Part shown: one piece after another, positions 1-64,000 of the stretch
How the letters are laid out: each line of letters begins with the position of its first letter
Numbering within the stretch: the first letter of the stretch is position 1
The notes under the pieces: generated by a model
Told to the model about the DNA's origin: nothing
The model's database searches: none
What the model saw: only the letters and a program-made list of their open reading frames with translations
Made by a program: the position numbers and the translations under genes
Assembly (NCBI GenBank): GCA_942492595.1
Contig: CALOFK010000003.1
Location: 677,554 to 741,553, forward strand
Source of the DNA: an uncultured Marinilabiliaceae bacterium
GTDB taxonomy: Bacteria > Bacteroidota > Bacteroidia > Bacteroidales > VadinHA17
Direction: 5' to 3'
DNA: 64,000 nucleotides

Positions 1-668
1 TTCTTTTATCAATAATTTCATTACCAGCCTATTCGCAGGTAATGGAAATTGATTTCCAGAGGTTTTACTATGACTTTGAAAATACAAAAAGCATTAATAA
101 AACCGCCTATGAAATAAACTATGATGGCAGTCCCTATCTTAATGATGAATTCCAATCCGGGAAGATAATTCTGGCTGACGGGAATGAATATAAGGATGTG
201 CTACTGAGATATAATGCATATTCTGACCAGTTTGAATTCAATCGAAATAATGAGATTCTTGCAATCATCAAAAACCCACAGTTTTCAGAATTCATTTTCG
301 GGGATCATATTTTCTGTTATCAAAGATTTCAAATTAAGAATGAAAAACAGGAAGGTTATCTGGAGAAGATAAGAGAGGGAAACTATTCTCTTTACTGCAA
401 ACATATTACTATTCTTAGAGAGGGTGAAGAAACTGGAGCATTCCAGGAAGCCAAAAAACCAACATTTATTCCGCAGAAACCCTTATATATGATAGGATCA
501 AAAGATAAAGGTATTGTTCCTATTAAAGGACCAAAAGATTTATATAATGAGTTTCAGGATATAGAAGAAACTATTGACAATTACACTGGCAAAAAGAAGC
601 TTAAATTAAAGTCGGAGGAGGATTATATAGAGCTTATTAACTTCTTAAACTCTCAGAGTAAGAAGTAA
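1..668 (+). CDS. Hypothetical secreted protein, 5' end cut by the window edge
   Basis: The frame of the listed ORF (42..668) stays open to base 3. The upstream in-frame residues LLSIISLPAYSQ look like the end of a signal peptide, so ATG 42 is probably internal. I recognise no family motif. Confidence 0.6.
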   Translation, partial: LLSIISLPAYSQVMEIDFQRFYYDFENTKSINKTAYEINYDGSPYLNDEFQSGKIILADGNEYKDVLLRYNAYSDQFEFNRNNEILAIIKNPQFSEFIFGDHIFCYQRFQIKNEKQEGYLEKIREGNYSLYCKHITILREGEETGAFQEAKKPTFIPQKPLYMIGSKDKGIVPIKGPKDLYNEFQDIEETIDNYTGKKKLKLKSEEDYIELINFLNSQSKK

Positions 669-692
669 AAACAAATAATAAATACTTATATT

Positions 693-730
693 AAAAAAAA
701 GGATGCATTTTTTGAATGCATCCTTTTTTT
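693..730. terminator. Bidirectional rho-independent terminator between convergent genes
   Basis: A-run 693-700, 9-bp stem GGATGCATT (701-709) / AATGCATCC (715-723), T-run 724-730. Confidence 0.75.
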
Positions 731-744
731 AATTAAAGACCCTG

Positions 745-1038
745 TCAGACTGAGGCCGTAATATCCCAGACAAAAGCCCGGGCACCGACATCTGTATTTA
801 TTTCATCCATTTTCTTTACTGCATCAAGCACTTCCTGTACAAGATTGTCGTCTATTACAACGAGCGATGCTGAGTTAATCTCGGGCCAGGTATGCGTGCC
901 AAGGTGAGGTGCTCCTCCCCTTCCACCGCGACCCTTCATATCTGTCCACTGGGTATACCCGCTTATGCCAAGTGTATTAAGGATATACTCGACCTTTTCT
1001 GTGTGTGCCTGGTTATATACTATAAATATTGCTTTCAT
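745..1038 (-). CDS. Small PII-like (ferredoxin-like fold) protein, last gene of the RND efflux operon
   Basis: 97 aa. The beta-alpha-beta-beta-alpha-beta length and pattern, with a Gly/Arg-rich loop (MKGRGGRGGAPHLG), resemble PII/DUF3240-type proteins. It lies 11 nt downstream of the RND pump gene. The function assignment is tentative. Confidence 0.6.
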   Translation of the reverse strand: MKAIFIVYNQAHTEKVEYILNTLGISGYTQWTDMKGRGGRGGAPHLGTHTWPEINSASLVVIDDNLVQEVLDAVKKMDEINTDVGARAFVWDITASV

Positions 1039-1049
1039 TTCTTTTAAGT

Positions 1050-4000
1050 TTAATTGGCTGTATCAGCTTCCAGGAAGCCATAATCATCCTGGCTACCGCG
1101 TTTTTTATTTCTCTCACCCCTTCGTGAGAATATAATATATACTACAGGCACCAGCACAAGAGTAACAAGAGTTGAAAATACTAATCCTCCTATAACTGCA
1201 ATACCCATTGGACTCCATATCTCTGCACCTTCACCAGTACTCAATGCCAGTGGCAGCATAGCAAGTATAGTAGTCAGTGAGGTCATTAAAACAGGGCGAA
1301 GTCTTGAACGTCCGGATACAGCAACAGCTTCATACAGTTCCATGCCCCTGTCTCGCATAAGGTTAATAAAGTCTACCAGCACGATGGCATTCTTTACCAC
1401 TATACCGATAAGCATAATTGCCCCTATTCCCGACACAAGACTGAAAGTAGTGTTTGTAACATACATTGCCAGTGCAACCCCGGAAAAAGCGAAAGGAATT
1501 GAAAACATAATTATAAATGGCATCCTGAGTGATTCGAACTGTGAGGCCATAACAAGGTAAACCAGTGCAAGACTCATTACCATTAATAGCATCAGGTCAC
1601 TCATTGCATCCATCATATCCTCAATCGCCCCGGATGATTCAACTGAAACTCCTGCGGGTATATCCATCTCTGCAATCTGACTGTCAATATCTTCAGCAAC
1701 GGCTGCAAGGGGTCTTTTGTGCGGAGTAGAAGAAACCGTTACAATCCGCTCCTTACGCTTATGTTCAATATTTGGAGGCGACCAGTATTCTTTAATCTCT
1801 GCTATCTCTCCAAGTCGTACCATCTGCCCCTGCATATTCCTTACCGGTATATTTTCGATATCGCTGATGGAGTTCCTGGAATCTTCATTATATCTTACTA
1901 TAACGTCATATTCATCCCCAAACTCTCTGAGCCTGGTAGCAAGCATCCCGTCGACACGATTCTTAATCGATGCCGAAACGGTAGCAGTATTAAGTCCGTG
2001 AAGACTCATCTTAGCCTGGTCGAGTACTATCTGGAGCTCAGGCTTGGAATCGTCACGACTAACCTGTATATCTGTAGCTCCTTCAATACGAGACATCCTG
2101 TCAGCCAGCTCATTTGCAACTTTATTTGTACTTACGATATCATAACCGTAGACTTCCATCTCAATATTATTCCCCATCATACCGCCCATCCCTGCATCTG
2201 AGGTACTCACCTGGTAATCTACAATTTCAGGAAATTGATCAAGCTCCTCCCTAAAGGCCTCGGCAATATCCCAGACCGATCTATCCCTCTCAGAGATATC
2301 ACTCAGGGAGAAAGTATATAAAATCGTATGAGTTCCGGTTGTGCTAAACATGGTAGCAAAGTTTGCCTCTTCATCTGTTCCGCTTGATGCTGAGATAAGC
2401 TCAATCTCAGGAAATCTCTCCATAAGGACCTTGTCAATCTTTGCAGCAAGTGCTTTTGTTTCGCTTACCCTGGTACCTGTCTGCAACTCAATAGTAGCAT
2501 TCATCGAAGACTGGTCGGCTTCAGGCATAAACTCCATACCAACCTGGGTCAATAATAGAATAGAACTAACAAATATTAAAAGGGAAACAATAACAGTAAA
2601 GGCCTTATGACGCAGAGCCCACCTGAGGGTACCTTCATAGAAGCCCTCGAACCTGTCAAGCCACTTCTTAATGGTATTATCATAACTGAGTCTTCTATTA
2701 CTCTTTTCCTTTTTCTCAAGCCTTAGCATAAGTGAACTAAGTGTAGGTGTAAGAGTAATAGCTGCTATTGTGGATGTTATGGTTGTTAAAGTAACAATCA
2801 TACCAAGCTGGCGGAACATGATTCCTGTTAATCCCTGTACAAAAGTAAGCGGGAAGAACACTGCCACAATTGTCAGTGTAGTTACTATAACAGCCAGCCA
2901 TACTTCGTTTGTCGCATAAATAGCTGCTTCCTTGGGCCGGCTTCCCTTCTCAATATGCTTTGTTATATTTTCAAGCACCACAATCGCGTCGTCGACTACC
3001 ATACCAATAGCAATTGAGAGCGAAGAAAGGGAGATAATATTTATTGAGTTTCCTGAAATAAACAGGTAAATAAATGCAACAATCAGTGAAATAGGTATTG
3101 TTACAATTACTATAAAGGTTGCCCTCCACCTTCCGAGGAAAAACAAAACAACCAGAATCACAAATATACCAGCGTACATCAGTGTACTGGTCAGGTTGCC
3201 TATGGAACCCTGGATAAACTCGGATGAATCGAAGATAGTATCAATCTTCACATCAGGAGGCAGGTCTGCCTTTAGCTCTTCAATGGCAGCACGCACTTCC
3301 TTGGCCACCTCTACAGTATTTCCCCCGGATTGTTTCTGAATATACATCCTTACACCCAGCTCCCCGTTGATTCTCTCTTCAGCCTTACTTTCCTTTTGCG
3401 AATCAACAATTTCGGCAACATCCTTGAGAAAAATAGTACTGCCATTAAAGCTGCCAACAACCAGATCCCTTAAAACATCACTCTCAGGAAATTCGCCTTC
3501 CACCCTCAAAGGATAGTCAAGTTCGCCCATCTCAAGAAAACCTGCAGGAGTATTCAGGTTTTCCATCCTCATAACATTTCCGATCTGCTCAACAGTCAGA
3601 TTATATGCTTCCATCTTAACCGGATCGACGTTAATATAAATCTCCCGACCCGGAGCACCTGCTATACCAACTGATGCTACACCTTCTATTCTGTTAAGGG
3701 GATTAACAATTTTTTCATCAAGTAGTTTTTCGAGTCCAGCAAAACTTTCATCTGCTGTAACAGAATAAAAGAGGATGGGCATCATGCTTGAGTTAAACTT
3801 CAGAAGAGTTGGATCTTCTGCATCTTCAGGAAAAAAACGACTTACAAAATCAAGATTATCCCTGATCTCGTTCGCAGCTTCATCCGTATTCGATCCCCAC
3901 TCAAACTCAAGGAAAAGGATTGAAGTGTTATCGCTTGATGTTGACGTAATCTCCTTTAAATTGCTGATTGTGCTTAGTGAGCTTTCAAGAGGCTCTGTAA

Positions 4001-4187
4001 CATTAGTTTCAATATCAGCAGCCGAGGCACCGGGATAGGATGTAAATACCGTAAGGAATGGAAATTCCATATCGGGATATAAATCCACCGGCAGCCTGGT
4101 AAGTGAATACAGGCCCATTACGATAAGTGCAACAAATATCAATATCGTGGTTAGTGGCCTTCTTACTGAATTACCGTATATACTCAT
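1050..4187 (-). CDS. RND efflux transporter permease (AcrB/HAE1-type inner-membrane pump)
   Basis: 1045 aa. It has the typical N-terminus MSIYGNSVRRPLTTILIF, two large periplasmic loops, a 12-TM layout and the conserved VVDDAIVVLENI segment. It sits in an operon with MFP and TolC-like genes. Confidence 0.95.
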   Translation of the reverse strand: MSIYGNSVRRPLTTILIFVALIVMGLYSLTRLPVDLYPDMEFPFLTVFTSYPGASAADIETNVTEPLESSLSTISNLKEITSTSSDNTSILFLEFEWGSNTDEAANEIRDNLDFVSRFFPEDAEDPTLLKFNSSMMPILFYSVTADESFAGLEKLLDEKIVNPLNRIEGVASVGIAGAPGREIYINVDPVKMEAYNLTVEQIGNVMRMENLNTPAGFLEMGELDYPLRVEGEFPESDVLRDLVVGSFNGSTIFLKDVAEIVDSQKESKAEERINGELGVRMYIQKQSGGNTVEVAKEVRAAIEELKADLPPDVKIDTIFDSSEFIQGSIGNLTSTLMYAGIFVILVVLFFLGRWRATFIVIVTIPISLIVAFIYLFISGNSINIISLSSLSIAIGMVVDDAIVVLENITKHIEKGSRPKEAAIYATNEVWLAVIVTTLTIVAVFFPLTFVQGLTGIMFRQLGMIVTLTTITSTIAAITLTPTLSSLMLRLEKKEKSNRRLSYDNTIKKWLDRFEGFYEGTLRWALRHKAFTVIVSLLIFVSSILLLTQVGMEFMPEADQSSMNATIELQTGTRVSETKALAAKIDKVLMERFPEIELISASSGTDEEANFATMFSTTGTHTILYTFSLSDISERDRSVWDIAEAFREELDQFPEIVDYQVSTSDAGMGGMMGNNIEMEVYGYDIVSTNKVANELADRMSRIEGATDIQVSRDDSKPELQIVLDQAKMSLHGLNTATVSASIKNRVDGMLATRLREFGDEYDVIVRYNEDSRNSISDIENIPVRNMQGQMVRLGEIAEIKEYWSPPNIEHKRKERIVTVSSTPHKRPLAAVAEDIDSQIAEMDIPAGVSVESSGAIEDMMDAMSDLMLLMVMSLALVYLVMASQFESLRMPFIIMFSIPFAFSGVALAMYVTNTTFSLVSGIGAIMLIGIVVKNAIVLVDFINLMRDRGMELYEAVAVSGRSRLRPVLMTSLTTILAMLPLALSTGEGAEIWSPMGIAVIGGLVFSTLVTLVLVPVVYIIFSRRGERNKKRGSQDDYGFLEADTAN

Positions 4188-4204
4188 TTTATTCTTTCTT
4201 TTCT

Positions 4205-5272
4205 TTAGTCAATTACTTTCACCTTATCACCATCCATAAGTTTGGTATGGCCCTCTGAAATAATTTTTGCTCCCTCTGCGATTTTTTCAGAAATAATTTC
4301 AACCATTTCATCGTATCGCTTACCTATGGTAACATTGTATCTCTTTGCTACGCCATTATTTTCAACAAAGACGTACCTGATATTCGTTCCTTCCTGCTGA
4401 AGAACGGTATTGGCCGGAACAATAAAAGATTCTTCTTCACCCACAAACATGGAGACCCTCGAAAACATTCCCGGTTTAAGTTTCTGGGAATTATTAGGAA
4501 CCTCAATTTCTACTTTGAAAGATCTCGTCATAGGATCTACTGTAGGGTAAACAAGTAATACTGTACCTGTAAACTCCTCATTAGCATATACATCTGCCTC
4601 AAGGGTGGCCTTCATCCCTTTCTTTAACATTGGATAATAGCTTTCTGAAATATTCAGAACTGCTTTCAGCGGATTAATCTGCATCAGTGTTAATACTGCT
4701 GCTTTTCCTGCCTGTGTATTTGGAGCGCCTGAATACATTTCGCCATTTTCAAAATATTTACCCGTAATAACTCCACCGAAAGGAGCATACATAATTGTAT
4801 TCTTCTCGAGGAAATCCAGGGAAGATAAGCTAACATCATACTGTGTTTTAAGCTGATCATAGGCCTGCTGTGTTATACTCCCTGTTTCAAGCAGGGCTTC
4901 CATCCTGTTAATGTCAACCTCCATGCTCTGTACCTGGATTTTAGTCTGGTGTAGCTGGGTCTGATCCATAAGGAAGAGTTTCTGTCCCTTGCTTACCCTG
5001 TCTCCAGGCTCTACGTAAATTCTTTCAATTCTTCCAGGTTGTGCAGGAGCCATATATACCTCTTCATAAGCCTCCAGGGTTGAATTATAATCAATAGTCC
5101 TGGATATACTGATCTTTTCGAGATCTATTACCCGAACCGGTACAACTGCTTTATCTACAGTTGCTAACCCGTCACCATCTGCAACTTTACCTTGCTTACC
5201 CTCAGGCGGATTGCACCCGGCCAGTATCAGCATAAATAATATTCCGATTGTTAATAATTTCTTGGTTCTCAT
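4205..5272 (-). CDS. RND efflux periplasmic adaptor (membrane fusion protein), lipoprotein
   Basis: 355 aa with a lipobox LAGC after the signal peptide. It has an HlyD/MFP-like coiled-coil plus beta-barrel pattern and is located between the TolC-like and RND genes. Confidence 0.9.
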   Translation of the reverse strand: MRTKKLLTIGILFMLILAGCNPPEGKQGKVADGDGLATVDKAVVPVRVIDLEKISISRTIDYNSTLEAYEEVYMAPAQPGRIERIYVEPGDRVSKGQKLFLMDQTQLHQTKIQVQSMEVDINRMEALLETGSITQQAYDQLKTQYDVSLSSLDFLEKNTIMYAPFGGVITGKYFENGEMYSGAPNTQAGKAAVLTLMQINPLKAVLNISESYYPMLKKGMKATLEADVYANEEFTGTVLLVYPTVDPMTRSFKVEIEVPNNSQKLKPGMFSRVSMFVGEEESFIVPANTVLQQEGTNIRYVFVENNGVAKRYNVTIGKRYDEMVEIISEKIAEGAKIISEGHTKLMDGDKVKVID

Positions 5273-5299
5273 TGTATATTATTTTATTATGTTTTATGA

Positions 5300-6649
5300 T
5301 TAGAGGTTGTTTAATAATTTATCAAGCTCGGTTTTTGAATTTAAAAGATTCATAAGAGCATTTATATAGTTATTCTCAGCATCCAGGTAATTACCGTTAG
5401 CCTGTGTCAGATCAAGGCTTGATGCTACACCCTGCTTATACTTATTCTCAACGCTTTTATATACTCTCATAGCCACCTTAACATTATCCCTCTGGCTCTG
5501 GAACTGTTCGTTAGCATTTATCAGGTTGTACCTGAGTTGTTTTTCCGTTATCAGAAGCTGGTCGCTTACCATCGATTTATTGGTTCTAACCTTCTCAAGA
5601 TCAAGTTGAGCCTTCTTTATTTTGGAGTATCTTTCACCACTTGCGAAAATAGGAATAGTCAATTGAACTCCAATCATTGAATTTGGAAACCATTGCATTT
5701 CGCTTAGCTCATTCCCCATACCATCCTTGTTGTACTGATAGAATCCTGCAAGAGTAGGTAGTACTGTCGATTTCTGCATTTTTACAGCCAGCTCCGACAT
5801 TTCTTCCTGGCTACCAAGCAGCCTGTAATCAATATTATCACGAAGATTAAAATTCTGACTGCCTAGAGTCATAATATCAATCTCCTTAAGCAGGTCATCA
5901 AGAGTCTGGCTCAGAACTATTTCAGTGTCGCGGTCAATTCCCAGTTGAAAACGTAACATATTATAACTCAGTTCCAGGTTCCTCTCCATAGATTTCCTGG
6001 TATTATCTACCATGCTGATATTGCTCGCCAATTGATCAACATCTGTCTCCTCTGCCATACCAACATTAAACATGGCCTTTGTGGATTTTAATGTTTCATC
6101 CAGGTTAGACCTGTTTCCATCGAGTATCTGTAGTGATTCCTCGGATATAAGGATTAAATAATAACTTGCTATTACAGAGCTTTTTGTATCAAGTTCTGTT
6201 TTTTCAAGGCTTTCTGCGCTCAGTCTCTCTGCCAGCTTTGCAGTCTGGACTCCCACAAAGTATGAAGCATTAAAAAGCAGCTGTGAAACCTGCACACCCC
6301 AGGATGCATTAAACTGTTGTCCAAACTGGACAGGGATATATGTTCCAGCCAATGCAGGATTGCCGGTTATTTCGCCTGGCAGAAGAGTAGTCCGGATCTT
6401 CAGATTATCATTAAACAATGCACTTCCATCCACTTTAGGCAAACCCCCCGAGATTGCTTCCCAGGTAGCCATCTTTGAAGCCTGTACGTCAATACCTGAA
6501 GCTCTTATCATTTTATTATGCTGAAGTGCATATGCCTGAGCTTCATCCAGTGAAAGGCTTAGTTTTTCTGTACTGTCCTGGGCAGACAGTAGCTGAAATG
6601 CAAAAAGCAGCAGTATAACTAATAGTTTACTTTTCATTATTATTTCCAT
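5300..6649 (-). CDS. TolC-family outer membrane efflux protein
   Basis: 449 aa with signal peptide ...LLSA/QD and two-repeat TolC-like heptad-rich halves. The likely true start is MKSKL at 6637. It overlaps the TetR gene end, indicating an operon. Confidence 0.9.
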   Translation of the reverse strand: MEIIMKSKLLVILLLFAFQLLSAQDSTEKLSLSLDEAQAYALQHNKMIRASGIDVQASKMATWEAISGGLPKVDGSALFNDNLKIRTTLLPGEITGNPALAGTYIPVQFGQQFNASWGVQVSQLLFNASYFVGVQTAKLAERLSAESLEKTELDTKSSVIASYYLILISEESLQILDGNRSNLDETLKSTKAMFNVGMAEETDVDQLASNISMVDNTRKSMERNLELSYNMLRFQLGIDRDTEIVLSQTLDDLLKEIDIMTLGSQNFNLRDNIDYRLLGSQEEMSELAVKMQKSTVLPTLAGFYQYNKDGMGNELSEMQWFPNSMIGVQLTIPIFASGERYSKIKKAQLDLEKVRTNKSMVSDQLLITEKQLRYNLINANEQFQSQRDNVKVAMRVYKSVENKYKQGVASSLDLTQANGNYLDAENNYINALMNLLNSKTELDKLLNNL

Positions 6650-7265
6650 TTTTATTTATTCCTAATTGTGTTCTGTATTGCTCTAAAAATATTACTCCTT
6701 CCTCGGTTGATATACCGCGCATATAATTAAATAGCAGGTTATCAAATATTTCCATTCTGCTAAAACGGTTACCGTGGAAGATATCTGATGAATGCGCAGA
6801 ATCAATAAAGCCATGGATTCCTTCATTTACAATCTCAATATTTATTTCATCCCTGAAGACCCCTTCTCCGACTCCCCTTTTAAGAATCGCCAGGCTTAAT
6901 TCTGAATTTCTTAGCTCGCCTCTTTTACATACCGCGTCATATACCCTGTGATGATATTTCTTAATATCCATCATATAGCTGGGATTCATCCCACTCATTT
7001 GATCGAATGCAGTCTCAAGAATTTTGAAAATAACCTCTATCACATTATCTGATTCATTCATTAAGTGATAGAATATTTCCTTCTGCTTATCTGCCTTTCT
7101 TCTTATAACATATTCGAGCAAACTGTCTTTATCACTGAATTTCTCATATATCGTGCGCTTAGACATACCAAGTTCATGAGCTATTCTATCCATTGTAACA
7201 GCCCTGATCCCATATCTCATAAAAAGAGATTCAGCTTCTTCAGCTATCCTGTTAGTATAATCCAT
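6627..7265 (-). CDS. TetR/AcrR-family transcriptional regulator, first gene of the efflux operon
   Basis: The N-terminal HTH RAVTMDRIAHELGMSKRTIYEKF is typical of TetR_N. At 212 aa it leads the tolC-MFP-RND genes. Confidence 0.9.
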   Translation of the reverse strand: MDYTNRIAEEAESLFMRYGIRAVTMDRIAHELGMSKRTIYEKFSDKDSLLEYVIRRKADKQKEIFYHLMNESDNVIEVIFKILETAFDQMSGMNPSYMMDIKKYHHRVYDAVCKRGELRNSELSLAILKRGVGEGVFRDEINIEIVNEGIHGFIDSAHSSDIFHGNRFSRMEIFDNLLFNYMRGISTEEGVIFLEQYRTQLGINKNGNNNEK

Positions 7266-7295
7266 CTCTCATCTCAATTTGAGCACAATAATGAG

Positions 7296-7321
7296 AAAAC
7301 TTTTTTGGTTTCCAAAGTTTT
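7296..7321. promoter_or_regulatory. Candidate operator: imperfect palindrome upstream of the TetR-efflux operon
   Basis: AAAACTTT(7296-7303)...AAAGTTTT(7314-7321) with inner TTGG-TTT-CCAA, 30-55 nt upstream of the tetR start codon. Confidence 0.25.
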
Positions 7322-7562
7322 AATAGATAAATTTTAAATAAAATCGGTGAATGGTGACTAATGGTCGGTAAACCGATCCGGGTCATGGAGCATGGTTGTA
7401 ATTCGTTCGCTATACTCTCTTTACTTCTTCCCTTTGGGAGTGTAATTTGCTCCATGCAGTCGCTCAGCTTTCACCTTCGGTGCCTAAGACAATTACCAAT
7501 TACACGAACAGAGTGATTAAATTAAGTTGCGAAGCAATAAATAACGCTGCGACAGCAGCAGT

Positions 7563-8774
7563 TTACCTGTACAGGTATACAAAGCCCCTGTGTTCCTTTC
7601 CATCGTATACTACATCATCCCAGCCAGTTGCCCTGATTACATAGTAGTAAATGCCCGGACTGGCCGGTGATGATCCAATCTTTCCATCCCAGCCCTGCCA
7701 GTCCTTAATTGAATCCTCGTCACCACTAAAATAGTAAACTCTTTTACCGGACTTGCTGAAAATCTGGACATCTATTCTTCTGAGTGATTTTGACTCAACA
7801 TAGAAGAACTCGTTATTACCATCTCCGTCGGGAGTAAATACATTTGTAATGTTTAAAGATGAAGGCTGTACTGTTATATTATCTATTTTCATAGAATCGA
7901 CACATCCCTGGTCGCTTTCTATCATCAATCTCAGTGTGTACTGGCCGGGCTTATAATATGTATGTGAAAGAGGGATTGGATCATTAGATATACTCTCATC
8001 ACCGAAGCGCCAGGTATATTCGAATGCCCTGATAGATTTATCTGTTATAAAGACCTCGAGAGGAGCCTCTCCATCAGCAGGATCGACCTCAAACTCAGCT
8101 TTAACATGTATCGATTCGTAATTAAATGAAGATAAGGCGGTGCACCCGAAACTGTCTGTAACCATAAGATTATATTCAACATCTTCGAGGGGCGGGTCGT
8201 AAGTAATCGGATCTATTTCAAGTGCCGGATAGGGTATACTTGAAACAGGATCTGAAGACCATAGAAAAGCTATATCATTGGGTAGTTCTATGCTTTGCCC
8301 GCTAATAATATCATAATAATCAAAATTATCCTTAGCAACTGTGCCATTTAATGCCACATAGTAACAACTTCTGTTCTGAAGCTCTGCCAGCGAATAGGGA
8401 TTATCAATATGTATCCATGCAATAAGTGAGGTATCGTAAGCAAAACCATCTGTAATTCTAACCCTGTAGCCTCCCTCCCCAAGAGGAGTTCTGTCAGAGT
8501 TTAGAACTCCAGGATCTGTTCCCAGCGAAATGCTAAAGTCTGATGTATTGGTATCCCACTGTGTCCATTCAAAATCAAAAGGGCCTGTACCCCCGGGGCT
8601 GCTCGCCTGCAGAGAAGGTGTCGATCCACCTGATGCACAATAGATATATACAGGATGCTTCTCTCCCCCGCTAAGATAGTTAGTAAATCTTAGCGCATTA
8701 CTCCCGGGACCTGTCACCTGGGCAGATAAGAGGGCTGATAAAAACAGAAAAACGAGTATAAAAATTCTTCTCAC
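7563..8774 (-). CDS. Secreted PKD-domain protein with T9SS type-B (gliding-motility CHU_C) C-terminal sorting domain
   Basis: GTG start and signal peptide ...LLSA/QV. It has a PKD-like segment (EAPLEVFITDKS...YTWRFGD...HTYYKPGQYTLRL). The C-terminus NVFTPDGDGNNEFF...WDGK...GIYYYVI matches the type-B sorting domain pattern. Confidence 0.85.
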   Translation of the reverse strand: MRRIFILVFLFLSALLSAQVTGPGSNALRFTNYLSGGEKHPVYIYCASGGSTPSLQASSPGGTGPFDFEWTQWDTNTSDFSISLGTDPGVLNSDRTPLGEGGYRVRITDGFAYDTSLIAWIHIDNPYSLAELQNRSCYYVALNGTVAKDNFDYYDIISGQSIELPNDIAFLWSSDPVSSIPYPALEIDPITYDPPLEDVEYNLMVTDSFGCTALSSFNYESIHVKAEFEVDPADGEAPLEVFITDKSIRAFEYTWRFGDESISNDPIPLSHTYYKPGQYTLRLMIESDQGCVDSMKIDNITVQPSSLNITNVFTPDGDGNNEFFYVESKSLRRIDVQIFSKSGKRVYYFSGDEDSIKDWQGWDGKIGSSPASPGIYYYVIRATGWDDVVYDGKEHRGFVYLYR

Positions 8775-8926
8775 AACAAGTAATATGGGTCTTCTAGGTT
8801 AACGGGAATATGTGCTATTTGTTATACAGTTTACAAGTATAATAAATGTGCAGTCTGTATCCAAACATGTGGTAAACTTACAACTTGTTTTATTAACTTT
8901 GGCTGCTTATTAATAAGTGTGGAAGA

Positions 8927-11230
8927 ATGTCTTTAGAATACCTGGATGAACTAAATGAGGCGCAGAAACAGGCTGTTGTTAACAGCGACGGACCGGCGCT
9001 GGTTATTGCCGGAGCCGGATCAGGTAAAACACGTGTCCTTACCTATAGAATTGCCCATCTCTTAAACAGTGGTGTAGAAGCCGGATCTATACTGGCCCTT
9101 ACATTTACCAATAAGGCGGCAGGTGAAATGAAAGACAGGATTATTTCACTGGCAGGATATAATAATGCCCGATATTTATGGATGGGTACTTTCCATTCAA
9201 TTTTTGCAAGAATTCTTCGAAGCGAAGCCGATAAACTGGGCTACCCTTCGGCTTATACTATCTACGACACTACCGATTCGCGCAGCCTGATAAAAACTAT
9301 TATCAAAGAGATGAACCTCGACGATAAAGTTTATAAGCCGGCAGGTGTTGCTGCAAGAATATCGGCTGCAAAAAACAATCTTATTACCGCTTCTACATAC
9401 TCATCAAACAGTGAAATAATTGAAAAAGACAGGTCTGCAAAGGCACCTCATCTCGCAGAGATTTATAAAATATACGCGGCAAGGTGCTTTAAGGCAGGAG
9501 CTATGGATTTTGATGATCTACTGCTTAATACCAATATATTGTTTCGTGATTTTCCCGAAGTGCTTCAGAAATACAGGGAAAGATTCAGATATGTACTTGT
9601 TGATGAATACCAGGATACAAATTATTCACAATATTTAATTATCAATAAACTTTCCGAAAGTCATCGTAATATCTGTGTTGTGGGCGACGATGCACAGAGC
9701 ATTTACTCTTTCAGAGGTGCCAGGATTGAAAATATACTTAACTTCAGAAAAGATTACCCCGACTACAAAATATATAAACTGGAACAGAACTACAGATCAA
9801 CAAAAACTATTGTAAAGGCTGCTAACAGCGTTATTCATAAGAACCAGGGGCAGATAAAAAAGACCATTTTCTCTGAAAAGAGTACCGGAGATAAAATAAG
9901 GGTAATAAGATCAATGACAGATGCTGAGGAGGGATTTAAAATAGCATCAGATATTTTTGACCGTAGCCTAAGACAGCAATTAAACTGGAGCGACTTTGCC
10001 ATATTATATCGGACCAATGCCCAGTCCAGGATTTTTGAAGAAACTCTCAGGAAAAGAAATGTACCATATAAGATTTATGGAGGTCAGTCCTTTTTCGAAA
10101 GAAAAGAGGTTAAGGATATACTGGCATATTTCAGGATGGTAGTAAATCCCAAAGATGAAGAAGCACTTAAGAGAACAATAAATTATCCTAAAAGAGGTAT
10201 TGGTAAGACAACTATCGACAGGATATTTGAGGCTGCCAATAAGTATGAGATTCCTGCATGGGCTATTATCTCGCACCCCGACAAATGGCAATCACTGTTT
10301 ACCGCTGCTACATGGAAAAGAATAACAGTCTATGCCGAACTGATAAACAGGATATTACAATCGGCATCCAGCATGAATGCTTATGATCTTGCACTGAAGA
10401 TTTCATCTGAAGCTGGCATAAAGAGGGATCTCGGTGAGGGCAGATCTCCGGAAGAAATCAGCAGGTATGAAAATTTCCAGGAACTACTAAACGCTGTTAA
10501 GGAATTTACGGAGTCGGCCGAAACTAATGGCGAAGCTGCTAACCTTGAGGCCTATCTTGAAACCGTAGCCCTGCTTACCGATCAGGACACCGATGGTGAG
10601 TCAGATATAAACAAAGTAACACTAATGACTGTACACTCAGCCAAGGGACTGGAATACAGGATGGTTTATGTCGTCGGGCTGGAGGAAAATCTATTTCCAT
10701 CGCTAATGGCAATGGGAACAAACAGGGAGATAGAGGAAGAAAGAAGACTTTTTTATGTTGCTATTACAAGGGCAATGGAGGGTCTATGCCTTAGCTACGC
10801 CGAAAACAGGTATAAGTGGGGTAATCTTGAGATCTGTAAACCAAGTATGTTCCTGAGCGAGATTAATGAAGAATTCCTGGAGCTGCCGGGTCCTGTAGCT
10901 TCAAGACCAACTACAAAAGACAGCTACAGACCGAGGGCACAGAGAAGTTTCGGAAAGAGTACAGGGGAGAAACAGCCAGAATACAAACCACATGGCAAAA
11001 AAAGCCTTACTAATATTAGCTCTGTAAAGGGTAAAAGTGAAAACTTTGAATACACAACTGATCTAGAAAAGATAATGCCTGGAATAAGAGTGTCTCACGA
11101 AAGATTCGGTGCCGGCGAAGTTATTTCGATCGATGGCAGGCCTCCAAATACAACTGCATTAGTCAGGTTCGATTCTGTAGGAGAAAAAAAGCTCCTCCTG
11201 CGTTTTGCTAAACTTAGAATAGAAATATAA
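8927..11230 (+). CDS. UvrD/PcrA/Rep-family ATP-dependent DNA helicase
   Basis: 767 aa with Walker A GAGSGKT, motif II VDEYQDT, QNYRS, and VHSAKGLEY near the C-terminus. Confidence 0.95.
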   Translation: MSLEYLDELNEAQKQAVVNSDGPALVIAGAGSGKTRVLTYRIAHLLNSGVEAGSILALTFTNKAAGEMKDRIISLAGYNNARYLWMGTFHSIFARILRSEADKLGYPSAYTIYDTTDSRSLIKTIIKEMNLDDKVYKPAGVAARISAAKNNLITASTYSSNSEIIEKDRSAKAPHLAEIYKIYAARCFKAGAMDFDDLLLNTNILFRDFPEVLQKYRERFRYVLVDEYQDTNYSQYLIINKLSESHRNICVVGDDAQSIYSFRGARIENILNFRKDYPDYKIYKLEQNYRSTKTIVKAANSVIHKNQGQIKKTIFSEKSTGDKIRVIRSMTDAEEGFKIASDIFDRSLRQQLNWSDFAILYRTNAQSRIFEETLRKRNVPYKIYGGQSFFERKEVKDILAYFRMVVNPKDEEALKRTINYPKRGIGKTTIDRIFEAANKYEIPAWAIISHPDKWQSLFTAATWKRITVYAELINRILQSASSMNAYDLALKISSEAGIKRDLGEGRSPEEISRYENFQELLNAVKEFTESAETNGEAANLEAYLETVALLTDQDTDGESDINKVTLMTVHSAKGLEYRMVYVVGLEENLFPSLMAMGTNREIEEERRLFYVAITRAMEGLCLSYAENRYKWGNLEICKPSMFLSEINEEFLELPGPVASRPTTKDSYRPRAQRSFGKSTGEKQPEYKPHGKKSLTNISSVKGKSENFEYTTDLEKIMPGIRVSHERFGAGEVISIDGRPPNTTALVRFDSVGEKKLLLRFAKLRIEI

Positions 11231-11233
11231 CTC

Positions 11234-11264
11234 AAAGAGGCTCTCCGTGGAGAGCCTCTTTTTG
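11234..11264. terminator. Rho-independent terminator after the helicase gene (shared with a convergent gene)
   Basis: Stem AGAGGCTCTCC (11236-11246) / GGAGAGCCTCT (11249-11259) followed by TTTTT. Confidence 0.75.
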
Positions 11265-11284
11265 AAAGTGTAACGGTCAGGTTA

Positions 11285-11956
11285 CTATAAAACAGGTTCT
11301 TCTCCCTTTTCTTCAAGGATATCCTGGTAGAGAACTGCAAATGAACTCGATACCCACATAATGGCAGGAAATATTCCGACGATAAGTAATACTAATCCGA
11401 ATATTACGATAAAAATTGAAACCAGTCCCATGGCAAAGATGGTCCAACCATAACCTTTTGTAAGCCTCCAACTCTCCTCAATTGCTGCAACCGGATCAAG
11501 ATTGCGGTCCATCACCAGGTAGGAAACAAAGGCTAATCTGCAGCCTATTATTATTCCGGGTATAATTAAGAAGATAATTCCCATAAATACCAGTGCGAAT
11601 ACAAGGAGGCTGGATAATATAATATTCAGGTAATTCGCCGTAAAACCTTTTATCAGCCAGTTAAAGTCTATGTCCTTCTTTCTGACAGCATGAACAAACA
11701 GGATATCGCTTCCATATGTAAATACCGGTACTATAAGAAAGGAATAGAACAACGCAAATACTGCAAACAGGGCTACTCCTACATTAAAACCGCCAACATC
11801 AATTTTTATCCTTACTATTTGCGAGGGCCCCTGAACCAGGCCAACTACTAATATAATCAAGAGAAGCCTGAGAAAATTATCTCCCATTACCTGCATTCCC
11901 TGCCCGAAGCTTCTGCCAAAAGATGGTCTTGAGTCAATTGAATTATTTGTTTCCAT
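11285..11956 (-). CDS. Integral membrane protein of unknown function
   Basis: It has 5-6 predicted hydrophobic helices. The start is probably METNN at 11956; the listed GTG at 11998 adds 14 aa. I recognise no catalytic motif. Confidence 0.6.
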   Translation of the reverse strand: METNNSIDSRPSFGRSFGQGMQVMGDNFLRLLLIILVVGLVQGPSQIVRIKIDVGGFNVGVALFAVFALFYSFLIVPVFTYGSDILFVHAVRKKDIDFNWLIKGFTANYLNIILSSLLVFALVFMGIIFLIIPGIIIGCRLAFVSYLVMDRNLDPVAAIEESWRLTKGYGWTIFAMGLVSIFIVIFGLVLLIVGIFPAIMWVSSSFAVLYQDILEEKGEEPVL

Positions 11957-12011
11957 AGCATGATAAATTTTCTGAATCAAATATATAAAGCGTAACACGA
12001 AAATGCTTAAT

Positions 12012-12070
12012 ACTTTAGTAGTGATAACTAATTTTCCTACTTAGGTATGCAGTTAATAACTTTAGTAGTG
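12012..12070 (+). promoter_or_regulatory. Direct repeat pair ACTTTAGTAGTG x2 upstream of the membrane LuxR-type regulator
   Basis: The perfect 12-mer occurs at 12012-12023 and 12059-12070, each preceded by TTAATA(A). The downstream copy ends 60 nt before the ATG at 12130. Confidence 0.25.
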
Positions 12071-12129
12071 CTTAGTTTTGACAGTAATAAATAATTAAAT
12101 CTTTTGTTAAGGTTTAATACCTTTACTTA

Positions 12130-13056
12130 ATGCTAGAATACTCCTCATACGCAATATTTAGTCTGACAGTAGGACTGTCGGCATTTGGAATAATGCTGGC
12201 AATTGAGATGAGGAAGCATTACCCCCAAAAACTAACAGCAGCTCTGATATATTACCAGGTTTTTGTGGCAGCATTTGGATTTTACGGTTTATGGGGACAG
12301 GCGGTATTCAATATTTATTTCGATGAACTTTTAAATGACGAAGTCAGGGCACGTATATCGACTGTTGCTACCCTTCAGGGCTTTCCGTTTATGATTCTTG
12401 GCTGGTATATGCTTTCAAGATTTGCCAGGGAGATATTGCAAAAGAAGACAGGAGCTGCATTTAATATTACCTTTATTATGTTCTCGGCCATTTCATTTGG
12501 CGCCCTGATATGGTTTATATCACAACCCGATAGCGAACCGGGATTATTCTACTATATATTTTACACCAGCCTGTCAATTATTATACAGGGAGGTGTAACT
12601 TTATCGCTTATTGTTTTTAGTCCGGGTAATAAAAGAATCAGCAGGAGGAAGCTTCTACTCCTTTCACTGTTTATACTCTTACTTACATCGGGCCAGTTAC
12701 TGATATTAAATCTGAGCGGAATGGACTCATATTACGCTCTTGGTTTTATACTTTTATTCTACCTACTGCACTCAGGTACGGTGATAATTGTTAGATACAG
12801 TAATGTTCTCAAGCCACTCAGGGATTCTAATAATCTAAATAAGACATTTTCCGAATTCTGCAAGGAATACGAAATTTCTCCCAGAGAATCAGATATAATA
12901 AAGGAAATATGTAAGGGCCTTACAAACAAGGAAATATCCGAATCACTCTTTATCAGTATTCAGACAGTAAAAGACCATTCCCATCGCATCTATATTAAAA
13001 CAGGTTCACGTAACAGGGTTGAGCTGATAAACCGGCTGAAGGGAGTACTGGAATAA
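12130..13056 (+). CDS. Polytopic membrane protein with C-terminal LuxR/GerE-type HTH
   Basis: The N-terminal ~220 aa contain about 6-7 hydrophobic helices. The C-terminal SPRESDIIKEICKGLTNKEISESLFISIQTVKDHSHRIYIKTGSRNRVELI is a LuxR_C-like HTH. Confidence 0.8.
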   Translation: MLEYSSYAIFSLTVGLSAFGIMLAIEMRKHYPQKLTAALIYYQVFVAAFGFYGLWGQAVFNIYFDELLNDEVRARISTVATLQGFPFMILGWYMLSRFAREILQKKTGAAFNITFIMFSAISFGALIWFISQPDSEPGLFYYIFYTSLSIIIQGGVTLSLIVFSPGNKRISRRKLLLLSLFILLLTSGQLLILNLSGMDSYYALGFILLFYLLHSGTVIIVRYSNVLKPLRDSNNLNKTFSEFCKEYEISPRESDIIKEICKGLTNKEISESLFISIQTVKDHSHRIYIKTGSRNRVELINRLKGVLE

Positions 13057-13096
13057 TAGCAAGTGCGAACTTAGTAAAAAGGCTCTATCCGGGCAA

Positions 13097-13948
13097 TTAA
13101 TATCCTTCTCCTCCTACATTCATTATCATATACCCATCAACTGATACAGCCTTGCTGTAATTCATATCGATATCTTTAACAAGCATCTTCATTACCAGCC
13201 TTTCGTCCTCAAAAGATTCCATCTCAATCATCATCCCCATACCGTCTTTCCCTCCGTACCACACAGGCATTCCTGCCTTTTCCATCTGTTTTCTATCGAC
13301 TTTATAGTGCAGGTCGTTGGTAATCCACATGCTCATACTGGTCTCATCTTCAGTATATGTGTATTCATCACACTTATAGCCGGAAATAGTCCTGGTTCGA
13401 CCGGTTTTAGTATATTCAGGAATATCAGATTCCTCCGCATCTTCATTATATATCTCCTCATCATACATATCTTCATCAATATCCATAGCTGTTACAAAAG
13501 CCGTCTTCTGATCGCCCTGGGAACTAAGCATAACTGCACTTTTGTTCTTCTGGTCGAAAACCATTGTCATAACCGACATACCCGACTGCGAAGCTTCTCC
13601 TGAAACCGGCTTAACCTCAATAGCGGCATTACCTGTGGTCTCATTAAAATATGAATAGTAATCGATTACCGATTCTTCTACGCTATCTTCATCATAAACT
13701 GTCATTTCTAATATTATCCTGCCAGTGAAGTTGTAATTCTCATCATAGGCAGCATCACCGCCCCCAAGCAGTCCCATAAGCGTTTTGCCCGGATTAGCAT
13801 TCTCCTTTTTCTCATCTTTCTTTTCATCAGCCGCAGCCTGGGTGGCCTCCTGTAATTTTTTCTTTAACAATTTACCTACCTGCGCATCTGCTGATGTCGG
13901 AAAAAGAAAAACGATGCATATAACAAGAGGAATAATATTTCTTTTCAT
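13097..13948 (-). CDS. Secreted hypothetical protein (possibly DUF4412-like)
   Basis: 283 aa with signal peptide ...TSADA/QV, a K/E-rich linker and an acidic beta-rich body. The family assignment is uncertain. Confidence 0.55.
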   Translation of the reverse strand: MKRNIIPLVICIVFLFPTSADAQVGKLLKKKLQEATQAAADEKKDEKKENANPGKTLMGLLGGGDAAYDENYNFTGRIILEMTVYDEDSVEESVIDYYSYFNETTGNAAIEVKPVSGEASQSGMSVMTMVFDQKNKSAVMLSSQGDQKTAFVTAMDIDEDMYDEEIYNEDAEESDIPEYTKTGRTRTISGYKCDEYTYTEDETSMSMWITNDLHYKVDRKQMEKAGMPVWYGGKDGMGMMIEMESFEDERLVMKMLVKDIDMNYSKAVSVDGYMIMNVGGEGY

Positions 13949-14008
13949 ATCACAATTAATTTAAGTTAGGTAGTTCAAAGATAATAATAAGAATTAAAGA
14001 GCGGAAAA

Positions 14009-14056
14009 GTTTGGGTGTTCGGGTATTCGGATGTTCGGGTATTTGGGTTTTAGTGA
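14009..14056. repeat. G/T-rich intergenic repeat with four GGG tracts and a 12-bp direct repeat
   Basis: TGTTCGGGTATT occurs at 14016-14027 and 14032-14043. GGG tracts lie at 14013, 14021, 14037 and 14045. The ending GTTTTAGTGATGG resembles the other GTTTAG/GTGATGG repeats in the window. Confidence 0.6.
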
Positions 14057-14069
14057 TGGATAATAAGTG

Positions 14070-14702
14070 TTATAATGCAAGAAATACTATCAGCGGACCT
14101 TCTTCAAATTGAAGGCTAAAGAAGTCAGCTGTGCATTCGTTAAGCGTGCCCGTCCATAGCTTATCCAGCAGAAGCTTTTCAAGTGGATATTTTAAATTTC
14201 TCGAATCTGCCCTGGTATTATTGACGAATGAAAATATTGAAATCTGCTGGCCCGGGAAGGACCTGATTCTCTCTCCCGGATTTACCGGTACAAAAATACC
14301 TGTATCTGTCACCATCCTAACGGCAAGGAATTCAGAATATTCAGCCAGAAGGGAGATATTACCCAGGGTATGATCTTCCCTGTATCCACTTGATCCAAGT
14401 ATCACGATATCAGTATACCCTCTACTTATGCAATACTTAACTGCCTTGGTAAGATCATTAGTATTTTCATCGCTGTCGGGGTGCAGAATATTTGAATATT
14501 GTACTTTTAGCTTATCACTTATCGAATCCATATCTCCTACGATAGCATCAGGTTCCAGACCATGAGCCACGAGATTTTCCACGGCTCCATCGCAGCAAAT
14601 TATCTTATCAGCATTTTTCAGGTAGCCTGTGGGAACGTCCGACTCAGGAAATTTCCCATTAGCAAGAATTACTACTTTTTCCATCTTAGCTCCTTTCTCC
14701 AT
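14070..14702 (-). CDS. Thiamine diphosphokinase (thiamine pyrophosphokinase)
   Basis: It has the TPK pattern VILANG...IICCDGA...IVGDMDSI...DQD-like NTNDLTKA. It is the last gene of the riboswitch-controlled thiamine operon. An alternative start is at 14684. Confidence 0.85.
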   Translation of the reverse strand: MEKGAKMEKVVILANGKFPESDVPTGYLKNADKIICCDGAVENLVAHGLEPDAIVGDMDSISDKLKVQYSNILHPDSDENTNDLTKAVKYCISRGYTDIVILGSSGYREDHTLGNISLLAEYSEFLAVRMVTDTGIFVPVNPGERIRSFPGQQISIFSFVNNTRADSRNLKYPLEKLLLDKLWTGTLNECTADFFSLQFEEGPLIVFLAL

Positions 14703-15343
14703 TCAAGATAACCAATAATAGCCATTACACCATAGACAATAAACAGTATTACTGTTGGATAAAGGCCTTTATAAATATATAAGCAAACTGATACAACATT
14801 AACTATCATCCATAAGTACCAGTGTTCAATTATTTTCCTTGCAAGCATCCAGGTGGCGGTAATTGATAGAGCAGTAGTAAATGCATCCCATCCGGGGATA
14901 GTTGAATCAGTAAATTTCACAAGAATTATCCAGATTATAAAAAAAAGAATCGCAGTAACTATTATAAGACTCAATCCCATACTTAAGCTTATTCTGCTTA
15001 TCGATAGTTTCGATCCAGCTCCTTTATTCTCCTCTTCTCTCTCTTCCATTAACCTCTTCTCTTCATTGCTGCCTGCTCCCTGCTTTGTAGTCCCAATCTG
15101 CTCTGCATCGAAGGAGCGCTCCCTGCTCCATATTATCCATCCATATACACTAATAAAAAGATAATACCATTGCAGACCCATATCTGCATAAAACCCGGTA
15201 TTATAAAAGACATATATATAAATAGCTGATGTTACCAGGCCAAGAGGCCAGAGCCATATGTTTTGCTTTATCTCAAGAAAAACATATATAATACCTGTGA
15301 TGGCACCAAATATTTCAATGTAAGATCCTGTAAGCCAATCCAT
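14672..15343 (-). CDS. pnuC: PnuC-family transporter (thiamine-type PnuT inferred from context)
   Basis: The PnuC-like N-terminus is IEIFGAITGIIYVFLEIKQNIWLWPLG, with a W/Y-rich TM pattern. The gene lies between a TonB-dependent receptor and TPK, under a TPP riboswitch. Confidence 0.85.
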   Translation of the reverse strand: MDWLTGSYIEIFGAITGIIYVFLEIKQNIWLWPLGLVTSAIYIYVFYNTGFYADMGLQWYYLFISVYGWIIWSRERSFDAEQIGTTKQGAGSNEEKRLMEEREEENKGAGSKLSISRISLSMGLSLIIVTAILFFIIWIILVKFTDSTIPGWDAFTTALSITATWMLARKIIEHWYLWMIVNVVSVCLYIYKGLYPTVILFIVYGVMAIIGYLEWRKELRWKK

Positions 15344-15347
15344 TTAA

Positions 15348-17789
15348 TTAAAAATTCATTGTCAGCCTCAGCAGGTAATTAGTCCCGGCCTGGGGGAAAT
15401 AGTAGGCCCATGTATACTCCTGCATATCTTCGTACCAGTTGCCACCATAAGCATTACTTTCATAGAGCTTATTAAAAATATTGTTTACCAAAAACTGGAG
15501 ACTTATCTCGCTAAACTTCTCAAAACTAAAAGAATAGTCGAATCTGAGATTATTTACAAAATAGGGATCAAGGGACCTGTTTTCGCTCTGTGTATTATCA
15601 AAATACTGCATACCAACATACTTACTGATTAAGCTAATATCAAAATCTTTATAGGGATGAAGAGTAAGTATACCTGAGCCAATAAGAGAGGGAGAATAAG
15701 CAATATTAACATCCCCATGATAAATGGAAATTTCTTCTTCAGACCAATCGAAAGTATTGTAATTAATAGAATACTCTGTAAAGTTCTTTATAATGTTCCT
15801 GCTAAGAGTTATGCTGCCTGCCCATTCAATAAGATCTACAGGTTTTATTCCGAAAGAGAACTCTATCCCTGCCCTGTAGCTTGCATCAACATTTGTCATA
15901 ATGGGATAACCAACGTTACTCAGTTTACCAGTGGGCACCAGCTGGTCATTATACAGCATATAATATAAATTGACTCCTGCGGATATGCGAGAAAGGTTTA
16001 ATTCATAGCCCCCTTCAAAGTCATAAAGGGTCTCGGGAGCAGGGAAGGCAGAATCATCACCAGCAGCATCTTTATAGTTTGCTCTTGTAGGTTCCTTGTT
16101 AGCTACTGCAAAAGAAAGGTAAAAATCATTTTGTGAATTAAGTTTATAGAACAGACCGGCCTTAGGATTGAAAAAATTAAATTTTTCCGAAACGTAAAGA
16201 TCTCTCAGATCGTCATCATTGCCTGATATATAATAAGCAATGTTCCTGTATTGCAGATCACCATAAAAGCTTAGCTTATCACTAAGCCGATAATTAAGCT
16301 TAGAGTAGATATTAAACTCGTCCTTCTGACCGCCATTTATATACCATTGATGATTCATCTCGGTAGTACCGGCAAAACGCATCCAAATTAGTCTGCCAAA
16401 ATGATCACCTACATACCTGTTTGCAGCACCTCCAAATGAAAGTTCCATACGGGCATCCTTATAATTAAGGTTAAATACGCCTCCATAGTAATGATTATAC
16501 ATCCACTTCCTCCTGATAAGATCCGACCTGTCGAGATAAACATCTTCAATTAAGCCGTGAATTATCCAGTTTGGCAGGCCGTAATCGGCAAGGATCTGAT
16601 CTTCTTTATACTGTTCGTAATATCCTGAACCCTGTGTAAAATGGCCGGCACTTTTCAGGTATAATTTATCATTAATCTGCCAGTTATATATAAGGTGTAA
16701 ATGTGTTTGTGAATAGTTATCCTTCTGGCCGTAATAGTACTGCGTTCTACCATAGATATCGGTATATTCTCCTGCTGGATTATATGTACGGTTGGTCTTA
16801 AGGCTGTCGGCCGGAACACCCCACCAGCTAATCCCGGTAATTTCTTCACCATGAATAAAATTAGCTTTTATTATACTGGATTTCAGTCGGTATAATCCCG
16901 ACACGACTAAAGATCTGTGCTCGGAACCAGACCGGTCGATATATCCGTCGCTGTTTATTCCTGAGAATCTCATATCTATTTTAAACCTGTCTTTTAGCAG
17001 ACCGCTACCAAGTCTAATCGATGTTTTCTTCGTATTAAAGGATCCCATCGTGGCACTTATACTTGCATAGGGATCATCTGAAGGGTTCTCCATGGTGAGA
17101 TTTATACTTCCTCCAAACGAAGCGGCTCCATTTGTTGATGTTCCCACTCCTCTCTGGACCTGTATCTCTGAAAGGGAGGCTACGATATCGGGCGTATTTA
17201 CCCAGAAAACCTGCTGCGACTCTGAGTCATTCAAAGGAATTCCATCCAAGGTTACATTTATCCGGCTAGCATCAGTTCCCCTGATCCTGATACCCGTATA
17301 CCCAATGCCTGCACCAGCTTCAGATGTTTCGACTAGAGAGGGCACAAGTGTCAGCAGATAAGGCAGGTCCTGCCCTGTATTTATCCGTATTAATTCTTCT
17401 CTATTAATATCTGTAAATGCCACAGGTGTGGTTTGAGAGGCTTTCAATCCTCTGACAATAACCTCATCAGAAACAATGGTTGAAACACTAAGTGAAATAT
17501 TAAGTTCAGTATCTGATTTCACAGTAATATCGCCCTGATAAGTATTATAGCCTATATAAGAAACCTTGAGTATATATTCTCCCTGGGGGACTGCACTAAA
17601 GACAAAGCCGCCATCAATATCAGTATACGCACCAAGGTATGTGTCTGATATTATTACTGTTGCTCCAGAAAGCGCCTGTCCGTTTTCGTCTTGAACTTTT
17701 CCTGAAACCTTCCATCTTATATCATCCGGCAGGGCCATAATAATTATGTTCAGGAATAAAAAAGCAGATACCAACAGAGTCCTTTTCAT
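15348..17789 (-). CDS. TonB-dependent outer membrane receptor with N-terminal carboxypeptidase-regulatory-like domain
   Basis: 813 aa with a signal peptide and a CarbopepD_reg-like segment (GKVQDENGQALSGATVII). It has a plug-domain pattern (IRIRGTDASRINVTLDGIPLND) and a C-terminal aromatic beta-barrel end ...LRLTMNF. It is the first gene after the TPP riboswitch. Confidence 0.9.
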   Translation of the reverse strand: MKRTLLVSAFLFLNIIIMALPDDIRWKVSGKVQDENGQALSGATVIISDTYLGAYTDIDGGFVFSAVPQGEYILKVSYIGYNTYQGDITVKSDTELNISLSVSTIVSDEVIVRGLKASQTTPVAFTDINREELIRINTGQDLPYLLTLVPSLVETSEAGAGIGYTGIRIRGTDASRINVTLDGIPLNDSESQQVFWVNTPDIVASLSEIQVQRGVGTSTNGAASFGGSINLTMENPSDDPYASISATMGSFNTKKTSIRLGSGLLKDRFKIDMRFSGINSDGYIDRSGSEHRSLVVSGLYRLKSSIIKANFIHGEEITGISWWGVPADSLKTNRTYNPAGEYTDIYGRTQYYYGQKDNYSQTHLHLIYNWQINDKLYLKSAGHFTQGSGYYEQYKEDQILADYGLPNWIIHGLIEDVYLDRSDLIRRKWMYNHYYGGVFNLNYKDARMELSFGGAANRYVGDHFGRLIWMRFAGTTEMNHQWYINGGQKDEFNIYSKLNYRLSDKLSFYGDLQYRNIAYYISGNDDDLRDLYVSEKFNFFNPKAGLFYKLNSQNDFYLSFAVANKEPTRANYKDAAGDDSAFPAPETLYDFEGGYELNLSRISAGVNLYYMLYNDQLVPTGKLSNVGYPIMTNVDASYRAGIEFSFGIKPVDLIEWAGSITLSRNIIKNFTEYSINYNTFDWSEEEISIYHGDVNIAYSPSLIGSGILTLHPYKDFDISLISKYVGMQYFDNTQSENRSLDPYFVNNLRFDYSFSFEKFSEISLQFLVNNIFNKLYESNAYGGNWYEDMQEYTWAYYFPQAGTNYLLRLTMNF

Positions 17790-17829
17790 AGCATCATAAA
17801 TAAAAGATTACAAAAAAAAGATTGAGGTA

Positions 17830-17920
17830 AATCACCATCCCTACGCCGGCATTATCCGGATCAGGTTTTAAGGGTATGATCTCAGCCTGTTTTGAATGAG
17901 GCACCCCATCTTCTGACAGC
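17830..17920 (-). promoter_or_regulatory. TPP (THI-box) riboswitch
   Basis: The minus strand reads GGGGUGCCUCAUUCAAAACAGGCUGAGAUCAUACCCUUAAAACCUGAUCCGGAUAAUGCCGGCGUAGGGA. It contains the conserved GGGGUGC, CUGAGA, ACCCUU, ACCUGAUCCGGAUAAUGCCGGCGUAGGGA blocks. It lies 45-130 nt upstream of the receptor start codon, followed by a U-run. Confidence 0.92.
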
Positions 17921-18025
17921 AAATGTAGCACCTTTTTCTGAACTACATGAACTTTCTTGAAAATGACTAAGCCGGGAATAATAAAAGATTTTTCTACTTT
18001 TGAGCTGTCAATATAAAATAGTCCT

Positions 18026-18439
18026 ATGGATAAGCTTCTTACAAAGCTAAATTATAAAGGAGACAGCAGGATACTAATTCTTGAAGGGGAGCTTGGCTTC
18101 GTAAAAACATTTTCAAGGAAAATTAAGGGAACCCAGATTGATTCAGAAATTGACCCTAAGTTTTTATATAATTTCATTATTATTTTTGCAGGAACCTCAG
18201 AAGATGTCGACAGAACCTTCCCTGATGCGGTCCAGAATCTTTATGAAGATGGCATTATATGGTTTATATACCCTAGCAATCCTCTGGCTAATGATGAGAT
18301 AAGCCTTACCCGTAAGAAAGGATGGAATGTTTGCAAAGATTACGGTTTTGATGCAGTAAGGCATATATGTGTGGATGACAAGCTGAGTGCTACAAGGTTC
18401 AGAAATAAAAAGTTTATAAGACGTCGTCAGAAAGATTAA
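18026..18439 (+). CDS. Hypothetical cytoplasmic protein
   Basis: A 137-aa ORF with reasonable codon usage and no overlap. I recognise no motif. Confidence 0.5.
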   Translation: MDKLLTKLNYKGDSRILILEGELGFVKTFSRKIKGTQIDSEIDPKFLYNFIIIFAGTSEDVDRTFPDAVQNLYEDGIIWFIYPSNPLANDEISLTRKKGWNVCKDYGFDAVRHICVDDKLSATRFRNKKFIRRRQKD

Positions 18440-18447
18440 GCCAGCTT

Positions 18448-20049
18448 TCAGTTAGCATTAATAAAAAGAAGTTTTACATCCGGATCAATCTTAAGCTCGA
18501 CGGGTGATCTTCGTGTTTTAATTTTTATTTCTTCATTTTTCTCATCTATTCTCACCTTCTTCCTTAAGGTCCTTCCACGATAAACAATTTCGATCTCAAG
18601 CGGAATATCAAAGATATATACATCCTGCTCCTGTACCACCTTAATAATTGTTTCCTTTCTGCTCCGACTATGCTCCCATTCCAGATCAAGAACAGGTAGT
18701 GATGGCTGAATGAGCCACTGATCAAAAAATTTACCAAGATCCCTGTCTGAAACTTCTTCCATTATCAACCTGAAATCGCTGGTAAGAGCATTTCCATCCC
18801 TGAACTTTAAGTAATATCTTCTTATGCCTGTAAAAAACACCTTATCGCCCAGCTCATCCCGGAGCATATGAAGAACCCATGACCCCTTCTGATAAGAGTT
18901 AGCATTTAGCAATTTCATTAAATTAGTAACAGTAGTATCAATAATAGGTAATGGAGCGTTCTCATATGCCTTTATAACTCTTTGACGCGAAACCCCCATT
19001 AAACTTTCCATTGCGGGCTTGCCATATCTGTCTTCCATATAGCAGGAAGTAAAATATGTTGCAAAGCCCTCGCTAAGCCATATATGATGCCAGTCGTATT
19101 CTGTAACAGAATTTCCGAACCACTGATGAGCTATCTCATGTGCCATTAATCTTTCCATCCTGTTTTTACCGGTAACACTCTTTTCTGAGTAGAAAATACA
19201 GCCAGCATTTTCCATACCGCCAAACATAGTTTTGGATTGAACATTTGCCAGCTTTTCATAGGGATATTCACCTATAAGATCCGAATAATACTTCAAAGGT
19301 TCGCTTGCTACAGAATAATCACTAAAACCGGCTTCCCTGTTTTCAGGGAATACATAGGTCCATATATCAACACCTTTTACATTAGCTGCCAGCTGGGATG
19401 CAAAGTTCGCAACTCCGATTACCATAACCTTTGTTGGGATTGCAACATCCTCTCTCCAGTGAGTCAGCTTTCTGCCATCACTAATAGTAGTCTCATCAAT
19501 AAGTCTTCCATTACTCACTACCTTATAAATGCCCGGTGCATTTACTATAAACTCTACCCTGGCCTTATCATAGGGGTGATCAACGCATGGTATCCAGTTT
19601 CTTGCCCTATCGGGCCAATTATCAGAAAAAAATGTTCTTTCTCCATACATATTTTCCGAAATAATAAGTCCGTCGGCCGGGATGCCCGAATACTTAATTA
19701 GCAGTATAGACTTATCTCCATCTTGTTTCTCTCTATCAAATTTTATAAGCAAGCTGTTATTTTTGTGTTCCCAGAATACAGGCTTGCCATCAGAAAGCAC
19801 ACTTTGAACTTCCATACCCTTCTGGTCTTTATTTATATTAACCAGGTCAAGTTGGATCTGAGAGCCTTTCCCGCTATGCAGAATATTTATTACAGCCTCA
19901 CCACTTATTAAATCGCAACTATCTGACAGATAGATATTGAAGCTATAGTTCTGTACATCAATATTGTCGTTTTTCGGGTAATTATCTGTAGCATGAGATG
20001 TAATTGAAAGAGAGAAAAATATCAGCAGAATAGAAATACGATACTTCAT
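18448..20049 (-). CDS. M1-family zinc metallopeptidase (aminopeptidase N-like), secreted
   Basis: It has the exopeptidase motif GGMENAG and the zinc motif HEIAHQWFG-x18-WLSEGFATY. The probable start is MKYRISILL (signal peptide) at 20049 rather than the GTG at 20091. Confidence 0.9.
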   Translation of the reverse strand: MKYRISILLIFFSLSITSHATDNYPKNDNIDVQNYSFNIYLSDSCDLISGEAVINILHSGKGSQIQLDLVNINKDQKGMEVQSVLSDGKPVFWEHKNNSLLIKFDREKQDGDKSILLIKYSGIPADGLIISENMYGERTFFSDNWPDRARNWIPCVDHPYDKARVEFIVNAPGIYKVVSNGRLIDETTISDGRKLTHWREDVAIPTKVMVIGVANFASQLAANVKGVDIWTYVFPENREAGFSDYSVASEPLKYYSDLIGEYPYEKLANVQSKTMFGGMENAGCIFYSEKSVTGKNRMERLMAHEIAHQWFGNSVTEYDWHHIWLSEGFATYFTSCYMEDRYGKPAMESLMGVSRQRVIKAYENAPLPIIDTTVTNLMKLLNANSYQKGSWVLHMLRDELGDKVFFTGIRRYYLKFRDGNALTSDFRLIMEEVSDRDLGKFFDQWLIQPSLPVLDLEWEHSRSRKETIIKVVQEQDVYIFDIPLEIEIVYRGRTLRKKVRIDEKNEEIKIKTRRSPVELKIDPDVKLLFINAN

Positions 20050-20254
20050 TAGAGAAAGGGTGAGTATTAATTTGATCTGTTCAGGTAGCACAAAGTTAAT
20101 GTTAATGATTACTTATCAATACCCTGTAGAGCATTTTTTACTTTGGTCATTCATAGTATATTGATTAGATTTGCACTGAACTTAACTGGCATGATCAGAT
20201 ATTCTCTTTTATCATCAGTATAGGTTGAACAAAATCCACGTTAATAAACTAGAA

Positions 20255-20884
20255 ATGAATCACGACTATAATACCCAGAGAAAAAGGATGGCTCTGCCAG
20301 AATATGGCAGAAATGTTCAGAAGATGATCGATTATATCAAAACAATCGAAGACAGGGATGAAAGAAATAGGGCAGCCAGAACAATTATTAAGATTATGGG
20401 GAACCTAAACCCCCACCTGAGAGATTACGGGGATATCAATCATAAGTTGTGGGATCATATCTCAATTATCTCCCAGTTTGAACTCGATATTGATGCTCCA
20501 TACCCTCCTCCAGAAAAAGAAAAACTCAACGAAAAACCCCAGAGGGTCGAGTATAAAGAGGGTGAAGTTAAGTATCTTCACTATGGCAGGGTAGTTGAAA
20601 TGATGATTGATGTGGCAGTTGAAATGCCCGAAGACGATAAACGGGATTTTCTGGTTCTTCTTATTGCCAACCAGATGAAGAAGGCAGCTGCTGGCTGGAA
20701 CAGGGGTAATGTATCGGATGAGGTAATCTTTAAGGATATATCAGAGCTCTCAAAAAATAAGTTAAAGGTACCCGAAGGAACCAGGCTTATGGAAGTAAAG
20801 GACCTTATAGGACCTAAAAAGAAAAAGCAAACTAAGCAGCAGGGTGGAAAACAATCAAAGAAAAAATATCATAGCAGACACTAA
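20255..20884 (+). CDS. DUF4290-family protein (conserved partner of murA in Bacteroidota)
   Basis: It has the YNTQRKRMALPEYGRNVQKMIDYI pattern and a K-rich tail. The stop overlaps the murA start (TAATG). The likely ATG is at 20255; the track uses the TTG at 20225. Confidence 0.8.
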   Translation: MNHDYNTQRKRMALPEYGRNVQKMIDYIKTIEDRDERNRAARTIIKIMGNLNPHLRDYGDINHKLWDHISIISQFELDIDAPYPPPEKEKLNEKPQRVEYKEGEVKYLHYGRVVEMMIDVAVEMPEDDKRDFLVLLIANQMKKAAAGWNRGNVSDEVIFKDISELSKNKLKVPEGTRLMEVKDLIGPKKKKQTKQQGGKQSKKKYHSRH

Positions 20885-22191
20885 TGAGCACCTTTGTTAT
20901 TGAAGGAGGAAGGAAACTCTCCGGAAGTATTGAACCACAGGGAGCAAAAAATGAAGCGCTTCAGATAATATGCGCCACTCTGCTTACCTCCGAAAAAGTC
21001 ACTATTAATAATTTACCTGATATAAGGGATGTAAATAAACTTATCGACCTGATTGCTGATATGGGAGTTGAGGTGAGAAGAGAAACACGCAATATTGTTT
21101 CATTCAAAGCTGCAGCTATCGATAATAAGTTCCTTCAATCGCAGGATTATTTCCAGAAGAGCTCCGCTCTCAGAGGTTCGGTAATGCTTCTGGGTCCTCT
21201 ACTTGCCAGGCAGGGTTACGCAAACATGCCTAAACCGGGGGGCGATAAAATTGGTCGAAGAAGGGTTGATACACATTTTACCGGTTTTGGCAAGCTTGGT
21301 GCAGACTTTAACTTCGACGCAGAAAAACGTCTCTATTCAGTAAAAACAGATAAACTAATAGGGGCCTATATTCATCTCGATGAAGCCTCTGTTACCGGAA
21401 CAGCAAATATTATTATGGCAGCCACCCTGGCTGAAGGTAAAACAACTATTTATAATGCCGCCTGTGAACCATATATCCAGCAATTATGCAAAATGCTGGT
21501 GAGCATGGGAGCACAGATAGACGGCATTGGTTCAAACCTCCTTCATATAGAGGGTGTTTCTTCTCTTTCAGGTTGCAATCATACCGTATTGCCTGATATG
21601 ATAGAAACCGGTTCATTTATTGGGATGGCAGCCATGACTCAGTCTGAATTAACAATAAAAAATGTTTCTTATGATAATCTTGGTATTATCCCCGATTCAT
21701 TTAAAAGACTTGGAATAAGGCTGGAAAGAAGAGGTGATGATATTTTTATTCCCGAGCAGGATAATTACGTAATTGAGTCATTTATCGACGGATCCATTAT
21801 GACTATCGCCGATGCAATATGGCCGGGTCTTACACCAGACCTTTTGAGCGTATTCCTTGTTACCGCCACTCAGGCAAAGGGCTCTGTACTTATTCATCAG
21901 AAGATGTTTGAAAGTCGACTCTTTTTCGTTGACAAGCTAATTGATATGGGCGCGCAAATAATCTTATGCGACCCTCATCGTGCAACGGTTATTGGCCACG
22001 ACAGGAAAGTAAACCTGCGCGGTACCACTATGACCTCACCCGATATCAGAGCAGGTGTCGCCCTGCTTATTGCTGCAATGTCGGCCGATGGGGAGAGTAC
22101 AATAAATAATATTGAACAGATTGATCGTGGATACCAGGAAATTGATAAAAGACTTAATGCCCTGGGAGCCAATATAAGACGAACCGAATAA
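20884..22191 (+). CDS. murA: UDP-N-acetylglucosamine 1-carboxyvinyltransferase
   Basis: 435 aa with N-terminus FVIEGGRKLSGSIEPQGAKNEALQ. The active-site loop is KPGGDKIGRRRVDTH, with Asp in place of the fosfomycin-target Cys. Confidence 0.95.
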   Translation: MSTFVIEGGRKLSGSIEPQGAKNEALQIICATLLTSEKVTINNLPDIRDVNKLIDLIADMGVEVRRETRNIVSFKAAAIDNKFLQSQDYFQKSSALRGSVMLLGPLLARQGYANMPKPGGDKIGRRRVDTHFTGFGKLGADFNFDAEKRLYSVKTDKLIGAYIHLDEASVTGTANIIMAATLAEGKTTIYNAACEPYIQQLCKMLVSMGAQIDGIGSNLLHIEGVSSLSGCNHTVLPDMIETGSFIGMAAMTQSELTIKNVSYDNLGIIPDSFKRLGIRLERRGDDIFIPEQDNYVIESFIDGSIMTIADAIWPGLTPDLLSVFLVTATQAKGSVLIHQKMFESRLFFVDKLIDMGAQIILCDPHRATVIGHDRKVNLRGTTMTSPDIRAGVALLIAAMSADGESTINNIEQIDRGYQEIDKRLNALGANIRRTE

Positions 22192-22201
22192 TACCCTGTA
22201 A

Positions 22202-22579
22202 ATGCAATATTTTAATTCACCCAATGCACCTGCTCCGGGCGGCCACTACTCACAGGCGGTTATCCATAACGGACTGATATATATATCCGGACAACTACCT
22301 ATTAACCCCTTTACGGGCGAGAAGGTAGCAGGTTCTATTGAAGATCAGACCAGGCAGGTACTTGAAAACATGAATACTATCCTGGGCGATGCAGGAACAA
22401 GCATGAAAAATGTAATTAAGTGTACTATTTACATCTCCGATATCAGTCTATGGGGAAAGGTAAACGAGGTATATAAAGACTTTTTCGGAAAACATAAACC
22501 TGCCAGGGCAGTTGTACCGGTTAAAGATTTACATTTTGGATTCAAAATTGAGCTGGAAGCAATTGCAGCTATTCAGTAA
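22202..22579 (+). CDS. ridA: RidA/YjgF-family reactive intermediate deaminase
   Basis: 125 aa with APAPGGHYSQAV...GQLP...ARAVVPV...IELEAIA, typical of YjgF/UK114. Confidence 0.9.
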   Translation: MQYFNSPNAPAPGGHYSQAVIHNGLIYISGQLPINPFTGEKVAGSIEDQTRQVLENMNTILGDAGTSMKNVIKCTIYISDISLWGKVNEVYKDFFGKHKPARAVVPVKDLHFGFKIELEAIAAIQ

Positions 22580-22599
22580 TAATCTCCGGATATTTCTCT

Positions 22600-22642
22600 A
22601 AGGGTTTAGAGACCAATGGTATTGAAACCCTTTATTTTTTTT
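22600..22642 (+). terminator. Rho-independent terminator after ridA
   Basis: Stem AAGGGTTT (22600-22607) / AAACCCTT (22625-22632) followed by TATTTTTTTT. Confidence 0.7.
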
Positions 22643-22706
22643 AACCTAATTGAACAAAACACTCGCTATTGCATTATAACAATATAATGTAAAACTAAAC
22701 TGCGCT

Positions 22707-23507
22707 ATGAACCACAACCTGATTTTTGAAAAGCTCTGGAAAGAGTACAGCGAAACAAATCCAAGTGCAAACCAGATCCACTCACTGCTTGAAAAACGCG
22801 GAGAAAAGATAGTCAACGATCATGTTGCCTTCAGAACCTATGATATTCCCGGGATAGATATTAAAGCTCTGTCTGCTCCCTTTATTAATGCCGGATATGT
22901 TGAGAAAGGAGAATACTTCTTTGAGACAAAACGCCTCAGGGCAAAACACTATGAGCATAATTCAGATCCACTGGCACCAAAGGTATTTATAAGTGAATTA
23001 ATTACTGCCGACTTTAGCGAGTTTGTACAGTCGACAGCAAGAGAAGCCGCCGAACAAACGCTTGCTGCCATAAATACACCCGATGATCTTATCTTTGCAC
23101 TGGTTCCCTGGGGTAAAGCTTCATTTGAAACTTACAGCAAACTACTCGAGGAATCCGAATATGCAGCATGGATGTATGTGTGGGGTTTCAGGGCCAATCA
23201 TTTTACGATATTTATTAACCACCTTGACAATTTCGATAGCATAGAATCACTGAATACTTTCCTTAAGGAAAAAGGATATAAGCTAAATGCATCGGGCGGT
23301 GAAATAAAGGGTACCCGTGAACAGCTCCTTAAGCAATCATCAACCCTGGCCGACATGGTCGCACTTAAGTTTACAGAAGGAAGTCATAATATTCCCTGCT
23401 GCTACTATGAATTTGCAGAACGATTTGAAAAATCTCCCGGAAAGCTCTATACCGGCTTTATTGCCAGCTCGGCAGATAAAATTTTCGAGAGTACAGACGC
23501 CAGATAG
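22707..23507 (+). CDS. DUF1338-family protein (HglS-like 2-oxoadipate dioxygenase/decarboxylase family)
   Basis: 266 aa. The N-terminal LWKEY...VNDHVAFRTY pattern and ...NHFTI... are characteristic of DUF1338. Confidence 0.75.
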   Translation: MNHNLIFEKLWKEYSETNPSANQIHSLLEKRGEKIVNDHVAFRTYDIPGIDIKALSAPFINAGYVEKGEYFFETKRLRAKHYEHNSDPLAPKVFISELITADFSEFVQSTAREAAEQTLAAINTPDDLIFALVPWGKASFETYSKLLEESEYAAWMYVWGFRANHFTIFINHLDNFDSIESLNTFLKEKGYKLNASGGEIKGTREQLLKQSSTLADMVALKFTEGSHNIPCCYYEFAERFEKSPGKLYTGFIASSADKIFESTDAR

Positions 23508-23559
23508 ATTTTAAATTTAATAGGGCCGGATTAAGTTCTTCGAATCTTCTCTTTTTTAT

Positions 23560-24369
23560 TTACAAGAACCTGGAGCGGTTAAATTCTGAAGGATCAATAA
23601 ATTTCCTGGAAGTATCAACATCAGCAATTAAGATTCCCGCCCGGTTTCTGGGTAGTTTTTTCATAACTATTCCATCAGGTTGTATAAGGAAGGATCCCAG
23701 GCTGCTTTCCCTGTTACACGCATTGGATCCGCTGACCCACATGTAGTTGTTGGCAGCGCTGCTCCTTACTGCACCCATAATAAGTGAGCCATGATCTCTG
23801 CCCGATTTTTTATACTCATCGGGTTCAACACTGGCGTCATACCAGGATTGAAAAATTAAATCCACTCCCATTGACTTATATTCCCGGTATAGTTCCGGAT
23901 AACGCCATTCATGGCAGATAAGCAGGCCGCATTTGATTCCATTTAAAAAGAAAGTAACAGGCCTTATCCCAGCTGAAAAATAGTACACATCATCACCGCT
24001 GTCGCCAGCTGTCAGCAACCTTTTATCATATCTGCACTCAATCTTCCCAACAGGATTAATTACAAATAAGGAGTTATACGGCAAATCCATACCTTCCTCA
24101 AAGTAGTAGCCTCCAACAATAAGCCATAATTTTAAATTAGCAGCAAGATCAGCAATCTCCTCAAGTGCTTTATTTTGAGCTATCCTCCTTTCTTCTGTAT
24201 ATTCTGTAAACTCAACACCTGCATAGCCGCTCAGGTTACATTCAGGAAAGTGAACAAGATCAGCCCTCCTCCGGGCAGCGTTTTTAATATGCTTTTTACT
24301 TTGAGCAAGGTTATTACTTATATTGCCGGATAAGCTATACTGACAAACTGCAATCTTAAGAGTACTCAT
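23560..24369 (-). CDS. Carbon-nitrogen hydrolase (nitrilase-superfamily amidohydrolase)
   Basis: It has LKIAVCQ..., the catalytic Glu context HFPECNLSGY, a Lys in RYDKRLL and a Cys in GLLICHEWRYPE. The probable start is MSTLK at 24369. Confidence 0.85.
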   Translation of the reverse strand: MSTLKIAVCQYSLSGNISNNLAQSKKHIKNAARRRADLVHFPECNLSGYAGVEFTEYTEERRIAQNKALEEIADLAANLKLWLIVGGYYFEEGMDLPYNSLFVINPVGKIECRYDKRLLTAGDSGDDVYYFSAGIRPVTFFLNGIKCGLLICHEWRYPELYREYKSMGVDLIFQSWYDASVEPDEYKKSGRDHGSLIMGAVRSSAANNYMWVSGSNACNRESSLGSFLIQPDGIVMKKLPRNRAGILIADVDTSRKFIDPSEFNRSRFL

Positions 24370-24430
24370 TATCTTTGTTGATTTAGGAACCAATATAGCA
24401 GAATTATACTAAATCTCCATTTCTCTTTCT

Positions 24431-24480
24431 CTACCTCCCTCACCTCACCCCATCACCCCATCACACCATTACCCAATCAT
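24431..24480. repeat. C/A-rich low-complexity tract with tandem ACCCCATC units (G-tracts on the minus strand)
   Basis: The sequence is CTACCTCCCTCACCTCACCCCATCACCCCATCACACCATTACCCAATCAT. C3-4 runs start at 24437, 24448, 24456 and 24472. Confidence 0.6.
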
Positions 24481-24517
24481 CCAATAACAGGCTTAAAGAT
24501 GCTACCCATTGACTTTA

Positions 24518-24545
24518 GTCTTTTGTCTTTTGTCCTTTGTCTTAC
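24518..24545 (+). repeat. Four tandem 7-bp units GTCTTTT/GTCCTTT upstream of the grpE promoter
   Basis: The sequence is GTCTTTTGTCTTTTGTCCTTTGTCTTAC. A further TTGTCC occurs at 24557-24562. Confidence 0.6.
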
Positions 24546-24574
24546 TTTCTGTCATTTTGTCCAAACATAATGCT

Positions 24575-24590
24575 TGGCAGAGTATTTGCT
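24575..24590 (+). promoter_or_regulatory. Sigma-54-type -24/-12 promoter element upstream of grpE-dnaJ
   Basis: TGGCAG(24575-80)-AGTAT-TTGCT(24586-90). It matches TGGCAC-N5-TTGCW at 10 of 11 positions with exact spacing. The ATG at 24624 is 34 nt downstream. Confidence 0.55.
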
Positions 24591-24623
24591 CCCTTGGAGT
24601 AGGTTTTTAAAAATATATTTTTG

Positions 24624-25277
24624 ATGGCTACGAGTAAAGATTCTAAGAAGGATAAAAAGAAGGCAGATAATAAAACAAAAGCTGCTGATATTAAGGATGT
24701 TAATGCAGACAACAAGGATGCTGGAAACAACGAAAATGCTGAGGACTCAGTTAATTCAGAACAGCAATCCTCTGCTAAGAAAAAAGATAAGGTAAAAGAG
24801 GACGGAATAAATACTGACAACAAAGCCGATACTGAGGAGAGCCTCGAGGAAAAATTGGCAGAAGCAAAGGATAAGTATTTACGCCTCTCTGCTGAATTCG
24901 ATAATTACAGGAAAAGAACACTTAAAGAGAAAATGGATCTTACCAAGTCGGCAGGTGAGTCTATAATAAATAACCTCCTGCCTGTTATGGATGATTTTGA
25001 CAGGGCACTGCAGCTTATGGAGGAAGTTAGCGATTGCAAAGCGATGAAAGATGGCATTGATCTGATATACTCAAAGTTCAGTGAATTTCTAAAGGGAAAC
25101 GGAGTCAAAGAAATAGATGCTCTAAACAAGGAATTTGACACCGACCTTCATGAGGCCATTACTAAAATTCCTGCGCCAGACAAAAAATCAAAAGGGAAAG
25201 TAGTGGATGTTATTCAAAAAGGCTATTATCTAAACGACAGGGTTATGAGGTATGCTAAAGTTGTGATAGGAGAATAG
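24624..25277 (+). CDS. grpE: Nucleotide exchange factor GrpE, with a long K/D/N-rich N-terminal extension
   Basis: It has the GrpE core LRLSAEFDNYRKRT...DPxxHEA-like DTDLHEAI...GYYLNDRVMRYAKVVIG. The ATG at 24624 immediately follows the TTG used by the track. Confidence 0.93.
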   Translation: MATSKDSKKDKKKADNKTKAADIKDVNADNKDAGNNENAEDSVNSEQQSSAKKKDKVKEDGINTDNKADTEESLEEKLAEAKDKYLRLSAEFDNYRKRTLKEKMDLTKSAGESIINNLLPVMDDFDRALQLMEEVSDCKAMKDGIDLIYSKFSEFLKGNGVKEIDALNKEFDTDLHEAITKIPAPDKKSKGKVVDVIQKGYYLNDRVMRYAKVVIGE

Positions 25278-25415
25278 CCAGGAGAACTTCATTAAAGTTC
25301 TGGAGAACTATGGCGGACGAAGAAAGAGCTAAGAGCCAGGACACAGGGCAAAGAAGATTTTAATAATTGGAAGAGTGGATGGCTAAGGCAAAACTCCACA
25401 CAAAAAACAAACAGG

Positions 25416-26567
25416 ATGTCAAAAAGAGATTATTACGAAGTACTTGAAGTTTCAAAGAGTGCAAGCAAAGAAGAGATCAAAAAGGCTTACAGAAAGAAAG
25501 CACTTCAATATCATCCTGATAAGAATCCTGGAGATTCCGGGGCCGAGGATAAATTTAAGGAGGCAGCAGAAGCCTACGAAGTTCTTCGCGACGACAACAA
25601 GAGAGCACGGTACGACAGGTATGGTCATGCCGGCATGGGTAATGCCGGTGGATTTAGTGGAGGTGGAATGTCGATGGATGATATCTTCTCATCCTTTGGC
25701 GATATATTTGGGGATGCTTTTGGCGGTTTCGGAGGTTTCGGAGGATTTAGCGGAGGCAGGACAAGAGAAAGAGTAAATAAGGGATCAAACCTGAGAGTAA
25801 GGGTTAAACTTACCCTTGCAGAGGTAGCAAAAGGCGTAGAAAAGAAAATAAAAGTTAAAAAGTATGTCTCCTGTGAAGTCTGCGGAGGATCTGGTGCGGC
25901 TGACAGCAATAGCTTCAGCACATGCTCAACATGCCAGGGAGCAGGAAGGGTAACCCGGGTTACCAACACCATACTGGGACAAATGCAAAGTGCCTCAACC
26001 TGCCCTTCATGCGGAGGAGAAGGTAAAATTATCACCAAAAAATGTAATACCTGCTTTGGTGAAGGAATGATAAAAAAGGAAGAGGTCATAACTATTAAGA
26101 TTCCTGCCGGGGTTGGGAATGGCATGCAGCTTACCGTTAGCGGTAAAGGAAATGCGGCAAGAAGAGGAGGTATACCGGGCGATCTGCTTGTTATGATAGA
26201 CGAGATAGATGATGACAAGTTGATTAGAGAAGGAAACGACCTTATATATAATCTGTTTATTAGTGTACCCGATGCAATACTGGGCACCCAGGTTGAGATC
26301 CCGACAGTAGAAAACAGTGTTAAAATAAAGATAGAACCAGGCACTCAGGCAGGAAAAATTTTAAGACTCAGAGGTAAGGGAATACCTGATGTTAATGGCT
26401 ATGGAACAGGAGACCTGCTGGTGAACATTAATGTCTGGATTCCGAAGATCCTGACAGCTGAGGAACAGAAACTAATCGAGAAAATAAAAGGTGCCGAATC
26501 GTTTACACCCAAACCAGGTAAGGGAGATAAGGGGTTTTTTGATAGGATGAGATCATACTTTGAATAG
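25416..26567 (+). CDS. dnaJ: Molecular chaperone DnaJ
   Basis: It has a J domain with HPD (YHPDKNPGD), a G/F-rich region and four CxxCxGxG zinc-finger repeats. Confidence 0.97.
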
Positions 26568-26619
26568 ATATCACCTGTCAAAAATACTGATATACCGACA
26601 ATAATAAGCTATATATATA

Positions 26620-26660
26620 ATAGCCCTTACCAGAAGCACCCTGTAAGGGCTATTTATATT
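26620..26660 (+). terminator. Terminator hairpin after dnaJ
   Basis: Stem ATAGCCCTTAC (26620-26630) / GTAAGGGCTAT (26643-26653) followed by a T-rich TTATATT. Confidence 0.6.
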
Positions 26661-26694
26661 ATATTTACAGAAATAAACCTGAAAATTATAACTT

Positions 26695-27615
26695 ATGACA
26701 CTTTTAAGAGCTGATAATGTAAGAAAACAATACAGCAACCACCTGGCTCTTGATGATGTTTCTCTGGCGGTACCTAAGCAGAGTATATATGGACTGCTTG
26801 GTCCGAATGGCGCCGGAAAGACAACCCTCCTGAGAATAATTAACCAGATTACTGCTCCGGATAGTGGAAGTGTATTCCTGGACGGACATCCGCTTTCCTC
26901 TTCAGATCTGATAAATATCGGCTATCTTCCGGAAGAAAGAGGCCTTTATAAGAAAATGAAGGTAGGTGAGCAATCTATTTATCTGGCTATGTTAAAAGGT
27001 CTCTCCAAGAGTGAAGCTATATCAAAGCTGAAGGAGTGGTTTACAAAATTTGAGATAATCGACTGGTGGGACAAGAAAGTTGAAGAATTATCGAAGGGTA
27101 TGCAACAGAAGATACAATTTGTAACGACTGTTTTGCATGAGCCTAAGTTACTTATCTTCGATGAACCCTTCAGTGGATTTGATCCTATAAACGCTAATCT
27201 TCTTAAGAAGGAAATCCTCGACCTGCGTGACAGAGGTGCTACCATAATATTCTCAACCCATAATATGGCATCAGTCGAAGAGCTCTGCGATCATATTACT
27301 CTGATTGATAACTCCAAATCGATACTGGAAGGAAGCGTCGAAACCATCAGAAAAGAATGGGCTGCCAATGAATATATTATAGAGTTTGAAGGGAAAACCG
27401 ATATTCAGATTAATTCTGCTTATGAAATACTCTCTAACGAACAAAAAGAAGGCAAATCAAGCTTACATATAAAAGCTGCAGCAGTAAATAACGAAAATAA
27501 GATTATTGGCGATATGCTTAAAGCAGGTAATATTTTGTCTTTTAATCCTGCCCTACCCTCAATGAACGAGATATTCATAAGGGTTGTCGAGGCAAATGTA
27601 AAACCTTCGAAATAA
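26695..27615 (+). CDS. ABC transporter ATP-binding protein (ABC-2/NatA-like exporter subfamily)
   Basis: It has Walker A GPNGAGKTT, signature LSKGMQQK, Walker B LLIFDEPFSGFD and an H-loop STHNM. Confidence 0.92.
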   Translation: MTLLRADNVRKQYSNHLALDDVSLAVPKQSIYGLLGPNGAGKTTLLRIINQITAPDSGSVFLDGHPLSSSDLINIGYLPEERGLYKKMKVGEQSIYLAMLKGLSKSEAISKLKEWFTKFEIIDWWDKKVEELSKGMQQKIQFVTTVLHEPKLLIFDEPFSGFDPINANLLKKEILDLRDRGATIIFSTHNMASVEELCDHITLIDNSKSILEGSVETIRKEWAANEYIIEFEGKTDIQINSAYEILSNEQKEGKSSLHIKAAAVNNENKIIGDMLKAGNILSFNPALPSMNEIFIRVVEANVKPSK

Positions 27616-27629
27616 TAAAATCAAGTGTT

Positions 27630-28991
27630 ATGTCAAAGACTTCAATAATAATACAAAGAGAATATACCAGCAGGGTTAAGAAGAAATCATTTATTATAAT
27701 GACTATTCTCACTCCCCTGCTTTTTGCAGGATTAATGGTAATACCAGCTCTGATAATGGATAGCGATGATAAAGATTTTAAGAAAATCGCTGTTATAGAA
27801 GATGGTTCTGACCTCTTCACAAATGTTATTCCCAATACGGAATTCATGGAATTCGATTACCTGGGTGATGCTGGAATTGAAAGCCTGAAAGATACTTTTG
27901 AAGAAGCAGGTTATTACGGGATACTTTATATTTCTCCAACAGTCGTAAATGTTCCTAATGCTATCCAGCTTATATCGGCAAAGCAACCTCCCCTTAATGT
28001 TACCGAACATATAGAACGATCGCTTGAAAAATATATCGAAACCGAGAAGATGGCTCAGTACGAAATCGAAAATCTTGACGAGATACTAAAGAGCGTACAA
28101 ACTAATGTTAAGGTTCAGACAATTCGTATTAATGAAAGCGGAGAGACAAAGGAGACTAATACAGGTATAGCTATGGCCCTTGCATATATAGGTGCCTTTA
28201 TGATGTATATGATAGTGATTCTATATGGTGTGCAGGTTATGAGGGGTGTTTTTGAGGAAAAGAATAACCGGATTGTCGAGGTTATAATATCATCTGTTAA
28301 ACCGGTCCAGCTGATGATGGGGAAAATAATCGGTATTGCTCTGGTAGGGCTTACGCAGTTTGCAATCTGGATACTGCTTACCTTTGGAATAGTCTTCGTG
28401 GTAAAAGGACTTATAATACCTGAAAATAATACACAGCTAACAGAGATGGTTTCACAAAACGTGATGCAACAATCTCCTGAAGCGGCAGCTATTCTTGAAA
28501 ATTCAACTACGGGTAACATAAGCGATAACCCTGAGTTTGTAAGGCTGTATAACAATATTATGAATTTCAACTGGCCACTTGTAATTATATCATTTATCTT
28601 CTACTTTATTTTTGGATATTTGCTATATGCCTCAATATTTGCTGCAATAGGGTCTGCCGTTGACTCCGAAACAGATACACAGCAGTTTATGTTTCCTGTT
28701 ATGCTGCCAATAATACTGGGATTATTTATAGCCATGGGAACTATGCAAAATCCCGAAAGTTCACTTTCATTCTGGGGTTCCATGATCCCCTTTACATCAC
28801 CTATCGTGATGATGGCTCGCATACCCTTTGAAGTTCCTATATGGGAAATTGTTCTTTCAATAGCTATTCTTGCAGCAACCTTCTTCGGATTCGTATATCT
28901 TGCAGCTAAAATATACAGAATTGGAATACTGATGTACGGAAAGAAAGTGAGCTATAAGGAAATGATTAAATGGATCAGATATAAAGGATGA
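27630..28991 (+). CDS. ABC-2 type transporter permease (NatB-like, large extracytoplasmic loop after TM1)
   Basis: 453 aa with one N-terminal TM, a ~150-aa loop and then 5 clustered TMs. It lies 14 nt downstream of the ATPase gene. Confidence 0.85.
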   Translation: MSKTSIIIQREYTSRVKKKSFIIMTILTPLLFAGLMVIPALIMDSDDKDFKKIAVIEDGSDLFTNVIPNTEFMEFDYLGDAGIESLKDTFEEAGYYGILYISPTVVNVPNAIQLISAKQPPLNVTEHIERSLEKYIETEKMAQYEIENLDEILKSVQTNVKVQTIRINESGETKETNTGIAMALAYIGAFMMYMIVILYGVQVMRGVFEEKNNRIVEVIISSVKPVQLMMGKIIGIALVGLTQFAIWILLTFGIVFVVKGLIIPENNTQLTEMVSQNVMQQSPEAAAILENSTTGNISDNPEFVRLYNNIMNFNWPLVIISFIFYFIFGYLLYASIFAAIGSAVDSETDTQQFMFPVMLPIILGLFIAMGTMQNPESSLSFWGSMIPFTSPIVMMARIPFEVPIWEIVLSIAILAATFFGFVYLAAKIYRIGILMYGKKVSYKEMIKWIRYKG

Positions 28992-29045
28992 AATAGTTTA
29001 GTGGTTTAGAAACTAAACAGTTAAGCTTCTAAACCACTAAACCAA
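28992..29045. repeat. Perfect 16-bp inverted repeat built from GTTTAGNG octamers (hairpin/terminator after the ABC operon)
   Basis: GTTTAGTGGTTTAGAA (28996-29011) and TTCTAAACCACTAAAC (29027-29042) are separated by a 15-nt loop. The octamer is related to the tandem repeat at 31661-31691. Confidence 0.7.
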
Positions 29046-29063
29046 TAAACTACTAGAATACCC

Positions 29064-30233
29064 ATGGCAAAAGTACTTGTAATAGACGACGAAAAAGCAA
29101 TTAGGAATACTCTGAAAGACGTTCTCGAATATGAGAAACATATAGTAGATCTTGCACAGGATGGCATAGCAGGTCTTGATTTATTTGCTGAAGGTCACTA
29201 TGATGTAGTACTGTGCGATATAAAAATGGATAACATGGATGGAGTCGAAGTACTGGAAAAAATTCAGGAAACCACACATGATATACCTGTAATTATGATC
29301 TCCGGTCATGGAAATATTGATACTGCCGTTGATGCCATTAAAAAGGGAGCCTTCGATTTTCTTGAAAAACCCCTTGACCTTAACAGGCTGCTTATTACCA
29401 TGCGAAATGCAATGGAAAAATCAAACCTGATAAGCGAAACAAAGGTCCTGAAAAAGAAGGTAAGCAAGAAATATGAAATTATTGGGGAATCAGAGCCAAT
29501 TCTGAAAGTCAAAGAGATGATAGACCGTGTCGCACCCACAGAGGCACGAGTACTTATTACAGGTTCAAACGGAACGGGCAAGGAACTTGTTGCCCACCAG
29601 CTCCATGAGAAAAGCAGTCGATCAAAAGCCCCTTTTATAGAGGTTAACTGTGCAGCAATACCAGGTGAGTTAATTGAAAGCGAACTTTTCGGTCATGAAA
29701 AAGGTTCCTTCACCTCAGCACATAAACAGAGAATAGGAAAGTTTGAACAGGCTGACGGAGGGACAATATTCCTCGACGAAATAGGAGATATGAGCCTTTC
29801 AGCCCAGGCAAAGGTGCTTCGCGCGCTCCAGGAAAATAAGATATCCAGGGTGGGCTCAGATAAAGATATACAGGTAAACGTAAGAGTTATTGCAGCCACC
29901 AATAAAGACCTCAGTAAGGAAATTGAGAATAACAGCTTCAGGGAAGACCTTTATCACAGGTTAAGCGTTATACTGATCAATGTACCTGACCTGAAAGACC
30001 GAAAAATCGATATTCCCTTACTCGCAGATCATTTCAACGACATTATATGTTCCGAATATGGTATGACTAAGAAGATTATTACAAAGGATGCTATCAGCGA
30101 ACTTAAGAAAATTGAGTGGACCGGTAATATACGTGAATTCAGAAATGTTCTTGAAAGGCTTATTATCCTCTGCCAGGAAGAAATAAGGGGAAAAGATGTG
30201 CAGGCATTTGCCCATCCGGTATCAAAAAAATAG
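29064..30233 (+). CDS. Sigma-54-dependent enhancer-binding protein: receiver domain + AAA+ domain, no C-terminal HTH
   Basis: It has REC (VLVIDDE..., LCDIKMDNMDG), Walker A GSNGTGKE, the loop ELFGHEKGSFTSA (a GAFTGA variant), Walker B GGTIFLDEIG and sensor II GNIREFRNVLERL. The protein ends 17 aa later at residue 389. Confidence 0.9.
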   Translation: MAKVLVIDDEKAIRNTLKDVLEYEKHIVDLAQDGIAGLDLFAEGHYDVVLCDIKMDNMDGVEVLEKIQETTHDIPVIMISGHGNIDTAVDAIKKGAFDFLEKPLDLNRLLITMRNAMEKSNLISETKVLKKKVSKKYEIIGESEPILKVKEMIDRVAPTEARVLITGSNGTGKELVAHQLHEKSSRSKAPFIEVNCAAIPGELIESELFGHEKGSFTSAHKQRIGKFEQADGGTIFLDEIGDMSLSAQAKVLRALQENKISRVGSDKDIQVNVRVIAATNKDLSKEIENNSFREDLYHRLSVILINVPDLKDRKIDIPLLADHFNDIICSEYGMTKKIITKDAISELKKIEWTGNIREFRNVLERLIILCQEEIRGKDVQAFAHPVSKK

Positions 30234-30350
30234 TCCTGATTCCTCTTATCTGACATATAAAAATTCTTAACAATTTTTAACTCCCAGTTACTTCTGAGAC
30301 CCTCATTTTTTGGGTAATTTCGTGCATTATTAAAAATTTGAATTTTCAAT

Positions 30351-31649
30351 ATGCTTCGATACCGTTATCTAATACTTGTTATTCTTATAATAGCTCCCCT
30401 GGCTGTGTCTGCCCAGGATATCTTTACAAGCAAAAAAGCTCATGAAGAAAAAGACGCTTTAAGTTCTGAAGAATTAAGGAAGCATGCACTGAATGTATTT
30501 CTTGACTGCTCCTGGTGCGACAGAGACTATATCAAACAGGTTATCCCTTATGTAAATTATGTTACTAATAAGGATGATGCCGATGTTCATATACTGGTAA
30601 GAAGACAGACCAACGGGGGTGGCGGAAGTGAATATATAATCGATTTTATTGGAAGCGGTGATTTTAAAGACCTGGATGACCAACTGAAATTCATATCACC
30701 CGTTGATGAAACACGTGATGAAACAAGAGTGGCCAGATCAGGAATCATTTCGATGGGACTGATGCAATATGTTTCCCGGACACCTATCGGAAGGAACATT
30801 AAGATTATTTATGAGAATAAAGGTGTACCCGAAAGAATACTGAACCCTACCGTGGCTGATGATCCATGGGATAGCTGGATGTTCAGACTGAGAGCCTCGG
30901 GTTCAATAAACAGGGATGAGAATTATAACAACTCAAACATAGAGACCTCTCTTTCGGCCGACAGGGTAACCCCCGAGCTAAAGGTTGAATTCGATGCTGA
31001 ATATGAATTAAACCAGAGAGTCTATAAACTTCTTGAAACAGAAACGATACAGAGGGAGTGGAAATTAAACGGACTAATTGTAAAGAGCTTAAGCCCGAGA
31101 TGGTCGGCCGGAATAAGATCAAATGCTTTTGGTAGCATAAAGAATAATTACGATTATTCAATTTCAGCTGGGCCCGCGATAGAATATAATATATTCCCAT
31201 ACGAAGAGTCTTTTAAGCACCAGGTCAGATTGCAGTATGGAGTTCAATCGGTTTATAATAACTACTCCGATACAACAACCTTGTTGAAAACAGATGAATT
31301 AATCTTTAAACATAGCCTGAGTGTTACAGGTGGAGTAAACAAGGAATGGGGAAATGGTTATATATATATTACCTACTCTAATTACCTGCACGATTTTGAA
31401 TTATATAATCTTACAATCGGGGGAAGAATAGACTATAGAATATATAAGGGCCTGTCGGTTAATTTCAGAACAAGTGCCAGTATTATCCACGACCAGATTA
31501 ACCTGAGGCTTGAAGGTGCGACAACGGATGAAATACTAACCCAGCAATATGCCCTGAAATCAGGTTATAAATACTCCTTCTCGGTAGGATTAACATATTC
31601 CTTTGGTTCAATCTACAATAACGTTGTAAATACCAGATTCGGCAACTAA
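30351..31649 (+). CDS. Uncharacterised secreted protein, probable outer-membrane beta-barrel
   Basis: It has signal peptide ...LAVSA/QD and an N-terminal ~150-aa domain containing CSWCDRDY. The C-terminal ~270 aa show alternating hydrophobic/aromatic strands with short turns. I recognise no family. Confidence 0.6.
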   Translation: MLRYRYLILVILIIAPLAVSAQDIFTSKKAHEEKDALSSEELRKHALNVFLDCSWCDRDYIKQVIPYVNYVTNKDDADVHILVRRQTNGGGGSEYIIDFIGSGDFKDLDDQLKFISPVDETRDETRVARSGIISMGLMQYVSRTPIGRNIKIIYENKGVPERILNPTVADDPWDSWMFRLRASGSINRDENYNNSNIETSLSADRVTPELKVEFDAEYELNQRVYKLLETETIQREWKLNGLIVKSLSPRWSAGIRSNAFGSIKNNYDYSISAGPAIEYNIFPYEESFKHQVRLQYGVQSVYNNYSDTTTLLKTDELIFKHSLSVTGGVNKEWGNGYIYITYSNYLHDFELYNLTIGGRIDYRIYKGLSVNFRTSASIIHDQINLRLEGATTDEILTQQYALKSGYKYSFSVGLTYSFGSIYNNVVNTRFGN

Positions 31650-31660
31650 CAACTGGCATA

Positions 31661-31691
31661 AACCCCTAAACCTCTAAACCTCTAAACTATT
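31661..31691. repeat. Tandem octamer repeat CCCTAAAC-CTCTAAAC-CTCTAAAC (complement of GTTTAGNG)
   Basis: The sequence is AACCCCTAAACCTCTAAACCTCTAAACTATT. The reverse complement of 31672-31691 matches 28992-29011 at 18 of 20 positions. Confidence 0.7.
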
Positions 31692-31699
31692 CGTAGTCA

Positions 31700-31730
31700 T
31701 TGCATAGTCTGACTAAAAGTTTTAAGTTTG
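31700..31730 (+). promoter_or_regulatory. Candidate Bacteroidota sigma-A promoter (TTG-N20-TAAGTTTG) for aspA
   Basis: TTG lies at 31700-31702 and TAAGTTTG at 31723-31730, matching the -33 TTG / -7 TAnnTTTG consensus. The ATG is at 31754. Confidence 0.35.
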
Positions 31731-31753
31731 TAATAGACTAAAAATATTGGGCT

Positions 31754-33193
31754 ATGAACCGGACTGAAAGCGACAGACTGGGAGATGTAAAAATTCCCGT
31801 AGAGGCTCTTTATGGCATCCACTCACTGAGAGCAAAAGAAAACTTTCCGGCAGATATCCAATTTCACTCTGAGTGGTATAAGGCAGTCGGACTGGTTAAA
31901 CTGGCATGCTACAGAACCTACCGCAAATTTAAGATAGCAAGTGTCGAAAAATACGGTCAAACTGTACCTTTTAAATTACTTGATGATAAAATAATTGATG
32001 CTCTTGAAAAGGCAGCAGTCGAAGTATCTGAGGGAATTTACTTTGGCCATTTCATTGTACCCGGTCTCCAGGGGGGTGCCGGAACGAGCATAAACATGAA
32101 TATCAATGAAATAATAGCCAATACAGCTCTCTTATCCCTTGGAAAAGAATGCGGCGAATATTCTGTTATAGACCCGATAGAAGAGGCCAATATTTACCAG
32201 TCGACAAATGATGTTATTCCTTCCTCTCTGACTATTGCAGCGATAAACCTCCTGAAATCACTTGAGGAGGAAATAAACAATAACAGGCAGATAATAGAAA
32301 CTCTTGAAACTGATAACAGAAATAAGCTCAGAACTGCATATACCCAGATGCAGGAGGCTGTACCCTCTACATTCGGGTCGCTGTTCTCAACATATAATGA
32401 AGCTCTTTCCCGCGACTGGTGGAGAGTATCAAAGTGTAAGGAAAGAATTAAGGTTGTTAACCTGGGAGGAGGAGCCACAGGAACAGGTATAGGAATACCA
32501 AGGTTCTTTATTATGGAAGTAGTACCCCAGCTCAGAAATATTACATCTCTGCCGGTAAGCAGAAGCGAAAACCTTCAGGATGCAACTGCAAATCTTGACA
32601 GCTGGGTGGAGGTGCATGCTATATTGAAGGCACACGCCGTAAACCTGGAGAAGATATCAAACGATATCAGATTATTATCTTCTGATATCTCGGGCAAAGG
32701 CTTTGTTACAATACCTGCTAGACAGATTGGAAGTTCTATAATGCCCGGGAAGATAAACCCTGTTATACCCGAATATGTAATATCATCGGCACATAAAATA
32801 TACGCGAACGACCAGCTTATAAGTTCGCTGTGCGGACAGGGCTGTCTCGACCTGAATGCCTATCTGCCAACAATTGGCCATGCAATCCTGGAGTCTCTGA
32901 AACTTCTTATTGCTGCCAATAATTCAATGGCAAATTTCCTGTTCCAGGGATTGCTAATTAATAAAGAAGCTGCCCTGGAATCTCTGCTAAAAAGCCCGGC
33001 AATAGCAACTGCTTTAAGCCCCTACATTGGATATAATAAAGCTGCTGAACTGTCAGCGCTTATGAAAAAGGAAGATATCGACATCTACGAAGCCGCCACA
33101 AAAACAGGCGCAATATCCAAAGAAAAGCTAAATAAGATAATGGATCCTTCAAACCTCCTTAAGCTTGGATTTACAATCTCTGATATACTTTGA
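31754..33193 (+). CDS. aspA: Aspartate ammonia-lyase (class II fumarase/aspartase family)
   Basis: 479 aa with the signature GSSIMPGKINPVIPE (the PV-PE variant is typical of aspartase) and an N-terminal ESD.LG...P..ALYG pattern. Confidence 0.8.
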   Translation: MNRTESDRLGDVKIPVEALYGIHSLRAKENFPADIQFHSEWYKAVGLVKLACYRTYRKFKIASVEKYGQTVPFKLLDDKIIDALEKAAVEVSEGIYFGHFIVPGLQGGAGTSINMNINEIIANTALLSLGKECGEYSVIDPIEEANIYQSTNDVIPSSLTIAAINLLKSLEEEINNNRQIIETLETDNRNKLRTAYTQMQEAVPSTFGSLFSTYNEALSRDWWRVSKCKERIKVVNLGGGATGTGIGIPRFFIMEVVPQLRNITSLPVSRSENLQDATANLDSWVEVHAILKAHAVNLEKISNDIRLLSSDISGKGFVTIPARQIGSSIMPGKINPVIPEYVISSAHKIYANDQLISSLCGQGCLDLNAYLPTIGHAILESLKLLIAANNSMANFLFQGLLINKEAALESLLKSPAIATALSPYIGYNKAAELSALMKKEDIDIYEAATKTGAISKEKLNKIMDPSNLLKLGFTISDIL

Positions 33194-33213
33194 TATATTT
33201 TTAAAATTTTCTT

Positions 33214-33238
33214 CCAACGTTTTATTAATTCTTACGTC
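33214..33238 (+). promoter_or_regulatory. Candidate ECF-type promoter (CCAAC-N16-CGTC) upstream of the ECF sigma gene
   Basis: AAC lies at 33216-33218 and CGTC at 33235-33238 with a 16-nt spacer, 14 nt upstream of the ATG at 33252. The pattern resembles autoregulated ECF promoters. Confidence 0.4.
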
Positions 33239-33251
33239 TCTGAAATAAAGG

Positions 33252-33788
33252 ATGATCGCTAAGGAAAAAAATATTATTGAGAAGTGCCAGGAAGGCGATG
33301 TTAAAGCGCAATTCCTCTTATATAAACAATACTCAAAAGCAATGTACAATATCGCTATCAGATTCCTTAATAATACGATGGATGCCGAAGACATTCTCCA
33401 GGAATCATTTCTATCTGCTTTTGAAAAAATAGATAGCCTGGCAAATACCAATTCATTTGGGTCATGGCTGAAAAGAATAGTAATTAATAATTGCCTGAGC
33501 CTGCTTAGAAAGAAGAAAATATATTATGAAGATATAGATGATTATAAACTTGAAGATGTTGATGAGCACGACTCGTTTGCTGATATTGACCCGGTAGTGG
33601 TACACAGGGAAATCAAAAACCTGCCAGATGGAGGCAGAACAATTCTGGTGTTACATGCTCTTGAAGGGTATAAGCACAGGGAAATTGCAAAAATGATGGG
33701 CATAAGTGAATCGACAAGCAGGACCCAGTATAAAAGAGCTCTTGGAATACTGAATAAAAACGTAAAGGAGAAAGTATATGTCAACTAA
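33252..33788 (+). CDS. RNA polymerase ECF-type sigma-70 factor
   Basis: It has region 2 (AMYNIAIRFLNNTMDAEDILQESFLSAF) and a region 4 HTH (GYKHREIAKMMGISESTSRTQYKRAL). Length is 178 aa. Confidence 0.92.
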   Translation: MIAKEKNIIEKCQEGDVKAQFLLYKQYSKAMYNIAIRFLNNTMDAEDILQESFLSAFEKIDSLANTNSFGSWLKRIVINNCLSLLRKKKIYYEDIDDYKLEDVDEHDSFADIDPVVVHREIKNLPDGGRTILVLHALEGYKHREIAKMMGISESTSRTQYKRALGILNKNVKEKVYVN

Positions 33789-34341
33789 GTTCGAAAAATA
33801 TCTTAAAGAAAACCGTCGTGTTTTCGATGTTGAATATCCCGACGATGAAGCTATCTGGAGAAGGATGGAGGAGAACAGACCGGAACAGAATAGAAGCAAA
33901 AAGGGAAGGTCCATCAGGATAAGCGCAAAATTCCAAAGGATAGCAGCTTCTGTAATAATAGTAATTGCATTATCATATATAGCTATTGACCTCAGTATAG
34001 GGATCTCATTTAATAATAATAACTCCTCCCTCTCGCAGATAAACAGCCAATATGGAGAAATTGAACAGAATTATATGCAAGTGGTAAAGTATAAGAAGGA
34101 AGAAATAAACAACACCAGCATACCTGATAACGATATTATTAGGTCAATACTGGGGGAACTTAAACAACTGGATAAACTCTACAGTGAAACACAGGAAGAT
34201 CTTCAAAAACTTGGCGACAATGAAAGAGTTGTAAATACAATATTTAATATCTACGAGCGAAAGATAGAGCTACTTGAGAGAATAATAGTAGAAACAAATA
34301 AATACGATAATTATGAAAAAAATAATAAATCCGAGATTTAG
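33778..34341 (+). CDS. Putative anti-sigma factor (single-pass membrane protein)
   Basis: It overlaps the sigma gene by 11 nt. It has one TM (IAASVIIVIALSYIAIDL) between a short cytoplasmic N-terminus and a ~110-aa extracytoplasmic part. Confidence 0.65.
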   Translation: MSTKFEKYLKENRRVFDVEYPDDEAIWRRMEENRPEQNRSKKGRSIRISAKFQRIAASVIIVIALSYIAIDLSIGISFNNNNSSLSQINSQYGEIEQNYMQVVKYKKEEINNTSIPDNDIIRSILGELKQLDKLYSETQEDLQKLGDNERVVNTIFNIYERKIELLERIIVETNKYDNYEKNNKSEI

Positions 34342-35626
34342 TCTGTCATTCCTATTCCTGTTATTAATGGCAGGACTGATGGCTCAGACAGGAAGCGATA
34401 TCGAAAAAAGCTATAAATGGTCCTATAAGCTTGGAGCAGAAGGAATACTTACTATAAGTAATTACGACTGCGATCTGGTAATTCATACATGGGACAGTGA
34501 AAAGACCGAACTAAGGATGATAGTAAGCGCTAAAATGAGAAATAGCGAAGATGCTAAAACTCTTGATAGCTATCTTAAAAATCTTGAATTTGATAGTTCT
34601 CCCGGGAAAGTAGTATATAACACCAGGTTCTGGGAATCCCGCGTTAATATTATGGGAAGAAAAACTCTTAAACTTAAAGGAGGGAAAAGTCTTCTTTATA
34701 GAAATATTAAAATTAAAGCTGAGATATGGATGCCCATAAGCGCCAGGCTGGATCTGAATTCTAAATATTCAAATATTGAGCTTGATAAAGCAGAAGGCGA
34801 TTTAAACCTGAACCTTTATAATGACAAGCTATTTTCAGATGATATAAATGGTGATATGGAGATTAGTGCAAAATACTCAAGCCTTGAGTTTAAAAATTGT
34901 AAAAATATTGTTGCAGATCTATACGATTGCGATATCACAACTTTAAAAGCAGGTAAATGCCAGTATAACTCCAAATATTCAAAAATATCTTCAAGCGAGG
35001 TTCAGGATATAACAATTGCTTCATACACCGATAGATTTACTTTTAAGAACTGCGGCAATATAAATATAAACTCTAAATATTCAGACCTTAAAACTACTGT
35101 AGCCGGAAAGGTTATAATAGATAGTTACGAAGGGACATTTGAAATAGATAATTGCCTCAATATGGAAATTACTTCAAAATATACAGACTTTCAAAACAAA
35201 AATGTTAAAGATATACTCGTAAAAGATATATATGAAGGCAGTATTGAATCAGAAAAAATAAACTCGCTAATTATCAATAAATCAAGATATGTAAATTACA
35301 AGCTGGGCATCCTCGATAAATCAATCAGGCTGGACGAAGGCTACGAAGATGATTTCTTTATCGATGAACTGGGCCCCGGTTTTAGTTTATTAGAGCTAAA
35401 TGGCAAATATCTTAAGTGTGAGACAATCTTTAACAATAGTCTGAATCTAAAGTTTTTAGCCAGTATAAAGTACCCCCATCTTGAACTGGAAAATGTAGAC
35501 CTGACTACAAAGACCAAAATTAAGGAATCCTCCAGCCTGGAATACGAAGCATATAAAGGGGAGGTCAGTGATGCTATGCCTCTGATATCCCTTAACGGTT
35601 ATGAGATCAGATTTACCTTTAAATAG
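34313..35626 (+). CDS. Secreted repeat protein, DUF4097-like putative beta-helical adhesin
   Basis: It has signal peptide ...GLMA/QT. Repeats of the type SKYSNIELDK / AKYSSLEFKN / SKYSKISSSE / SKYSDLKTTV / SKYTDFQNKN recur. It overlaps the anti-sigma gene, the typical third gene of such ECF modules. Confidence 0.7.
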   Translation: MKKIINPRFSLSFLFLLLMAGLMAQTGSDIEKSYKWSYKLGAEGILTISNYDCDLVIHTWDSEKTELRMIVSAKMRNSEDAKTLDSYLKNLEFDSSPGKVVYNTRFWESRVNIMGRKTLKLKGGKSLLYRNIKIKAEIWMPISARLDLNSKYSNIELDKAEGDLNLNLYNDKLFSDDINGDMEISAKYSSLEFKNCKNIVADLYDCDITTLKAGKCQYNSKYSKISSSEVQDITIASYTDRFTFKNCGNININSKYSDLKTTVAGKVIIDSYEGTFEIDNCLNMEITSKYTDFQNKNVKDILVKDIYEGSIESEKINSLIINKSRYVNYKLGILDKSIRLDEGYEDDFFIDELGPGFSLLELNGKYLKCETIFNNSLNLKFLASIKYPHLELENVDLTTKTKIKESSSLEYEAYKGEVSDAMPLISLNGYEIRFTFK

Positions 35627-35638
35627 ATCCCGGATTTT

Positions 35639-35686
35639 ATCCCTGCTAAGCCTGTCCCTGCGAAAGCAGGGAGCAGGGATCTTATT
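35639..35686 (+). terminator. Nested hairpin terminator after the ECF module
   Basis: The outer stem is ATCCCTGCT (35639-47) / AGCAGGGAT (35672-80). The inner stem is TCCCTGC-GAAA-GCAGGGA (35655-72). It is followed by CTTATTT. Confidence 0.55.
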
Positions 35687-35775
35687 TAAGAATCAGCCTC
35701 CGATAAAAAGATTCATGCTTCCGCAGGAAGGTCAATAGTAAAATATATGCTAATTTTGCCTGAAACTATTTGCTG

Positions 35776-37002
35776 ATGGCAAAAGGAAAAGAAAATACTC
35801 CTCATATCGGAATTTATGGCAGAAGAAATCTTGGCAAAAGCAGCCTGATTAATGTGCTGGCCGGTCAGGATATTGCAATAGTGTCAGATCATGCCGGCAC
35901 AACAACCGATCCGGTAAAAAAAACATTTGAGATTAGCGGCTTCGGACCTGTAGTTTTTATTGATACGGCAGGAATTGATGATTCGGGTGAGCTGGGTGAC
36001 AAAAGGGTAGATCGGTCTATTAATACAATCGAAACCATAGACCTGGCAATTCTGGTAGTAGGAGAGGAAAAATGGAACATCTTTGAGGCCACTATCCTGA
36101 ATAGATTTATTGAGCGCGATATTCCTTATATCGTTATTTATAATAAAACTGACCTTGGCAGTCCATCCGAAAAATTCATCCAGGATATAAAACAAAAGAC
36201 CGGAAAAGATGTACTTCTCTTTTCCACTATCAACAATAACGGCTACGAAAGCCTGATAAAGCAAATTAAAGAATCTATTCCGGAAAGCACCCTCAGGATA
36301 CCTAGTCTGCTGGGTGATATTATCTCAGAGGGCGACCTTGTACTTCTTATTACACCTATCGACGTCGAAGCCCCGGAGGGAAGATTAATACTCCCGCAGG
36401 TTCAAACAATAAGAGATATTCTTGATAATGATGCTATTTCAATAGTTCTTAAAGAACGCGAGGTGGATACCTTCCTTAGCAGAACAGCTATTCTTCCAGC
36501 ACTCGCAATTACAGATTCACAGATATTTGTTAAGGCAGATTCATCAATACCTCCGGAAGTACCATTAACCAGCTTTAGTATAGCACTGGCAAGATATAAG
36601 GGCGATTTTGACTCCTACCTCAAGGGTACTCCAAAAATAGCCGATCTGAAAGATGGCGACCGGGTATTAATCCTTGAATCCTGCACCCATCATGTTTCAT
36701 GCGACGATATCGGAAGGGTGAAAATACCAAGGTGGCTGATAAACTATACAGGTAAAGACCTTTTATTCGACGTGGTAGCAGGACTGGATAAAATAGAAAA
36801 AGATATCAGGGATTATTCTCTCGTTATACAATGTGGGGGCTGTATGATTACCCGCCGGCAACTTCATAACAGGCTTCAGCCAGCAATAAAGGCGGGAGTG
36901 CCTGTAACTAACTACGGAATGGCAATAGCCTATATCCAGGGTATTTACTCACGTGCTATAGCACCTTTTACTAAAGGATCTGAGGGCGAAAACTACCTGT
37001 AA
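35776..37002 (+). CDS. hydF: [FeFe]-hydrogenase H-cluster maturation GTPase HydF
   Basis: It has the GTPase N-terminus GIYGRRNLGKSSLINVLAGQDIAIVSDHAGTTTDPV, DTAG and NKTD. The C-terminal FeS motif is CTHH-x45-CGGCM. Confidence 0.88.
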   Translation: MAKGKENTPHIGIYGRRNLGKSSLINVLAGQDIAIVSDHAGTTTDPVKKTFEISGFGPVVFIDTAGIDDSGELGDKRVDRSINTIETIDLAILVVGEEKWNIFEATILNRFIERDIPYIVIYNKTDLGSPSEKFIQDIKQKTGKDVLLFSTINNNGYESLIKQIKESIPESTLRIPSLLGDIISEGDLVLLITPIDVEAPEGRLILPQVQTIRDILDNDAISIVLKEREVDTFLSRTAILPALAITDSQIFVKADSSIPPEVPLTSFSIALARYKGDFDSYLKGTPKIADLKDGDRVLILESCTHHVSCDDIGRVKIPRWLINYTGKDLLFDVVAGLDKIEKDIRDYSLVIQCGGCMITRRQLHNRLQPAIKAGVPVTNYGMAIAYIQGIYSRAIAPFTKGSEGENYL

Positions 37003-37004
37003 AT

Positions 37005-39941
37005 CTAAAATCTGAAATATATAAAGGGCTGAATATCTGTCAATTGTATATTGTATAAAGCTATGGCTACAATATAAACCAGCAGAACCTGTAGTAGCAG
37101 GGGCATTCTAATAAATAAGCCACGATATGCTTCTTTTACTCTTACCGGAAGGAAATGAATGATATATGCAGCGATCATAACCGTAAGTACCTTTGCATAT
37201 GAAACAAGCATAAGAAGAATATTTCCAGGACTAAAACCTGTAATGATCCTATCTAAAATAATTCTGACAGTTTCCATATTTTCTGCCCTGAAAAAGATCC
37301 AGCAGAAAGAAACAAAATTGAAAGTAATAAATATTGAAATTATACGTGCCAGCCTGCTACTTTTTTCATCAGAATTAGTTATCCTCATCCATAATTTATG
37401 AATTACCAGACCTGCACCATGCAAACCACCCCAGATTATAAACCTGAAAGCAGCGCCATGCCACAGACCTCCAAGCAACATGGTAATAAGAAGGTTTATG
37501 TTTGTTCTTAGCCTTCCCTTCCTGTTCCCACCAAGGGATATATAGAGGTAATCCTTAAGCCACCTCGACAAAGATATGTGCCATCTTCTCCAGAAATCAG
37601 TAATATTTCTTGCTTTATAAGGTGAGTTGAAATTAAGTGGTAGCCTGAAGCCAAGCATCAGGGCTATACCTATAGCTATATCTGTATATCCTGAAAAATC
37701 GCAGTAGATCTGAAGTCCGTAGCCATAAACAGCCAGAAGATTCTCAAGACCTGAGAAGGATGCTGGTGAAGCAAATACATTATCCACAAAGTTTACAGCA
37801 ATATAGTCTGATACAACAATCTTTTTAACCAGTCCTGCTACAATAAGAAGCAGGGCATGACTCCACTCCCTTTTTGAGAGTGAAAAATTCTGGTATAGCT
37901 GTGGAATAAATTCTGAGGCTCTTACTATAGGTCCTGCAACGAGCTGTGGAAAGAAGGAAACATAAAATCCAAAATCGAGGATATTTTTTACGGGTTTTGT
38001 TCTATTTCTGTATACATCGATAGTATAACTGATTGTCTGGAAAGTAAAAAATGAAATACCAACAGGAAGAACTATTGAATTTATATTAAACCCGGTTCCG
38101 ATATAATTATTAGACAATACTGCAAGCCAGTCCAGCTGAGGTATATCTGTACCAAATATTGTATTTACTGCCCCTGTAAAGAAAGCTGTATATTTAAAGT
38201 ATGCGAGCATGCCAAGGTTTACAAAAAGGCTAAAAACAAGCCAGGCAGTTTTTTTATACTTCTTATTAGAGAGATATATCATCCATCCCGCAGCATAATC
38301 TGTTATTGTTGATATAAGAAGAAGGGAAAAGAATATTCCTCCTGATTTATAGTAAAATAAGAGACTAAACAAAAACAGGTAGGCATTCCGAATTAAGGGT
38401 TTATTAAAAATAAGACTATAGATACATAAGAGTGCCAGCATAAAGATCCAGAAAGCTGTCATGGTAAACATAAGTGGCTTATCTTTATCATAATTGCTTA
38501 ATACACTAAGTGGACCGTAATTCTTTTCCACTATAAGTGTATCAACACTTACAGTAATTATTGTATCGAAACTGCTTGAATCTGGTTCTGGAGGGCTTTT
38601 AGTCATTGCTGCATACAGTAAGGCAGCAATTTGATGCCCCCCTTCATATGAGATATGCGTATAATCGTTTGATGCAAGTGGAGGATCATTTTTTCTCCAT
38701 TCAACAATTGCATCCTTACCGCCCATCTGCGTCCATGAATCCCAGAAAAGCACTTCACTTCTTAAGGCGGCTCTTCTCTGTGCTTCAACGATAAGTGGGA
38801 TATTGGGATATGAATGAATGCCAGACTCATCTTCCCTGGCCATATCCGTTACGCCAATCAATAGTATCCTGCAGCCTGGATATATTTTTTTCAGATATTC
38901 TATCTGCCTGAAAATATTTTCCTCGTAGTAGGTATAATCGTCCTTAATATTCAGAACGACATTTAAACCAAAATGAAGAATAATCAGATCAGGATCGAGA
39001 AGTCGATAAGATTCTCTCAGGTTCTCCTTTCCTACCCTGGTAAACTCCATGCCTGCACTTCCCCTGAGGGCTATATTGTCGATAACAAGTCCGCTATCGC
39101 TCTCAATGCTAAGCCCATATAAATCAGGGCTGCTTATCCCTCTAAAGTCTATCTCAATACTGCCTGGAGAAGCCAGGTCGCAACGAAACTCAGAAATATT
39201 CTCTGTAGGCAAGAGCCACCCACTATAAATAATCTTTCTGTCATTCTTAATATTTATACTAAGAGAGTCTTTTAGGCTGCCATAAAAAATCCTTAAGACC
39301 TTGTATTCCTTAGCATAGTTATCGGCAGTAGTTGAGGGCCTTATTTTAATCCAGGCAGCACTTGTATCATTTCCTTCGGTACTGAAACGACTGAAGTTCA
39401 AAAGCGGACCCAGGTCCGGGCGGCTTATACCATTCTGCTTTAAGGCCCGATAATCATATCTAAACCAGTTAGAAGAAGACCTTATATAGGCTGTTCTTGT
39501 ATAGGGAACAAGCATGTCAGGCAGTAACATACCGGGGCCAGATCCACCTAAGTCATCCCTCAGTATTTTCCTCAGGTAATCGGTTATCCTGTCGCCCTCC
39601 ATCTGAGAATCGCCATAATACATTATCCTTAGCTGTTTCTCGCCAGATGCTAATGAGTCGATTAAAGAAAGAAATACATCAGATAATCCGGGATCTTCGA
39701 TTACATTTAATGTACTGATATTAATGGTATCACCAATATGAGGGCTTTTAACAAAAAGCGTATCATAAATAAGTTCAAAGTCTTCTTCAGGGTAAGACAG
39801 AGGAAGTAAGAGATCGTTTACCTGTGGAAGCTTTATCGAAAGAGAATCTCCAGGATGAATTCTCTCATACTGAAAAAGTGATGGCCCGTATAGCAAAACC
39901 ATTAAGACCAGGAGGATAAGAAGGGTCTTGTAAGGCTTCAT
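37005..39941 (-). CDS. Fusion protein: N-terminal membrane-anchored SGNH/GDSL-type domain + C-terminal MBOAT (AlgI/PatA/DltB-like) O-acyltransferase
   Basis: 978 aa. It has a TM anchor, then YYGDSQMEGD (block I Ser) and NDYTHIS (DxxH block V). From ~aa 490 there are multi-TM MBOAT hallmarks: FWRRWHISLSRWLKDYLYISLGGNRKG and GLWHGAAF. Confidence 0.85.
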   Translation of the reverse strand: MKPYKTLLILLVLMVLLYGPSLFQYERIHPGDSLSIKLPQVNDLLLPLSYPEEDFELIYDTLFVKSPHIGDTINISTLNVIEDPGLSDVFLSLIDSLASGEKQLRIMYYGDSQMEGDRITDYLRKILRDDLGGSGPGMLLPDMLVPYTRTAYIRSSSNWFRYDYRALKQNGISRPDLGPLLNFSRFSTEGNDTSAAWIKIRPSTTADNYAKEYKVLRIFYGSLKDSLSINIKNDRKIIYSGWLLPTENISEFRCDLASPGSIEIDFRGISSPDLYGLSIESDSGLVIDNIALRGSAGMEFTRVGKENLRESYRLLDPDLIILHFGLNVVLNIKDDYTYYEENIFRQIEYLKKIYPGCRILLIGVTDMAREDESGIHSYPNIPLIVEAQRRAALRSEVLFWDSWTQMGGKDAIVEWRKNDPPLASNDYTHISYEGGHQIAALLYAAMTKSPPEPDSSSFDTIITVSVDTLIVEKNYGPLSVLSNYDKDKPLMFTMTAFWIFMLALLCIYSLIFNKPLIRNAYLFLFSLLFYYKSGGIFFSLLLISTITDYAAGWMIYLSNKKYKKTAWLVFSLFVNLGMLAYFKYTAFFTGAVNTIFGTDIPQLDWLAVLSNNYIGTGFNINSIVLPVGISFFTFQTISYTIDVYRNRTKPVKNILDFGFYVSFFPQLVAGPIVRASEFIPQLYQNFSLSKREWSHALLLIVAGLVKKIVVSDYIAVNFVDNVFASPASFSGLENLLAVYGYGLQIYCDFSGYTDIAIGIALMLGFRLPLNFNSPYKARNITDFWRRWHISLSRWLKDYLYISLGGNRKGRLRTNINLLITMLLGGLWHGAAFRFIIWGGLHGAGLVIHKLWMRITNSDEKSSRLARIISIFITFNFVSFCWIFFRAENMETVRIILDRIITGFSPGNILLMLVSYAKVLTVMIAAYIIHFLPVRVKEAYRGLFIRMPLLLQVLLVYIVAIALYNIQLTDIQPFIYFRF

Positions 39942-39972
39942 TCTTTAGTCCCGATAATTTTCGGTTTTCAAG

Positions 39973-41508
39973 TTAACTCTTTCTTTTAATCTTTATTTTT
40001 TGTCCCACTGCAAGATTCCCTGAGCTGCTCATACCATTTAAGGACAAAATTTCAGACACAGATACACCATCATACTTTTTAGCTATATCCCACACAGTAT
40101 CACCACTTCTTACGGTATGATAAATATAATCACCATTCTGTGGCACATTTGTCTGCGTTATTTCTGCACTGGCCGTAACCTTCTTGCCTATTCTGCTTTG
40201 TTTTTCTTCAAAGCTTAAAGAATTTACTGCTTCGTAATAGTCCTTTCTGGACGGGTCTACAAAGATTGTTATCTTCTGCCCTATTCTTATTGTATTACGA
40301 TATATATTGTTCCAGTAGCGAATATTTGAAAGGCCCACATTATACCAGCTAGCAATATAGCCAAGGTTATCTCCTTCCTTAACAGTATAAGTAAGTTTAG
40401 CCTTACCTTTTATATCAGGAGGAATATAGGTCGATCTGGTCGGACTTGCAGTTTGTGTCTGAGGTTTCAGAAAATGATCAGCCCTGTATAAAGCAATACT
40501 GTCCTGCATTGTAATAAACTCACCCGTTTTGATCAGCGGAAGCGTAAGAGGCATGGCTTTGCCTGAGCCAGGAATCAGTCCTGCCCTGTATTGTGGATTT
40601 AGAGTCTTTAATTCGGCATAAGGAATAGACAGTACTTCAGAAACTTGCTGAAGGTGAATATCACTTGTCACCATAATTGTATCTGTAACCACAGGAAAGG
40701 TAACCTTAATTGCTTCAATATTATGTTCTTTATAATATGTCATGGCATATGTTGCCGCAATATATCCTGGCAAATAACCCCTTGTTTCTCGCGGAAGCCG
40801 GTAGTAGATCTCCCAGTAATCCTTCCTGTTTCCGGATCGCCTGATTGCCTTATTAACATTTCCAGGACCGCAATTATATGCTGCGATTACCAGTCCCCAG
40901 TCCTTATACACCCTGTATAGATCCTTAATATACCTTGCTGCAGCGTGAGTAGCCAATACAGGATCACGCCTTTCGTCAATAACAGAATTAATTGTTAGTC
41001 CGTATTGCTTACCAGTACTATACATAAATTGCCACATTCCTGTTGCACCGACTCTCGATACGGCATTTGGGTTTAAAGCAGATTCTATAACTGCCATATA
41101 TTTAAGCTCTGTCGGGAGTCCATAAGAGTCGAATATATCTTCTATCATAGGAAAATAATATTCTCTCATCCCAAGCATTATTTCAAACCTATCTCTCTTA
41201 TTGCCAGTATATACATGGATATGATTTCTTACTATTGAATTATAAGGCAGGTTAACAAGCGATGGAATTGCTTTAAGTCTTTCCCTGTAAACAGAATCCG
41301 GAAATTCAACAAGTGGTGGGGCATCGTATGCTGTTGACTGATTCTGTTCCACAAGTTTCGATATATACCATATATTAACAAGACTGTCCAGGTTAAGTGA
41401 AATAATTTCCTGGCTATTATCATTCTTAATAATAATTGTATCGTTTACTGCCCCGGCCATCAAAGGAAACAGGCTGAGCACAAAAATAAATATCCAATGT
41501 TTCTTCAT
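39973..41508 (-). CDS. Lytic murein transglycosylase (MltD-like SLT domain) with C-terminal LysM repeats
   Basis: It has the SLT motif ESALNPNAVSRVGATGMWQFM...AYNCGPGNV. LysM segments are YTVKEGDNLGYIASWYNV... and HTVRSGDTVWDIAKKYDGVSVSEILSLNG. Confidence 0.9.
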   Translation of the reverse strand: MKKHWIFIFVLSLFPLMAGAVNDTIIIKNDNSQEIISLNLDSLVNIWYISKLVEQNQSTAYDAPPLVEFPDSVYRERLKAIPSLVNLPYNSIVRNHIHVYTGNKRDRFEIMLGMREYYFPMIEDIFDSYGLPTELKYMAVIESALNPNAVSRVGATGMWQFMYSTGKQYGLTINSVIDERRDPVLATHAAARYIKDLYRVYKDWGLVIAAYNCGPGNVNKAIRRSGNRKDYWEIYYRLPRETRGYLPGYIAATYAMTYYKEHNIEAIKVTFPVVTDTIMVTSDIHLQQVSEVLSIPYAELKTLNPQYRAGLIPGSGKAMPLTLPLIKTGEFITMQDSIALYRADHFLKPQTQTASPTRSTYIPPDIKGKAKLTYTVKEGDNLGYIASWYNVGLSNIRYWNNIYRNTIRIGQKITIFVDPSRKDYYEAVNSLSFEEKQSRIGKKVTASAEITQTNVPQNGDYIYHTVRSGDTVWDIAKKYDGVSVSEILSLNGMSSSGNLAVGQKIKIKRKS

Positions 41509-41517
41509 AATAATCTT

Positions 41518-42153
41518 CTAAAATGTTATTCGTACACCCAGTCCTACAGAATTGCCATAGGCAGTTGGAATAGGAGTTGGTTCAACAACAATACTTAAAT
41601 CTTCGCCTACATCATAATCATAGAGGTTTGCATCCACATTGGCATCCAGAATAGTTATCAGGTACCATACTGCTACCCCTATATAGCTCAAATCCCTGTA
41701 CCTTCTGTAATAGTCAACTCCATTCAGTAACTGGTCTTTTACCCATGACTCTGTTGCCGCACTAAAGCTATCTGAACCAAGAGCCCTGTCGAACTCCTCC
41801 GGATCAACCCCAAACTCAACAAAAGAGTAACTATTTGTCTCTACTACTAAATCAGTTACATCCCTGTAGGCATCCAGGAATTTGGTATGATTGGCACTAT
41901 TAAAAACTATACTATAGCCAAGCGCTCCAAATCCTGCATATACTACGGGTATTTTCCAGTATTTACGGTTATAAATCTGTCCGAGGCCTGGGAATGCTGC
42001 AGCAAGCATAGTAGCTTTAACGGGCAAAACCACTCTCTCCGGTCTCGCTTTCTCAACAGCGAGAGAATCAGTCTGCCCTGACAAATCCTGAATATTAGAA
42101 ATAAACAACAGGATCAATAATAATATTGTTAGCTTATTGAGTTTCAATTGCAT
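41518..42153 (-). CDS. DUF5683-family protein (conserved downstream of parB in Bacteroidota)
   Basis: It has a signal peptide followed by PGLGQIYNRKYWKIPVVYAGFG. Synteny is parA-parB-DUF5683-LT. The ATG is at 42153. Confidence 0.75.
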   Translation of the reverse strand: MQLKLNKLTILLLILLFISNIQDLSGQTDSLAVEKARPERVVLPVKATMLAAAFPGLGQIYNRKYWKIPVVYAGFGALGYSIVFNSANHTKFLDAYRDVTDLVVETNSYSFVEFGVDPEEFDRALGSDSFSAATESWVKDQLLNGVDYYRRYRDLSYIGVAVWYLITILDANVDANLYDYDVGEDLSIVVEPTPIPTAYGNSVGLGVRITF

Positions 42154-42200
42154 CAAACCCGGCTCTTATACCGGAATATTACCGGGTAAAGATAAATAAA

Positions 42201-43082
42201 TTAGGAGTTAAGTTTATCCAACAGCGCCAAAATACGTTCCATATCATCAGAATCTTCAAAAGGAATAACGATTTTGCCCTTTCCTTTATTGTTGATTCTA
42301 AAAACTACTTCGCTGCTAAATACTTTTGATAGGTGACCCGACAGTTCTTCAAAATCCTGATTAAGCTGCTTCTTTTTAGTTGCTTTTGCAGGATCCTTTA
42401 GTTTTTCTACCTGCATCTGTCTTACCAGTTCTTCAGTCTTTCTAACAGACAATTCTTCTTCTAGCACCTGGTAATAAACTTTAATCTGCTGATCTATATC
42501 TTTAATATTTATAAGGGTCCGTGCATGACCCATGGTAAGTTGATTATCTCTTATCCCTAGCTGTATTTCGGCCGGAAGCTTAAGTAACCTGAGGTAGTTA
42601 GCTACCGTGGATCTTTGTTTTCCCACCCTGTCGCTCAGCTGCTCCTGTGTAAGCTGACACTCATCTATTAATCTCTGGTAACTAATTGCAACCTCAATTG
42701 CATCGAGATCTTCTCGCTGTATATTTTCAACAAGGGCAAGCTCGAGCATCGACTGGTCGTCGGCTGTTCTGATATAGGCCGGGACAGTCTTTAAGCCTGC
42801 TATCTTAGCAGCTCTCAATCTTCTCTCACCGGCAATCAGCTGGTATGTGCCATCTCCTTTCTCCCTTACAGTAAGAGGCTGCACTATCCCCAGTTGTTTT
42901 ATTGATGAAGCCAGTTCATTCAGGGCGTCTTCTTTAAAGCGAGTACGAGGCTGAAAGGGATTATATTCAATTGCAGAAATATCAATTTCCAGGTTTGCCT
43001 CTACTTTTTTCTCCAGGACTTCTTTCTCGACACCATCAATCAGTGCTCCCAGTCCTCTTCCCAATGCCTTCTTTTGTGCCAT
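42201..43082 (-). CDS. parB: Chromosome partitioning protein ParB/Spo0J
   Basis: It has LGRGLGALI, the ParB box QLIAGERRLRAAKIAG and the HTH SDRVGKQRSTVANYLRLLKL. Confidence 0.95.
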   Translation of the reverse strand: MAQKKALGRGLGALIDGVEKEVLEKKVEANLEIDISAIEYNPFQPRTRFKEDALNELASSIKQLGIVQPLTVREKGDGTYQLIAGERRLRAAKIAGLKTVPAYIRTADDQSMLELALVENIQREDLDAIEVAISYQRLIDECQLTQEQLSDRVGKQRSTVANYLRLLKLPAEIQLGIRDNQLTMGHARTLINIKDIDQQIKVYYQVLEEELSVRKTEELVRQMQVEKLKDPAKATKKKQLNQDFEELSGHLSKVFSSEVVFRINNKGKGKIVIPFEDSDDMERILALLDKLNS

Positions 43083-43117
43083 ATAGTCTAATGGTTTAAG
43101 AGTTTATTCTAAATGAT

Positions 43118-43891
43118 TCAGCCTTCACCGTCAAGTTTGCCGATAAGTTCTCTGGCAAGATTAAGGTAGTTAACCGCTCCCCGCGATTCGGCGTCATATA
43201 ATAGCGCTGGCTGTCCGAAACTGGGAGCCTCGCTCAGCTTAATATTCCTCTGTATAATTGTTTCGAATACCATTTGTTGGAAATGTTTTCTTACCTCATC
43301 TACAACCTGGTTCGACAACCTCAGCCTCGAATCGTACATGGTAAGCAAGAATCCTTCTATCTCCAGTTCCTTATTCAGATTACTCTGTATAATTTTAATG
43401 GTATTTAATAACTTACCCAGTCCCTCCAGGGCAAAATATTCGCACTGAACAGGAACAATAACAGAATCTGAAGCCGTAAGTGCATTCACTGTGAGAAGCC
43501 CTAATGAAGGAGAACAATCTATCAGCATATAATCATATTCGCCTTTTACCTTGGCAAGGACCTGTTTTAATATGCTCTCTCTGCTTTCCATATTCAGCAT
43601 CTCAATTTCTGCTCCAACCAGATCAATATTTGAAGGGATCAGATCCAGATTGTCAATCTCGCAACTAACAATGGCTTTATTGGGATCAGCTCCATCTATC
43701 AGGCAATCGTAAATAGTTGTATTTACCTTCCTGACATCAACACCCAGTCCTGACCCTGCATTTGCCTGAGGATCAGAATCAACAACCAGCACTTTCTTAT
43801 CGAGAGCAGCAAGGCTCGCAGCCAGATTAATTGCTGTTGTCGTTTTACCTACTCCACCCTTCTGATTCGCCAATGATATAATTCTTGCCAT
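43118..43891 (-). CDS. parA: Chromosome partitioning ATPase ParA/Soj
   Basis: It has the deviant Walker A NQKGGVGKTTTAINLA and an LVVDSDPQ pattern. Length is 257 aa. Confidence 0.95.
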   Translation of the reverse strand: MARIISLANQKGGVGKTTTAINLAASLAALDKKVLVVDSDPQANAGSGLGVDVRKVNTTIYDCLIDGADPNKAIVSCEIDNLDLIPSNIDLVGAEIEMLNMESRESILKQVLAKVKGEYDYMLIDCSPSLGLLTVNALTASDSVIVPVQCEYFALEGLGKLLNTIKIIQSNLNKELEIEGFLLTMYDSRLRLSNQVVDEVRKHFQQMVFETIIQRNIKLSEAPSFGQPALLYDAESRGAVNYLNLARELIGKLDGEG

Positions 43892-44093
43892 CTAAAATTT
43901 ATTTGAGTTTTCCCTTTATCGAGAGCTTCAAATTTAATATATATGACAGGGATCATTCTTTGAGGGCAATGGTAATTGTAAACAATTTTTTCGTGGTTTT
44001 CAACATTTTATTAACACCCTGATATAAGTATATTAGCATCACTTTTCCATTTCTATTAAAAATAACCATCTTTAGAAATTCAAATTTTAAAGG

Positions 44094-45038
44094 ATGGAGA
44101 AAAATAATGATAATAGAAAATGGCTTGTTATAGTAAATCCAAATGCAGGCAATAAAAAAGGAAGACGTGACTGGGAAGATATATCGAAGCTTCTGGATGC
44201 CAGTGGATTTAACTATGAAGTAAGGTTTACCGAAAGGAGATATCATGCAACAGAGCTTACGGACGAAGGCATCTCTTCGGGGTACCGGAAGATAATTATC
44301 ATAGGTGGTGATGGTACCATGAACGAAGTTGTAAACGGCATTTTCAGGCAGAATTCTTGCCCCAGTGTTGAGCTTATACTAGGAATGATTACAGTAGGTA
44401 CCGGCAATGACTGGGGTAAAATGTATAATATCCCGCAGGATTATAAAAAAGCAATAGATGCAATTAAGGAAGGAAAGACAAGGCTTCAGGATGTTGGCAG
44501 GGTAGTTTATTCTATAAACGGAAGCACTGAACAGAGGTATTTTGCTAATATAGCCGGATTGGGCTTTGATGCTTCAGTTGTTGACCGAACCAATTATCAA
44601 AAATCAAGAGGTAAATCAGGCAAAACAAGCTATTACTCTGCCCTGCTAAAGAGTCTTGGCACTTACAAAAGTACAAATACAAGGGTCAAGGTAAATGATA
44701 AGAGTACGGAAAATGATACTTTCTCAATAAGTATTGGAATCGGTAAATTTTCAGGGGGTGGTATGATGCAAACTCCTGAAGCATTAATCGATGACGGGCT
44801 TTTCGATGTAACGGTGATTAAAAGCATGACAAAAATTGAGATTATAAGGAGTCTTAAAAAGTTATACGACGGATCCATTCTTGATCATCCTAAAATAATA
44901 TCACTTAGAGGAGAAAAAATCAGGATTGAATCTGATCCTGAAATTAATCTTGAAGTAGACGGCGAATCACTTGGTAATAGCCCGATCGACTTTGATATTA
45001 TCCCGAAAAGCCTCTGTGCAATATATGCAAGCACATAA
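44094..45038 (+). CDS. Diacylglycerol kinase-family lipid kinase (YegS/BmrU-like)
   Basis: It has the DAGK catalytic motif IIIIGGDGTMNEVVNG and GTGNDW. Length is 314 aa. Confidence 0.88.
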   Translation: MEKNNDNRKWLVIVNPNAGNKKGRRDWEDISKLLDASGFNYEVRFTERRYHATELTDEGISSGYRKIIIIGGDGTMNEVVNGIFRQNSCPSVELILGMITVGTGNDWGKMYNIPQDYKKAIDAIKEGKTRLQDVGRVVYSINGSTEQRYFANIAGLGFDASVVDRTNYQKSRGKSGKTSYYSALLKSLGTYKSTNTRVKVNDKSTENDTFSISIGIGKFSGGGMMQTPEALIDDGLFDVTVIKSMTKIEIIRSLKKLYDGSILDHPKIISLRGEKIRIESDPEINLEVDGESLGNSPIDFDIIPKSLCAIYAST

Positions 45039-45039
45039 G

Positions 45040-46155
45040 CTACCTGAGAACCACCTCAAATATTTTTGACCAGTGTTTCCCGGTTATAAACATTCTTTTA
45101 TTTTCGCTATCCCAGGCAATACCATTTAGTACTTCTTCAGAGTCGAGGTTCTTATCATATCTATCGATTATCCCTGAAAGATCGTAGTATGCAAGTACTT
45201 TTCCAGTGGCCGGATCAATACTGGCAATAAGGTTGCTGGTAAAAATATTTGCCCAGAGAACGCCATTTATATATTCGAGCTCATTTAGCTGGTATACAGC
45301 TTTCTGATTATCATAGACCTCAAATGATGAAATAACGGTAAAATATTCTGGTTCAAGTATATAAATCTTATTTGTGCCATCACTCATAAATAAATTATGC
45401 CCATCGGTGGTAAGTCCCCATCCCTGGGTATCATAGTGTATGGTATTAATCTGTGTAAAAGAATCAGCATCATAAACGAATCCGGTATTTTTTAACCAGG
45501 TAAGCTGATAAAACCTGCCATCCAGATAAGCCAGTCCTTCGCCAAAGAATTTATTATCAAGCTTATGCTGCATCAGCACCTCGCCTGTTTCAATATCCAC
45601 CTTTCTCAGGGTAGATTGTCCTTCCTTACCGGTACTCTCATAGAAGTAATCATTATAGACCAGCAGCCCCTGGGTATAAGCCTCCTTATCATGGGGATAG
45701 GTATTTATAACTCGATAAGACCCTGTAGTCGGAGTAATATCAGAAAGCATAAGGATAAATCGTGTAAGAGTATGTGGCCTTTCAGACCCTGAATAAGCAA
45801 TTGCCTTAAGTGGAATTCTGCCCAGCCTTGACTGGTCGGTACTTATTTTATACTCCCATGGTCCATCATAAAGTGTTTTTATCAGAGATCCGTCGTAATA
45901 AAGTCGGATCGAGTCTGGTCGCTCCTCTCCCAGGAGCGACAATGAAAACTCAATCTCGTCACCCGACTTAAAGTTCTGGTTATCCGACGGCTTATCGATT
46001 TTTATCAGTTTTGCCGCAACCATCACTTCACTGGAATTTGATTTATTACCTCCTTCAGCAGGTTTAACAGAGCTATTGCCCCTGCATGAAAAACCTGAAA
46101 AAATCCCAAAAGGAACCATTATCACAAAAAACAATCTTAAATAAGATATTTTCAT
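45040..46155 (-). CDS. Glutaminyl-peptide cyclotransferase (beta-propeller, plant/bacterial type) with N-terminal extra domain; lipoprotein
   Basis: It has YPHDKEAYTQGLLVYNDYFYESTGKEGQSTLRKVDIETGEVL and a GIAWD...FITGKHW pattern. The signal ends FSGFS/C. An additional ~110 aa precede the cyclase domain. Confidence 0.85.
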   Translation of the reverse strand: MKISYLRLFFVIMVPFGIFSGFSCRGNSSVKPAEGGNKSNSSEVMVAAKLIKIDKPSDNQNFKSGDEIEFSLSLLGEERPDSIRLYYDGSLIKTLYDGPWEYKISTDQSRLGRIPLKAIAYSGSERPHTLTRFILMLSDITPTTGSYRVINTYPHDKEAYTQGLLVYNDYFYESTGKEGQSTLRKVDIETGEVLMQHKLDNKFFGEGLAYLDGRFYQLTWLKNTGFVYDADSFTQINTIHYDTQGWGLTTDGHNLFMSDGTNKIYILEPEYFTVISSFEVYDNQKAVYQLNELEYINGVLWANIFTSNLIASIDPATGKVLAYYDLSGIIDRYDKNLDSEEVLNGIAWDSENKRMFITGKHWSKIFEVVLR

Positions 46156-46156
46156 C

Positions 46157-46597
46157 TCACAAACTTTTTCTTTTACCTAATAATCTGGAAAATAGCGATC
46201 CTCTCCTGTTCAGTAACCTTTCCGTTTCCTTTTCACGCATCTCGTACAGACTCAGATCCTGCCAAATTTCACTCCATCCCCTAAATCCACCTACATTCTT
46301 ATCGTCGATAAATACATCCGCATTTACCTTCCTGCTTATCGATTCATTATAAACTTCTTCAGGGTAGTTCTTATTTATAGCATAAAACTCAATCCCTTTA
46401 GAGAGGCAATATTCAACTGCCTCATCCAATTCTTTCCCGGCCCTGAAGGTCCATAAGATTAACAGAGCTCCATTCTTCTGAAGTTCCTTCAGGGTCTCAA
46501 AAGCAAATAAAAGATCCTTTCCAATTTCAGGATACTCATGTTCAACAATAGTGCCATCAAAATCGACTGCTATTTTAAGATTCTTAAGGTGCTCCAT
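46157..46597 (-). CDS. Small HAD-like hydrolase-fold protein
   Basis: It has the N-terminal motif KIAVDFDGTIV (DxDGT) and a late FIDDK. It lies 1 nt upstream of the glutaminyl cyclase gene. Confidence 0.6.
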   Translation of the reverse strand: MEHLKNLKIAVDFDGTIVEHEYPEIGKDLLFAFETLKELQKNGALLILWTFRAGKELDEAVEYCLSKGIEFYAINKNYPEEVYNESISRKVNADVFIDDKNVGGFRGWSEIWQDLSLYEMREKETERLLNRRGSLFSRLLGKRKSL

Positions 46598-46692
46598 TCA
46601 GATATATATATGTGTAAAAATAACCAAATTGACCAGATTCCTGAAATTTATCTTAATTTTACTCTCCAGGTTATTTCAGCAACAAAGATTAA

Positions 46693-47391
46693 ATGAAAAA
46701 GCATATTCCTAACCTTCTGACCTTATTAAATCTGGCATCCGGATTTATTGCTATAATATTTATTACAAGAGGTGAAGTGTTAATAGCTGCATGGATACTT
46801 GGCGTTGCTCTGGTATTTGATTTTATGGATGGACTGGCTGCCAGGTTTTTGAATGCAGGGTCTGAACTTGGAGTACAACTCGACAGCCTTGCAGATCTTG
46901 TTAGTTTTGGTGTTGCTCCCGGACTGATGATGCATCATCTTATACTTACAGGAAATGGCGCCGAAGAGTTTAAAAACTATCTTATCTGGCTTCCTATTAT
47001 TATACCCGTTTTATCAGGACTGAGACTGGCTATTTTTAATCTAGATGATTCACAGACAGATTCTTTCAGAGGATTGCCAACACCTGCAAATGCTATCTTT
47101 ATTATTGGACTGATTATAACAAGTGAATTGTCAGAAAGCCAGATTATAGAAACTCTTTACTCATCTAGATGGGTGCTCAGTTTCTTTACTCTCTGTTTTT
47201 CTGTTCTAATGGTTACCAGGATCCCGATGTTTTCACTGAAGGTAAAGCACCTCAGGTTTAAAGGAAATGAATTAAGGTTTATTTTCATCCTTTTAACTAT
47301 AATGCTTGCAGCCGGGACAGGTATTGATTCTATACCCCTGATAATTATTCTCTACGTTACCGTATCAATCAGTCACGGCCTTATCAGCTGA
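46693..47391 (+). CDS. pssA: CDP-diacylglycerol--serine O-phosphatidyltransferase (CDP-alcohol phosphatidyltransferase family)
   Basis: It has the motif DFMDGLAARFLNAGSELGVQLDSLADLVSFGVAP (D-G-x2-A-R-x8-G-x3-D-x3-D) and multiple TMs. Confidence 0.88.
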   Translation: MKKHIPNLLTLLNLASGFIAIIFITRGEVLIAAWILGVALVFDFMDGLAARFLNAGSELGVQLDSLADLVSFGVAPGLMMHHLILTGNGAEEFKNYLIWLPIIIPVLSGLRLAIFNLDDSQTDSFRGLPTPANAIFIIGLIITSELSESQIIETLYSSRWVLSFFTLCFSVLMVTRIPMFSLKVKHLRFKGNELRFIFILLTIMLAAGTGIDSIPLIIILYVTVSISHGLIS

Positions 47392-48489
47392 GCCGTTTGC
47401 AGCCTTCTTCTTTGTAATCATTACTTCCGTCTGTCTCCTTATTGATTCCTGGTGTAGATGCTTAAGCAGCTGTTCCATAAACCTTGTATCCAGATCTACT
47501 CTATTTCCATGCTCAGTTCTTGTTTTAAGTATCTCAAGCCACCTGTCCATCTGCAAAACCGATACATTATTACTGAACTTATACTCGGCTATCCTTTCTA
47601 TTATCTTCATCCTCTCACTTAATAGCTCAACAAACTGGTGATCGATTGAATCGACCTGGTTCCTGAGCTCTTCAAGGTCATCCAGAAATCCCGGGTCGTC
47701 GAACCGGGGCTTTCTTATTACCAGCCTTTCGATAAGCTCATTATATTGGATGGGAGTAATCTGCTGATTACAATCGCTTAATGCGCTGGATGGATCGGAA
47801 TGCACCTCTACCATCAAACCATCCATATTAAGGTCCATTGCCTTCTGCGACACTTCATATACCAATGATGAATCACCACTTATATGACTGGGGTCGCATA
47901 GTAGTGGAATATTATTTATCCGTCTTCTCAATTCAATGGGTATCTCCCACTTGGGCATATTCCTGTAGAGGGTGCGTTCAAAAGGTGAAAATCCGCGATG
48001 TATCGCCGCGATCTTACTTATTCCGGCACCATAGATCCTTTCAATTGCTCCAATCCATAAATCAATATCAGGATTAAGAGGGTTCTTAATAAATATAGGC
48101 ATATCAACACCCTGTAGCGACCTTGCAATCTCATCTACTGAAAAAGGATTTGAGACAGTCCTTGCCCCTATCCATAATATATCAATACCTGCCTCAATAC
48201 ACTGCTCCACATGCTTGGCCGAAGCCGCTTCAACAGCAATACGGAAACCAAATTCCTGCTTCACATTAGCCAGCCACTTCAATCCTTTCTGGCCCACTCC
48301 GCTGAATGATCCGGGACGCGTCCGTGGCTTCCATATACCCGCTCTAAATACCGCCGGCGATATCCCTGCACTTAGTGCAGAGGCAATCTCCATAAGCTGC
48401 TTTTCAGACTCAGCACTACAGGGTCCGGCAATAAAAAACGGACCCCTGTTAAAGTTATCAAACCAATTTTCTATAGGAACAATATTCAT
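47365..48489 (-). CDS. Bifunctional 3-deoxy-7-phosphoheptulonate (DAHP) synthase / chorismate mutase
   Basis: The N-terminal ~270 aa are type I-beta DAHPS/KDO8PS-like (IAGPCSAES...PRT...FRG...CDPSH). The C-terminal ~90 aa are AroQ chorismate mutase-like (IDHQFVELLSERMKIIERIAEYK). Confidence 0.88.
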   Translation of the reverse strand: MNIVPIENWFDNFNRGPFFIAGPCSAESEKQLMEIASALSAGISPAVFRAGIWKPRTRPGSFSGVGQKGLKWLANVKQEFGFRIAVEAASAKHVEQCIEAGIDILWIGARTVSNPFSVDEIARSLQGVDMPIFIKNPLNPDIDLWIGAIERIYGAGISKIAAIHRGFSPFERTLYRNMPKWEIPIELRRRINNIPLLCDPSHISGDSSLVYEVSQKAMDLNMDGLMVEVHSDPSSALSDCNQQITPIQYNELIERLVIRKPRFDDPGFLDDLEELRNQVDSIDHQFVELLSERMKIIERIAEYKFSNNVSVLQMDRWLEILKTRTEHGNRVDLDTRFMEQLLKHLHQESIRRQTEVMITKKKAANGSADKAVTD

Positions 48490-48699
48490 ACCGCGAACTT
48501 CGTGCTTAACTGTATAATTTGATAATATAATTTCAGATTGGAATAAGGCGAACTAAATATAAGAATAATCTACCAGATCGCAGGCGACAAAAACAAAGAA
48601 GTAAACACTGCAAAATGCATAATCCTAATGCCAAATTTGCACCTTGCCGAACAACAACATGTCGTTTTGTCAGTCTTTGACTCGACAACACTGCCATTA

Positions 48700-48715
48700 T
48701 GGCACCTTTGCTGCC
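48700..48715 (+). promoter_or_regulatory. Sigma-54-type -24/-12 element upstream of hsp20
   Basis: TGGCAC(48700-05)-CTTTG-CTGCC(48711-15). The -24 box is perfect and the -12 box retains TGC. The ATG at 48783 is 68 nt downstream. Confidence 0.4.
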
Positions 48716-48782
48716 CTGGTATACATATTGATATTAATAGTTTATAAAACAATAATAATTAATTAATAAGGAGGATAAAGTT

Positions 48783-49199
48783 ATGTTACCAATTAGAAGA
48801 ACTTACAAACCGATGTATATGTCGAACTTTTTTGACAATGATCTTGATACATTTTTCAAACCGGCAAGCACATTTAAGCCAGCAGTAAATGTAAGGGAAG
48901 ATGATAAAGCTTATAATATTGAACTGGCACTTCCTGGTATGTCGAAAGAAGATATTAAGATTGAGATAGAAAAGAATACTCTTATGATATCTTCTGAAAA
49001 AAATGAAAGCAAGGAAGAAGTTAGCGACTCTTATAACCTTAGGGAATTTGGCTACCAGTCATTTTGCAGAAACTTTACAATTCCGGAAAATGCAGATGCC
49101 GAGAAAATAAGTGCATCATACAAAGACGGAATACTGAATGTTGGGATTCCAAAGTCTCAAAAGGACACAAAAGTAAACAGACATATAAAGATATCGTAG
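48783..49199 (+). CDS. Hsp20/alpha-crystallin family small heat-shock protein
   Basis: It has the alpha-crystallin domain PAVNVREDDKAYNIELALPGMSKEDIKIEIEKNTLMIS...F.R.F.LP...I.A.Y.DGIL.V..PK. AAGGAGG lies 8 nt upstream of the ATG. Confidence 0.92.
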   Translation: MLPIRRTYKPMYMSNFFDNDLDTFFKPASTFKPAVNVREDDKAYNIELALPGMSKEDIKIEIEKNTLMISSEKNESKEEVSDSYNLREFGYQSFCRNFTIPENADAEKISASYKDGILNVGIPKSQKDTKVNRHIKIS

Positions 49200-49235
49200 A
49201 CTGAGTAAATAAGAATTTACGAATAGGAGAAAAGG

Positions 49236-49261
49236 CCAGCAGGAAACTGCTGGTTTTTTTA
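49236..49261. terminator. Bidirectional terminator between hsp20 and the flavodiiron gene
   Basis: CCAGCAG-GAAA-CTGCTGG (49236-49253) followed by TTTTTTTT. The T-run overlaps the stop codon of the convergent gene. Confidence 0.8.
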
Positions 49262-50479
49262 TTCGCAATTAGCCAGTTCGCTGGCGAATTTTGTCCCAAA
49301 AGCAAGCAGTTCAATACGCTTTTCTTCGTCAGGTGAGAACTTAAATTTACCGAGTTCATCCATAACGTTTAGCTTAAGGTTCTTAAGATTGCCTGCAATA
49401 ATACCTGATGCTTCTCCACTCCAGCCATATGAGCCAAAGGCTGCGGCATGCTTACCCTTGTCGCGGAGGGGATTAATTACGGCAAACAGCCTGTAAACTG
49501 GCAATAAGGTATTCTGGTTTATTGTAGGAGACCCAACAAGAAGACCATCAGCTTTTACAACTTCAGATTCAAGTTCACCAAGATCTATATTTTCAATATC
49601 AAGCAGTTTAACCTGAGTATCCGGAACTCCTTCGAGTCCAAGTTTTATTATTTCTGCCATCTCCCTGGTATAACCATATGCCGAAACATACATCAGCAAT
49701 ATATTTTTTACAGGCTTAACACTCGTAATATCAAGATATTCCTCAGCGTATTTCTTTGAAAGTTCAAGCTTTTCTTTCCATGTGGTTCTAAGTATCGGTC
49801 CGTGCCCGGGGCAAATGGCATCAATCTCCAGCGGACTTATCTTTTCAATTGCCTTAAGCATAAACCTGCTGAAGGGCCTGAGGATTACATCAAAGTAATA
49901 TTTAAACGAATCACTATAATCACCCACCTTATCATCAAACATCTCCTCATTGCAATAATGAGCTCCGAAAGAATCACAGGTAAAAAGCAGCTTATCCTCC
50001 TCAAGATATGTGTAAATTGAATCAGGCCAGTGAAGGTTAGGTGCCGCTACGAACCTTAATGTCTTGTTTCCAAGATCAAGCGTATCTCCATCTTTTACGG
50101 CAAGCGACTTAAACGAAGTGCCCACCATATCATTCAGGTACCTTATAGCGTTTCCACTTCCAACAACAACAGCATCAGGGGCAAGCTTAAGTAAATGCTT
50201 TAATGATCCGGAGTGATCCGGTTCCGTATGGTTTAAGATGATATACTCTATATCTGAGGGATCGGTAACAGAGCTAAGTTTCCTGAGATAGGTATCATGG
50301 AATTTCTCCTTTGCCGTTTCAATAACAGCTTTCTTCTCGGCATTTATAAAGTATGAATTATATGTTGTTCCATACTCTGTTTCCATAACGATATCAAAAG
50401 TTACTATCTCATAATCAAGGATTCCTATCCATTTTACATCATCCGTTACATTATGTATCCTGTTATCAACTCTGTTCAT
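49259..50479 (-). CDS. FprA-type flavodiiron protein (metallo-beta-lactamase-like diiron domain + flavodoxin domain)
   Basis: 406 aa with the diiron motif NHTEPDHSG. The C-terminal flavodoxin-like part has [17 protein letters not shown] and GSPTINQN. Confidence 0.9.
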
Positions 50480-50493
50480 GTTAAATGCTTTAA

Positions 50494-51153
50494 TTAAAAG
50501 TCTGATGATATTTTAGTTATTCCTGATCGCATAGAATCACCTAAGATGGCATCTATCTTTGTGCCGATTGGTAATAAGAGGTCAACTCTTGACCCAAACT
50601 TAATAAATCCAAGCTCCTCACCCTGTTCAATCCTGTCGCCCACATTCGGGTAAGTTACTATTCTTCGGGCAACTGCTCCGGCAATCTGCCTTAGCATAAT
50701 CTCGGTGCCCTGATCGTTTCTTATAACAAGTGTAGAACGCTCATTTAACTCAGACGATTTGGGATGCCATGCAAGCAGGAATTTCCCGGGGTGATATTTA
50801 TAATATATCAGCTCTCCTGAGAGAGGGCTCCTGTTACTGTGGACATTATAAGGGGACATAAAAATTGATACCTGGAGGCGCTTATCTTTAAAATATTCAT
50901 TCTCCATAGTCTCCTCTACTACTACAAGTCTTCCATCTGCCGGGGCATACAATATTTTATTGTCTTTATCAATAATTCTAAGAGGGCTTCTGAAAAACTG
51001 GGTAAAATAAGTCATTATAAGCAATGATACTGCTACAACAGCACCCATACTCCATGATCTAAGTCCGACAAGCAGAAATAAGACCATGTTAAGAACAAAC
51101 AAGCTTATTACAACAAATAATAATGTACTATATCCTTCCCTGTGTATTTTCAT
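50494..51153 (-). CDS. psd: Phosphatidylserine decarboxylase proenzyme (short Bacteroidota/archaetidylserine-type)
   Basis: It has N-terminal TMs and the self-cleavage region [14 protein letters not shown]. It lies between cdsA and the flavodiiron gene. Confidence 0.88.
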
Positions 51154-51182
51154 CAGGCACAAAACTAATCAACTGTTATGAA

Positions 51183-52004
51183 TCAACCAAAAAATGTAAC
51201 TAAGAGGTAGAGTGCAGGAAAGGCAAATGTTACTCCATCAAAGCGATCGAGGAAGCCTCCATGACCGGGAAGTATTGATCCCGAATCCTTAATGCCATAC
51301 TCTCGTTTTATCTGCGACTCAAAAAGGTCTCCAAATGTTCCGAAAACAGAGACAATTAATCCTGTCATTACCCAGAAATACTGTTCAAAAGATCCCAATA
51401 ACTTTCCCACGAGTAAGGCTGCAATTATAGTAAGCAAAGCTCCTCCTGCAAATCCCTCCCATGTCTTTTTAGGAGATATTCTTTCAAATAATTTATGTCG
51501 CCCAAATGCAACTCCAAAAAGGTAGGCACCTGTATCGTTAATCCATAACAGAACAAAAAATGCAGCAACCAATTCCGGAGAAAAACCTGACAAGCCATCA
51601 CCTGAACCAAAAGCTGATAATGCCATAAACATGTAAGGCATAGTTGTGTAAACAACTATCAGAAGTACTTTAGACAGCGACGTAAAATGATCTTTACCCC
51701 TGTTATATAGTTCTGAAATAAGAATCAGTATAATTATTAATACTAAAAGTAGAAGAGTTGATTCAGGAAAGATATTAGCTGCAATTAAGGGTGCAGCAAG
51801 GTAGAGAGGTATGGAAATCAATAAGCTTTTAAGCAGGTATTTATTATTGCCTCCTGCAAATAATATGCGTCCGAGTTCGATCTGCGAACCAACTATAATT
51901 GCAAGAAACAATAAAATAAAAGTAAGAGGATGAATTATTATTCCACCCATTACTATAAGTACGATAAAAAATCCTGTTAATGTTCGTGTCAGGAAGTTAC
52001 TCAA
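51183..52004 (-). CDS. cdsA: Phosphatidate cytidylyltransferase (CDP-diglyceride synthase)
   Basis: It has the C-terminal signature SQIKREYGIKDSGSILPGHGGFLDRFDG. It has multiple TMs and an apparent TTG start. Confidence 0.9.
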   Translation of the reverse strand: MSNFLTRTLTGFFIVLIVMGGIIIHPLTFILLFLAIIVGSQIELGRILFAGGNNKYLLKSLLISIPLYLAAPLIAANIFPESTLLLLVLIIILILISELYNRGKDHFTSLSKVLLIVVYTTMPYMFMALSAFGSGDGLSGFSPELVAAFFVLLWINDTGAYLFGVAFGRHKLFERISPKKTWEGFAGGALLTIIAALLVGKLLGSFEQYFWVMTGLIVSVFGTFGDLFESQIKREYGIKDSGSILPGHGGFLDRFDGVTFAFPALYLLVTFFG

Positions 52005-52016
52005 AACAGCCAGTTT

Positions 52017-54071
52017 TTAAGATTCCTTTTTCTTCTTCGCAGTTCGAGGAGCTTTCGTTGCAGCTTTTGGCTTCTCTTTTTCGGCAGCCTCTTTAGCAAT
52101 ATCGCCGGCTCTTTTACCAAATACCTTTTCAAGGTCTTCACTGAAGATCACTTCCCTTTCGAGCAAGAGATTTGCAAGTTCTTCGAGTCCTTTTCTGTTA
52201 TTCTTAAGCACCTCTTTAGCTCTTTCGTAAGACTGACTTACAATACGTTTTGCCTCAGCATCAATAAGTTCTGCTGTTTTTTCACTGTAAGGCTTTGTAA
52301 ATCCATATTCATTCTGACCTGAAGAATCGTAGAAGCTTAGATTACCTACTTCAGGACTCATTCCGAAATATGAAACCATAGCATATGCTTGCTTTGTAAC
52401 CTTCTCAAGATCGTTAAGTGCACCTGTAGATATTTTTCCAAACACTATTTCTTCAGAAGCTCTTCCCCCAAGTGCGTATGCCAGTTCGTCAAGAATCTGT
52501 TCCTGGGTGGTAAGAGATCTCTCCTCGGGAAGATACCATGCCGCTCCAAGTGCTCGGCCCCTGGGTATTATTGTTACTTTAACCAGCGGACTGGCATACT
52601 TTAACAACCAGCTTACCGTTGCATGACCAGCTTCATGAAAAGCAATAGTTTTCTTCTCCTCAATTGAAATAATCTTATTCTTTCTTTCCAGTCCACCAAT
52701 AATTCGATCTACAGCATCCAGAAAATCCTGCTTTCCTACCATTTTCTTATTCTTCCTGGCTGCTATCAAAGCAGCCTCATTGCACACATTAGCAATATCA
52801 GCACCTGAAAATCCGGGGGTCTGCTTGGCAATAAAATCAATATCAAAGTTCTTAGGCAACTTGATGGGCCTCAGGTGAACCTTAAAAATTTCTCTCCTCT
52901 CGTTCAGGTCAGGTAATTCCACATGAATCTGCCTGTCGAATCTGCCTGCTCTGAGCAAAGCCCTGTCGAGCACATCGGCCCTGTTTGTTGCTGCCAGAAT
53001 TATTACGCCAATATTTGTTCCGAACCCATCCATCTCGGTAAGTAACTGATTAAGGGTATTTTCCCTTTCGTCGTTAGCTCCAAAGTTAGCATTCCTTCCT
53101 CTGGCCCTTCCAACGGCGTCTATCTCATCAATAAATACTATACAGGGTGCCTTTTCTTTAGCCTGCTTAAAAAGGTCTCTTACACGTGAAGCGCCTACTC
53201 CAACAAACATTTCAACAAAATCAGAACCAGATATTGAGAAGAATGGAACATTGGCTTCACCGGCAACAGCTTTAGCCATTAATGTTTTACCTGTTCCGGG
53301 AGGTCCTACAAGTAATGCTCCCTTAGGTATTTTACCTCCCAGAGAAGTGTATTTTTTGGGGTTTTTAAGGAAATCGACAATCTCCATTATTTCAGTCTTT
53401 GCCTCTTCCAGTCCCGCTACGTCTTTAAAGTTAATTTTAACATTTGTATCCTTATCGAAGATCTGGGCTTTTGACTTGCCAACACTAAAAATATTACCAG
53501 CTCCACCGCCAGCACCTCCACCACCAGCCATTCTACGAAAGATAAACACCCAGATAAGTAAAATAATTACAAATGGCAGTATCCAGCCAAGGATATCTCC
53601 CATATAATTCCTTCTTGTTTCATAAGAAGGATGTATCCTCTCAGACTGTGAATAATCGGCCCTATCCTGTACCTCGGATAATTGCTTGTCGAATAGCTCA
53701 ACAGATGCGATATTATAAATAAAATTAGGTCCTACCTGACCCATACTAAAGGGATTGCTCCCTCCTGAGGCTTCAGGGTATCTTCCGGATTCTACAGCCT
53801 CCGGTTTAAGATATAGTTCTGCCTTATCCTTATTTACCACTACTATCCTTTCGATGTCACGATTATTAATCATCATCTCGACATCACCCCATTCCATAGA
53901 TTTAGTAAGGTTTCTGCCTCCGAAAAGAAGGTTTATCCCTATAAAACCAAGGGCCAGGGCTGCCAGAATCCAGTTTAAATTGAATTTCGGCTTACCATCC
54001 TTGCCATCCTTACCATCCTTTGGACCATTCTTTCCCAGCCTGGGATTATTATTATTACTCTTCTCTGCCAT
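52017..54071 (-). CDS. ftsH: ATP-dependent zinc metalloprotease FtsH
   Basis: It has Walker A GPPGTGKT, Walker [10 protein letters not shown], the SRH region and the zinc site HEAGHA. Length is 684 aa. Confidence 0.97.
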
Positions 54072-54083
54072 TTCTTAAAACTC

Positions 54084-54461
54084 TTAATTTTTTTTACTGT
54101 CAACAATATTTTCAATCTCCGCATCTGCCCAGAGTCCTTCAAGGTTATAAAACCTTCTATACTCTTCCATAAAGATATGAACAATAACATTTCCATAATC
54201 AAGTAAAACCCAGAAGCAATTATCCAATCCTTCCTTATGTATGGGGCGTTCACCACTGAGCGACTTAACCTTTGCAATCACTGATTCTGCAATAGAATCT
54301 ACCTGTGTTCCGGATTGTGCATCAGTAATAATAAAGTAATCACAAACTGAACTCTCCAGTTTGCCCATCCCTACTTTTACAACATTGTTCCCGCTCTTTT
54401 CAAATATCCCTTCAATTATATTCTCTACAAGCTGCGTAGTATCATCTTTCTTTTTGCTCAT
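54084..54461 (-). CDS. rsfS: Ribosome silencing factor RsfS (Iojap family)
   Basis: 125 aa with the pattern CDYFIITDAQSGTQVDSIAESV...WVLLDYGNVIVHIF..E.R.FY.LE.LW. Confidence 0.9.
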   Translation of the reverse strand: MSKKKDDTTQLVENIIEGIFEKSGNNVVKVGMGKLESSVCDYFIITDAQSGTQVDSIAESVIAKVKSLSGERPIHKEGLDNCFWVLLDYGNVIVHIFMEEYRRFYNLEGLWADAEIENIVDSKKN

Positions 54462-54545
54462 CTAGCTTCTTACTGTATTATAGAAAAAATTCATCAACGA
54501 AAGTACAAACATTTATTATTACTTTTGCTGAGCTATTATCTTTTT

Positions 54546-54561
54546 TACAATTACAGTGCCA
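54546..54561 (-). promoter_or_regulatory. Sigma-54-like -24/-12 element upstream of rsfS-ftsH operon (imperfect -12)
   Basis: The minus strand reads TGGCAC-TGTAA-TTGTA. The -24 box is perfect, but the -12 box has GT instead of the conserved GC. It is 85 nt upstream of the rsfS ATG at 54461. Confidence 0.3.
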
Positions 54562-54626
54562 TTCTGTACGCCAGGATGTATTAGAATAAATAGCAAATCT
54601 ATTTTGGTGATAAACAGCTGAATAAC

Positions 54627-55379
54627 ATGATAATAGGGAATAAAACAATATATCATGCTAATGTGTCATCTACAAATGATGTTGCAGCAGAATTAATTAG
54701 TAAGGGCAGAGCTTATGAAGGGATGGTAATTTCTGCCGGTTTTCAGTCGAAGGGAAAGGGTCAGCGTAATAACATATGGGACAGCGAGCCTTTTATGAAT
54801 CTGATTATGAGCGTAATACTTATGCCGGAAAGCATTCTGCCCGAACAGCAGTTTTATATATCAAAGATAGTTTCGCTGGCGATTACAGATGCATTGGAAA
54901 GCTTCTCAGACCAATTCTCAATAAAATGGCCTAATGACATCTACCATGGAAGTGACAAAATAGCAGGTATTTTAATTGAGAATATCATTATCGGAGAAAA
55001 AATTGCGGCCAGCATTGTTGGTGTAGGATTAAATATTAATCAGGAAAATTTTCCTGAAAACATTCCTAATCCGGTCTCACTAACACAGATTACCAAAAAT
55101 AAACACAATGTGCAGGTAATTCTTGATGAAATTTGCAATAAGCTTAATAGCAGGTATGTTTCTCTTAAAGACGGCGACTATTCAGGAATAGATAGTTCAT
55201 ATGAAAGCAGGCTATATCACAGAAATGATGAGTTAGGCTTTATAACAAACGAAGGGCCCTTAAAGGGAAAAATTAAAGGTGTGAATAAACTTGGCCAACT
55301 TATTATTGAGCTGCCAGAAGGAGAAAGCAGAGAATTCTCATTCAAAGAAATAGAGTTTTTAAATACTACCAGGCTGTAA
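54627..55379 (+). CDS. birA: Biotin--[acetyl-CoA-carboxylase] ligase (group I, no N-terminal HTH)
   Basis: 250 aa with the biotin-binding loop FQSKGKGQRNNIWDS (GRGRxGRxW-type) and KWPNDI...KIAGILIE. Confidence 0.88.
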   Translation: MIIGNKTIYHANVSSTNDVAAELISKGRAYEGMVISAGFQSKGKGQRNNIWDSEPFMNLIMSVILMPESILPEQQFYISKIVSLAITDALESFSDQFSIKWPNDIYHGSDKIAGILIENIIIGEKIAASIVGVGLNINQENFPENIPNPVSLTQITKNKHNVQVILDEICNKLNSRYVSLKDGDYSGIDSSYESRLYHRNDELGFITNEGPLKGKIKGVNKLGQLIIELPEGESREFSFKEIEFLNTTRL

Positions 55380-55800
55380 ATTCCTCCATCCCTTTAACAA
55401 GCTTCTCAAGAAAGTCCTTCAAGGGTCCTGAGGCCATCATTTTTATCATGGGCTTAATATCGGCTTTGAGGGTAATCTTTACCCTGGTATCATTATCTGA
55501 CAACTCTTTTAGCTGGACCCATAGCCAGAAATTGGTATTGTTCAGACCATTACCTTCATATTTAAGCTGTATATAAGGCTCACGGTCAACTATTCTGATT
55601 TTGGCTTCCCCAACAGGTGAGACCGAGAAGGAGCAGTTATCTTCTTCTGCAAGCCAGTTATCAACTTTACCTTCGGGTAAAAATTGCTCGAAATTTCGCA
55701 TATCATTCAGGAAGGTATATACAGCTTTGCTGTTACTCTGTATTTTACCGACCCGGCTCTCAAATTTTGATAGATTATCCATATTTACTAAACCCCCCAT
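55366..55800 (-). CDS. Small SRPBCC-like protein of unknown function
   Basis: 144 aa, a compact alpha/beta pattern. The gene overlaps the pyrE stop and the birA end. The fold assignment is tentative. An alternative start is at 55782. Confidence 0.5.
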   Translation of the reverse strand: MGGLVNMDNLSKFESRVGKIQSNSKAVYTFLNDMRNFEQFLPEGKVDNWLAEEDNCSFSVSPVGEAKIRIVDREPYIQLKYEGNGLNNTNFWLWVQLKELSDNDTRVKITLKADIKPMIKMMASGPLKDFLEKLVKGMEEFTAW

Positions 55801-56420
55801 ACCGAAGGATCAATCCTCCATTCCTTAAGCGCACTTAATTCTTCGTTACTTATATATCCCTTTTCAACAGCCAGTTCCGCCAGTGTATCATAGTCGGAAA
55901 GGGTATCTAACTCGCAGGCGGCTTTTTGAAATGCATCAACTGCCTTCTGGAAGCCGTAGGTAAATATTGCCAGCATACCCATAACCTCACACTTTGCTTC
56001 CCTGAGGGCAGATACAGCAGAAAGGCTACTTCCTCCGGTTGAAATAAGATCCTCAATAACAACTACCCTGTCTCCCTCTTTATAGCTACCCTCGATCTGG
56101 TTACCCAGTCCGTGACCTTTTGCAGATGATCTTACATATATAAACGGCAGATTAAGTACATCGGCTACCAGCATCCCTATTGCAATTGCACCTGTAGCAA
56201 CGCCTGCTATAAGGTCGACTTCGGGGTATTTATCTCTTATTTTGAGGGCAAAGACATCCCTTATATAGTTTCTCACTTCAGGGTATGATAGTGTTTTCCT
56301 GTTATCACAGTAAATTGGAGATTTCCAACCAGAAGCCCAGGTAAAAGGATTTGACGGCTCTAATTTTATTGCTTTAATTTGTAGGAGGTATTCAGCAACC
56401 ATTTTTGAGTTATTGTTCAT
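55788..56420 (-). CDS. pyrE: Orotate phosphoribosyltransferase
   Basis: It has the PRPP-binding motif RVVVIEDLISTGGSS and FTWASGWKSPIYCDNR. Confidence 0.95.
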   Translation of the reverse strand: MNNNSKMVAEYLLQIKAIKLEPSNPFTWASGWKSPIYCDNRKTLSYPEVRNYIRDVFALKIRDKYPEVDLIAGVATGAIAIGMLVADVLNLPFIYVRSSAKGHGLGNQIEGSYKEGDRVVVIEDLISTGGSSLSAVSALREAKCEVMGMLAIFTYGFQKAVDAFQKAACELDTLSDYDTLAELAVEKGYISNEELSALKEWRIDPSVWGV

Positions 56421-56427
56421 AGCAGAA

Positions 56428-57051
56428 ATGTATAAAATTTATTTAGATAACAGGTTTATTATTCTTAGCAGTCAACCCGACCATAGGCAAAATTACTGCT
56501 TATTACATAAATACAATAATCAGGAAGCACTTTCTGAGCAAATATCTGCTTTCCTGTCGGACGAGAGTATTAATTTTCTTAATATATATTCGGCCGATAT
56601 AGAGTCACTCTGGCAATCTTTCAAGGAGATATTTCATTTTCTCGAAGCTTCAGGTGGCATCGTTAAAGACAATAAGGGAAACCTGCTGCTAATAAAGAGA
56701 TATAAAAGATGGGATGCTCCGAAAGGTCATTTTGAACCATGTGAGACTCCAGAATTATGTGCCCGAAGGGAAATAAAAGAAGAATGTGGAATTGTGTGTG
56801 GCAATACTATTGCAGAGTTGTCGCCAACTTACCATGTTTATAAATTCAGGGAGGAATACTACCTTAAGAAAACATACTGGTTTCTATTTGACTATTCAGG
56901 TAATGGAAAAACCATACCCCAGCAGGAAGAGGGTATTACTCAGGCAGACTGGATTAAAAGGGATTCAATCGACGATATTATTAAAGATATGTGGCATTCG
57001 ATAAGGGATGTGCTTTCAGAAGTTATTGAAAAGCATATATCTTACAAATAA
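56428..57051 (+). CDS. NUDIX hydrolase
   Basis: The Nudix box is GHFEPCETPELCARREIKEECG. The ATG at 56428 avoids overlap with the divergent pyrE start; the track uses the TTG at 56413. Confidence 0.85.
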   Translation: MYKIYLDNRFIILSSQPDHRQNYCLLHKYNNQEALSEQISAFLSDESINFLNIYSADIESLWQSFKEIFHFLEASGGIVKDNKGNLLLIKRYKRWDAPKGHFEPCETPELCARREIKEECGIVCGNTIAELSPTYHVYKFREEYYLKKTYWFLFDYSGNGKTIPQQEEGITQADWIKRDSIDDIIKDMWHSIRDVLSEVIEKHISYK

Positions 57052-57518
57052 TCATCAATATTTATTCCTTTGGGAATAAAAGGAGATGCATCTCCACCAT
57101 TCCTGATAACATCTCTTACAATAGTTGAATTAATCGGTGTAAGTTCGGGAGTTGTAAGAAGCATTATTGTATCCAGATCAGGATACATTGCCTTATTCAT
57201 CTGTGCTATTGCTCTTTCATACTCAAAGTCAGCCGCTGTTCTTATTCCACGAAGAATATATCTCGCACTTTTCTCCCTGGCAAAATCTACAGTAAGTCCC
57301 TTATAATGTTCAACCTTTATCATTGGATAGCTATTAAAAATATCCCTGATCATTTTCTCCCTGTTAGCTAGTGAAAAAAAGCCATCTTTAAGTGCATTCG
57401 GACCTATAGCAATTATAATCTCATCAAACAGACCCAGTGCCCTTTTAATAATAGATTCATGTCCAAGGGTAAACGGATCAAAAGATCCGGGAAACAAAGC
57501 AATTCTTTTATCAGTCAT
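57042..57518 (-). CDS. coaD: Pantetheine-phosphate adenylyltransferase
   Basis: It has FPGSFDPFTLGH (T/HxGH nucleotidyltransferase motif) and ISSTIVR-like NSTIVRD. The ATG is at 57518. Confidence 0.93.
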   Translation of the reverse strand: MTDKRIALFPGSFDPFTLGHESIIKRALGLFDEIIIAIGPNALKDGFFSLANREKMIRDIFNSYPMIKVEHYKGLTVDFAREKSARYILRGIRTAADFEYERAIAQMNKAMYPDLDTIMLLTTPELTPINSTIVRDVIRNGGDASPFIPKGINIDDYL

Positions 57519-57535
57519 ATCTTTCTGTATTATTA

Positions 57536-59755
57536 TCAAACTATTTCCTTATCCTCATTTGCATTAACGAAAAGGATATTCCCCAGGTCCTTATATCCTT
57601 CGAAAGTTTCAGTCCCATATTGTTTTAATTCATTCCCAGTAAACCCAATTATTGTAAGATCTGCATCGGTAGAGTATTTACAAATAATATCATGCATATC
57701 CTCATCAGCGTCAACCAGCTGAATATTAGAGGCAGATATTGGCAGTCGGCCCGATTTAATAAGCTCGAGGAGCTGCTCTTTCTTTTTCTCCAGCAGGTGT
57801 ACTTTAACAGAGGCAAAAATCTTAATTTCGCCACCATTCCAGTCGGGATGACCCAGGATAATATATGCCATAAGGATCATCAGGTTTGAATTTTCAAAAT
57901 CGTTCGGGCTTATCCATACATGTATTTCTTTCCTGTATCCAAATCCTTTATAAGAGGTACTTAACACACAGGTATCAAAGCCTGTTGAACTTATCAGGTC
58001 ATAATTTTTAAGAGGTTCTTTCAGTTTTTCTTGCTCCGTCCTGGAAAACTCAAATAATATCATATTATTACCCTTACCTGAGATTCCTGATAACTGAATT
58101 ACCTGAGCAATGGCCGTTGTGTAAGACGGGCTTATAATAGTATCGACATAGACCCTGCTTTTACTGCCTGCAGTAAGATTAAGTAATTTACGTACAGACT
58201 CCTTCGATTCCCTGTTTGTTTCCTGATTAAGCAGACCTTTAATATAATGTATATATGTTCCAAACCCGTGCCTGTATGAAATCCAGCGAAGCAGATCAAA
58301 AGCTGTTCGTCTCTTAAATGAATCGGCCGAAATACAAATTGCAAAAGGCCGCCAGGAAGAGTTCAGATCCTCCTTATCGGCTCTCTGGGCAAAAACTTGC
58401 AACTGTCTGCTTAGCTGGAATATAACTCCGCGGAATAATTTGGCAAGTCCTTTTCTTTCCCTTCCTGTTTTGCTAATCATCCAATAAAAGAAGCCCATCA
58501 GCATTAAGGCTATAATGGCGTAAGGAGTATTCATCTTAAACATAAGCCAGATAGACAGAACAGCCCCTACAAGAGAAATATACCATCGGGATTTAAAGGT
58601 AGGCCGGTAGGACGGATCGGCAGCAAAATGTTCCAGTACGGAAATAATACAGATGGCACCATAGGTAACCATAAAGAACATTGAAATAATCTGGGCTACA
58701 AAATTAATATCCCCAACCAGAATAAAGGCAAAGGCAATCAGTATAGTAACGAGTGAAGAATTTATTGGTTCGTTAGAGCCCTTTTTACCCTTAGCAAACC
58801 ATCGGCTTATTATTTTAGAAGGAAATATCCTGTCATTTCCCAGTGCCTGGAGCGTACGCGGTCCAACCATAATCGACCCGAGGGCGGATGAGAGTGATGC
58901 TGCTGCCAATCCAATGGGTATTATTGGGCCCCACAGTGCAATCCGGCTCATTATAAGCTGATCATTTCCAAGATCTTCGGGTGTTGCTGAGATAACAAGT
59001 TTATAAGCAACCGCGATATAAATAAAAAAACCGGCCGCAGTTGCAAGGAGGGTTCCCCTTGGAATAGATTTCTGAGGTTCCTTGAGGTCGCCCGACAAGC
59101 CCAGCCCAGCAGCAAGGCCCGTAAAAGCAGGAAAGACAATCATAAATACATAAAAGAAGCTATCGGGGTTTGCAACTCTCTCTCCAAGGTTAACTACTTC
59201 CGGGGGAGCCTGACCTTTCCCTGCAAAGAAAAAAGCAAGTGAAGTAAAAAGAAGAGCTACTACAACATAGAGGAACTTCATCCCAAGGTTTGCCCCACGT
59301 GTAAGGAAGAGTATTGACAGAAGAAGCATAGTGGGGATAGAAATCCATCTTTTATCGGGGATAACTATATCCCATCTATTGGACAAAAAACTTATCAGGG
59401 GGTCAAATGCCTCAGCGAAGGCAATAATATAGAAAGCTACGCTTATTGCCTGCGAAAGATAGAGAGCCAGGCCGATAGACGCTCCTATATTAATACCAAA
59501 TGATCTGGATATAATATAATATGCCCCTCCTCCTCTCACCTTCTGGTTGGTTGCAATTTCGGCAACAGCCATAGCTGTTGGAAAGGTAACCAGGTGACCC
59601 AGCAATATAATTCCGATAACACCAATAAAACCAACATTTCCAACTGCATACCCAAACCTCAGGAAAAGTATTGCTCCCAGGATAGTGGAAATGGCGGTCA
59701 TAAAGACCGGCATTGTACCAAAGTTGGCCTTTTGTTCTGATATCAGACGTGGCAT
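57536..59755 (-). CDS. APC-superfamily transporter of the cation-chloride cotransporter (SLC12-like) type with large cytoplasmic C-terminal domain
   Basis: 739 aa. The N-terminal ~470 aa have ~12 TMs with an amino-acid-permease-like pattern (GAILFLRFGY, GDLKEPQKSIPRGT). The C-terminal ~270 aa form a soluble domain, as in prokaryotic CCC homologues. Confidence 0.75.
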   Translation of the reverse strand: MPRLISEQKANFGTMPVFMTAISTILGAILFLRFGYAVGNVGFIGVIGIILLGHLVTFPTAMAVAEIATNQKVRGGGAYYIISRSFGINIGASIGLALYLSQAISVAFYIIAFAEAFDPLISFLSNRWDIVIPDKRWISIPTMLLLSILFLTRGANLGMKFLYVVVALLFTSLAFFFAGKGQAPPEVVNLGERVANPDSFFYVFMIVFPAFTGLAAGLGLSGDLKEPQKSIPRGTLLATAAGFFIYIAVAYKLVISATPEDLGNDQLIMSRIALWGPIIPIGLAAASLSSALGSIMVGPRTLQALGNDRIFPSKIISRWFAKGKKGSNEPINSSLVTILIAFAFILVGDINFVAQIISMFFMVTYGAICIISVLEHFAADPSYRPTFKSRWYISLVGAVLSIWLMFKMNTPYAIIALMLMGFFYWMISKTGRERKGLAKLFRGVIFQLSRQLQVFAQRADKEDLNSSWRPFAICISADSFKRRTAFDLLRWISYRHGFGTYIHYIKGLLNQETNRESKESVRKLLNLTAGSKSRVYVDTIISPSYTTAIAQVIQLSGISGKGNNMILFEFSRTEQEKLKEPLKNYDLISSTGFDTCVLSTSYKGFGYRKEIHVWISPNDFENSNLMILMAYIILGHPDWNGGEIKIFASVKVHLLEKKKEQLLELIKSGRLPISASNIQLVDADEDMHDIICKYSTDADLTIIGFTGNELKQYGTETFEGYKDLGNILFVNANEDKEIV

Positions 59756-59765
59756 ATTGCCGAAT

Positions 59766-62222
59766 TTATATTATTGTCTTAGGATTATTGACTTTCTGTT
59801 TAAGCAGAGCCAGGTCCAGTACATCCATAATCGTTTTGACATAGCTAAATTTGAGTCCTTTCAGATAAAGGTCGTTAATTTCTTCAACATTTTTTCTGTT
59901 TTCCTCAGAAAGTATAATCTCCTTTATTCCTGCTCTTCTTGCTGCAAGTATCTTTTCTTTTATTCCCCCAACCGGCAACACTTTCCCTCTTAGAGTTATT
60001 TCGCCCGTCATAGCAATAAATTTCTTAACCTTGCGCTGCGTAAATGCCGATGCTATTGACGTAGCCATAGTGACTCCTGCCGAGGGTCCGTCTTTTGGTA
60101 TCGCTCCTTCCGGAACATGTACATGTACGTTCCACTTATCAGAAAAAGTATCGGGCAGATCGAGAACGGTGGTGTTAGCTTTAAGGTATTCAAGAGCAAT
60201 AATGGCAGATTCTTTCATCACCTCACCCAGGTTACCGGTTAGTGTTAATTTACCTGAACCTTTGCTAAGGCTGGTTTCGACAAAAAGAATTACTCCCCCC
60301 ACTGCTGTCCATGCCAATCCTGTAACTACCCCAGCTTGCTCATTACCAGCATATTGATCTCTGGTATACCTGGGCGGCCCCAGTACCTTAAATAAGCTTT
60401 CTTTAGAGATTACAGGATTTATATCCTTCTCAAAAGCAATTTCTTTAGCATTGCTTCGCACAAGTTTAGCCAGTCTCTTATCAAGTTCCCGTACTCCCGA
60501 CTCCCTTGTATATTTATCAATAAGTTCAGATATAACAGGCTTACCAATCTTAAACTGCGGCTTCCTTACTCCATGATCACTCAGCTGTTTTGGGATAAGG
60601 TGTCTTCGTGCGATTTCTATTTTTTCTTCCAGCAGGTAACCATTTATTTCGATTAGCTCCATTCTGTCTTTAAGTGCAGGGCTAATTGTATTTAACATAT
60701 TTGCCGTTGCAATAAATAAGACTTTAGAAAGGTCATAGTCAAGATCGAGGAAATTATCATGAAAGGCACTATTTTGTTCCGGGTCCAGAACCTCAAGAAG
60801 TGCTGAAGAAGGGTCGCCCCTGAAATCCTGTCCAACCTTATCTATTTCGTCAAGTATAAAAACAGGGTTTGAGGTCCCTGCCTTCTTTATATTCTGAAGT
60901 ATTCTGCCGGGCATAGCACCAATATAGGTTTTTCGGTGACCTCTTATTTCTGCCTCATCATGAAGGCCTCCCAACGACACTCTTACGTATTTCCTTCCAA
61001 GGGCCTCGGCAATTGACTTGCCAAGGGATGTTTTACCGACTCCCGGAGGTCCGTGAAGACAAATAATTGGTGACTTAAGGTCGCCCTTAAGCTTAATAAC
61101 AGCAAGGTGCTCAAGTATTCTTTCCTTAACTTCCTCCAGACCGTAATGATCACTATTCAAAACCTTCCTGGCGTGTTCAAGGTCAAGATTATCGCTGGTA
61201 TACTCACCCCATGGTAAATCGACCAGTGTCTGTATATAGTTCATCTGAACTGAATATTCAGCCGCTGCGGGGTTAAGTCTCTGAAGCTTATCAAGTTCCT
61301 TTTCGAAGGTCTCAGCTACAATCTCATCCCATTTTTTATTTTCAGCTTTCTTTCTGAATTCCGCTATCTCTTTTTCATGCGGATTATCACCCAGCTCATT
61401 CTGGATTGTTTTCATCTGCTGAAGAAGCAGGAATTCTCTCTGCTGCTGATCGAGGTCGCTCTTAACTTTAGACTGAAGTTCGTTTTTCAGTTCGAGCAAC
61501 TGCATCTCCTGTACTAGAAATTCCAGAAGCATAATACCTCTGTCGTATAATGAATTAACTTCCAGCAGGCTTTGCTTGTCTTTAAGACCTACATTAGTGT
61601 TTGAGCAAATAAAATTTATAAGGTAGGTCTTGTTTTCAATATTCTTAATTGCAAAAGATGCATCCTGCGATATTGTAGGGTTTATTTTTATTATTCTCAG
61701 CGACATATCCTTGAGAGAACCCACGATGGCTTCAAAATCTTTGGATTTATCATCAGGAAAAATATCCTCACGTAATTTAATTTTCGAAATAATATAAGGC
61801 TTGTCTGTAAGCTGCTCGGTAAGCTCGATACGTCTTTTACCCTGAATAATTGCAGTAGTAGAGCCATCAGGCATCTCCAGCAGCTTAACGATCTGGCCTA
61901 TTGTACCTATCTTATGAAGATCATCAAATCCAGGATCGTCAACCTCAGGATCTTTTTGAGCAACTGTTCCAACAATCCTGTTGCCGTTATAAACATCCCT
62001 GATTAGCTTAACACTTTTAGGGCGTCCAATTGATATAGGCAATACAACTCCAGGAAAGAGAACGTTGTTCCTGAGTGAAAGTATTGGCAGCTCACCCGGG
62101 AATTCATCTTCAGTCATATCAGTGTCATCACCATCTGCTATAATAGGAATTATCTCACCATCATCATCCATCATCTCATTAAGCCCATAGAGGTCCAGAG
62201 ATTTCTCAAGTTTACTTTTCAT
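59766..62222 (-). CDS. lon: ATP-dependent Lon protease (LonA, endopeptidase La)
   Basis: It has an N-terminal LON substrate-binding domain and Walker A GPPGVGKTS. The proteolytic Ser lies in KDGPSAGVTM and the Lys in GGIKEKILAA. Confidence 0.97.
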   Translation of the reverse strand: MKSKLEKSLDLYGLNEMMDDDGEIIPIIADGDDTDMTEDEFPGELPILSLRNNVLFPGVVLPISIGRPKSVKLIRDVYNGNRIVGTVAQKDPEVDDPGFDDLHKIGTIGQIVKLLEMPDGSTTAIIQGKRRIELTEQLTDKPYIISKIKLREDIFPDDKSKDFEAIVGSLKDMSLRIIKINPTISQDASFAIKNIENKTYLINFICSNTNVGLKDKQSLLEVNSLYDRGIMLLEFLVQEMQLLELKNELQSKVKSDLDQQQREFLLLQQMKTIQNELGDNPHEKEIAEFRKKAENKKWDEIVAETFEKELDKLQRLNPAAAEYSVQMNYIQTLVDLPWGEYTSDNLDLEHARKVLNSDHYGLEEVKERILEHLAVIKLKGDLKSPIICLHGPPGVGKTSLGKSIAEALGRKYVRVSLGGLHDEAEIRGHRKTYIGAMPGRILQNIKKAGTSNPVFILDEIDKVGQDFRGDPSSALLEVLDPEQNSAFHDNFLDLDYDLSKVLFIATANMLNTISPALKDRMELIEINGYLLEEKIEIARRHLIPKQLSDHGVRKPQFKIGKPVISELIDKYTRESGVRELDKRLAKLVRSNAKEIAFEKDINPVISKESLFKVLGPPRYTRDQYAGNEQAGVVTGLAWTAVGGVILFVETSLSKGSGKLTLTGNLGEVMKESAIIALEYLKANTTVLDLPDTFSDKWNVHVHVPEGAIPKDGPSAGVTMATSIASAFTQRKVKKFIAMTGEITLRGKVLPVGGIKEKILAARRAGIKEIILSEENRKNVEEINDLYLKGLKFSYVKTIMDVLDLALLKQKVNNPKTII

Positions 62223-62295
62223 ACGATCTGATCTAATATGCCAAAATTACATATAGTTTTACAAAAACCATTCATTTATCTAACACACTGATTAA

Positions 62296-62311
62296 AGCAA
62301 TTGTTGTGCCA
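62296..62311 (-). promoter_or_regulatory. Sigma-54-type -24/-12 promoter element upstream of lon
   Basis: The minus strand reads TGGCAC(62311-06)-AACAA-TTGCT(62300-296), a perfect match to TGGCAC-N5-TTGCW. It is 74 nt upstream of the lon ATG at 62222 and downstream of the L31 terminator. Confidence 0.6.
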
Positions 62312-62384
62312 TCAGCTTATCTACCTGATAAACTATAAATTAAAAGAAATTGGCAGGACAATATGACCTGCTATATCAAATAGA

Positions 62385-62417
62385 ATAAAATAAAAAAAGC
62401 CCCATTAAATGAGGCTT
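62385..62417 (-). terminator. Rho-independent terminator after the L31 gene
   Basis: The minus strand reads AGCCUCA-UUUAA-UGGGGCU (7 bp including one G-U) followed by UUUUUUUAUUUU. Confidence 0.7.
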
Positions 62418-62441
62418 CCTGTTTTCAAACAATAACTCTTA

Positions 62442-62702
62442 TTATTTCTTCGATCCGTGGTTTTTATACCTGTTCATAAATTTATCAACCCTACCGGCTG
62501 TGTCTACAAGCTTCATCTTTCCAGTGTAAAAAGGATGGGATGTGTTTGATATCTCAAGCTTTATAAGGGGATACTCTTTACCGTCATCCCACTTAACTGT
62601 CTCTTTTGAAGGCGCAGTTGACCTGGTAAGAAATGAAGTATCATTTGACATGTCCTTAAAGACAACAAATCTGTAATTATCAGGATGTATATTCTCTTTC
62701 AT
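62442..62702 (-). CDS. rpmE2: 50S ribosomal protein L31, type B (zinc-independent)
   Basis: It has [17 protein letters not shown]...HPFYTGK with no CxxC zinc motif. The true start is the internal ATG at 62702; the track ORF begins 14 codons upstream. Confidence 0.92.
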
Positions 62703-62810
62703 CTCTCTTCTTTTTTTTAATCCGTTCACCACTATTTTGGGCATGCAAAATTAACTAACATATTTTAATTTGCAAAGATATCCCAATAAATTTAAGGTCC
62801 CGGGATAATA

Positions 62811-64000
62811 TTATTCGCTATCGACCTTCTCTGGCAGTTCGTCTTTATACCTTATAAAAGGCAAATTTCTGTCTACCAGGTATCTGTATGTTGTATGAAC
62901 CTTGTATTTCTGAGCACCAATAGCCTCATATATTGAGATCATTTTGGGATTGAAATCGCCTACCCAGGAAAGCTCCAGTTCTTTATAATGACGTTTCTTC
63001 TGAAAAACATTGTAAAGTTGAAGGAAGATTGCAGATTCGACTCCACTGTTCTGGTATTTTGGATGAACGCCTGCGGCTGATGCCCTTAGCCTTGTCATTG
63101 CCTTTCTTTTTTTCAATACAATAAACCTTGTAATGTCGAAGGCATTCATTCTTCCGTTAAAATGCTGTAAAATCTGGTTCAGATCGGGATATAGAATAAA
63201 AAATGCTATAGGTTCATCATTATGATAGGCAAACCATACAAGTTCTTCATCTAGAAAGGCCTTGCTTTTTCTAATCATATCATAGAGTGCAGAACCATCC
63301 AGAGGTGTAAAGTCATCCTTAAACTCAGCCCATGTAGCATTGTATATTTTCACTACATCGTCTACATATTTTGAAGCAGAGGCAAACCTGAAATGTTCGA
63401 AACTATATCCCGGCCGTTTTGATATCCACTCTGCTATCCTCATAAACCTCTCAGGAAAGACCTCAACAGCGGCGATATCTTTCAGATAACTATACTGATC
63501 GAAATAATTCTGAAAGCCATATCTTTCAAAAAAGTCCTTGTAGTACTTCATATGGTAAGGCATTCCATAGGTGGGCGGCATATCATAGCCCTCTATCAGC
63601 AATCCCCAGTTGGAGTCATTTTCGCCAAAGTTAATTGGTCCGTCGATAGCCTCTATACCTCTTTCAACCAGCCACTCACGGGCAATATCAAATAATTTCT
63701 CAGCTACCGTATAATCATCAATTACCTCGAAATAGCCAATTCCTCCGGTAGGGTACTTATATACATCACGTCTGACAACATCAATAAAAGCAGCTATTCG
63801 TCCGATTACCCTGCCCTTATTATCCTTAATTATCCATCTGATAGCTTCTCCCTTACTAAATGCTGCATTTTTTTTAGGATCAAATACAGCTTCGGTTTCG
63901 CTGTCAAGGGGTGATATCCAGAACTTTTTGCCCCGGTAAAGATCCCTTTGGAAATCGTTAAACTCTTTTTTATGATTACCTGTGATTACTTCAACAACAC
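62811..64000 (-). CDS. Conserved hypothetical protein, possibly GNAT-fold acyltransferase; 5' end beyond the window
   Basis: The reading frame stays open from 63602 to the window edge, with upstream residues ...GIGYFEVIDDYTVAEKLFDIAREWLVERGIEAIDGPINFGENDSNWG. The TTG at 63602 is therefore an ORF-caller artefact. The C-terminal part has a GNAT-like RASAAGVHPKYQNSGVES pattern. Confidence 0.6.
   Translation of the reverse strand, partial: VVEVITGNHKKEFNDFQRDLYRGKKFWISPLDSETEAVFDPKKNAAFSKGEAIRWIIKDNKGRVIGRIAAFIDVVRRDVYKYPTGGIGYFEVIDDYTVAEKLFDIAREWLVERGIEAIDGPINFGENDSNWGLLIEGYDMPPTYGMPYHMKYYKDFFERYGFQNYFDQYSYLKDIAAVEVFPERFMRIAEWISKRPGYSFEHFRFASASKYVDDVVKIYNATWAEFKDDFTPLDGSALYDMIRKSKAFLDEELVWFAYHNDEPIAFFILYPDLNQILQHFNGRMNAFDITRFIVLKKRKAMTRLRASAAGVHPKYQNSGVESAIFLQLYNVFQKKRHYKELELSWVGDFNPKMISIYEAIGAQKYKVHTTYRYLVDRNLPFIRYKDELPEKVDSE

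Follow-up and report, generated by a model that had tools for sequence, protein, structure and literature searches.

To our knowledge, the Bacteroidota lack both RpoH and HrcA, and how they sense heat or proteotoxic stress is mechanistically unsolved. Precedents for control of heat-shock and proteostasis genes by sigma-54 and an NtrC-type response regulator are provided by Myxococcus xanthus, in which HsfA/HsfB act on lonD, and by the sigma-54 promoters of ibpB and pspA in Escherichia coli. Each of these cases concerns one operon, in a proteobacterium or a member of the Myxococcota, that operates alongside RpoH. Within the Bacteroidota, Guérin et al. (2021, ISME Commun) attributed the TSS-mapped promoters of groESL, lon, dnaK, grpE-dnaJ, htpG, clpB, and skp to sigma-54 in Flavobacterium psychrophilum, where ftsH is co-expressed with the sigma-54 chaperone set (PMC9723704). 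For Flavobacteriia, Bacteroidia, and Cytophagia, as well as Planctomycetota, a PSSM survey published in PLoS One in 2025 found predicted sigma-54 promoters to be enriched before the genes for GroEL/ES, IbpA, GrpE, DnaJ, DnaK, HtpG, ClpB, and Lon, and it described grpE and groES as sigma-54-dependent in B. thetaiotaomicron (PMC12316311). A literature search found no primary source for the latter statement, and the B. thetaiotaomicron transcriptome papers contain no discussion of sigma-54 heat-shock promoters. A sigma-54 chaperone/protease regulon, originally predicted to be undescribed for Bacteroidota, has thus already been published (PMC9723704, PMC12316311). This work ends at the sigma-54-type motif before chaperone genes.

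The locus considered here lies within a 64,000-nucleotide stretch of DNA from an uncultured Marinilabiliaceae bacterium (the window), in which the identities of grpE, dnaJ, lon, hsp20, rsfS, ftsH, and an activator gene were confirmed with NCBIfam and Pfam. The grpE-dnaJ unit comprises the following features.

24574-24590, plus strand: sigma-54-type -24/-12 core promoter of grpE-dnaJ, TTGGCAGagtatTTGCT (from its sequence, conservation, and SM4 matrix rank)
24624-25277, plus strand: grpE (NCBIfam GrpE models, best E = 5.8e-41)
25416-26567, plus strand: dnaJ (TIGR02349 DnaJ_bact, 435 bits against a cutoff of 377)
26613-26665, plus strand: hairpin with a U-rich tail, likely the intrinsic terminator of the grpE-dnaJ unit (from folding)

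In the plus-strand sequence, cTTGGCAGagtatTTGCTccc, TGGCAG occupies 24575-24580 and TTGCT occupies 24586-24590, and, as expected of a sigma-54 promoter, the GG and (T)GC of this TGGCAG-N5-TTGCT motif are 10 bp apart. The grpE ATG at 24624 is located 33 nt past the end of the motif. At the other end of the unit, the hairpin beyond dnaJ has a minimum free energy of -19.7 kcal/mol (z = -5.1), and none of 200 shuffled sequences folded equally well.

Conservation of the core element was assessed in 80 orthologous grpE loci taken from species-representative genomes. TGGCA-N6-TTG was present no more than 260 nt upstream of grpE in 71 of these loci, compared with an expectation of 0.03 per 320 nt. As a rule, the -12 GC is near-invariant in sigma-54 promoters. 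In the grpE orthologs, the position of the canonical -12 C was occupied by A (33 cases), T (20), C (16), or G (1), which gives a lineage consensus of TTGGCA-N5-TTTG-H. This distribution indicates that the canonical -12 cytosine is dispensable in the lineage and that the TTGC at the grpE site of the window is incidental. The original prediction of a canonical sigma-54 element before grpE is therefore borne out in letters, spacing, and retention at orthologous positions, and the term canonical applies to the TTGC read here but not to the orthologs, in which the -12 C is mostly A or T. That the -12 element of this lineage differs from the textbook consensus matters for scans of these genomes with a proteobacterial matrix. 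No further conserved promoter-like element was found between the motif and the grpE ATG, and a sigma-70 consensus scan upstream of grpE, which does not model Bacteroidota promoters, returned nothing relevant.

The same motif is found in mapped F. psychrophilum promoters (groES, clpB, lon, and others), where the G of TTG lies at ∼-14 and, relative to the mapped 5' ends, the T of TGGCA lies at ∼-27 (PMC9723704). A TSS offset of 25 to 28 nt from the T of TGGCA was derived from the strings in Table S2 of that work, whose TSS index was verified against the 5' ends of Rfp1 and Rfp36. With this offset, the grpE TSS is predicted at ∼24600-24603.

Across the window, TGGCA-N6-TTGC had five matches compared with 0.48 expected, and none of 100 shuffles reached five. 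Two mismatches had to be allowed to take in the originally predicted hsp20 and rsfS sites, and TGGCAC-N5-TTGCT with up to two mismatches gave 13 matches compared with 13.25 expected. Because these values are equivalent, the hsp20 and rsfS sites are not significant on sequence alone, and the uninformative two-mismatch statistics were replaced by conservation tests. A matrix (SM4) constructed exclusively from 14 published, TSS-mapped sigma-54 promoters of F. psychrophilum placed the two best-scoring of 127,964 window positions at grpE (1st) and lon (2nd). The rsfS site was ranked 31st, the originally predicted hsp20 site 29th, and a conserved hsp20 element, described below, 164th.

The remaining TGGCA-N6-TTG matches (20584, 45222, 46543, 56799, and 61010) were all intragenic. 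The TGGCAC at 46543 (minus strand), which is near an ORF start, was dismissed as a promoter because it codes for the DFDGT motif in a protein of the HAD type. Throughout the window, no intergenic, correctly oriented site was found ahead of any gene other than chaperone or protease genes, as had been claimed. The reported absence of a CIRCE operator was likewise confirmed, since TTAGCACTC-N9-GAGTGCTAA had no match in the window even when up to three mismatches were allowed.

The second-ranked site precedes lon.

62296-62312, minus strand: sigma-54-type -24/-12 promoter of lon, aTGGCACaacaaTTGCT (perfect TGGCAC-N5-TTGCT; matrix rank 2)
59766-62222, minus strand: lon (TIGR00763, 900.9 bits)

As predicted, the 62296-62311 site (minus strand) matches TGGCACaacaaTTGCT perfectly; it lies 73 nt ahead of the ATG, and the corresponding TSS would be at ∼62284. 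A mapped SM4 promoter is also present at F. psychrophilum lon (PMC9723704).

The rsfS-ftsH locus contains two conserved promoter-like elements.

54546-54562, minus strand: sigma-54-type -24/-12 element upstream of rsfS-ftsH, aTGGCACtgtaaTTGTA (from ortholog invariance)
54498-54505, minus strand: conserved -7 box of the sigma-A type (consensus TAnnTTTG), TACTTTCG here and TACTTTTG in a subset of orthologs
54084-54461, minus strand: rsfS (TIGR00090)
52017-54071, minus strand: ftsH (TIGR01241)

The sigma-54-type site at 54546-54561 (minus strand), TGGCACtgtaaTTGTA, fits TGGCA-N6-TTG. Despite a matrix rank of just 31st, this predicted site is evidently real, as its core, TGGCA-N5-ATTG, is invariant across eight orthologous upstream regions that have otherwise diverged (RsfS 61-85% identical). 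Gene order rsfS-ftsH-cdsA is kept in loci L201-L208, and the rsfS-ftsH TSS is predicted at ∼54534. The second conserved island in the rsfS alignment (A1), GTACTTT(C/T)G, coincides with the 54498-54505 box. By the sigma-A consensus TAnnTTTG that Guérin et al. cite (PMC9723704), this box would provide rsfS-ftsH with an additional promoter of the housekeeping type.

Alignment of the grpE upstream regions revealed one further element.

24550-24562, plus strand: palindrome-like upstream box, TGTCATTTTGTCC (conserved in nearly all grpE orthologs)

Within the window, TGNCANNTTGTC occurs in exact form at this box alone. The 12-nt core of the box ends 13 nt ahead of the T of TGGCA, and the box spans ∼-52 to -40 relative to the predicted TSS. 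The consensus is a 13-bp palindrome, TGnCA-N3-TGnCA, often TGACAATTTGTCA, and the gap between box and promoter was 13 nt in 160 cases, 14 nt in 21, and 12 nt in 5, so that 186 of 189 gaps fell within 13 ± 1 nt. The box centre is ∼20 bp from the -24 element, approximately two helical turns from the GG and on the same helix face. A distal enhancer, usually at 70-150 bp, is typical of sigma-54 promoters but not obligatory. No such element was found 70-150 bp upstream of grpE. Conservation upstream of the promoter is confined to the palindromic box, whose position is atypically close for an enhancer.

A related arrangement was found at hsp20.

48660-48672, plus strand: hsp20 distal box, TGTCGTTTTGTCA (alignment A2)
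48692-48704, plus strand: hsp20 proximal box, TGCCATTATGGCA (sole exact TGNCANNNTGNCA in the window)
48716-48731, plus strand: conserved sigma-54-type -24/-12 element of hsp20, cTGGTAtacataTTGA (ortholog alignment)
48783-49199, plus strand: hsp20, small heat-shock protein (NCBIfam Hsp18/Hsp20 models; syntenic orthologs)

The hsp20 promoter had been placed at 48700-48715. The letters are present there, but the TGGCAC proved to be the right arm of the proximal palindrome, TGCCATTATGGCA, and the GG is missing in three of four orthologs, which read TGTCATTTTGTCA, TGCCATTATGGCA, TGCCATATTGACC, or TGTCATTATGTCA at this box. The conserved element lies 17 nt downstream of the site first proposed and 13 nt past the proximal box. 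Here, GGTA.A.A.ATTGA is invariant in five of five hsp20 sequences, all of which contain (C/T)GGTA-N6-TTGA (48717-48731 in the window). The SM4 matrix score of this element is low (5.7, rank 164); the SM4 promoters mapped in F. psychrophilum include some with -24 elements of the TTGGTA type (PMC9723704). The predicted hsp20 TSS is at ∼48744. The distal box starts 32 bp upstream of the proximal box, and this geometry is identical in four orthologs.

The distribution of the box was also determined. Over the whole window, box-like sequences with no more than one mismatch were not enriched (14 compared with 12.6 expected), and only three such matches were intergenic, all of them in heat-shock promoter regions. 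In an unbiased metagenome scan for the box together with the promoter, a proteostasis or redox gene was located downstream in 107 of 112 matches, encoding GrpE, ClpB, GroES, HtpG, Hsp20, thioredoxin, DnaK, or ClpP. A candidate copy was also noted at lon.

62356-62368, minus strand: candidate box-like sequence GGTCATATTGTCC, of uncertain status (one mismatch to the box)

The lon copy, separated by 45 nt from the -24 element downstream of it, and the distal hsp20 copy both have non-canonical spacing. A literature search by literal box sequence and by topic found no description of the box, which is the only possibly new item at the locus.

An activator gene is located 3.8 kb downstream of grpE-dnaJ.

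29064-30233, plus strand: NtrC-type sigma-54 activator, REC + AAA+ + lid (Pfam)

The predicted enhancer-binding-type protein is indeed a sigma-54 activator according to Pfam, with Response_reg at residues 4-110, Sigma54_activat at 139-305 (E = 2e-71), and AAA_lid_14 at 311-374, and its best solved relatives are the REC-AAA+ modules of NtrC1/NtrC4. Its sigma-54-contacting loop reads GSFTSA rather than GAFTGA, and Pfam detected neither HTH_8 nor any other DNA-binding domain in it. The order grpE-dnaJ-ABC-ABC-activator is kept in five loci (3 of the 14 sufficiently long loci and 2 truncated ones), and the protein is a candidate activator of the promoters described above. A 432-amino acid ORF past the activator gene gave no family match and no conserved linkage. 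No rpoN was found among the window ORFs; its presence in the genome is suggested by the activator gene.

Orthologous conservation, the top SM4 rank, and the nearby activator gene together support assignment of the grpE element to the sigma-54 type within a chaperone/protease regulon, which was the functional reading first put forward. For the explanation as a whole, in which 24574-24590 is the sigma-54 (RpoN) core promoter of grpE-dnaJ within a Bacteroidota-wide proteostasis regulon, our confidence is high. A literature search returned no rpoN or activator mutant studied for chaperone genes in any Bacteroidota; the only mutagenesis found was that of the remFG-sprCDBF promoter, in which mutation of conserved SM4 bases reduced activity.

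Other readings of the element were weighed against this one. A chance origin in AT-rich intergenic DNA, without function, might be suggested by the two-mismatch pattern, which occurs at chance level (13 compared with 13.25), and by the lack of conservation of the originally predicted hsp20 site. Such a reading has virtually no likelihood in view of the 71 of 80 grpE loci (0.03 expected) and the SM4 ranks of 1 and 2, and it is refuted by the conservation of the grpE, rsfS, and hsp20 elements, the latter two retaining invariant cores inside otherwise scrambled spacers. It could also be argued that grpE has a sigma-A housekeeping promoter, in which the TTTG of the box serves as the -33 element, ATTTG at 24584-24588 serves as the -7 element, and TTGGCA is a regulator site in the spacer. 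The TTTG core is conserved at both places, 25 nt apart and within the reported -33/-7 range, and the -12 C is not conserved. However, the TA of TAnnTTTG is missing, the positions that should supply it (6-7) are not conserved among the grpE orthologs, and TGGCA occurs in 71 of 80 loci, far above the expectation for a spacer. A sigma-A -7 box would moreover place the G of TTG at ∼-5, compared with ∼-14 in F. psychrophilum, where the mapped TSS is ∼13 nt past TTG and not ∼5 nt. Non-chaperone SM4 promoters have the -24/-12 motif without a box or a -33 TTTG, and at rsfS a well-formed TAnnTTTG box is present apart from the motif, at a position further downstream. The absence of a conserved TA and the discordant F. 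psychrophilum TSS offset led to rejection of the sigma-A reading, which we consider very improbable.

The TTGGCA-N5-TTTG motif and the box might instead form a composite operator for a heat-shock factor, with transcription from another, non-sigma-54 promoter or by an alternative sigma factor. The right arm of the box (TTGTCA/TTGGCA) resembles the -24 hexamer, the hsp20 arm itself reads TGGCA, the -12 GC is degenerate, and sigma-54 dependence of the chaperone genes is without genetic proof. Against this, spacing and base identity fit sigma-54 promoters, and no other conserved promoter-like element separates the motif from the grpE ATG. The motif also occurs in members that lack the box (rsfS, lon, and the non-chaperone SM4 promoters of F. 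psychrophilum), and mutated SM4 bases lowered remFG promoter activity. A composite operator is thus unlikely, and the sigma-54 promoter is retained as the preferred interpretation.

According to the proposed mechanism, sigma-54 holoenzyme would form a closed complex on TTGGCA (-24) and TTTG(C) (-12), remodelling of this complex by an AAA+ activator would be required, and transcription would proceed from ∼24601-24603 to the hairpin past dnaJ. The regulon in the window would comprise grpE-dnaJ together with lon, hsp20, and rsfS-ftsH. Chaperone-type members (grpE and hsp20 here; groES, dnaK, clpB, htpG, trx, and clpP elsewhere) additionally carry one or two of the 13-bp palindromes. The REC-AAA+ protein without a DNA-binding domain could supply ATPase activity from solution. 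The absent HTH domain excludes this neighbouring activator as the box binder; because the local activator is without a DNA-binding domain and yet the box is conserved, another protein must read it.

The box most likely binds a dimeric regulator giving heat-shock specificity. Such a regulator might act as a promoter-proximal tether or co-activator, or else as an anti-activator, and would lend stress specificity to promoters whose AAA+ activator is without a DNA-binding domain. We put forward tentatively, at slightly less than an even chance, that this undescribed box is what defines the heat-shock branch of the sigma-54 regulon in Bacteroidota and that it is read by a dimeric regulator that confers stress specificity.

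The closest described system is that of the SM4 (sigma-54) promoters of F. psychrophilum, co-expression cluster B254, which shares with the window the phylum, the gene set, and the motif TTGGCA-N5-(T)TTG with its variable -12 C (PMC9723704). F. psychrophilum clpB and groES also have TTGTC/TGTCA at the same 13-nt offset upstream as the box of the window. F. psychrophilum belongs to the Flavobacteriia and has mapped TSSs, whereas the window is from a Marinilabiliales-like member of the Bacteroidia, with predicted TSSs. Guérin et al. regarded the motif as a typical TGGCACGnnnnTTGC, reported no upstream palindromic box, and did not list promoters of hsp20 or rsfS-ftsH (PMC9723704). The 2025 study is a statistical PSSM survey only and covers neither locus anatomy nor an upstream box nor FtsH (PMC12316311). 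No new principle emerges from the locus. Its contribution is to extend the regulon to a Marinilabiliales-like lineage, with the conserved sites at rsfS-ftsH and hsp20 as additions.

In contrast to the M. xanthus and E. coli precedents, sigma-54 here seems to serve the whole chaperone set as its main route, with no sign of an RpoH or HrcA system. Chlamydia CtcC and Helicobacter FlgR consist of REC and AAA+ domains, end after the lid, and activate from solution without an enhancer. The activator encoded at 29064-30233 has the same architecture but differs in its GSFTSA loop and in the conserved DNA box beside the promoters. The tandem dyads at hsp20, ∼3 helical turns apart, resemble the NtrC enhancer pairs at glnAp2. 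In marking heat-shock genes phylum-wide with a short palindrome, the box is similar to the HrcA-CIRCE, HspR-HAIR, and CtsR operators, although its sequence is unrelated to CIRCE and, unlike classic repressor operators, it does not overlap the core promoter. Because it is short, sharply defined, positioned with base-pair exactness, and found almost exclusively before chaperone genes, the palindromic box offers a direct handle on, and a useful lead toward, the missing heat-shock regulator. If the proposal is correct, the box and its regulator would be the functional counterpart in Bacteroidota of control by CIRCE/HrcA or RpoH.

Genes bearing on the predicted promoters were assigned with NCBIfam and Pfam as follows.

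24624-25277, plus strand: grpE, with its ATG at 24624
25416-26567, plus strand: dnaJ
29064-30233: NtrC-type sigma-54 activator
48783-49199, plus strand: hsp20
52017-54071, minus strand: ftsH
54084-54461, minus strand: rsfS
59766-62222, minus strand: lon

The closest relatives of GrpE and RsfS (66-76% identity) are found in MAGs labelled Marinilabiliaceae or Bacteroidales, which places the source of the window among Marinilabiliales-like members of the class Bacteroidia. Located 3' of dnaJ is a strong hairpin followed by a U-rich tail (-19.7 kcal/mol, z = -5.1), suggesting that grpE-dnaJ is probably its own transcription unit. An ABC ATPase gene is located 3' of dnaJ in 71 of the ~146 dnaJ-containing loci, usually with an ABC-2 permease gene next (26695-28991 in the window); this exporter linkage to the grpE-dnaJ operon is conserved.

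The original prediction placed sigma-54 -24/-12 sites ahead of grpE-dnaJ, lon, hsp20 and rsfS-ftsH. Three of these were found to be right and one, hsp20, to be displaced by 17 nt. The window contains 5 matches to TGGCA-N6-TTGC versus 0.48 expected. By contrast, the relaxed pattern required to admit the predicted hsp20 and rsfS sites gave 13 matches versus 13.25 expected by chance, and window statistics alone therefore back only the grpE and lon sites. The sites were also scored with a matrix derived solely from 14 promoters, extracted from part of the published set, that carry SM4, the motif assigned to sigma-54 when 5' ends were mapped in Flavobacterium psychrophilum (Guérin et al. 2021, PMC9723704).

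Ranks of the predicted sites with the SM4 matrix among 127,964 window positions
grpE site: rank 1
lon site: rank 2
hsp20 site as originally placed: rank 29
rsfS site: rank 31

The lon site is thus supported by both measures, and the ranks of the hsp20 and rsfS sites required conservation tests for both. The match ranked 4, at 46543-46556 (-), was rejected, as it belongs to the coding sequence of a HAD-type protein and specifies its DFDGTIVEH motif; TGGCAC can be mimicked in this way by Asp-Gly-Thr codons.

The grpE element, TTGGCAGagtatTTGCT (plus strand, 24574-24590), is present as claimed. Among 80 orthologous loci from species-representative genomes, TGGCA-N6-TTG was found within 260 nt upstream of grpE in 71, against a background in the same loci of 0.03 per 320 nt. 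The conserved form is TTGGCA-R-N3-W-TTTG-H, in which the position of the canonical -12 C varies (A 33, T 20, C 16, G 1), so the textbook TTGC of the window is incidental. A relaxed -12 element is likewise common to the F. psychrophilum SM4 promoters of groES (TTGGCAtaattTCTGA), clpB (TTGGAAtaacaATTGA) and lon (ATGGCAcaatcCTTGA), as given in Table S2 of PMC9723704. The TTTG of the conserved form also occurs in the sigma-A -7 box, TAnnTTTG, but the positions of the TA needed by that box are not conserved across the grpE orthologs. With the transcription start set at position 51 of the 61-nt Table S2 strings, by means of the Rfp1 and Rfp36 RNA 5' ends, the G of TTG in F. psychrophilum SM4 falls at about -14, whereas a sigma-A -7 box would give about -5. 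The sigma-54 reading of the grpE site is therefore well supported by its conservation and by its first rank with a matrix made of SM4 promoters only. Farther upstream, at 24430-24475, is a C-rich reiterated tract (cctcacctcaccccatcaccccatcacaccat); the corresponding position in several orthologous grpE loci is occupied by short tandem repeats of other sequence, such as CTTAACGCC in two of them (L054 and L060).

Alignment of eight orthologous rsfS upstream regions (RsfS 61-85% identical) revealed that TGGCA-N5-ATTG is invariant, with the rest of the spacer scrambled, which upholds the rsfS-ftsH site despite its matrix rank. A second conserved island, GTACTTT(C/T)G, lies ~45 nt downstream and matches the sigma-A -7 box (54498-54505 (-) in the window). 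The two islands suggest that sigma-54-type stress and housekeeping promoters appear in tandem, an arrangement that would fit FtsH as an essential yet stress-induced protease. In one 4.38-Mb MAG contig (L205:3393-5551), gene calling splits the ftsH 3' of rsfS into three pieces (65, 135 and 475 aa), probably owing to a frameshift or assembly error and not to biology.

The hsp20 region was aligned with four syntenic orthologs (64-83% protein identity). The TGGCAC at 48700 was rejected as a -24 element, because it belongs to the palindrome TGCCATTATGGCA (48692-48704), as its right arm. The orthologs read TGTCATTTTGTCA, TGCCATTATGGCA, TGCCATATTGACC or TGTCATTATGTCA at this place, and the GG is gone in three of the four. 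The invariant element is instead (C/T)GGTA-N6-TTGA (48717-48731), which begins exactly 13 nt past the 12-nt core of the palindrome. Hence a sigma-54-type element is indeed kept ahead of hsp20, 17 nt downstream of where it was predicted. Its SM4 matrix score is low (rank 164), and mapped SM4 promoters include TTGGTA-type -24 elements. Another palindrome, at 48660-48672, begins 32 bp upstream of the one at 48692-48704, and all five sequences share one geometry (box, 32 bp, box, 25 bp, TGGTA).

The 13-bp palindrome, TGnCA-N3-TGnCA, is also present at grpE (TGTCATTTTGTCC, 24550-24562), where 13 nt separate the end of its 12-nt core from the T of TGGCA, and it is kept in nearly all grpE orthologs. 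The gap was 13 nt in 160 cases, 14 in 21 and 12 in 5, with 3 outliers; a same-strand downstream control for this spacing yielded 2. A gene-blind scan of metagenome contigs for TGNCANNTTGTC-N13-TGGCA-N5-TTTG gave at least 120 stretches. The first downstream ORF of each match was taken, the ORFs were clustered, and one representative per cluster was annotated with Pfam.

First downstream ORF among the matches listed
GrpE: 73
ClpB: 10
GroES: 8
HtpG: 6
Hsp20: 4
Thioredoxin: 3
DnaK: 2
ClpP: 1
Other: 5

A chaperone, protease or thioredoxin gene followed in 107 of 112 among the matches listed. Because the scan pattern was derived from grpE promoters, GrpE was bound to be over-represented; the informative subset is the non-GrpE matches, 34 of 39 of which, among those listed, belong to these classes. 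In non-GrpE promoters the box is a true palindrome, TGACA-N3-TGTCA, with the final A in 25 of 31. Of four independent Hsp20 promoters, three have tandem boxes 31-32 bp apart, an arrangement that is rare at grpE. In the window, the canonical offset carries no box at rsfS or lon; at lon, a copy with one mismatch is found 45 nt upstream. In a locus labelled Bacteroides fragilis (L033:2800-2935) the box is 68 nt upstream of TGGCA, not 13, so Bacteroides proper may have a different architecture. TTTGTC is repeated upstream of the grpE box across 24518-24562 (cTTTTGTC TTTTGTCC TTTGTC ... TGTCATTTTGTCC), with TTTTGTCC repeated exactly, in direct orientation, at 24528 and 24555; these reiterations could be extra half-sites for a putative box-binding protein.

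The activator comprises REC, sigma-54 AAA+ and lid domains, ends at residue 389, and has GSFTSA in place of GAFTGA in its sigma-54-contacting loop; among solved structures, its closest relatives are the REC-AAA+ modules of NtrC1 and NtrC4. A Pfam search found no HTH_8 domain in it and, judged from its sequence, it lacks a canonical DNA-binding domain with which to read the box. Five metagenomic loci repeat the order grpE, dnaJ, ABC ATPase, ABC-2 permease, activator, with GrpE identity down to ~40% and full-length activator orthologs ~388 aa long. Of the 14 loci that extend far enough downstream to show the grpE-activator order, only 3 have it, which leaves the association suggestive but short of established. 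No rpoN is among the genes of the 64-kb window. The 72-nt spacer between the permease and activator genes holds an inverted repeat (28996-29042; 23-nt arms, 91% complementary, 1 nt between) that could be a terminator, attenuator or regulator site.

A model can be proposed in which sigma-54 holoenzyme would form a closed complex on TTGGCA/TTTG(C) at grpE, to be opened by an AAA+ activator, possibly the response regulator lacking a DNA-binding domain, which may act from solution; transcription is predicted to start near 24601-24603. A dimeric protein on the palindrome beside the -24 element would confer specific control on the chaperone subset, either tethering or helping the activator or blocking it until stress is sensed. 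The box centre is calculated from coordinates to lie ~20.5 bp, roughly two helical turns, from the GG; it lies outside the core promoter and on the same helical face, which fits a contact-dependent role for such a protein.

The architecture was originally believed to be undescribed for Bacteroidota, which is wrong, as two papers already report the regulon. In F. psychrophilum, groES-groEL, lon, dnaK, grpE-dnaJ, htpG, clpB and skp lie behind SM4 promoters, the same co-expression cluster includes ftsH and secA, and remFG-sprCDBF is the only promoter mutagenized (PMC9723704). A 2025 PSSM survey found sigma-54 promoters enriched ahead of GroEL/ES, IbpA, GrpE, DnaJ, DnaK, HtpG, ClpB and Lon in Flavobacteriia, Bacteroidia and Cytophagia, and also in Planctomycetota (PMC12316311). 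An ftsH promoter is absent from the F. psychrophilum list (PMC9723704), making the rsfS-ftsH site a small addition. A description of the box was not found in the searchable literature, by literal sequence or by topic, which is not proof of novelty. Thus, the regulon itself is already published, and the palindromic box merits follow-up as a secondary lead. Its right arm was not found in the F. psychrophilum non-chaperone SM4 promoters within the portion of the published sequences covered; it is present at the same 13-nt offset in those of clpB (TTTGTC) and groES (TGTCA).

Follow-up and report, generated by a model that had tools for sequence, protein, structure and literature searches.

A Bacteroidota-wide NtrC/NtrX-type response regulator without a Fis-type DNA-binding domain and its linkage to a sigma-54-type grpE promoter

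We analysed a stretch of 64,000 nucleotides (hereafter the window, meaning the whole of that DNA), in which the gene at 29064..30233 of the forward strand encodes an enhancer-binding protein (EBP) that belongs to a Bacteroidota-wide set of NtrC/NtrX-type response regulators without a Fis-type DNA-binding domain (DBD). The feature is real, and the EBP is a normal representative of a type already known, the DBD-less activator architecture having been noted before for Bacteroidetes (PMC3372290). New here is the observation that the gene order grpE-dnaJ-ABC-ABC-EBP is common to this Bacteroidales lineage and to Flavobacteriales, with a sigma-54 site before grpE in each of these two orders.

The open reading frame (ORF) runs from an ATG start to its stop codon and gives a product of 389 amino acids, in which Pfam, NCBIfam and PDB homologues delimit a receiver (REC), a sigma-54 AAA+ domain and a lid (all coordinates on the + strand). 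The REC domain (residues 4-110, 29073..29393; Pfam Response_reg, E 5e-31) is of the CheY-like type of response regulators and carries the acidic pocket D8 and D9, the phospho-acceptor D52 (codon 29217-29219), the Ser/Thr position S80 and the lysine K102; among 76 orthologues, D9, D52 and S80 show no or almost no variation. A linker of residues 111-138 (29394..29477), placed by alignment of residues 3-371 to NtrC1 (4L4U), may have a regulatory role and leads into the sigma-54-interaction AAA+ domain (residues 139-305, 29478..29978; Pfam Sigma54_activat, E 2e-71). The lid (residues 311-374, Pfam AAA_lid_14) and a tail of 15 residues, defined by C-terminal comparison of orthologues, occupy 29994..30230. 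The AAA+ core typical of bacterial enhancer-binding proteins (PF00158) is present in full, with Walker A (GSNGTGKE, residues 167-174), Walker B (IFLDE, 235-239), the arginine finger (RVIAAT, 274-279) and, in the lid, sensor II (GNIRE, 354-358), while the L1 loop, expected to contact region I of sigma-54, reads GSFTSA (residues 214-219, nucleotides 29703-29720). The complete receiver and complete AAA+ domain claimed in a preliminary description of this DNA are thus both located, and the Pfam search suggested there found Response_reg and Sigma54_activat without HTH_8, which was absent even at E<=0.01.

Several observations place the end of the protein where the linker to a DBD would begin. Alignments to the NCBIfam NtrX, NtrC and AtoC profiles stop at profile position ~372-380 of 450-463, indicating that the C-terminal DNA-binding part is the missing piece, and the end point coincides with the start of the HTH linker in long orthologues. 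The protein ends 23 residues past GNIREFRNVLERL, rather than after the tail of 17 residues given previously. As the preliminary description had anticipated, no split or frameshifted HTH continuation was found downstream in any frame by tblastn with the C-terminal 95 residues of eight HTH-bearing orthologues; their sole match, at 30135-30230, is the end of the lid inside the EBP ORF itself. The next ORF (30351-31649) starts after a gap of 117 bp, has by eye a signal-peptide-like N-terminus and gave no Pfam or NCBIfam match.

In most orders of Bacteroidota, conservation of the short form is the rule. In a comparison of 80 species loci, Bacteroidota orthologues outside Sphingobacteriales and locus L015 stop 25-33 residues past GNxRE, with the exceptions of L005 and L073, which have a non-HTH extension of ~35 residues. 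More than 120 homologues among the matches listed have 388-397 residues, at least 80% identity and the same domain set, and a 50%-identity representative search, taken as a rough census, showed some 14 of the best 150 matches to be short forms. HTH_8 scored above the Pfam cut-off in orthologues from Sphingobacteriales, Salinibacter, Melioribacter and Gemmatimonadota, while the same scan did not find it in the short forms, and the tree places the HTH-bearing long forms either inside the short-form groups or as their sisters. The retention of the HTH in Sphingobacteriales and in the outgroup phyla indicates that the DBD was lost secondarily, and probably more than once. The absence of a Fis-type HTH is therefore native to this protein, given the lack of both HTH_8 and any remnant and the conservation of the short form, so that it is DBD-less in the sense of a native, conserved protein without a C-terminal HTH_8.

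The likeness to Helicobacter pylori FlgR and Chlamydia trachomatis CtcC (type Ic) that had been pointed out stands at the level of architecture, as all three combine a receiver with a sigma-54 AAA+ domain and lack an HTH. FlgR and CtcC activate from solution without enhancers, and by analogy the same mode would be expected of the EBP. They are not orthologous to it, however: the EBP falls in an NtrX/NtrC-like lineage within the FCB group, its score with the NCBIfam FlgR profile is 301 bits against a cut-off of 750 and lies below those with NtrX and NtrC, and the proteins closest to it are NtrX/NtrC-like, come from FCB-group phyla and carry an HTH, which implies that the HTH was lost independently of FlgR/CtcC. 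The systems also differ in that FlgR and CtcC have known kinases (FlgS and CtcB) and flagellar or late developmental targets, whereas the EBP has no linked kinase and chaperone/protease genes as candidate targets. The best solved matches are Aquifex aeolicus NtrC1 and NtrC4 (1NY5, 4L4U, 3DZD; E 5e-96 to 1e-94, residues 3-374), and sequence identity to these solved structures fixes the predicted fold. The REC-AAA+ linkers of NtrC1 and the EBP are of similar length (a one-residue alignment gap), and the crystallised REC+AAA+ chain of NtrC1 (1NY5), 387 residues without an HTH, is co-extensive with the 389-residue EBP. Native Aquifex NtrC1 and NtrC4 have a C-terminal HTH and bind enhancers. From this likeness we infer that the receiver would exert negative control over the EBP.

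Many databases name orthologues of the EBP NtrX, and NtrX is indeed its top NCBIfam profile (NF051870), with 421.8 bits over positions 1-372 of 452. This score is below the equivalog cut-off of 600, and no NtrY-type kinase is adjacent, so that the protein does not qualify as an NtrX equivalog. NtrX of Alphaproteobacteria has no GAFTGA and is considered sigma-54-independent; the EBP family differs from it in keeping F and T of the loop. Another system with a related output is Myxococcus xanthus HsfA, a sigma-54-dependent response regulator of the NtrC type that activates the heat-shock protease gene lonD, has a DBD and is served by its cognate kinase HsfB. As far as compared, HsfA is not orthologous to the EBP.

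A scan of nearly all ORFs of at least 150 amino acids in the 64-kb window detected neither a histidine kinase nor rpoN nor a second EBP, in agreement with the earlier statement that no kinase adjoins the gene. The EBP is thus an orphan in having no kinase beside it, but not as a peculiarity of its source genome, since the family is conserved phylum-wide. A NtrY-like kinase (named by eye) lies directly upstream only in the distant long forms L067-L079, and the gene comparison indicates that a linked kinase was lost. RpoN is near-universal in Bacteroidetes genomes (PMC3372290). Flavobacterium psychrophilum has three proteins with a sigma-54-interaction domain (PMC9723704), so another EBP could drive the heat-shock promoters; FP0667, annotated as "sigma-54 dependent two-component response regulator", may be the orthologue of the EBP in that species. 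An identity with THC0290_0733, the EBP of the flavobacterial lptE operon, was rejected, as the latter has 1257 nt (418 aa) and as the genes downstream of the EBP orthologues are mutually unrelated and by eye none is LptE-like.

The cluster that ends with the EBP gene begins with grpE (24621-25277, Pfam GrpE) and dnaJ (25416-26567), together 24621..26567 on the + strand; dnaJ was named by eye from its translation and from the DnaJ Pfam matches of its counterpart in L083. Directly upstream of the EBP gene (26695..28991, +), Pfam and synteny identify an ABC ATPase (26695-27615) and an ABC-2 permease (27630-28991). RNA folding predicts a perfect 16-bp hairpin without a U-tract in the interval from the permease stop codon to the start of the EBP gene (28996..29042, +; dG -21.7 kcal/mol, z -5.3), possibly a terminator or insulator. 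It is absent in the relatives L001 and L002, and its strength argues against simple co-transcription of the EBP with the upstream genes in this genome. Of 41 loci from Bacteroidota species, 30 have the EBP gene away from grpE, and 12 have the ABC ATPase and permease upstream of the EBP gene; adjacency to the ABC pair is as frequent as adjacency to grpE. Other conserved neighbours, by eye Ppx, PDH E1-beta, signal peptidase, IspH, PPK2, MATE and others, were set aside as housekeeping genes with no link to heat shock, and cluster c19 (~140 aa), found beside some EBP genes, is not Hsp20.

The sigma-54 sites that the preliminary description had placed before grpE, hsp20 and lon are present in the window as -24/-12 sites. 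In a scan with a position weight matrix (PWM), they were TGGCAGAGTATTTGCT, ~31 nt before grpE (24575..24590, +; 16.8 bits), TGGCACCTTTGCTGCC, 68 nt before hsp20 (48700..48715, +; 15.2 bits; gene at 48783-49199, Pfam HSP20), and TGGCACAACAATTGCT, 74 nt before lon (62296..62311, -; 19.5 bits; gene at 59766-62222, -, Pfam Lon). A weak sigma-54-like site, TGGCACTGTAATTGTA, is found 85 nt before rsfS-ftsH (54546..54561, -; 11.7 bits; genes at 54461..52017, -), where ftsH is backed by Pfam FtsH and rsfS is named by eye only. Five PWM matches of at least 15 bits occur in the window versus 0.78 in shuffles, and the intergenic, correctly oriented matches are three, each before proteostasis genes. The weighted scan at high threshold is the only informative search for these sites, as the simple consensus TGGCAC-N5-TTGC with 2 mismatches gave no enrichment (38 matches against 37 expected). 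Strong PWM matches inside ORFs, at window positions 45222, 56799 and 61008, were set aside as probable chance, as was a match of 20.4 bits in L019 inside a gene of the paa cluster. Alignment A1, of the window with five relatives, shows TGGCAYAA-N3-TTGY as an invariant block at lon. A reading of a TGACA direct repeat as a CtsR-like operator was dropped, its period being 8 nt rather than 10; such an operator is also from the wrong phylum for Bacteroidota DNA.

A sigma-54 chaperone/protease regulon of Bacteroidota is already published (PMC9723704, PMC12316311). In F. psychrophilum, sigma-54-type motifs were mapped at the transcription start sites of groESL, dnaK, grpE-dnaJ, htpG, lon and clpB (PMC9723704), and a PSSM survey reported that such sites are enriched at phylum level in Bacteroidota (PMC12316311). 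The same gene classes as in this regulon (the SM4 promoters of F. psychrophilum and the PSSM survey), here grpE-dnaJ, lon, a small HSP and perhaps ftsH, carry -24/-12 sites in the window, and neither PMC9723704 nor PMC12316311 assigns an activator to the proteostasis promoters. The 2025 survey kept only GAFTGA proteins (PMC12316311), and used exactly this rule would drop the GSFTSA/GAFTSA family.

At grpE, an equivalent sigma-54 site lies 21-44 nt upstream of the gene in 14 of 14 loci carrying grpE, in two orders, with TTTGA or TTTGT instead of TTGC as the -12 element in several relatives. The grpE -24 box had been described as preceded by a bare short spacer, which turned out not to be the case. 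Sequence comparison revealed a conserved TGNCAWTTTGNCM element (TGTCATTTTGTCC) 25 nt upstream of the -24 box (24550..24562, +), and each of the 14 grpE promoters in the two orders has it at a fixed 25-26 nt from TGGCA. In 1.44 Mb, grpE promoters account for 14 of its 20 occurrences. The element may belong to a sigma-A-type promoter or be the site of a regulator. As an observation against a role of the EBP in proteostasis, it could serve another DNA-binding regulator. The TGNCAWTTTGNCM element was not found in a grpE-like arrangement at lon. The lon region also has a clear and conserved TAnnTTTG box, and a TGCCATTATGGCA resembling the element lies across the -24 box of hsp20.

We considered whether the short ORF might be a full-length NtrC-type gene that was truncated, became a pseudogene or was misassembled. 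Only its length, shorter than canonical NtrC, speaks for this idea, which is refuted to near certainty by orthologues of 380-395 residues with the same end, present by the hundreds across Bacteroidota in independent assemblies and isolate genomes, by the lack of an HTH remnant downstream in any frame and by the conservation of all catalytic and receiver residues. It is also highly improbable that the GSFTSA loop no longer contacts sigma-54 and that the EBP is a sigma-54-independent AAA+ signalling protein comparable to the GAFTGA-less NtrX, TyrR or DhaR. In its favour, two of the six loop positions depart from GAFTGA, the best NCBIfam match is NtrX, and the recent survey counted only exact GAFTGA proteins as EBPs (PMC12316311). 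Yet such sigma-54-independent relatives need a DBD, which the EBP lacks, and all orthologues retain F and T, the loop residues critical for contact with sigma-54, although their loops vary within one family between GSFTSA, GAFTSA, GSFTGA and GAFTGA. Changes of A2 to S (as in LevR) and substitutions of G5 (as in epsilonproteobacterial FlgR, GAFTDA, altered at loop position 5 like the EBP) occur in proven activators, and G5 to S has been rated "putative functional" (PMC3162934). A tie between Ser at position 5 and loss of the HTH was rejected, as the long forms of Sphingobacteriales have GSFTSA and several short forms GSFTGA or GAFTGA.

A stronger contender, which we still rate as rather improbable, is that the EBP is a genuine DBD-less sigma-54 activator with another output, such as the ABC-2 transporter or the cell envelope, while another EBP drives the proteostasis promoters. 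The three sigma-54-interaction-domain proteins of F. psychrophilum (PMC9723704) would allow this, most loci have no heat-shock neighbour, and the ABC pair, upstream in 12 of the 41 loci, is kept without grpE-dnaJ in L013, L025 and L051. Conversely, L046 keeps grpE-dnaJ-EBP without the ABC pair, no sigma-54-type site was found in the loci before the ABC genes or other neighbours, nearly all intergenic matches being at grpE, and only some other tether could restrict a DBD-less activator to a single promoter. One such tether, a separate DNA-binding partner that recruits the EBP, for example on the TGNCAWTTTGNCM element, to form a split two-polypeptide system, is suggested by the fixed spacing of that element and its concentration at grpE promoters. 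We think this unlikely, as the arrangement does not recur at lon, the hsp20 counterpart overlaps the -24 box, no partner gene is conserved beside the EBP gene, and TGNCAWTTTGNCM resembles the context of the Bacteroidetes sigma-A -7 motif (TTTG). With the TAnnTTTG box near lon, this context makes a second, housekeeping promoter the simpler reading.

We therefore lean, by a modest degree, towards the EBP being a DBD-less activator from solution with the proteostasis promoters (grpE-dnaJ, hsp20, lon and perhaps rsfS-ftsH) as its targets. The preliminary description had called it the obvious candidate activator of the sigma-54 sites in the window, and that link is now strengthened by synteny, conserved sites and the literature; activation itself is a prediction, and the protein may not be the only EBP. 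Against this reading count the lack of rpoN among the scanned ORFs, the altered -12 elements at grpE in several relatives, the hairpin and the distance from grpE in most loci. The grpE-dnaJ-ABC-ABC-EBP order with its sigma-54 site in two orders supports, without proving, activation from solution. An unlinked kinase or another receiver signal would relieve repression by the receiver, as in NtrC1, and the freed AAA+ domains would assemble into a ring. In the manner of FlgR and CtcC, this ring would contact the sigma-54 holoenzyme in closed complexes from solution and need no upstream activator site, and its ATP hydrolysis would open the promoter. An activator without a DBD cannot choose among sigma-54 promoters, so its natural targets would be a dispersed regulon, most likely the published sigma-54 proteostasis regulon. 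That the gene regularly closes the conserved grpE-dnaJ-ABC-ABC cluster agrees with this role and could permit some autoregulation by read-through.

Guts, soils and oceans all have Bacteroidota as a dominant phylum, and the heat-shock promoters of these bacteria are known to be of the sigma-54 type. The EBP, a single, highly conserved and easily deletable gene, is the prime candidate for the heat-shock activator, a candidacy with a comparative basis in its conserved linkage to the sigma-54-dependent grpE-dnaJ operon. As one orthologous EBP with and without an HTH, the family also offers a natural series suited to asking when an enhancer-binding domain is dispensable, and it will be missed by surveys that require exact GAFTGA. 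A further step, tentative and rather doubtful, would make the EBP the master activator of the Bacteroidota heat-shock/proteostasis regulon, working enhancer-free on every sigma-54 promoter. In that role it would correspond functionally to sigma-32 or HrcA, and its activity might follow an unlinked kinase together with feedback from the DnaK-DnaJ-GrpE machinery encoded alongside. Published accounts report that rpoN is kept in Blattabacterium, Uzinura and Walczuchella, whose genomes measure about 260-630 kb, and its retention by tiny flavobacterial insect endosymbionts (PMC3971599) would be explained by such a master activator.

The gene at 29064-30233 (+) begins with ATG and encodes a 389-aa sigma-54 activator (enhancer-binding protein, EBP), proposed in the preliminary description to have a complete receiver and a complete sigma-54 AAA+ domain but no DNA-binding domain (DBD). 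A Pfam scan of the protein matched Response_reg (aa 4-110, E 5e-31), Sigma54_activat (aa 139-305, E 2e-71) and AAA_lid_14 (aa 311-374), with no match to the Fis-type HTH_8 even at E<=0.01. The catalytic motif set is complete, comprising Walker A (GSNGTGKE, aa 167-174), the L1 loop (GSFTSA, aa 214-219), Walker B (IFLDE, aa 235-239), the arginine finger (RVIAAT, aa 274-279) and sensor II (GNIRE, aa 354-358), and the receiver carries D8, D9, D52, S80 and K102. NCBIfam profiles such as NtrX, NtrC, AtoC and ZraR align from their first residue and end at about position 372-380 of 440-470, every match being under its equivalog cut-off (e.g., NtrX, 422 vs 600). When the C-terminal 95 aa from each of eight orthologues with an HTH were searched by tblastn, no HTH remnant was detected downstream in any frame, and the sole match (30135-30230) was the end of the lid within the EBP ORF; as only 117 bp separate the gene from the next ORF, a split or frameshifted HTH is not present, in agreement with the preliminary description. 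Likewise, no histidine kinase, adjacent or otherwise, no rpoN and no second EBP turned up when almost every ORF of 150 aa or more in the 64 kb was scanned with Pfam. The original observation thus holds except for a minor miscount, in that the protein ends 23 rather than 17 residues after GNIREFRNVLERL.

The nearest solved structures are Aquifex NtrC4 (3DZD, E 5e-96), NtrC1 (4L4U and 1NY5, E~1e-94) and Brucella NtrX (5M7N). EBP residues 3-371 align to residues 2-371 of the 387-aa NtrC1 chain (1NY5), so that the protein amounts to a naturally occurring version of the receiver and AAA+ piece that was crystallised, with the HTH absent. This match, together with a receiver-AAA+ linker of similar length, suggests NtrC1-style negative control by the receiver. 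The GSFTSA variant of the loop keeps both the Phe and the Thr that contact sigma-54. Francke et al. described working activators with an A2->S change (LevR) or with G5 substituted (FlgR, GAFTDA), and considered G5->S likely to be functional (PMC3162934). Orthologues of this family have GSFTSA, GAFTSA, GSFTGA or GAFTGA as the loop, with no strict tie to HTH presence. EBPs without a DBD form an established minor class (type Ic, including FlgR and CtcC, about 4% of EBPs; PMC3162934), and this architecture is already on record in the phylum, as Pereira et al. reported RpoN-dependent activators without enhancer-binding domains in many Epsilonproteobacteria, Chlamydiae and Bacteroidetes (PMC3372290).

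Relatives in the protein database number in the thousands; the 120 top matches span 388-397 aa, are at least 80% identical and share the same domain list without HTH_8, and most are named just "sigma-54 dependent transcriptional regulator" or "NtrX". We scanned one genome per species and obtained 80 loci. Short orthologues (380-395 aa, ending 25-33 aa past GNxRE) occur in Bacteroidales, Flavobacteriales, Cytophagales, Chitinophagales and Saprospiraceae. Long orthologues of 452-478 aa, whose C-terminus is a Fis-type HTH (pattern ...WNVSKTA..IQRSHLYSKIEKYGL), were found in Sphingobacteriales (Olivibacter, Mucilaginibacter and one further locus), in an unclassified Bacteroidota MAG (L015), in Salinibacter and Rhodothermales, in Melioribacter and in Gemmatimonadota. 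Seven long and three short forms were put through the same Pfam scan; HTH_8 exceeded its cut-off in every long form and in no short one, with lower scores in Sphingobacteriales (24-30 bits) than in the outgroups (38-48 bits). A neighbour-joining tree places the Bacteroidota sequences in a single clade; the HTH-bearing Sphingobacteriales are nested within it, and the FCB-group and Gemmatimonadota sequences with an HTH are its sisters, suggesting that the DBD was lost secondarily and, if this topology is right, several times over. More distant long forms (Nitrospira, deltaproteobacteria, Acidobacteria, Verrucomicrobia) have directly upstream a gene of about 750 aa, identified by eye as a TM-HAMP-PAS-HisKA-HATPase (NtrY-like) kinase, which was found at this position in none of the Bacteroidota loci; the lineage may therefore have lost its linked kinase first and the HTH second. 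The EBP belongs to a conserved family and is not a truncation. Saprospiraceae orthologues (L005, 10001-11266; L073) carry a C-terminal extension of about 35 aa (...FREFFDKFQNMEELQSFIEGEYKKYKKV) that is not HTH_8. At four deltaproteobacterial and Thermoanaerobaculia long-form loci (L067, L070, L072, L074) an lpxC-like gene, an NtrY-like kinase and an NtrX-like EBP, in that order, were recognised by eye, and in L067 a sigma-54-type site (6591-6606) lies 52 nt upstream of the gene so identified as lpxC-like.

A plain -24/-12 consensus search over the window gave no enrichment, but a weighted scan found five sites scoring 15 bits or more, compared with a shuffled mean of 0.78 (maximum 4 in 200 shuffles). 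Three of the five are intergenic and correctly oriented: TGGCACAACAATTGCT at lon (62311..62296, -; 19.5 bits, 74 nt before the ATG), TGGCAGAGTATTTGCT at grpE (24575-24590, +; 16.8 bits, about 31 nt from the start) and TGGCACCTTTGCTGCC at hsp20 (48700-48715, +; 15.2 bits, 68 nt from the start). That all three fall at proteostasis genes has a hypergeometric p of ~3e-4, assuming about 45 upstream regions, four of them proteostasis. Conservation supports the grpE and lon sites. TGGCA(G/A)-N4-5-TTTG(C/A/T) lies 21-44 nt upstream of grpE in all 14 grpE-carrying loci (Bacteroidales and Flavobacteriales), and TGGCAYAA-N3-TTGY is an invariant island between diverged flanks upstream of lon in the window and five relatives (Lon identity 75-93%). 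At the grpE promoter of L001, L046, L081 and L082 the -12 element is TTTGT or TTTGA, not TTGC. Such freedom at the -12 C, which is normally conserved, is unusual; the TGGCA -24 box shows no variation. A weaker sigma-54-like site, TGGCACTGTAATTGT (54546-54561, -; 11.7 bits, TTGT at -12), lies 85 nt before an rsfS-like ORF of 125 aa (54084-54461, -) that precedes ftsH (52017-54071, -). The genome of locus L019 has, some 2.7 kb downstream of its EBP gene, a very strong sigma-54 consensus, TGGCACTTGCATTGCA (10164-10179, -; 20.4 bits), within an ORF that resembles enoyl-CoA hydratase and belongs to a phenylacetate-type cluster.

The window sites agree with published regulon work. The TSSs mapped in F. 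psychrophilum include starts with a -24/-12 motif ahead of groESL, lon, dnaK, grpE-dnaJ, htpG and clpB; ftsH clusters with the sigma-54 chaperone genes by co-expression, and three candidate activators were noted, none of them assigned by the authors (PMC9723704). A 2025 PSSM survey found the same enrichment in Bacteroidota and Planctomycetota; it counted as EBPs only GAFTGA-motif proteins (PMC12316311), a filter that, if applied exactly, would drop the window EBP family. Tiny flavobacterial endosymbionts keep rpoN (PMC3971599).

In the window, grpE, dnaJ, an ABC ATPase, an ABC-2 permease and the EBP gene follow one another on one strand. The same order occurs in close relatives (L001, L002, L081-L083; EBP identity 78-91%) and in Flavobacteriales (Maribacter, three Flavobacterium species, Gelidibacter, Aquimarina, Mesonia, Psychroserpens), and L046 has grpE-dnaJ-EBP with the ABC genes absent. 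This linkage in two orders is the main new evidence placing the EBP with sigma-54 proteostasis genes, as guilt by association and not as proof. Against it, the ABC pair is at least as tightly linked to the EBP, and most orders are without such linkage. Of the 41 Bacteroidota species loci that offer 6 kb or more of sequence upstream, 11 have grpE/dnaJ within 6.5 kb upstream, 12 have the ABC pair and 10 have both. Gaps within the cluster are just 25-140 nt in L001 and L002, making read-through from the grpE promoter into the EBP gene conceivable there.

The permease and EBP genes of the window are separated by a perfect 16-bp hairpin (dG -21.7 kcal/mol, z -5.3). This hairpin (28996-29042) is built of 8-nt CTAAACCN units that recur in tandem at 31658-31687, past a 432-aa gene; the two spots are mutually inverted (arms 28992-29010 and 31673-31691, 95% complementary) and bracket the EBP and the next gene. 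The pattern (6 hits vs 0.04 expected) is found nowhere else in the window and is absent from L001 and L002. Between the EBP and MBOAT genes, a six-gene block (30351-37002), also present in L081, comprises the gene for the 432-aa protein, which is putatively secreted and has no Pfam hit, followed by those for a lyase of the aspartase/fumarase type and an ECF sigma factor, ORFs of 187 and 437 aa, and HydF. In L082 and L083 MBOAT is directly 3' of the EBP, so the block would be an insertion here or a deletion in those relatives.

An TGNCAWTTTGNCM element stands at a fixed 25-26 nt upstream of the grpE -24 box at all 14 promoters of both orders (window, L001, L002, L030, L034, L041, L044, L045, L046, L050, L075, L081-L083); its other occurrences in 1.44 Mb number six of 20. 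The window form is TGTCATTTTGTCC (24550-24562, +) and the Flavobacteriales form TGACA(A/T)TTTGACA. It could be a site for another regulator or, since the TTTG core of TAnnTTTG, the Bacteroidetes sigma-A -7 consensus, lies within it, part of a second, overlapping sigma-A-type promoter. At lon the element was not found in a grpE-like arrangement; a clean TAnnTTTG box, TGTAAnTTTGnCA (62235-62250, -), is kept between the sigma-54 site and the start, as an island about 20-35 nt upstream of the ATG in the five relatives (L084-L088), and its match to the consensus points to sigma-54 and sigma-A promoters in tandem. The -24 box of hsp20 is itself overlapped by a similar TGCCATTATGGCA. Upstream of the window grpE promoter there is also a TTTGTC-type repeat run (24505-24562; GTCTTTT GTCTTTT GTCCTTT GTC...GTCATTTT GTCC), not seen in the closest relative, L081.

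With its intact receiver and sigma-54-type ATPase and no DBD, the EBP may work as follows. A signal on D52, from an unlinked kinase or other input, would free the AAA+ domain to form a ring, which would engage promoter-bound sigma-54 holoenzyme from solution and open the promoter by ATP hydrolysis; such activation has been shown for FlgR and CtcC, and the window protein would resemble them. The earlier interpretation is partly supported overall: the EBP is a plausible activator of the sigma-54 proteostasis promoters, now with comparative support. By comparison with its orthologues it is no local oddity but an ordinary representative, spread across the phylum, of an already known class, the DBD-less sigma-54 activators. 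Such a protein would be unable to discriminate among sigma-54 promoters, which would suit a dispersed regulon, such as that of chaperone and protease genes.

Follow-up and report, generated by a model that had tools for sequence, protein, structure and literature searches.

A sigma-54 chaperone and protease regulon has already been published for the Bacteroidota (PMC9723704, PMC12316311), and because the regulon is documented for the phylum, the hsp20 promoter proposed here adds a member to it rather than a principle. In Flavobacterium psychrophilum, RNA-seq of 5' ends identified a -24/-12 motif, SM4, at groES-EL, lon, dnaK, grpE-dnaJ, htpG, clpB, and skp (Guerin et al. 2021, PMC9723704). Chaperone and protease genes of this bacterium form the co-expression clusters B254 and B415, ftsH is co-expressed, and the genome encodes one sigma-54 and three enhancer-binding proteins (PMC9723704). 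Among the promoters with mapped transcription start sites (TSSs), clpB reads ACATTTTGTCC-12 nt-TGGAATAACAATTGA (TGGAAT-N5-TTGA), groES reads AAATGTCA-12 nt-TGGCATAATTTCTGA, and lon has a box-like half-site in the arrangement ATATGCCA-15 nt-TGGCACAATCCTTGA (data of PMC9723704). The promoter of THC0290_0297, TGGTATAATTTTAGC, corresponds to TGGTAT-N5-TAGC, and TTGA is found at -12 in the mapped promoters of clpB, lon, skp, and a lipoprotein gene. In the searched parts of the article and supplements, we found no mention of an upstream box of the kind described below. Nine non-chaperone sigma-54 promoters of this genome show no such box, and no hsp20 gene is named in the data set.

At the level of gene families, a matrix-based survey found sigma-54 matches enriched before GroEL, IbpA (COG0071), GroES, GrpE, DnaJ, DnaK, Lon, and ClpB in Bacteroidota and Planctomycetota (PLoS One 2025, PMC12316311). 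Since IbpA is part of this enrichment, sigma-54 ahead of a small heat-shock gene had already been predicted for the phylum. However, exact site positions, the conservation of single sites, and upstream boxes are absent from that survey. For experimental sigma-54 dependence in B. thetaiotaomicron, it cites its reference 80, a Blattabacterium genome paper.

In E. coli, the small heat-shock gene ibpB likewise has a sigma-54 promoter with a TGGTA-type -24 element, TGGTAAATGGTTTGC (Kuczynska-Wisnik 2001, as cited and confirmed by ChIP in PMC2831329), a precedent that had been correctly named in a preliminary description of the locus studied here. There, the sigma-54 promoter is secondary and stands beside a sigma-32 promoter, and E. 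coli dnaK is explicitly not sigma-54 dependent (PMC2831329), whereas in the Bacteroidota the whole chaperone set appears to be driven by sigma-54. The similarity between ibpB and hsp20 is thus one in how the promoter works and is no evidence of common descent.

The hsp20 locus lies in a stretch of 64,000 nucleotides from an uncultured Marinilabiliaceae bacterium, the whole of which was analyzed and is called the window here. It resembles the F. psychrophilum regulon in the -24 variants (TGGAAT/TGGTAT), in the TTGA at -12, and in the chaperone and protease genes concerned. It differs in that F. psychrophilum belongs to the Flavobacteriia, whereas the window is Bacteroidales/Marinilabiliales-like. 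Very probably, hsp20 has a sigma-54-type promoter. The explanation that we favor as a whole, and which we consider likely, is that sigma-54 acts at 48717-48731, that transcription starts at about 48744, and that a regulator occupies a series of TGNCA-N3-TGNCA boxes upstream. The features of the locus are as follows.

48629..48641, no strand assigned: third, weaker box (box 1), TGCCAAATTTGCA, 31 bp upstream of box 2
48660..48672, no strand assigned: distal box (box 2), TGTCGTTTTGTCA, starting 32 bp before the start of box 3
48667..48688, no strand assigned: near-palindrome TTGTC-AGTC-TTT-GACT-C-GACAA, unconserved, overlapping box 2 by its left arm (TTGTCA) only
48692..48704, no strand assigned: proximal box (box 3), TGCCATTATGGCA, a perfect 5-3-5 palindrome, TGCCA-TTA-TGGCA
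48700..48715, plus strand: look-alike TGGCAC-N5-CTGCC, composed of the right half of box 3 (TGGCA) and a chance CTGC in a variable spacer
48717..48731, plus strand: candidate sigma-54 promoter, TGGTATACATATTGA, conserved in orthologues; the GG occupies 48718-48719 and the TTGA 48728-48731
48744..48782, plus strand: predicted 5' untranslated region of about 39 nt, A/T rich and unstructured, its start placed by analogy
48783..49199, plus strand: hsp20, an alpha-crystallin-type small heat-shock protein of 138 amino acids (Pfam HSP20, E = 2e-26)
49236..49260, plus strand: intrinsic terminator, CCAGCAG-GAAA-CTGCTGG followed by T7; stem detected, bidirectional

The preliminary description had assigned the promoter to the look-alike. 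According to that model, sigma-54 would use TGGCAC-N5-CTGC (48700-48714) with a start at ~48726, and the near-palindrome would be the activator site; a variant of the model assumes tandem promoters. The element is indeed present on the plus strand, with TGGCAC at 48700-48705, CTTTG at 48706-48710, and CTGCC at 48711-48715. The ATG of hsp20 lies 68 nt downstream of its end (48783 - 48715 = 68), and the near-palindrome occupies the position given for it. The site is intergenic and correctly oriented, beginning 83 nt before the ATG, and it has a single mismatch to TGGCAC-N5-TTGC, with GG and G(C) exactly 10 bp apart. Its occurrence in this context is non-random: TGGCAC-N6-TGC is found twice in the 64-kb window (at hsp20 and at lon) versus 0.20 expected from shuffles, and TGGCAC-N5-TTGC with one mismatch gives eight matches versus 2.5 expected. 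Furthermore, it fits the canonical consensus better than the conserved site, and it reaches 10.7 bits (rank 12 of 127,970) versus 8.8 bits (rank 28) for the conserved site with a matrix of 12 mapped promoters of F. psychrophilum, a member of another class. Because the flagged site slightly outscores the conserved one, sequence alone cannot choose between the two, but conservation and architecture do.

For phylogenetic footprinting, the intergenic regions of 10 orthologues (protein identity, 61 to 88%) were aligned with that of the window, giving 11 loci, and identities to the window were counted. All 10 orthologues have hsp20 beside the same convergent flavodoxin/ODP gene, and the divergent DAHP-synthase/chorismate-mutase gene upstream is kept in 8 of them. 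Beyond this set, the hsp20 genes obtained by scanning metagenomes were mostly distant (<=50% identity), and many of them come from other phyla and are without such elements. A -12 element in the flagged register was found in none of the 10 orthologues, the bases of the CTGC being shared with the window by 4, 8, 3, and 1 of them, and the spacer that contains it (48705-48716, 12 nt) is fast evolving, with a mean identity of 3.5/10. The second G of the flagged -24 element is shared by only 2/10 orthologues, which are also the only ones with a complete GG, because this position corresponds to the unconstrained N of the half-site TGNCA. In L061, which is the closest relative (88% protein identity), the flagged stretch is TGTCAGTATCACTGG (TGTCAG-TATCA-CTGG). 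In another orthologue, L062, it is the distal box that gives rise to an analogous pseudo-site, TGGCATCTTTATTG, indicating that a box can resemble a -24 element by chance when one of its half-sites is TGGCA. The near-palindrome fared no better as a conserved regulator site, since 48673-48688 has a mean identity of 3.6/10, which is the level of a neutral spacer. In addition, a holoenzyme bound at the flagged site would cover the conserved proximal box.

The flagged motif is therefore real, but its TGGCA is explained by the conserved box TGCCATTATGGCA, and the flagged 15-mer is probably not the hsp20 promoter. We consider transcription from this site, alone or in tandem, improbable. What stands of the preliminary description is the kind of promoter and the regulon; the element itself is replaced by the conserved one 17 bp downstream.

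This conserved element, TGGTAT-ACATA-TTGA, has a mean identity of 8.4/10. The GG and the TTGA are each kept in 10/10 orthologues, and GG and ATTGA within 48717-48731 are invariant across the 11 aligned syntenic loci. GG and the -13 G are at sigma-54 spacing, and the -12 C is replaced by A, so that TGGTAT-N5-TTGA departs from the consensus at -23, -21, and -12. A TGGTA-type -24 element is accepted by sigma-54, as judged from the ibpB promoter of E. coli and from that of THC0290_0297 in F. psychrophilum. On a broader scale, TGG[ACT]AN-N5-TTG occurs in 30/53 non-redundant hsp20/grpE upstream regions versus 0.34 in shuffles (maximum of 3 in 500 shuffles). Of this element, distant hsp20 loci retain no more than the TGG and the TTG, spaced as for sigma-54, in the pattern TGG[T/C/A]A[T/C]-N5-TTG; the elements found there include TGGTATTGTATTTGT, TGGTACTGAATTTGT, TGGTACAGGGATTGC, TGGAACAGCATTTGA, TGGCACAGTATTTGT, and AGGCAAACATTTTGT.

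Within the 15-mer, the spacer is conserved as well, which goes beyond the contact needs of sigma-54 and suggests that another constraint may be present. Conservation over the whole length is operator-like and would suit an explanation in which a housekeeping sigma factor reads hsp20 from A/T-rich DNA (e.g., TTGATA-17-AATAAT, 48728-48756), while the boxes and the 15-mer are the operator of a heat-shock repressor or of a class I/II activator and sigma-54 has no role. In a sigma-70-type scan, TTGATA-17 nt-AATAAT matches 10 of 12 positions, and the block AATAATAAT is conserved in the orthologues. However, sigma-70-type matches occur at shuffle expectation (3 versus 2.9), and the distance from TTGA to AATAAT varies from 19 to 25 nt between orthologues. 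The sigma-A of Bacteroidota recognizes TAnnTTTG at -7, which may be accompanied by TTTG at -33 (PMC9723704 supplement). No TAnnTTTG was found within 290 nt upstream of hsp20 in the window and the 10 orthologues, and its absence from all 11 loci counts against a sigma-A promoter. The persistence of only TGG and TTG at sigma-54 spacing in the distant loci also argues against this explanation, and so does F. psychrophilum, where mapped starts preceded by this layout have been assigned to sigma-54. Overall, we regard a housekeeping promoter of hsp20 with no part for sigma-54 as quite improbable.

Upstream of the candidate sigma-54 promoter, the boxes form a regular array. Exactly 12 bp separate the end of box 3 from the TGG of the conserved promoter, and the box has a mean identity of 8.3/10, with TG.CA...TG.CA kept in 8 to 10 of 10 orthologues. 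Box 2 (mean identity, 7.5/10) keeps TG.C....TG.CA in 9 to 10 of 10; its first half-site is TGTCG in the window and TG.CA in 10/10 orthologues. Box 1 (mean identity, 7.0/10) is recognizable in 7/10 and could instead serve the divergent aroG/pheA-like gene. The middle base of the half-site is free, being G, T, or A among the orthologues, and the gap at 48642-48659 is unconstrained (mean identity, 3.2/10). With a matrix built from the orthologue boxes only, the boxes of the window being left out, box 3 scored 21.3 bits, the maximum possible, followed by a site before grpE (16.5 bits) and box 2 (14.6 bits); box 1 (9.7 bits) and a box-like site before lon (9.0 bits) were weaker.

Among the non-redundant hsp20/grpE upstream regions, the box pattern was present in 26/53 versus 0.59 in shuffles. 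In the 19 regions in which both patterns were detected, the end of the box and the TGG are without exception 12 or 13 bp apart. Boxes 2 and 3 keep their 32-bp phasing in 10/11 syntenic loci, and the group of L032, L033, and L038 has the second box 41 bp, not 32 bp, further upstream. Being about three helical turns apart, the boxes lie on one face of the DNA. The composite of box, spacer, and promoter was found before hsp20 and grpE only (293 kb scanned, both strands). It is hardly credible that the boxes serve the divergent DAHP-synthase/chorismate-mutase gene (minus strand, 47365-48489) and have nothing to do with hsp20. They do lie within the shared 293-bp intergenic region, with box 1 nearest to that gene, but the same boxes at the same 12- to 13-bp distance precede grpE, both in the window and in three orthologous loci. 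They likewise stand before hsp20 in L065, whose upstream neighbor is a different gene, and in the distant L004 and L032, as well as before clpB and groES of F. psychrophilum.

Downstream of the candidate sigma-54 promoter, we placed the predicted TSS 13 nt beyond the last base of TTGA, taking the -50 to +10 sequences of F. psychrophilum clpB and groES as a guide. The leader contains an invariant Shine-Dalgarno sequence, GGAGGA, at 48770-48775. It has a minimum free energy of -8.5 kcal/mol and a fold z-score of +0.81; we found no covarying pair in its consensus structure (-1.1 kcal/mol) and no Rfam match. An RNA thermometer (ROSE or fourU) was considered for the leader and rejected, as we saw neither covariation nor an Rfam match, nor a conserved hairpin that would sequester the Shine-Dalgarno sequence. 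At the other end of the gene, the terminator is shared with the convergent gene, so that hsp20 is monocistronic.

The promoter of hsp20 is accompanied in the window by similar sites at other operons and by an enhancer-binding protein.

24550..24589, plus strand: grpE-dnaJ promoter, box TGTCATTTTGTCC at 24550-24562, 12 nt, then TGGCAGAGTATTTGC at 24575-24589
29064..30233, plus strand: sigma-54 enhancer-binding protein (Pfam Sigma54_activat, E = 2e-71)
54547..54561, minus strand: rsfS-ftsH sigma-54-like site, TGGCACTGTAATTGT, a match with one mismatch 100 nt before the operon
62297..62368, minus strand: lon promoter, TGGCACAACAATTGC at 62311-62297, a perfect consensus, with the box-like GGTCATATTGTCC at 62368-62356

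A relaxed sigma-54 pattern gave 25 matches in the window (coding fraction, 0.93), of which only 5 are intergenic. All five lie 46 to 100 nt upstream of grpE-dnaJ, hsp20 (two matches), rsfS-ftsH, or lon. As every intergenic match precedes one of these four operons, the idea that hsp20, grpE, lon, and ftsH form one regulon, already put forward in the preliminary description, is justified. No further chaperone or protease was found among the other large annotated open reading frames of the window.

At grpE-dnaJ, the match has one mismatch and is located 46 nt before the operon; its layout is conserved in the orthologues L070 to L072 with TTGA as the -12 element, reading TGGCAGAGTATTTGA. The lon promoter, 89 nt before the gene, scored 15.9 bits (rank 2) with the F. 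psychrophilum matrix, and the box-like GGTCATATTGTCC is located 44 nt (12 + 32) upstream of its TGG. The rsfS-ftsH site scored 11.9 bits (rank 5) with the same matrix, and no box was found next to it. As an operational criterion of our own, for which there is no published definition, we took a TGNCA-type box ending 12 to 13 nt before TGG as the layout of the regulon. This layout is present at hsp20 and is shared with grpE of the window, with L070 to L072, and with clpB and groES of F. psychrophilum.

The protein encoded at 29064-30233 consists of a receiver, an AAA+ domain, and a lid, without a DNA-binding domain, and its alignments with the NtrC and NtrX models stop at approximately position 375 of ~455. 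Its GAFTGA loop reads GSFTSA; accordingly, a search of the window for the canonical GAFTGA motif returned no enhancer-binding protein, and it was a search for ESELFG that found this one. It misses the curated cutoffs of all named NCBIfam equivalogs and is therefore not assignable to NtrC, NtrX, FlgR, or others. The presence of an enhancer-binding protein suggests that the genome runs sigma-54 transcription. Translation of the window in six frames yielded no RpoN-box motif, so that rpoN would have to lie elsewhere.

Conservation and spacing of the module, and its sharing between operons and between two classes of the phylum, are properties of the DNA as observed. From these we infer the sigma-54 dependence of hsp20, its TSS, a protein that binds the boxes, and the sense of its action, activation or repression. 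In the mechanism that we propose, sigma-54 RNA polymerase would transcribe hsp20 from TGGTATACATATTGA (48717-48731), and a start near 48744 would yield a leader of ~39 nt with a strong Shine-Dalgarno sequence. A dimeric DNA-binding regulator on two, possibly three, boxes would set the activity of the promoter by controlling open-complex formation. Most simply, this regulator would be the enhancer-binding ATPase of the protein-quality-control regulon, whose ring would assemble from adjacent dimers and remodel the closed complex. Three dimer sites at intervals of three turns are what a hexameric enhancer-binding ATPase would need. The same module would drive grpE-dnaJ, and at lon the box would be placed one phase further upstream.

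Some observations count against this mechanism. The only enhancer-binding protein of the window is without a DNA-binding domain and hence cannot be the binder of the boxes, and rsfS-ftsH is without a box. Moreover, the center of the proximal box would be at ~-45, which is unusually close for an enhancer, so that the box could instead be the operator of a repressor or the site of an adaptor.

The phasing of the boxes recalls NtrC at E. coli glnAp2, where the activator oligomer forms from dimer sites spaced by three helical turns (32 bp). The main NtrC sites at glnAp2 are found over 100 bp upstream and may be shifted in position, and extra low-affinity sites extend close to the promoter. In contrast, the proximal box of hsp20 is fixed 12 to 13 bp from the -24 element, and the box sequence shows no relationship to the NtrC site. 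FlgR (Helicobacter/Campylobacter) and CtcC (Chlamydia) are examples of enhancer-binding proteins that lack a DNA-binding domain. The 29064-30233 protein likewise ends after the lid, and the NCBIfam FlgR model is among its matches; this comparison is one of domains and does not imply a role at hsp20.

More generally, the TGNCA-N3-TGNCA boxes may represent a so far undescribed operator of a Bacteroidota heat-shock regulator, phased by ~32 bp, locked 12 to 13 bp upstream of the -24 element, specific to chaperone and protease sigma-54 promoters, and conserved from Bacteroidia to Flavobacteriia. We put this forward tentatively, its chances being somewhat below even. If it is true, such a close and invariable arrangement would imply direct contact between the regulator and the sigma-54 closed complex, without a DNA loop. 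The regulator could then be an enhancer-binding protein with a DNA-binding domain; alternatively, a separate DNA-binding partner or repressor could act together with a domain-less ATPase like that of 29064-30233. A two-component system of Riemerella whose deletion lowers dnaK, dnaJ, and grpE was considered as the regulator and set aside, since it is OmpR type and its effect is probably indirect.

As far as our literature searches reach, the box architecture is undescribed, and it is the more interesting by-product of this analysis. Because a box half-site can read TGGCA, sigma-54 predictions in Bacteroidota that use a matrix only will misplace promoters or inflate their number. The literature searched yielded no description of a heat-shock enhancer-binding protein or a box motif in Bacteroidota, of how these bacteria sense proteotoxic stress, or of which enhancer-binding protein serves their chaperone promoters. 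The box would make the question of the Bacteroidota stress regulator directly testable: a 13-bp sequence at a fixed position, common to hsp20, grpE, clpB, and groES across two classes, can serve as bait for DNA-affinity purification and for regulon prediction.

With respect to the origin of the DNA, the closest relatives of hsp20 and grpE are found in metagenome-assembled genomes annotated as Bacteroidales, Marinilabiliaceae, or Rikenellaceae. The window also encodes a T9SS CHU_C domain and a TonB receptor with a CarboxypepD_reg domain, which points to Bacteroidota.

Upstream of hsp20 in four metagenome contigs of 40-50% GC (L023, L024, L026 and L027), we found the boxes GCCATATTGGC and GCCATTATGGC, 42 bp apart, a box being the 13-bp palindrome TGNCA-N3-TGNCA considered as a candidate regulator site. 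In the same loci, hsp20 is also preceded by a conserved CGGCACATTTTTTCAGG, in which the -24 half of a sigma-54 element is present but TTCA replaces the expected TTGC. The arrangement may represent a variant of the box and sigma-54 promoter module of the window. In L062, one of the syntenic hsp20 orthologue loci, the distal box (about 351-364) is overlapped by TGGCATCTTTATTG. This is a second case of a box half-site generating a false sigma-54 match, the first being the TGGCAC-N5-CTGCC proposed upstream of hsp20 in the preliminary description.

Elsewhere in the window, scoring with the matrix derived from the orthologue boxes gave the following box-like sites:

62239-62251, minus strand, box-like TGTAATTTTGGCA (14.2 bits), in the stretch separating the sigma-54 promoter of lon from its ATG
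54927-54965, minus strand, box-like pair TGCTATTTTGTCA (14.5 bits) and TGTCATTAGGCCA (11.5 bits), 26 bp apart

The site at lon lies 3' of the predicted transcription start and could be either a chance match or a negatively acting operator. The pair sits within a biotin-ligase-like ORF. The sigma-54-like site of rsfS-ftsH, itself lacking an adjacent box, lies approximately 370 to 400 bp further downstream, and the pair may be read as a remote enhancer or as chance matches. The top score of the sigma-54 matrix in the entire window was obtained for TGGCACTATTGTTGAA (46541-46556, minus strand, 16.2 bits), an intragenic sequence that, in the gene for a HAD-like hydrolase, codes for the DGTIVE portion of its DxD motif. 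This is probably a chance or non-productive site, and intragenic sigma-54 sites of a comparable kind are reported for E. coli, according to the title of PMC4591121.

The region just upstream of the hsp20 ATG carries a further element:

48770-48775, strong Shine-Dalgarno sequence GGAGGA, 7 nt 5' of the hsp20 ATG

All but one of the 11 syntenic loci (the window, L001, L002 and L061-L068) have GGAGGA at this position, the exception being L064 with GGAGAA. GGAGGA was also found at several distant Bacteroidota hsp20 loci (L016, L017, L025 and L040). Since Shine-Dalgarno sequences are, to our knowledge, generally absent from Bacteroidota mRNAs, its presence may mark special translational control of hsp20 during stress.

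Two regulatory genes were also annotated:

29064-30233, plus strand, sigma-54 enhancer-binding protein of 389 aa (receiver, AAA+ and lid, without a C-terminal HTH)
33252-33788, plus strand, ECF-type sigma factor gene

The GAFTGA loop of the enhancer-binding protein reads GSFTSA, and none of the curated NCBIfam equivalog cut-offs was reached. Its gene lies 2.5 kb downstream of grpE-dnaJ, with an ABC-2 transporter pair (26695-28991) in between. The two ORFs following the ECF gene (33778-34341 and 34313-35626) gave no Pfam match and are possibly an anti-sigma module.

Sigma-54-dependent transcription of grpE and groES has been stated for B. thetaiotaomicron and F. psychrophilum (PMC12316311). The source given there, reference 80, describes a Blattabacterium genome and is apparently a mis-citation; for F. 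psychrophilum the statement is backed by PMC9723704. Upstream of the grpE promoter, the window contains a C-rich direct repeat, CCTCACCTCACCCCATCACCCCATCACACCATTACCC (24430-24475), and at the equivalent position the grpE orthologues L070 and L071 harbor a different, CT-rich repeat (CTCTTTGC...).
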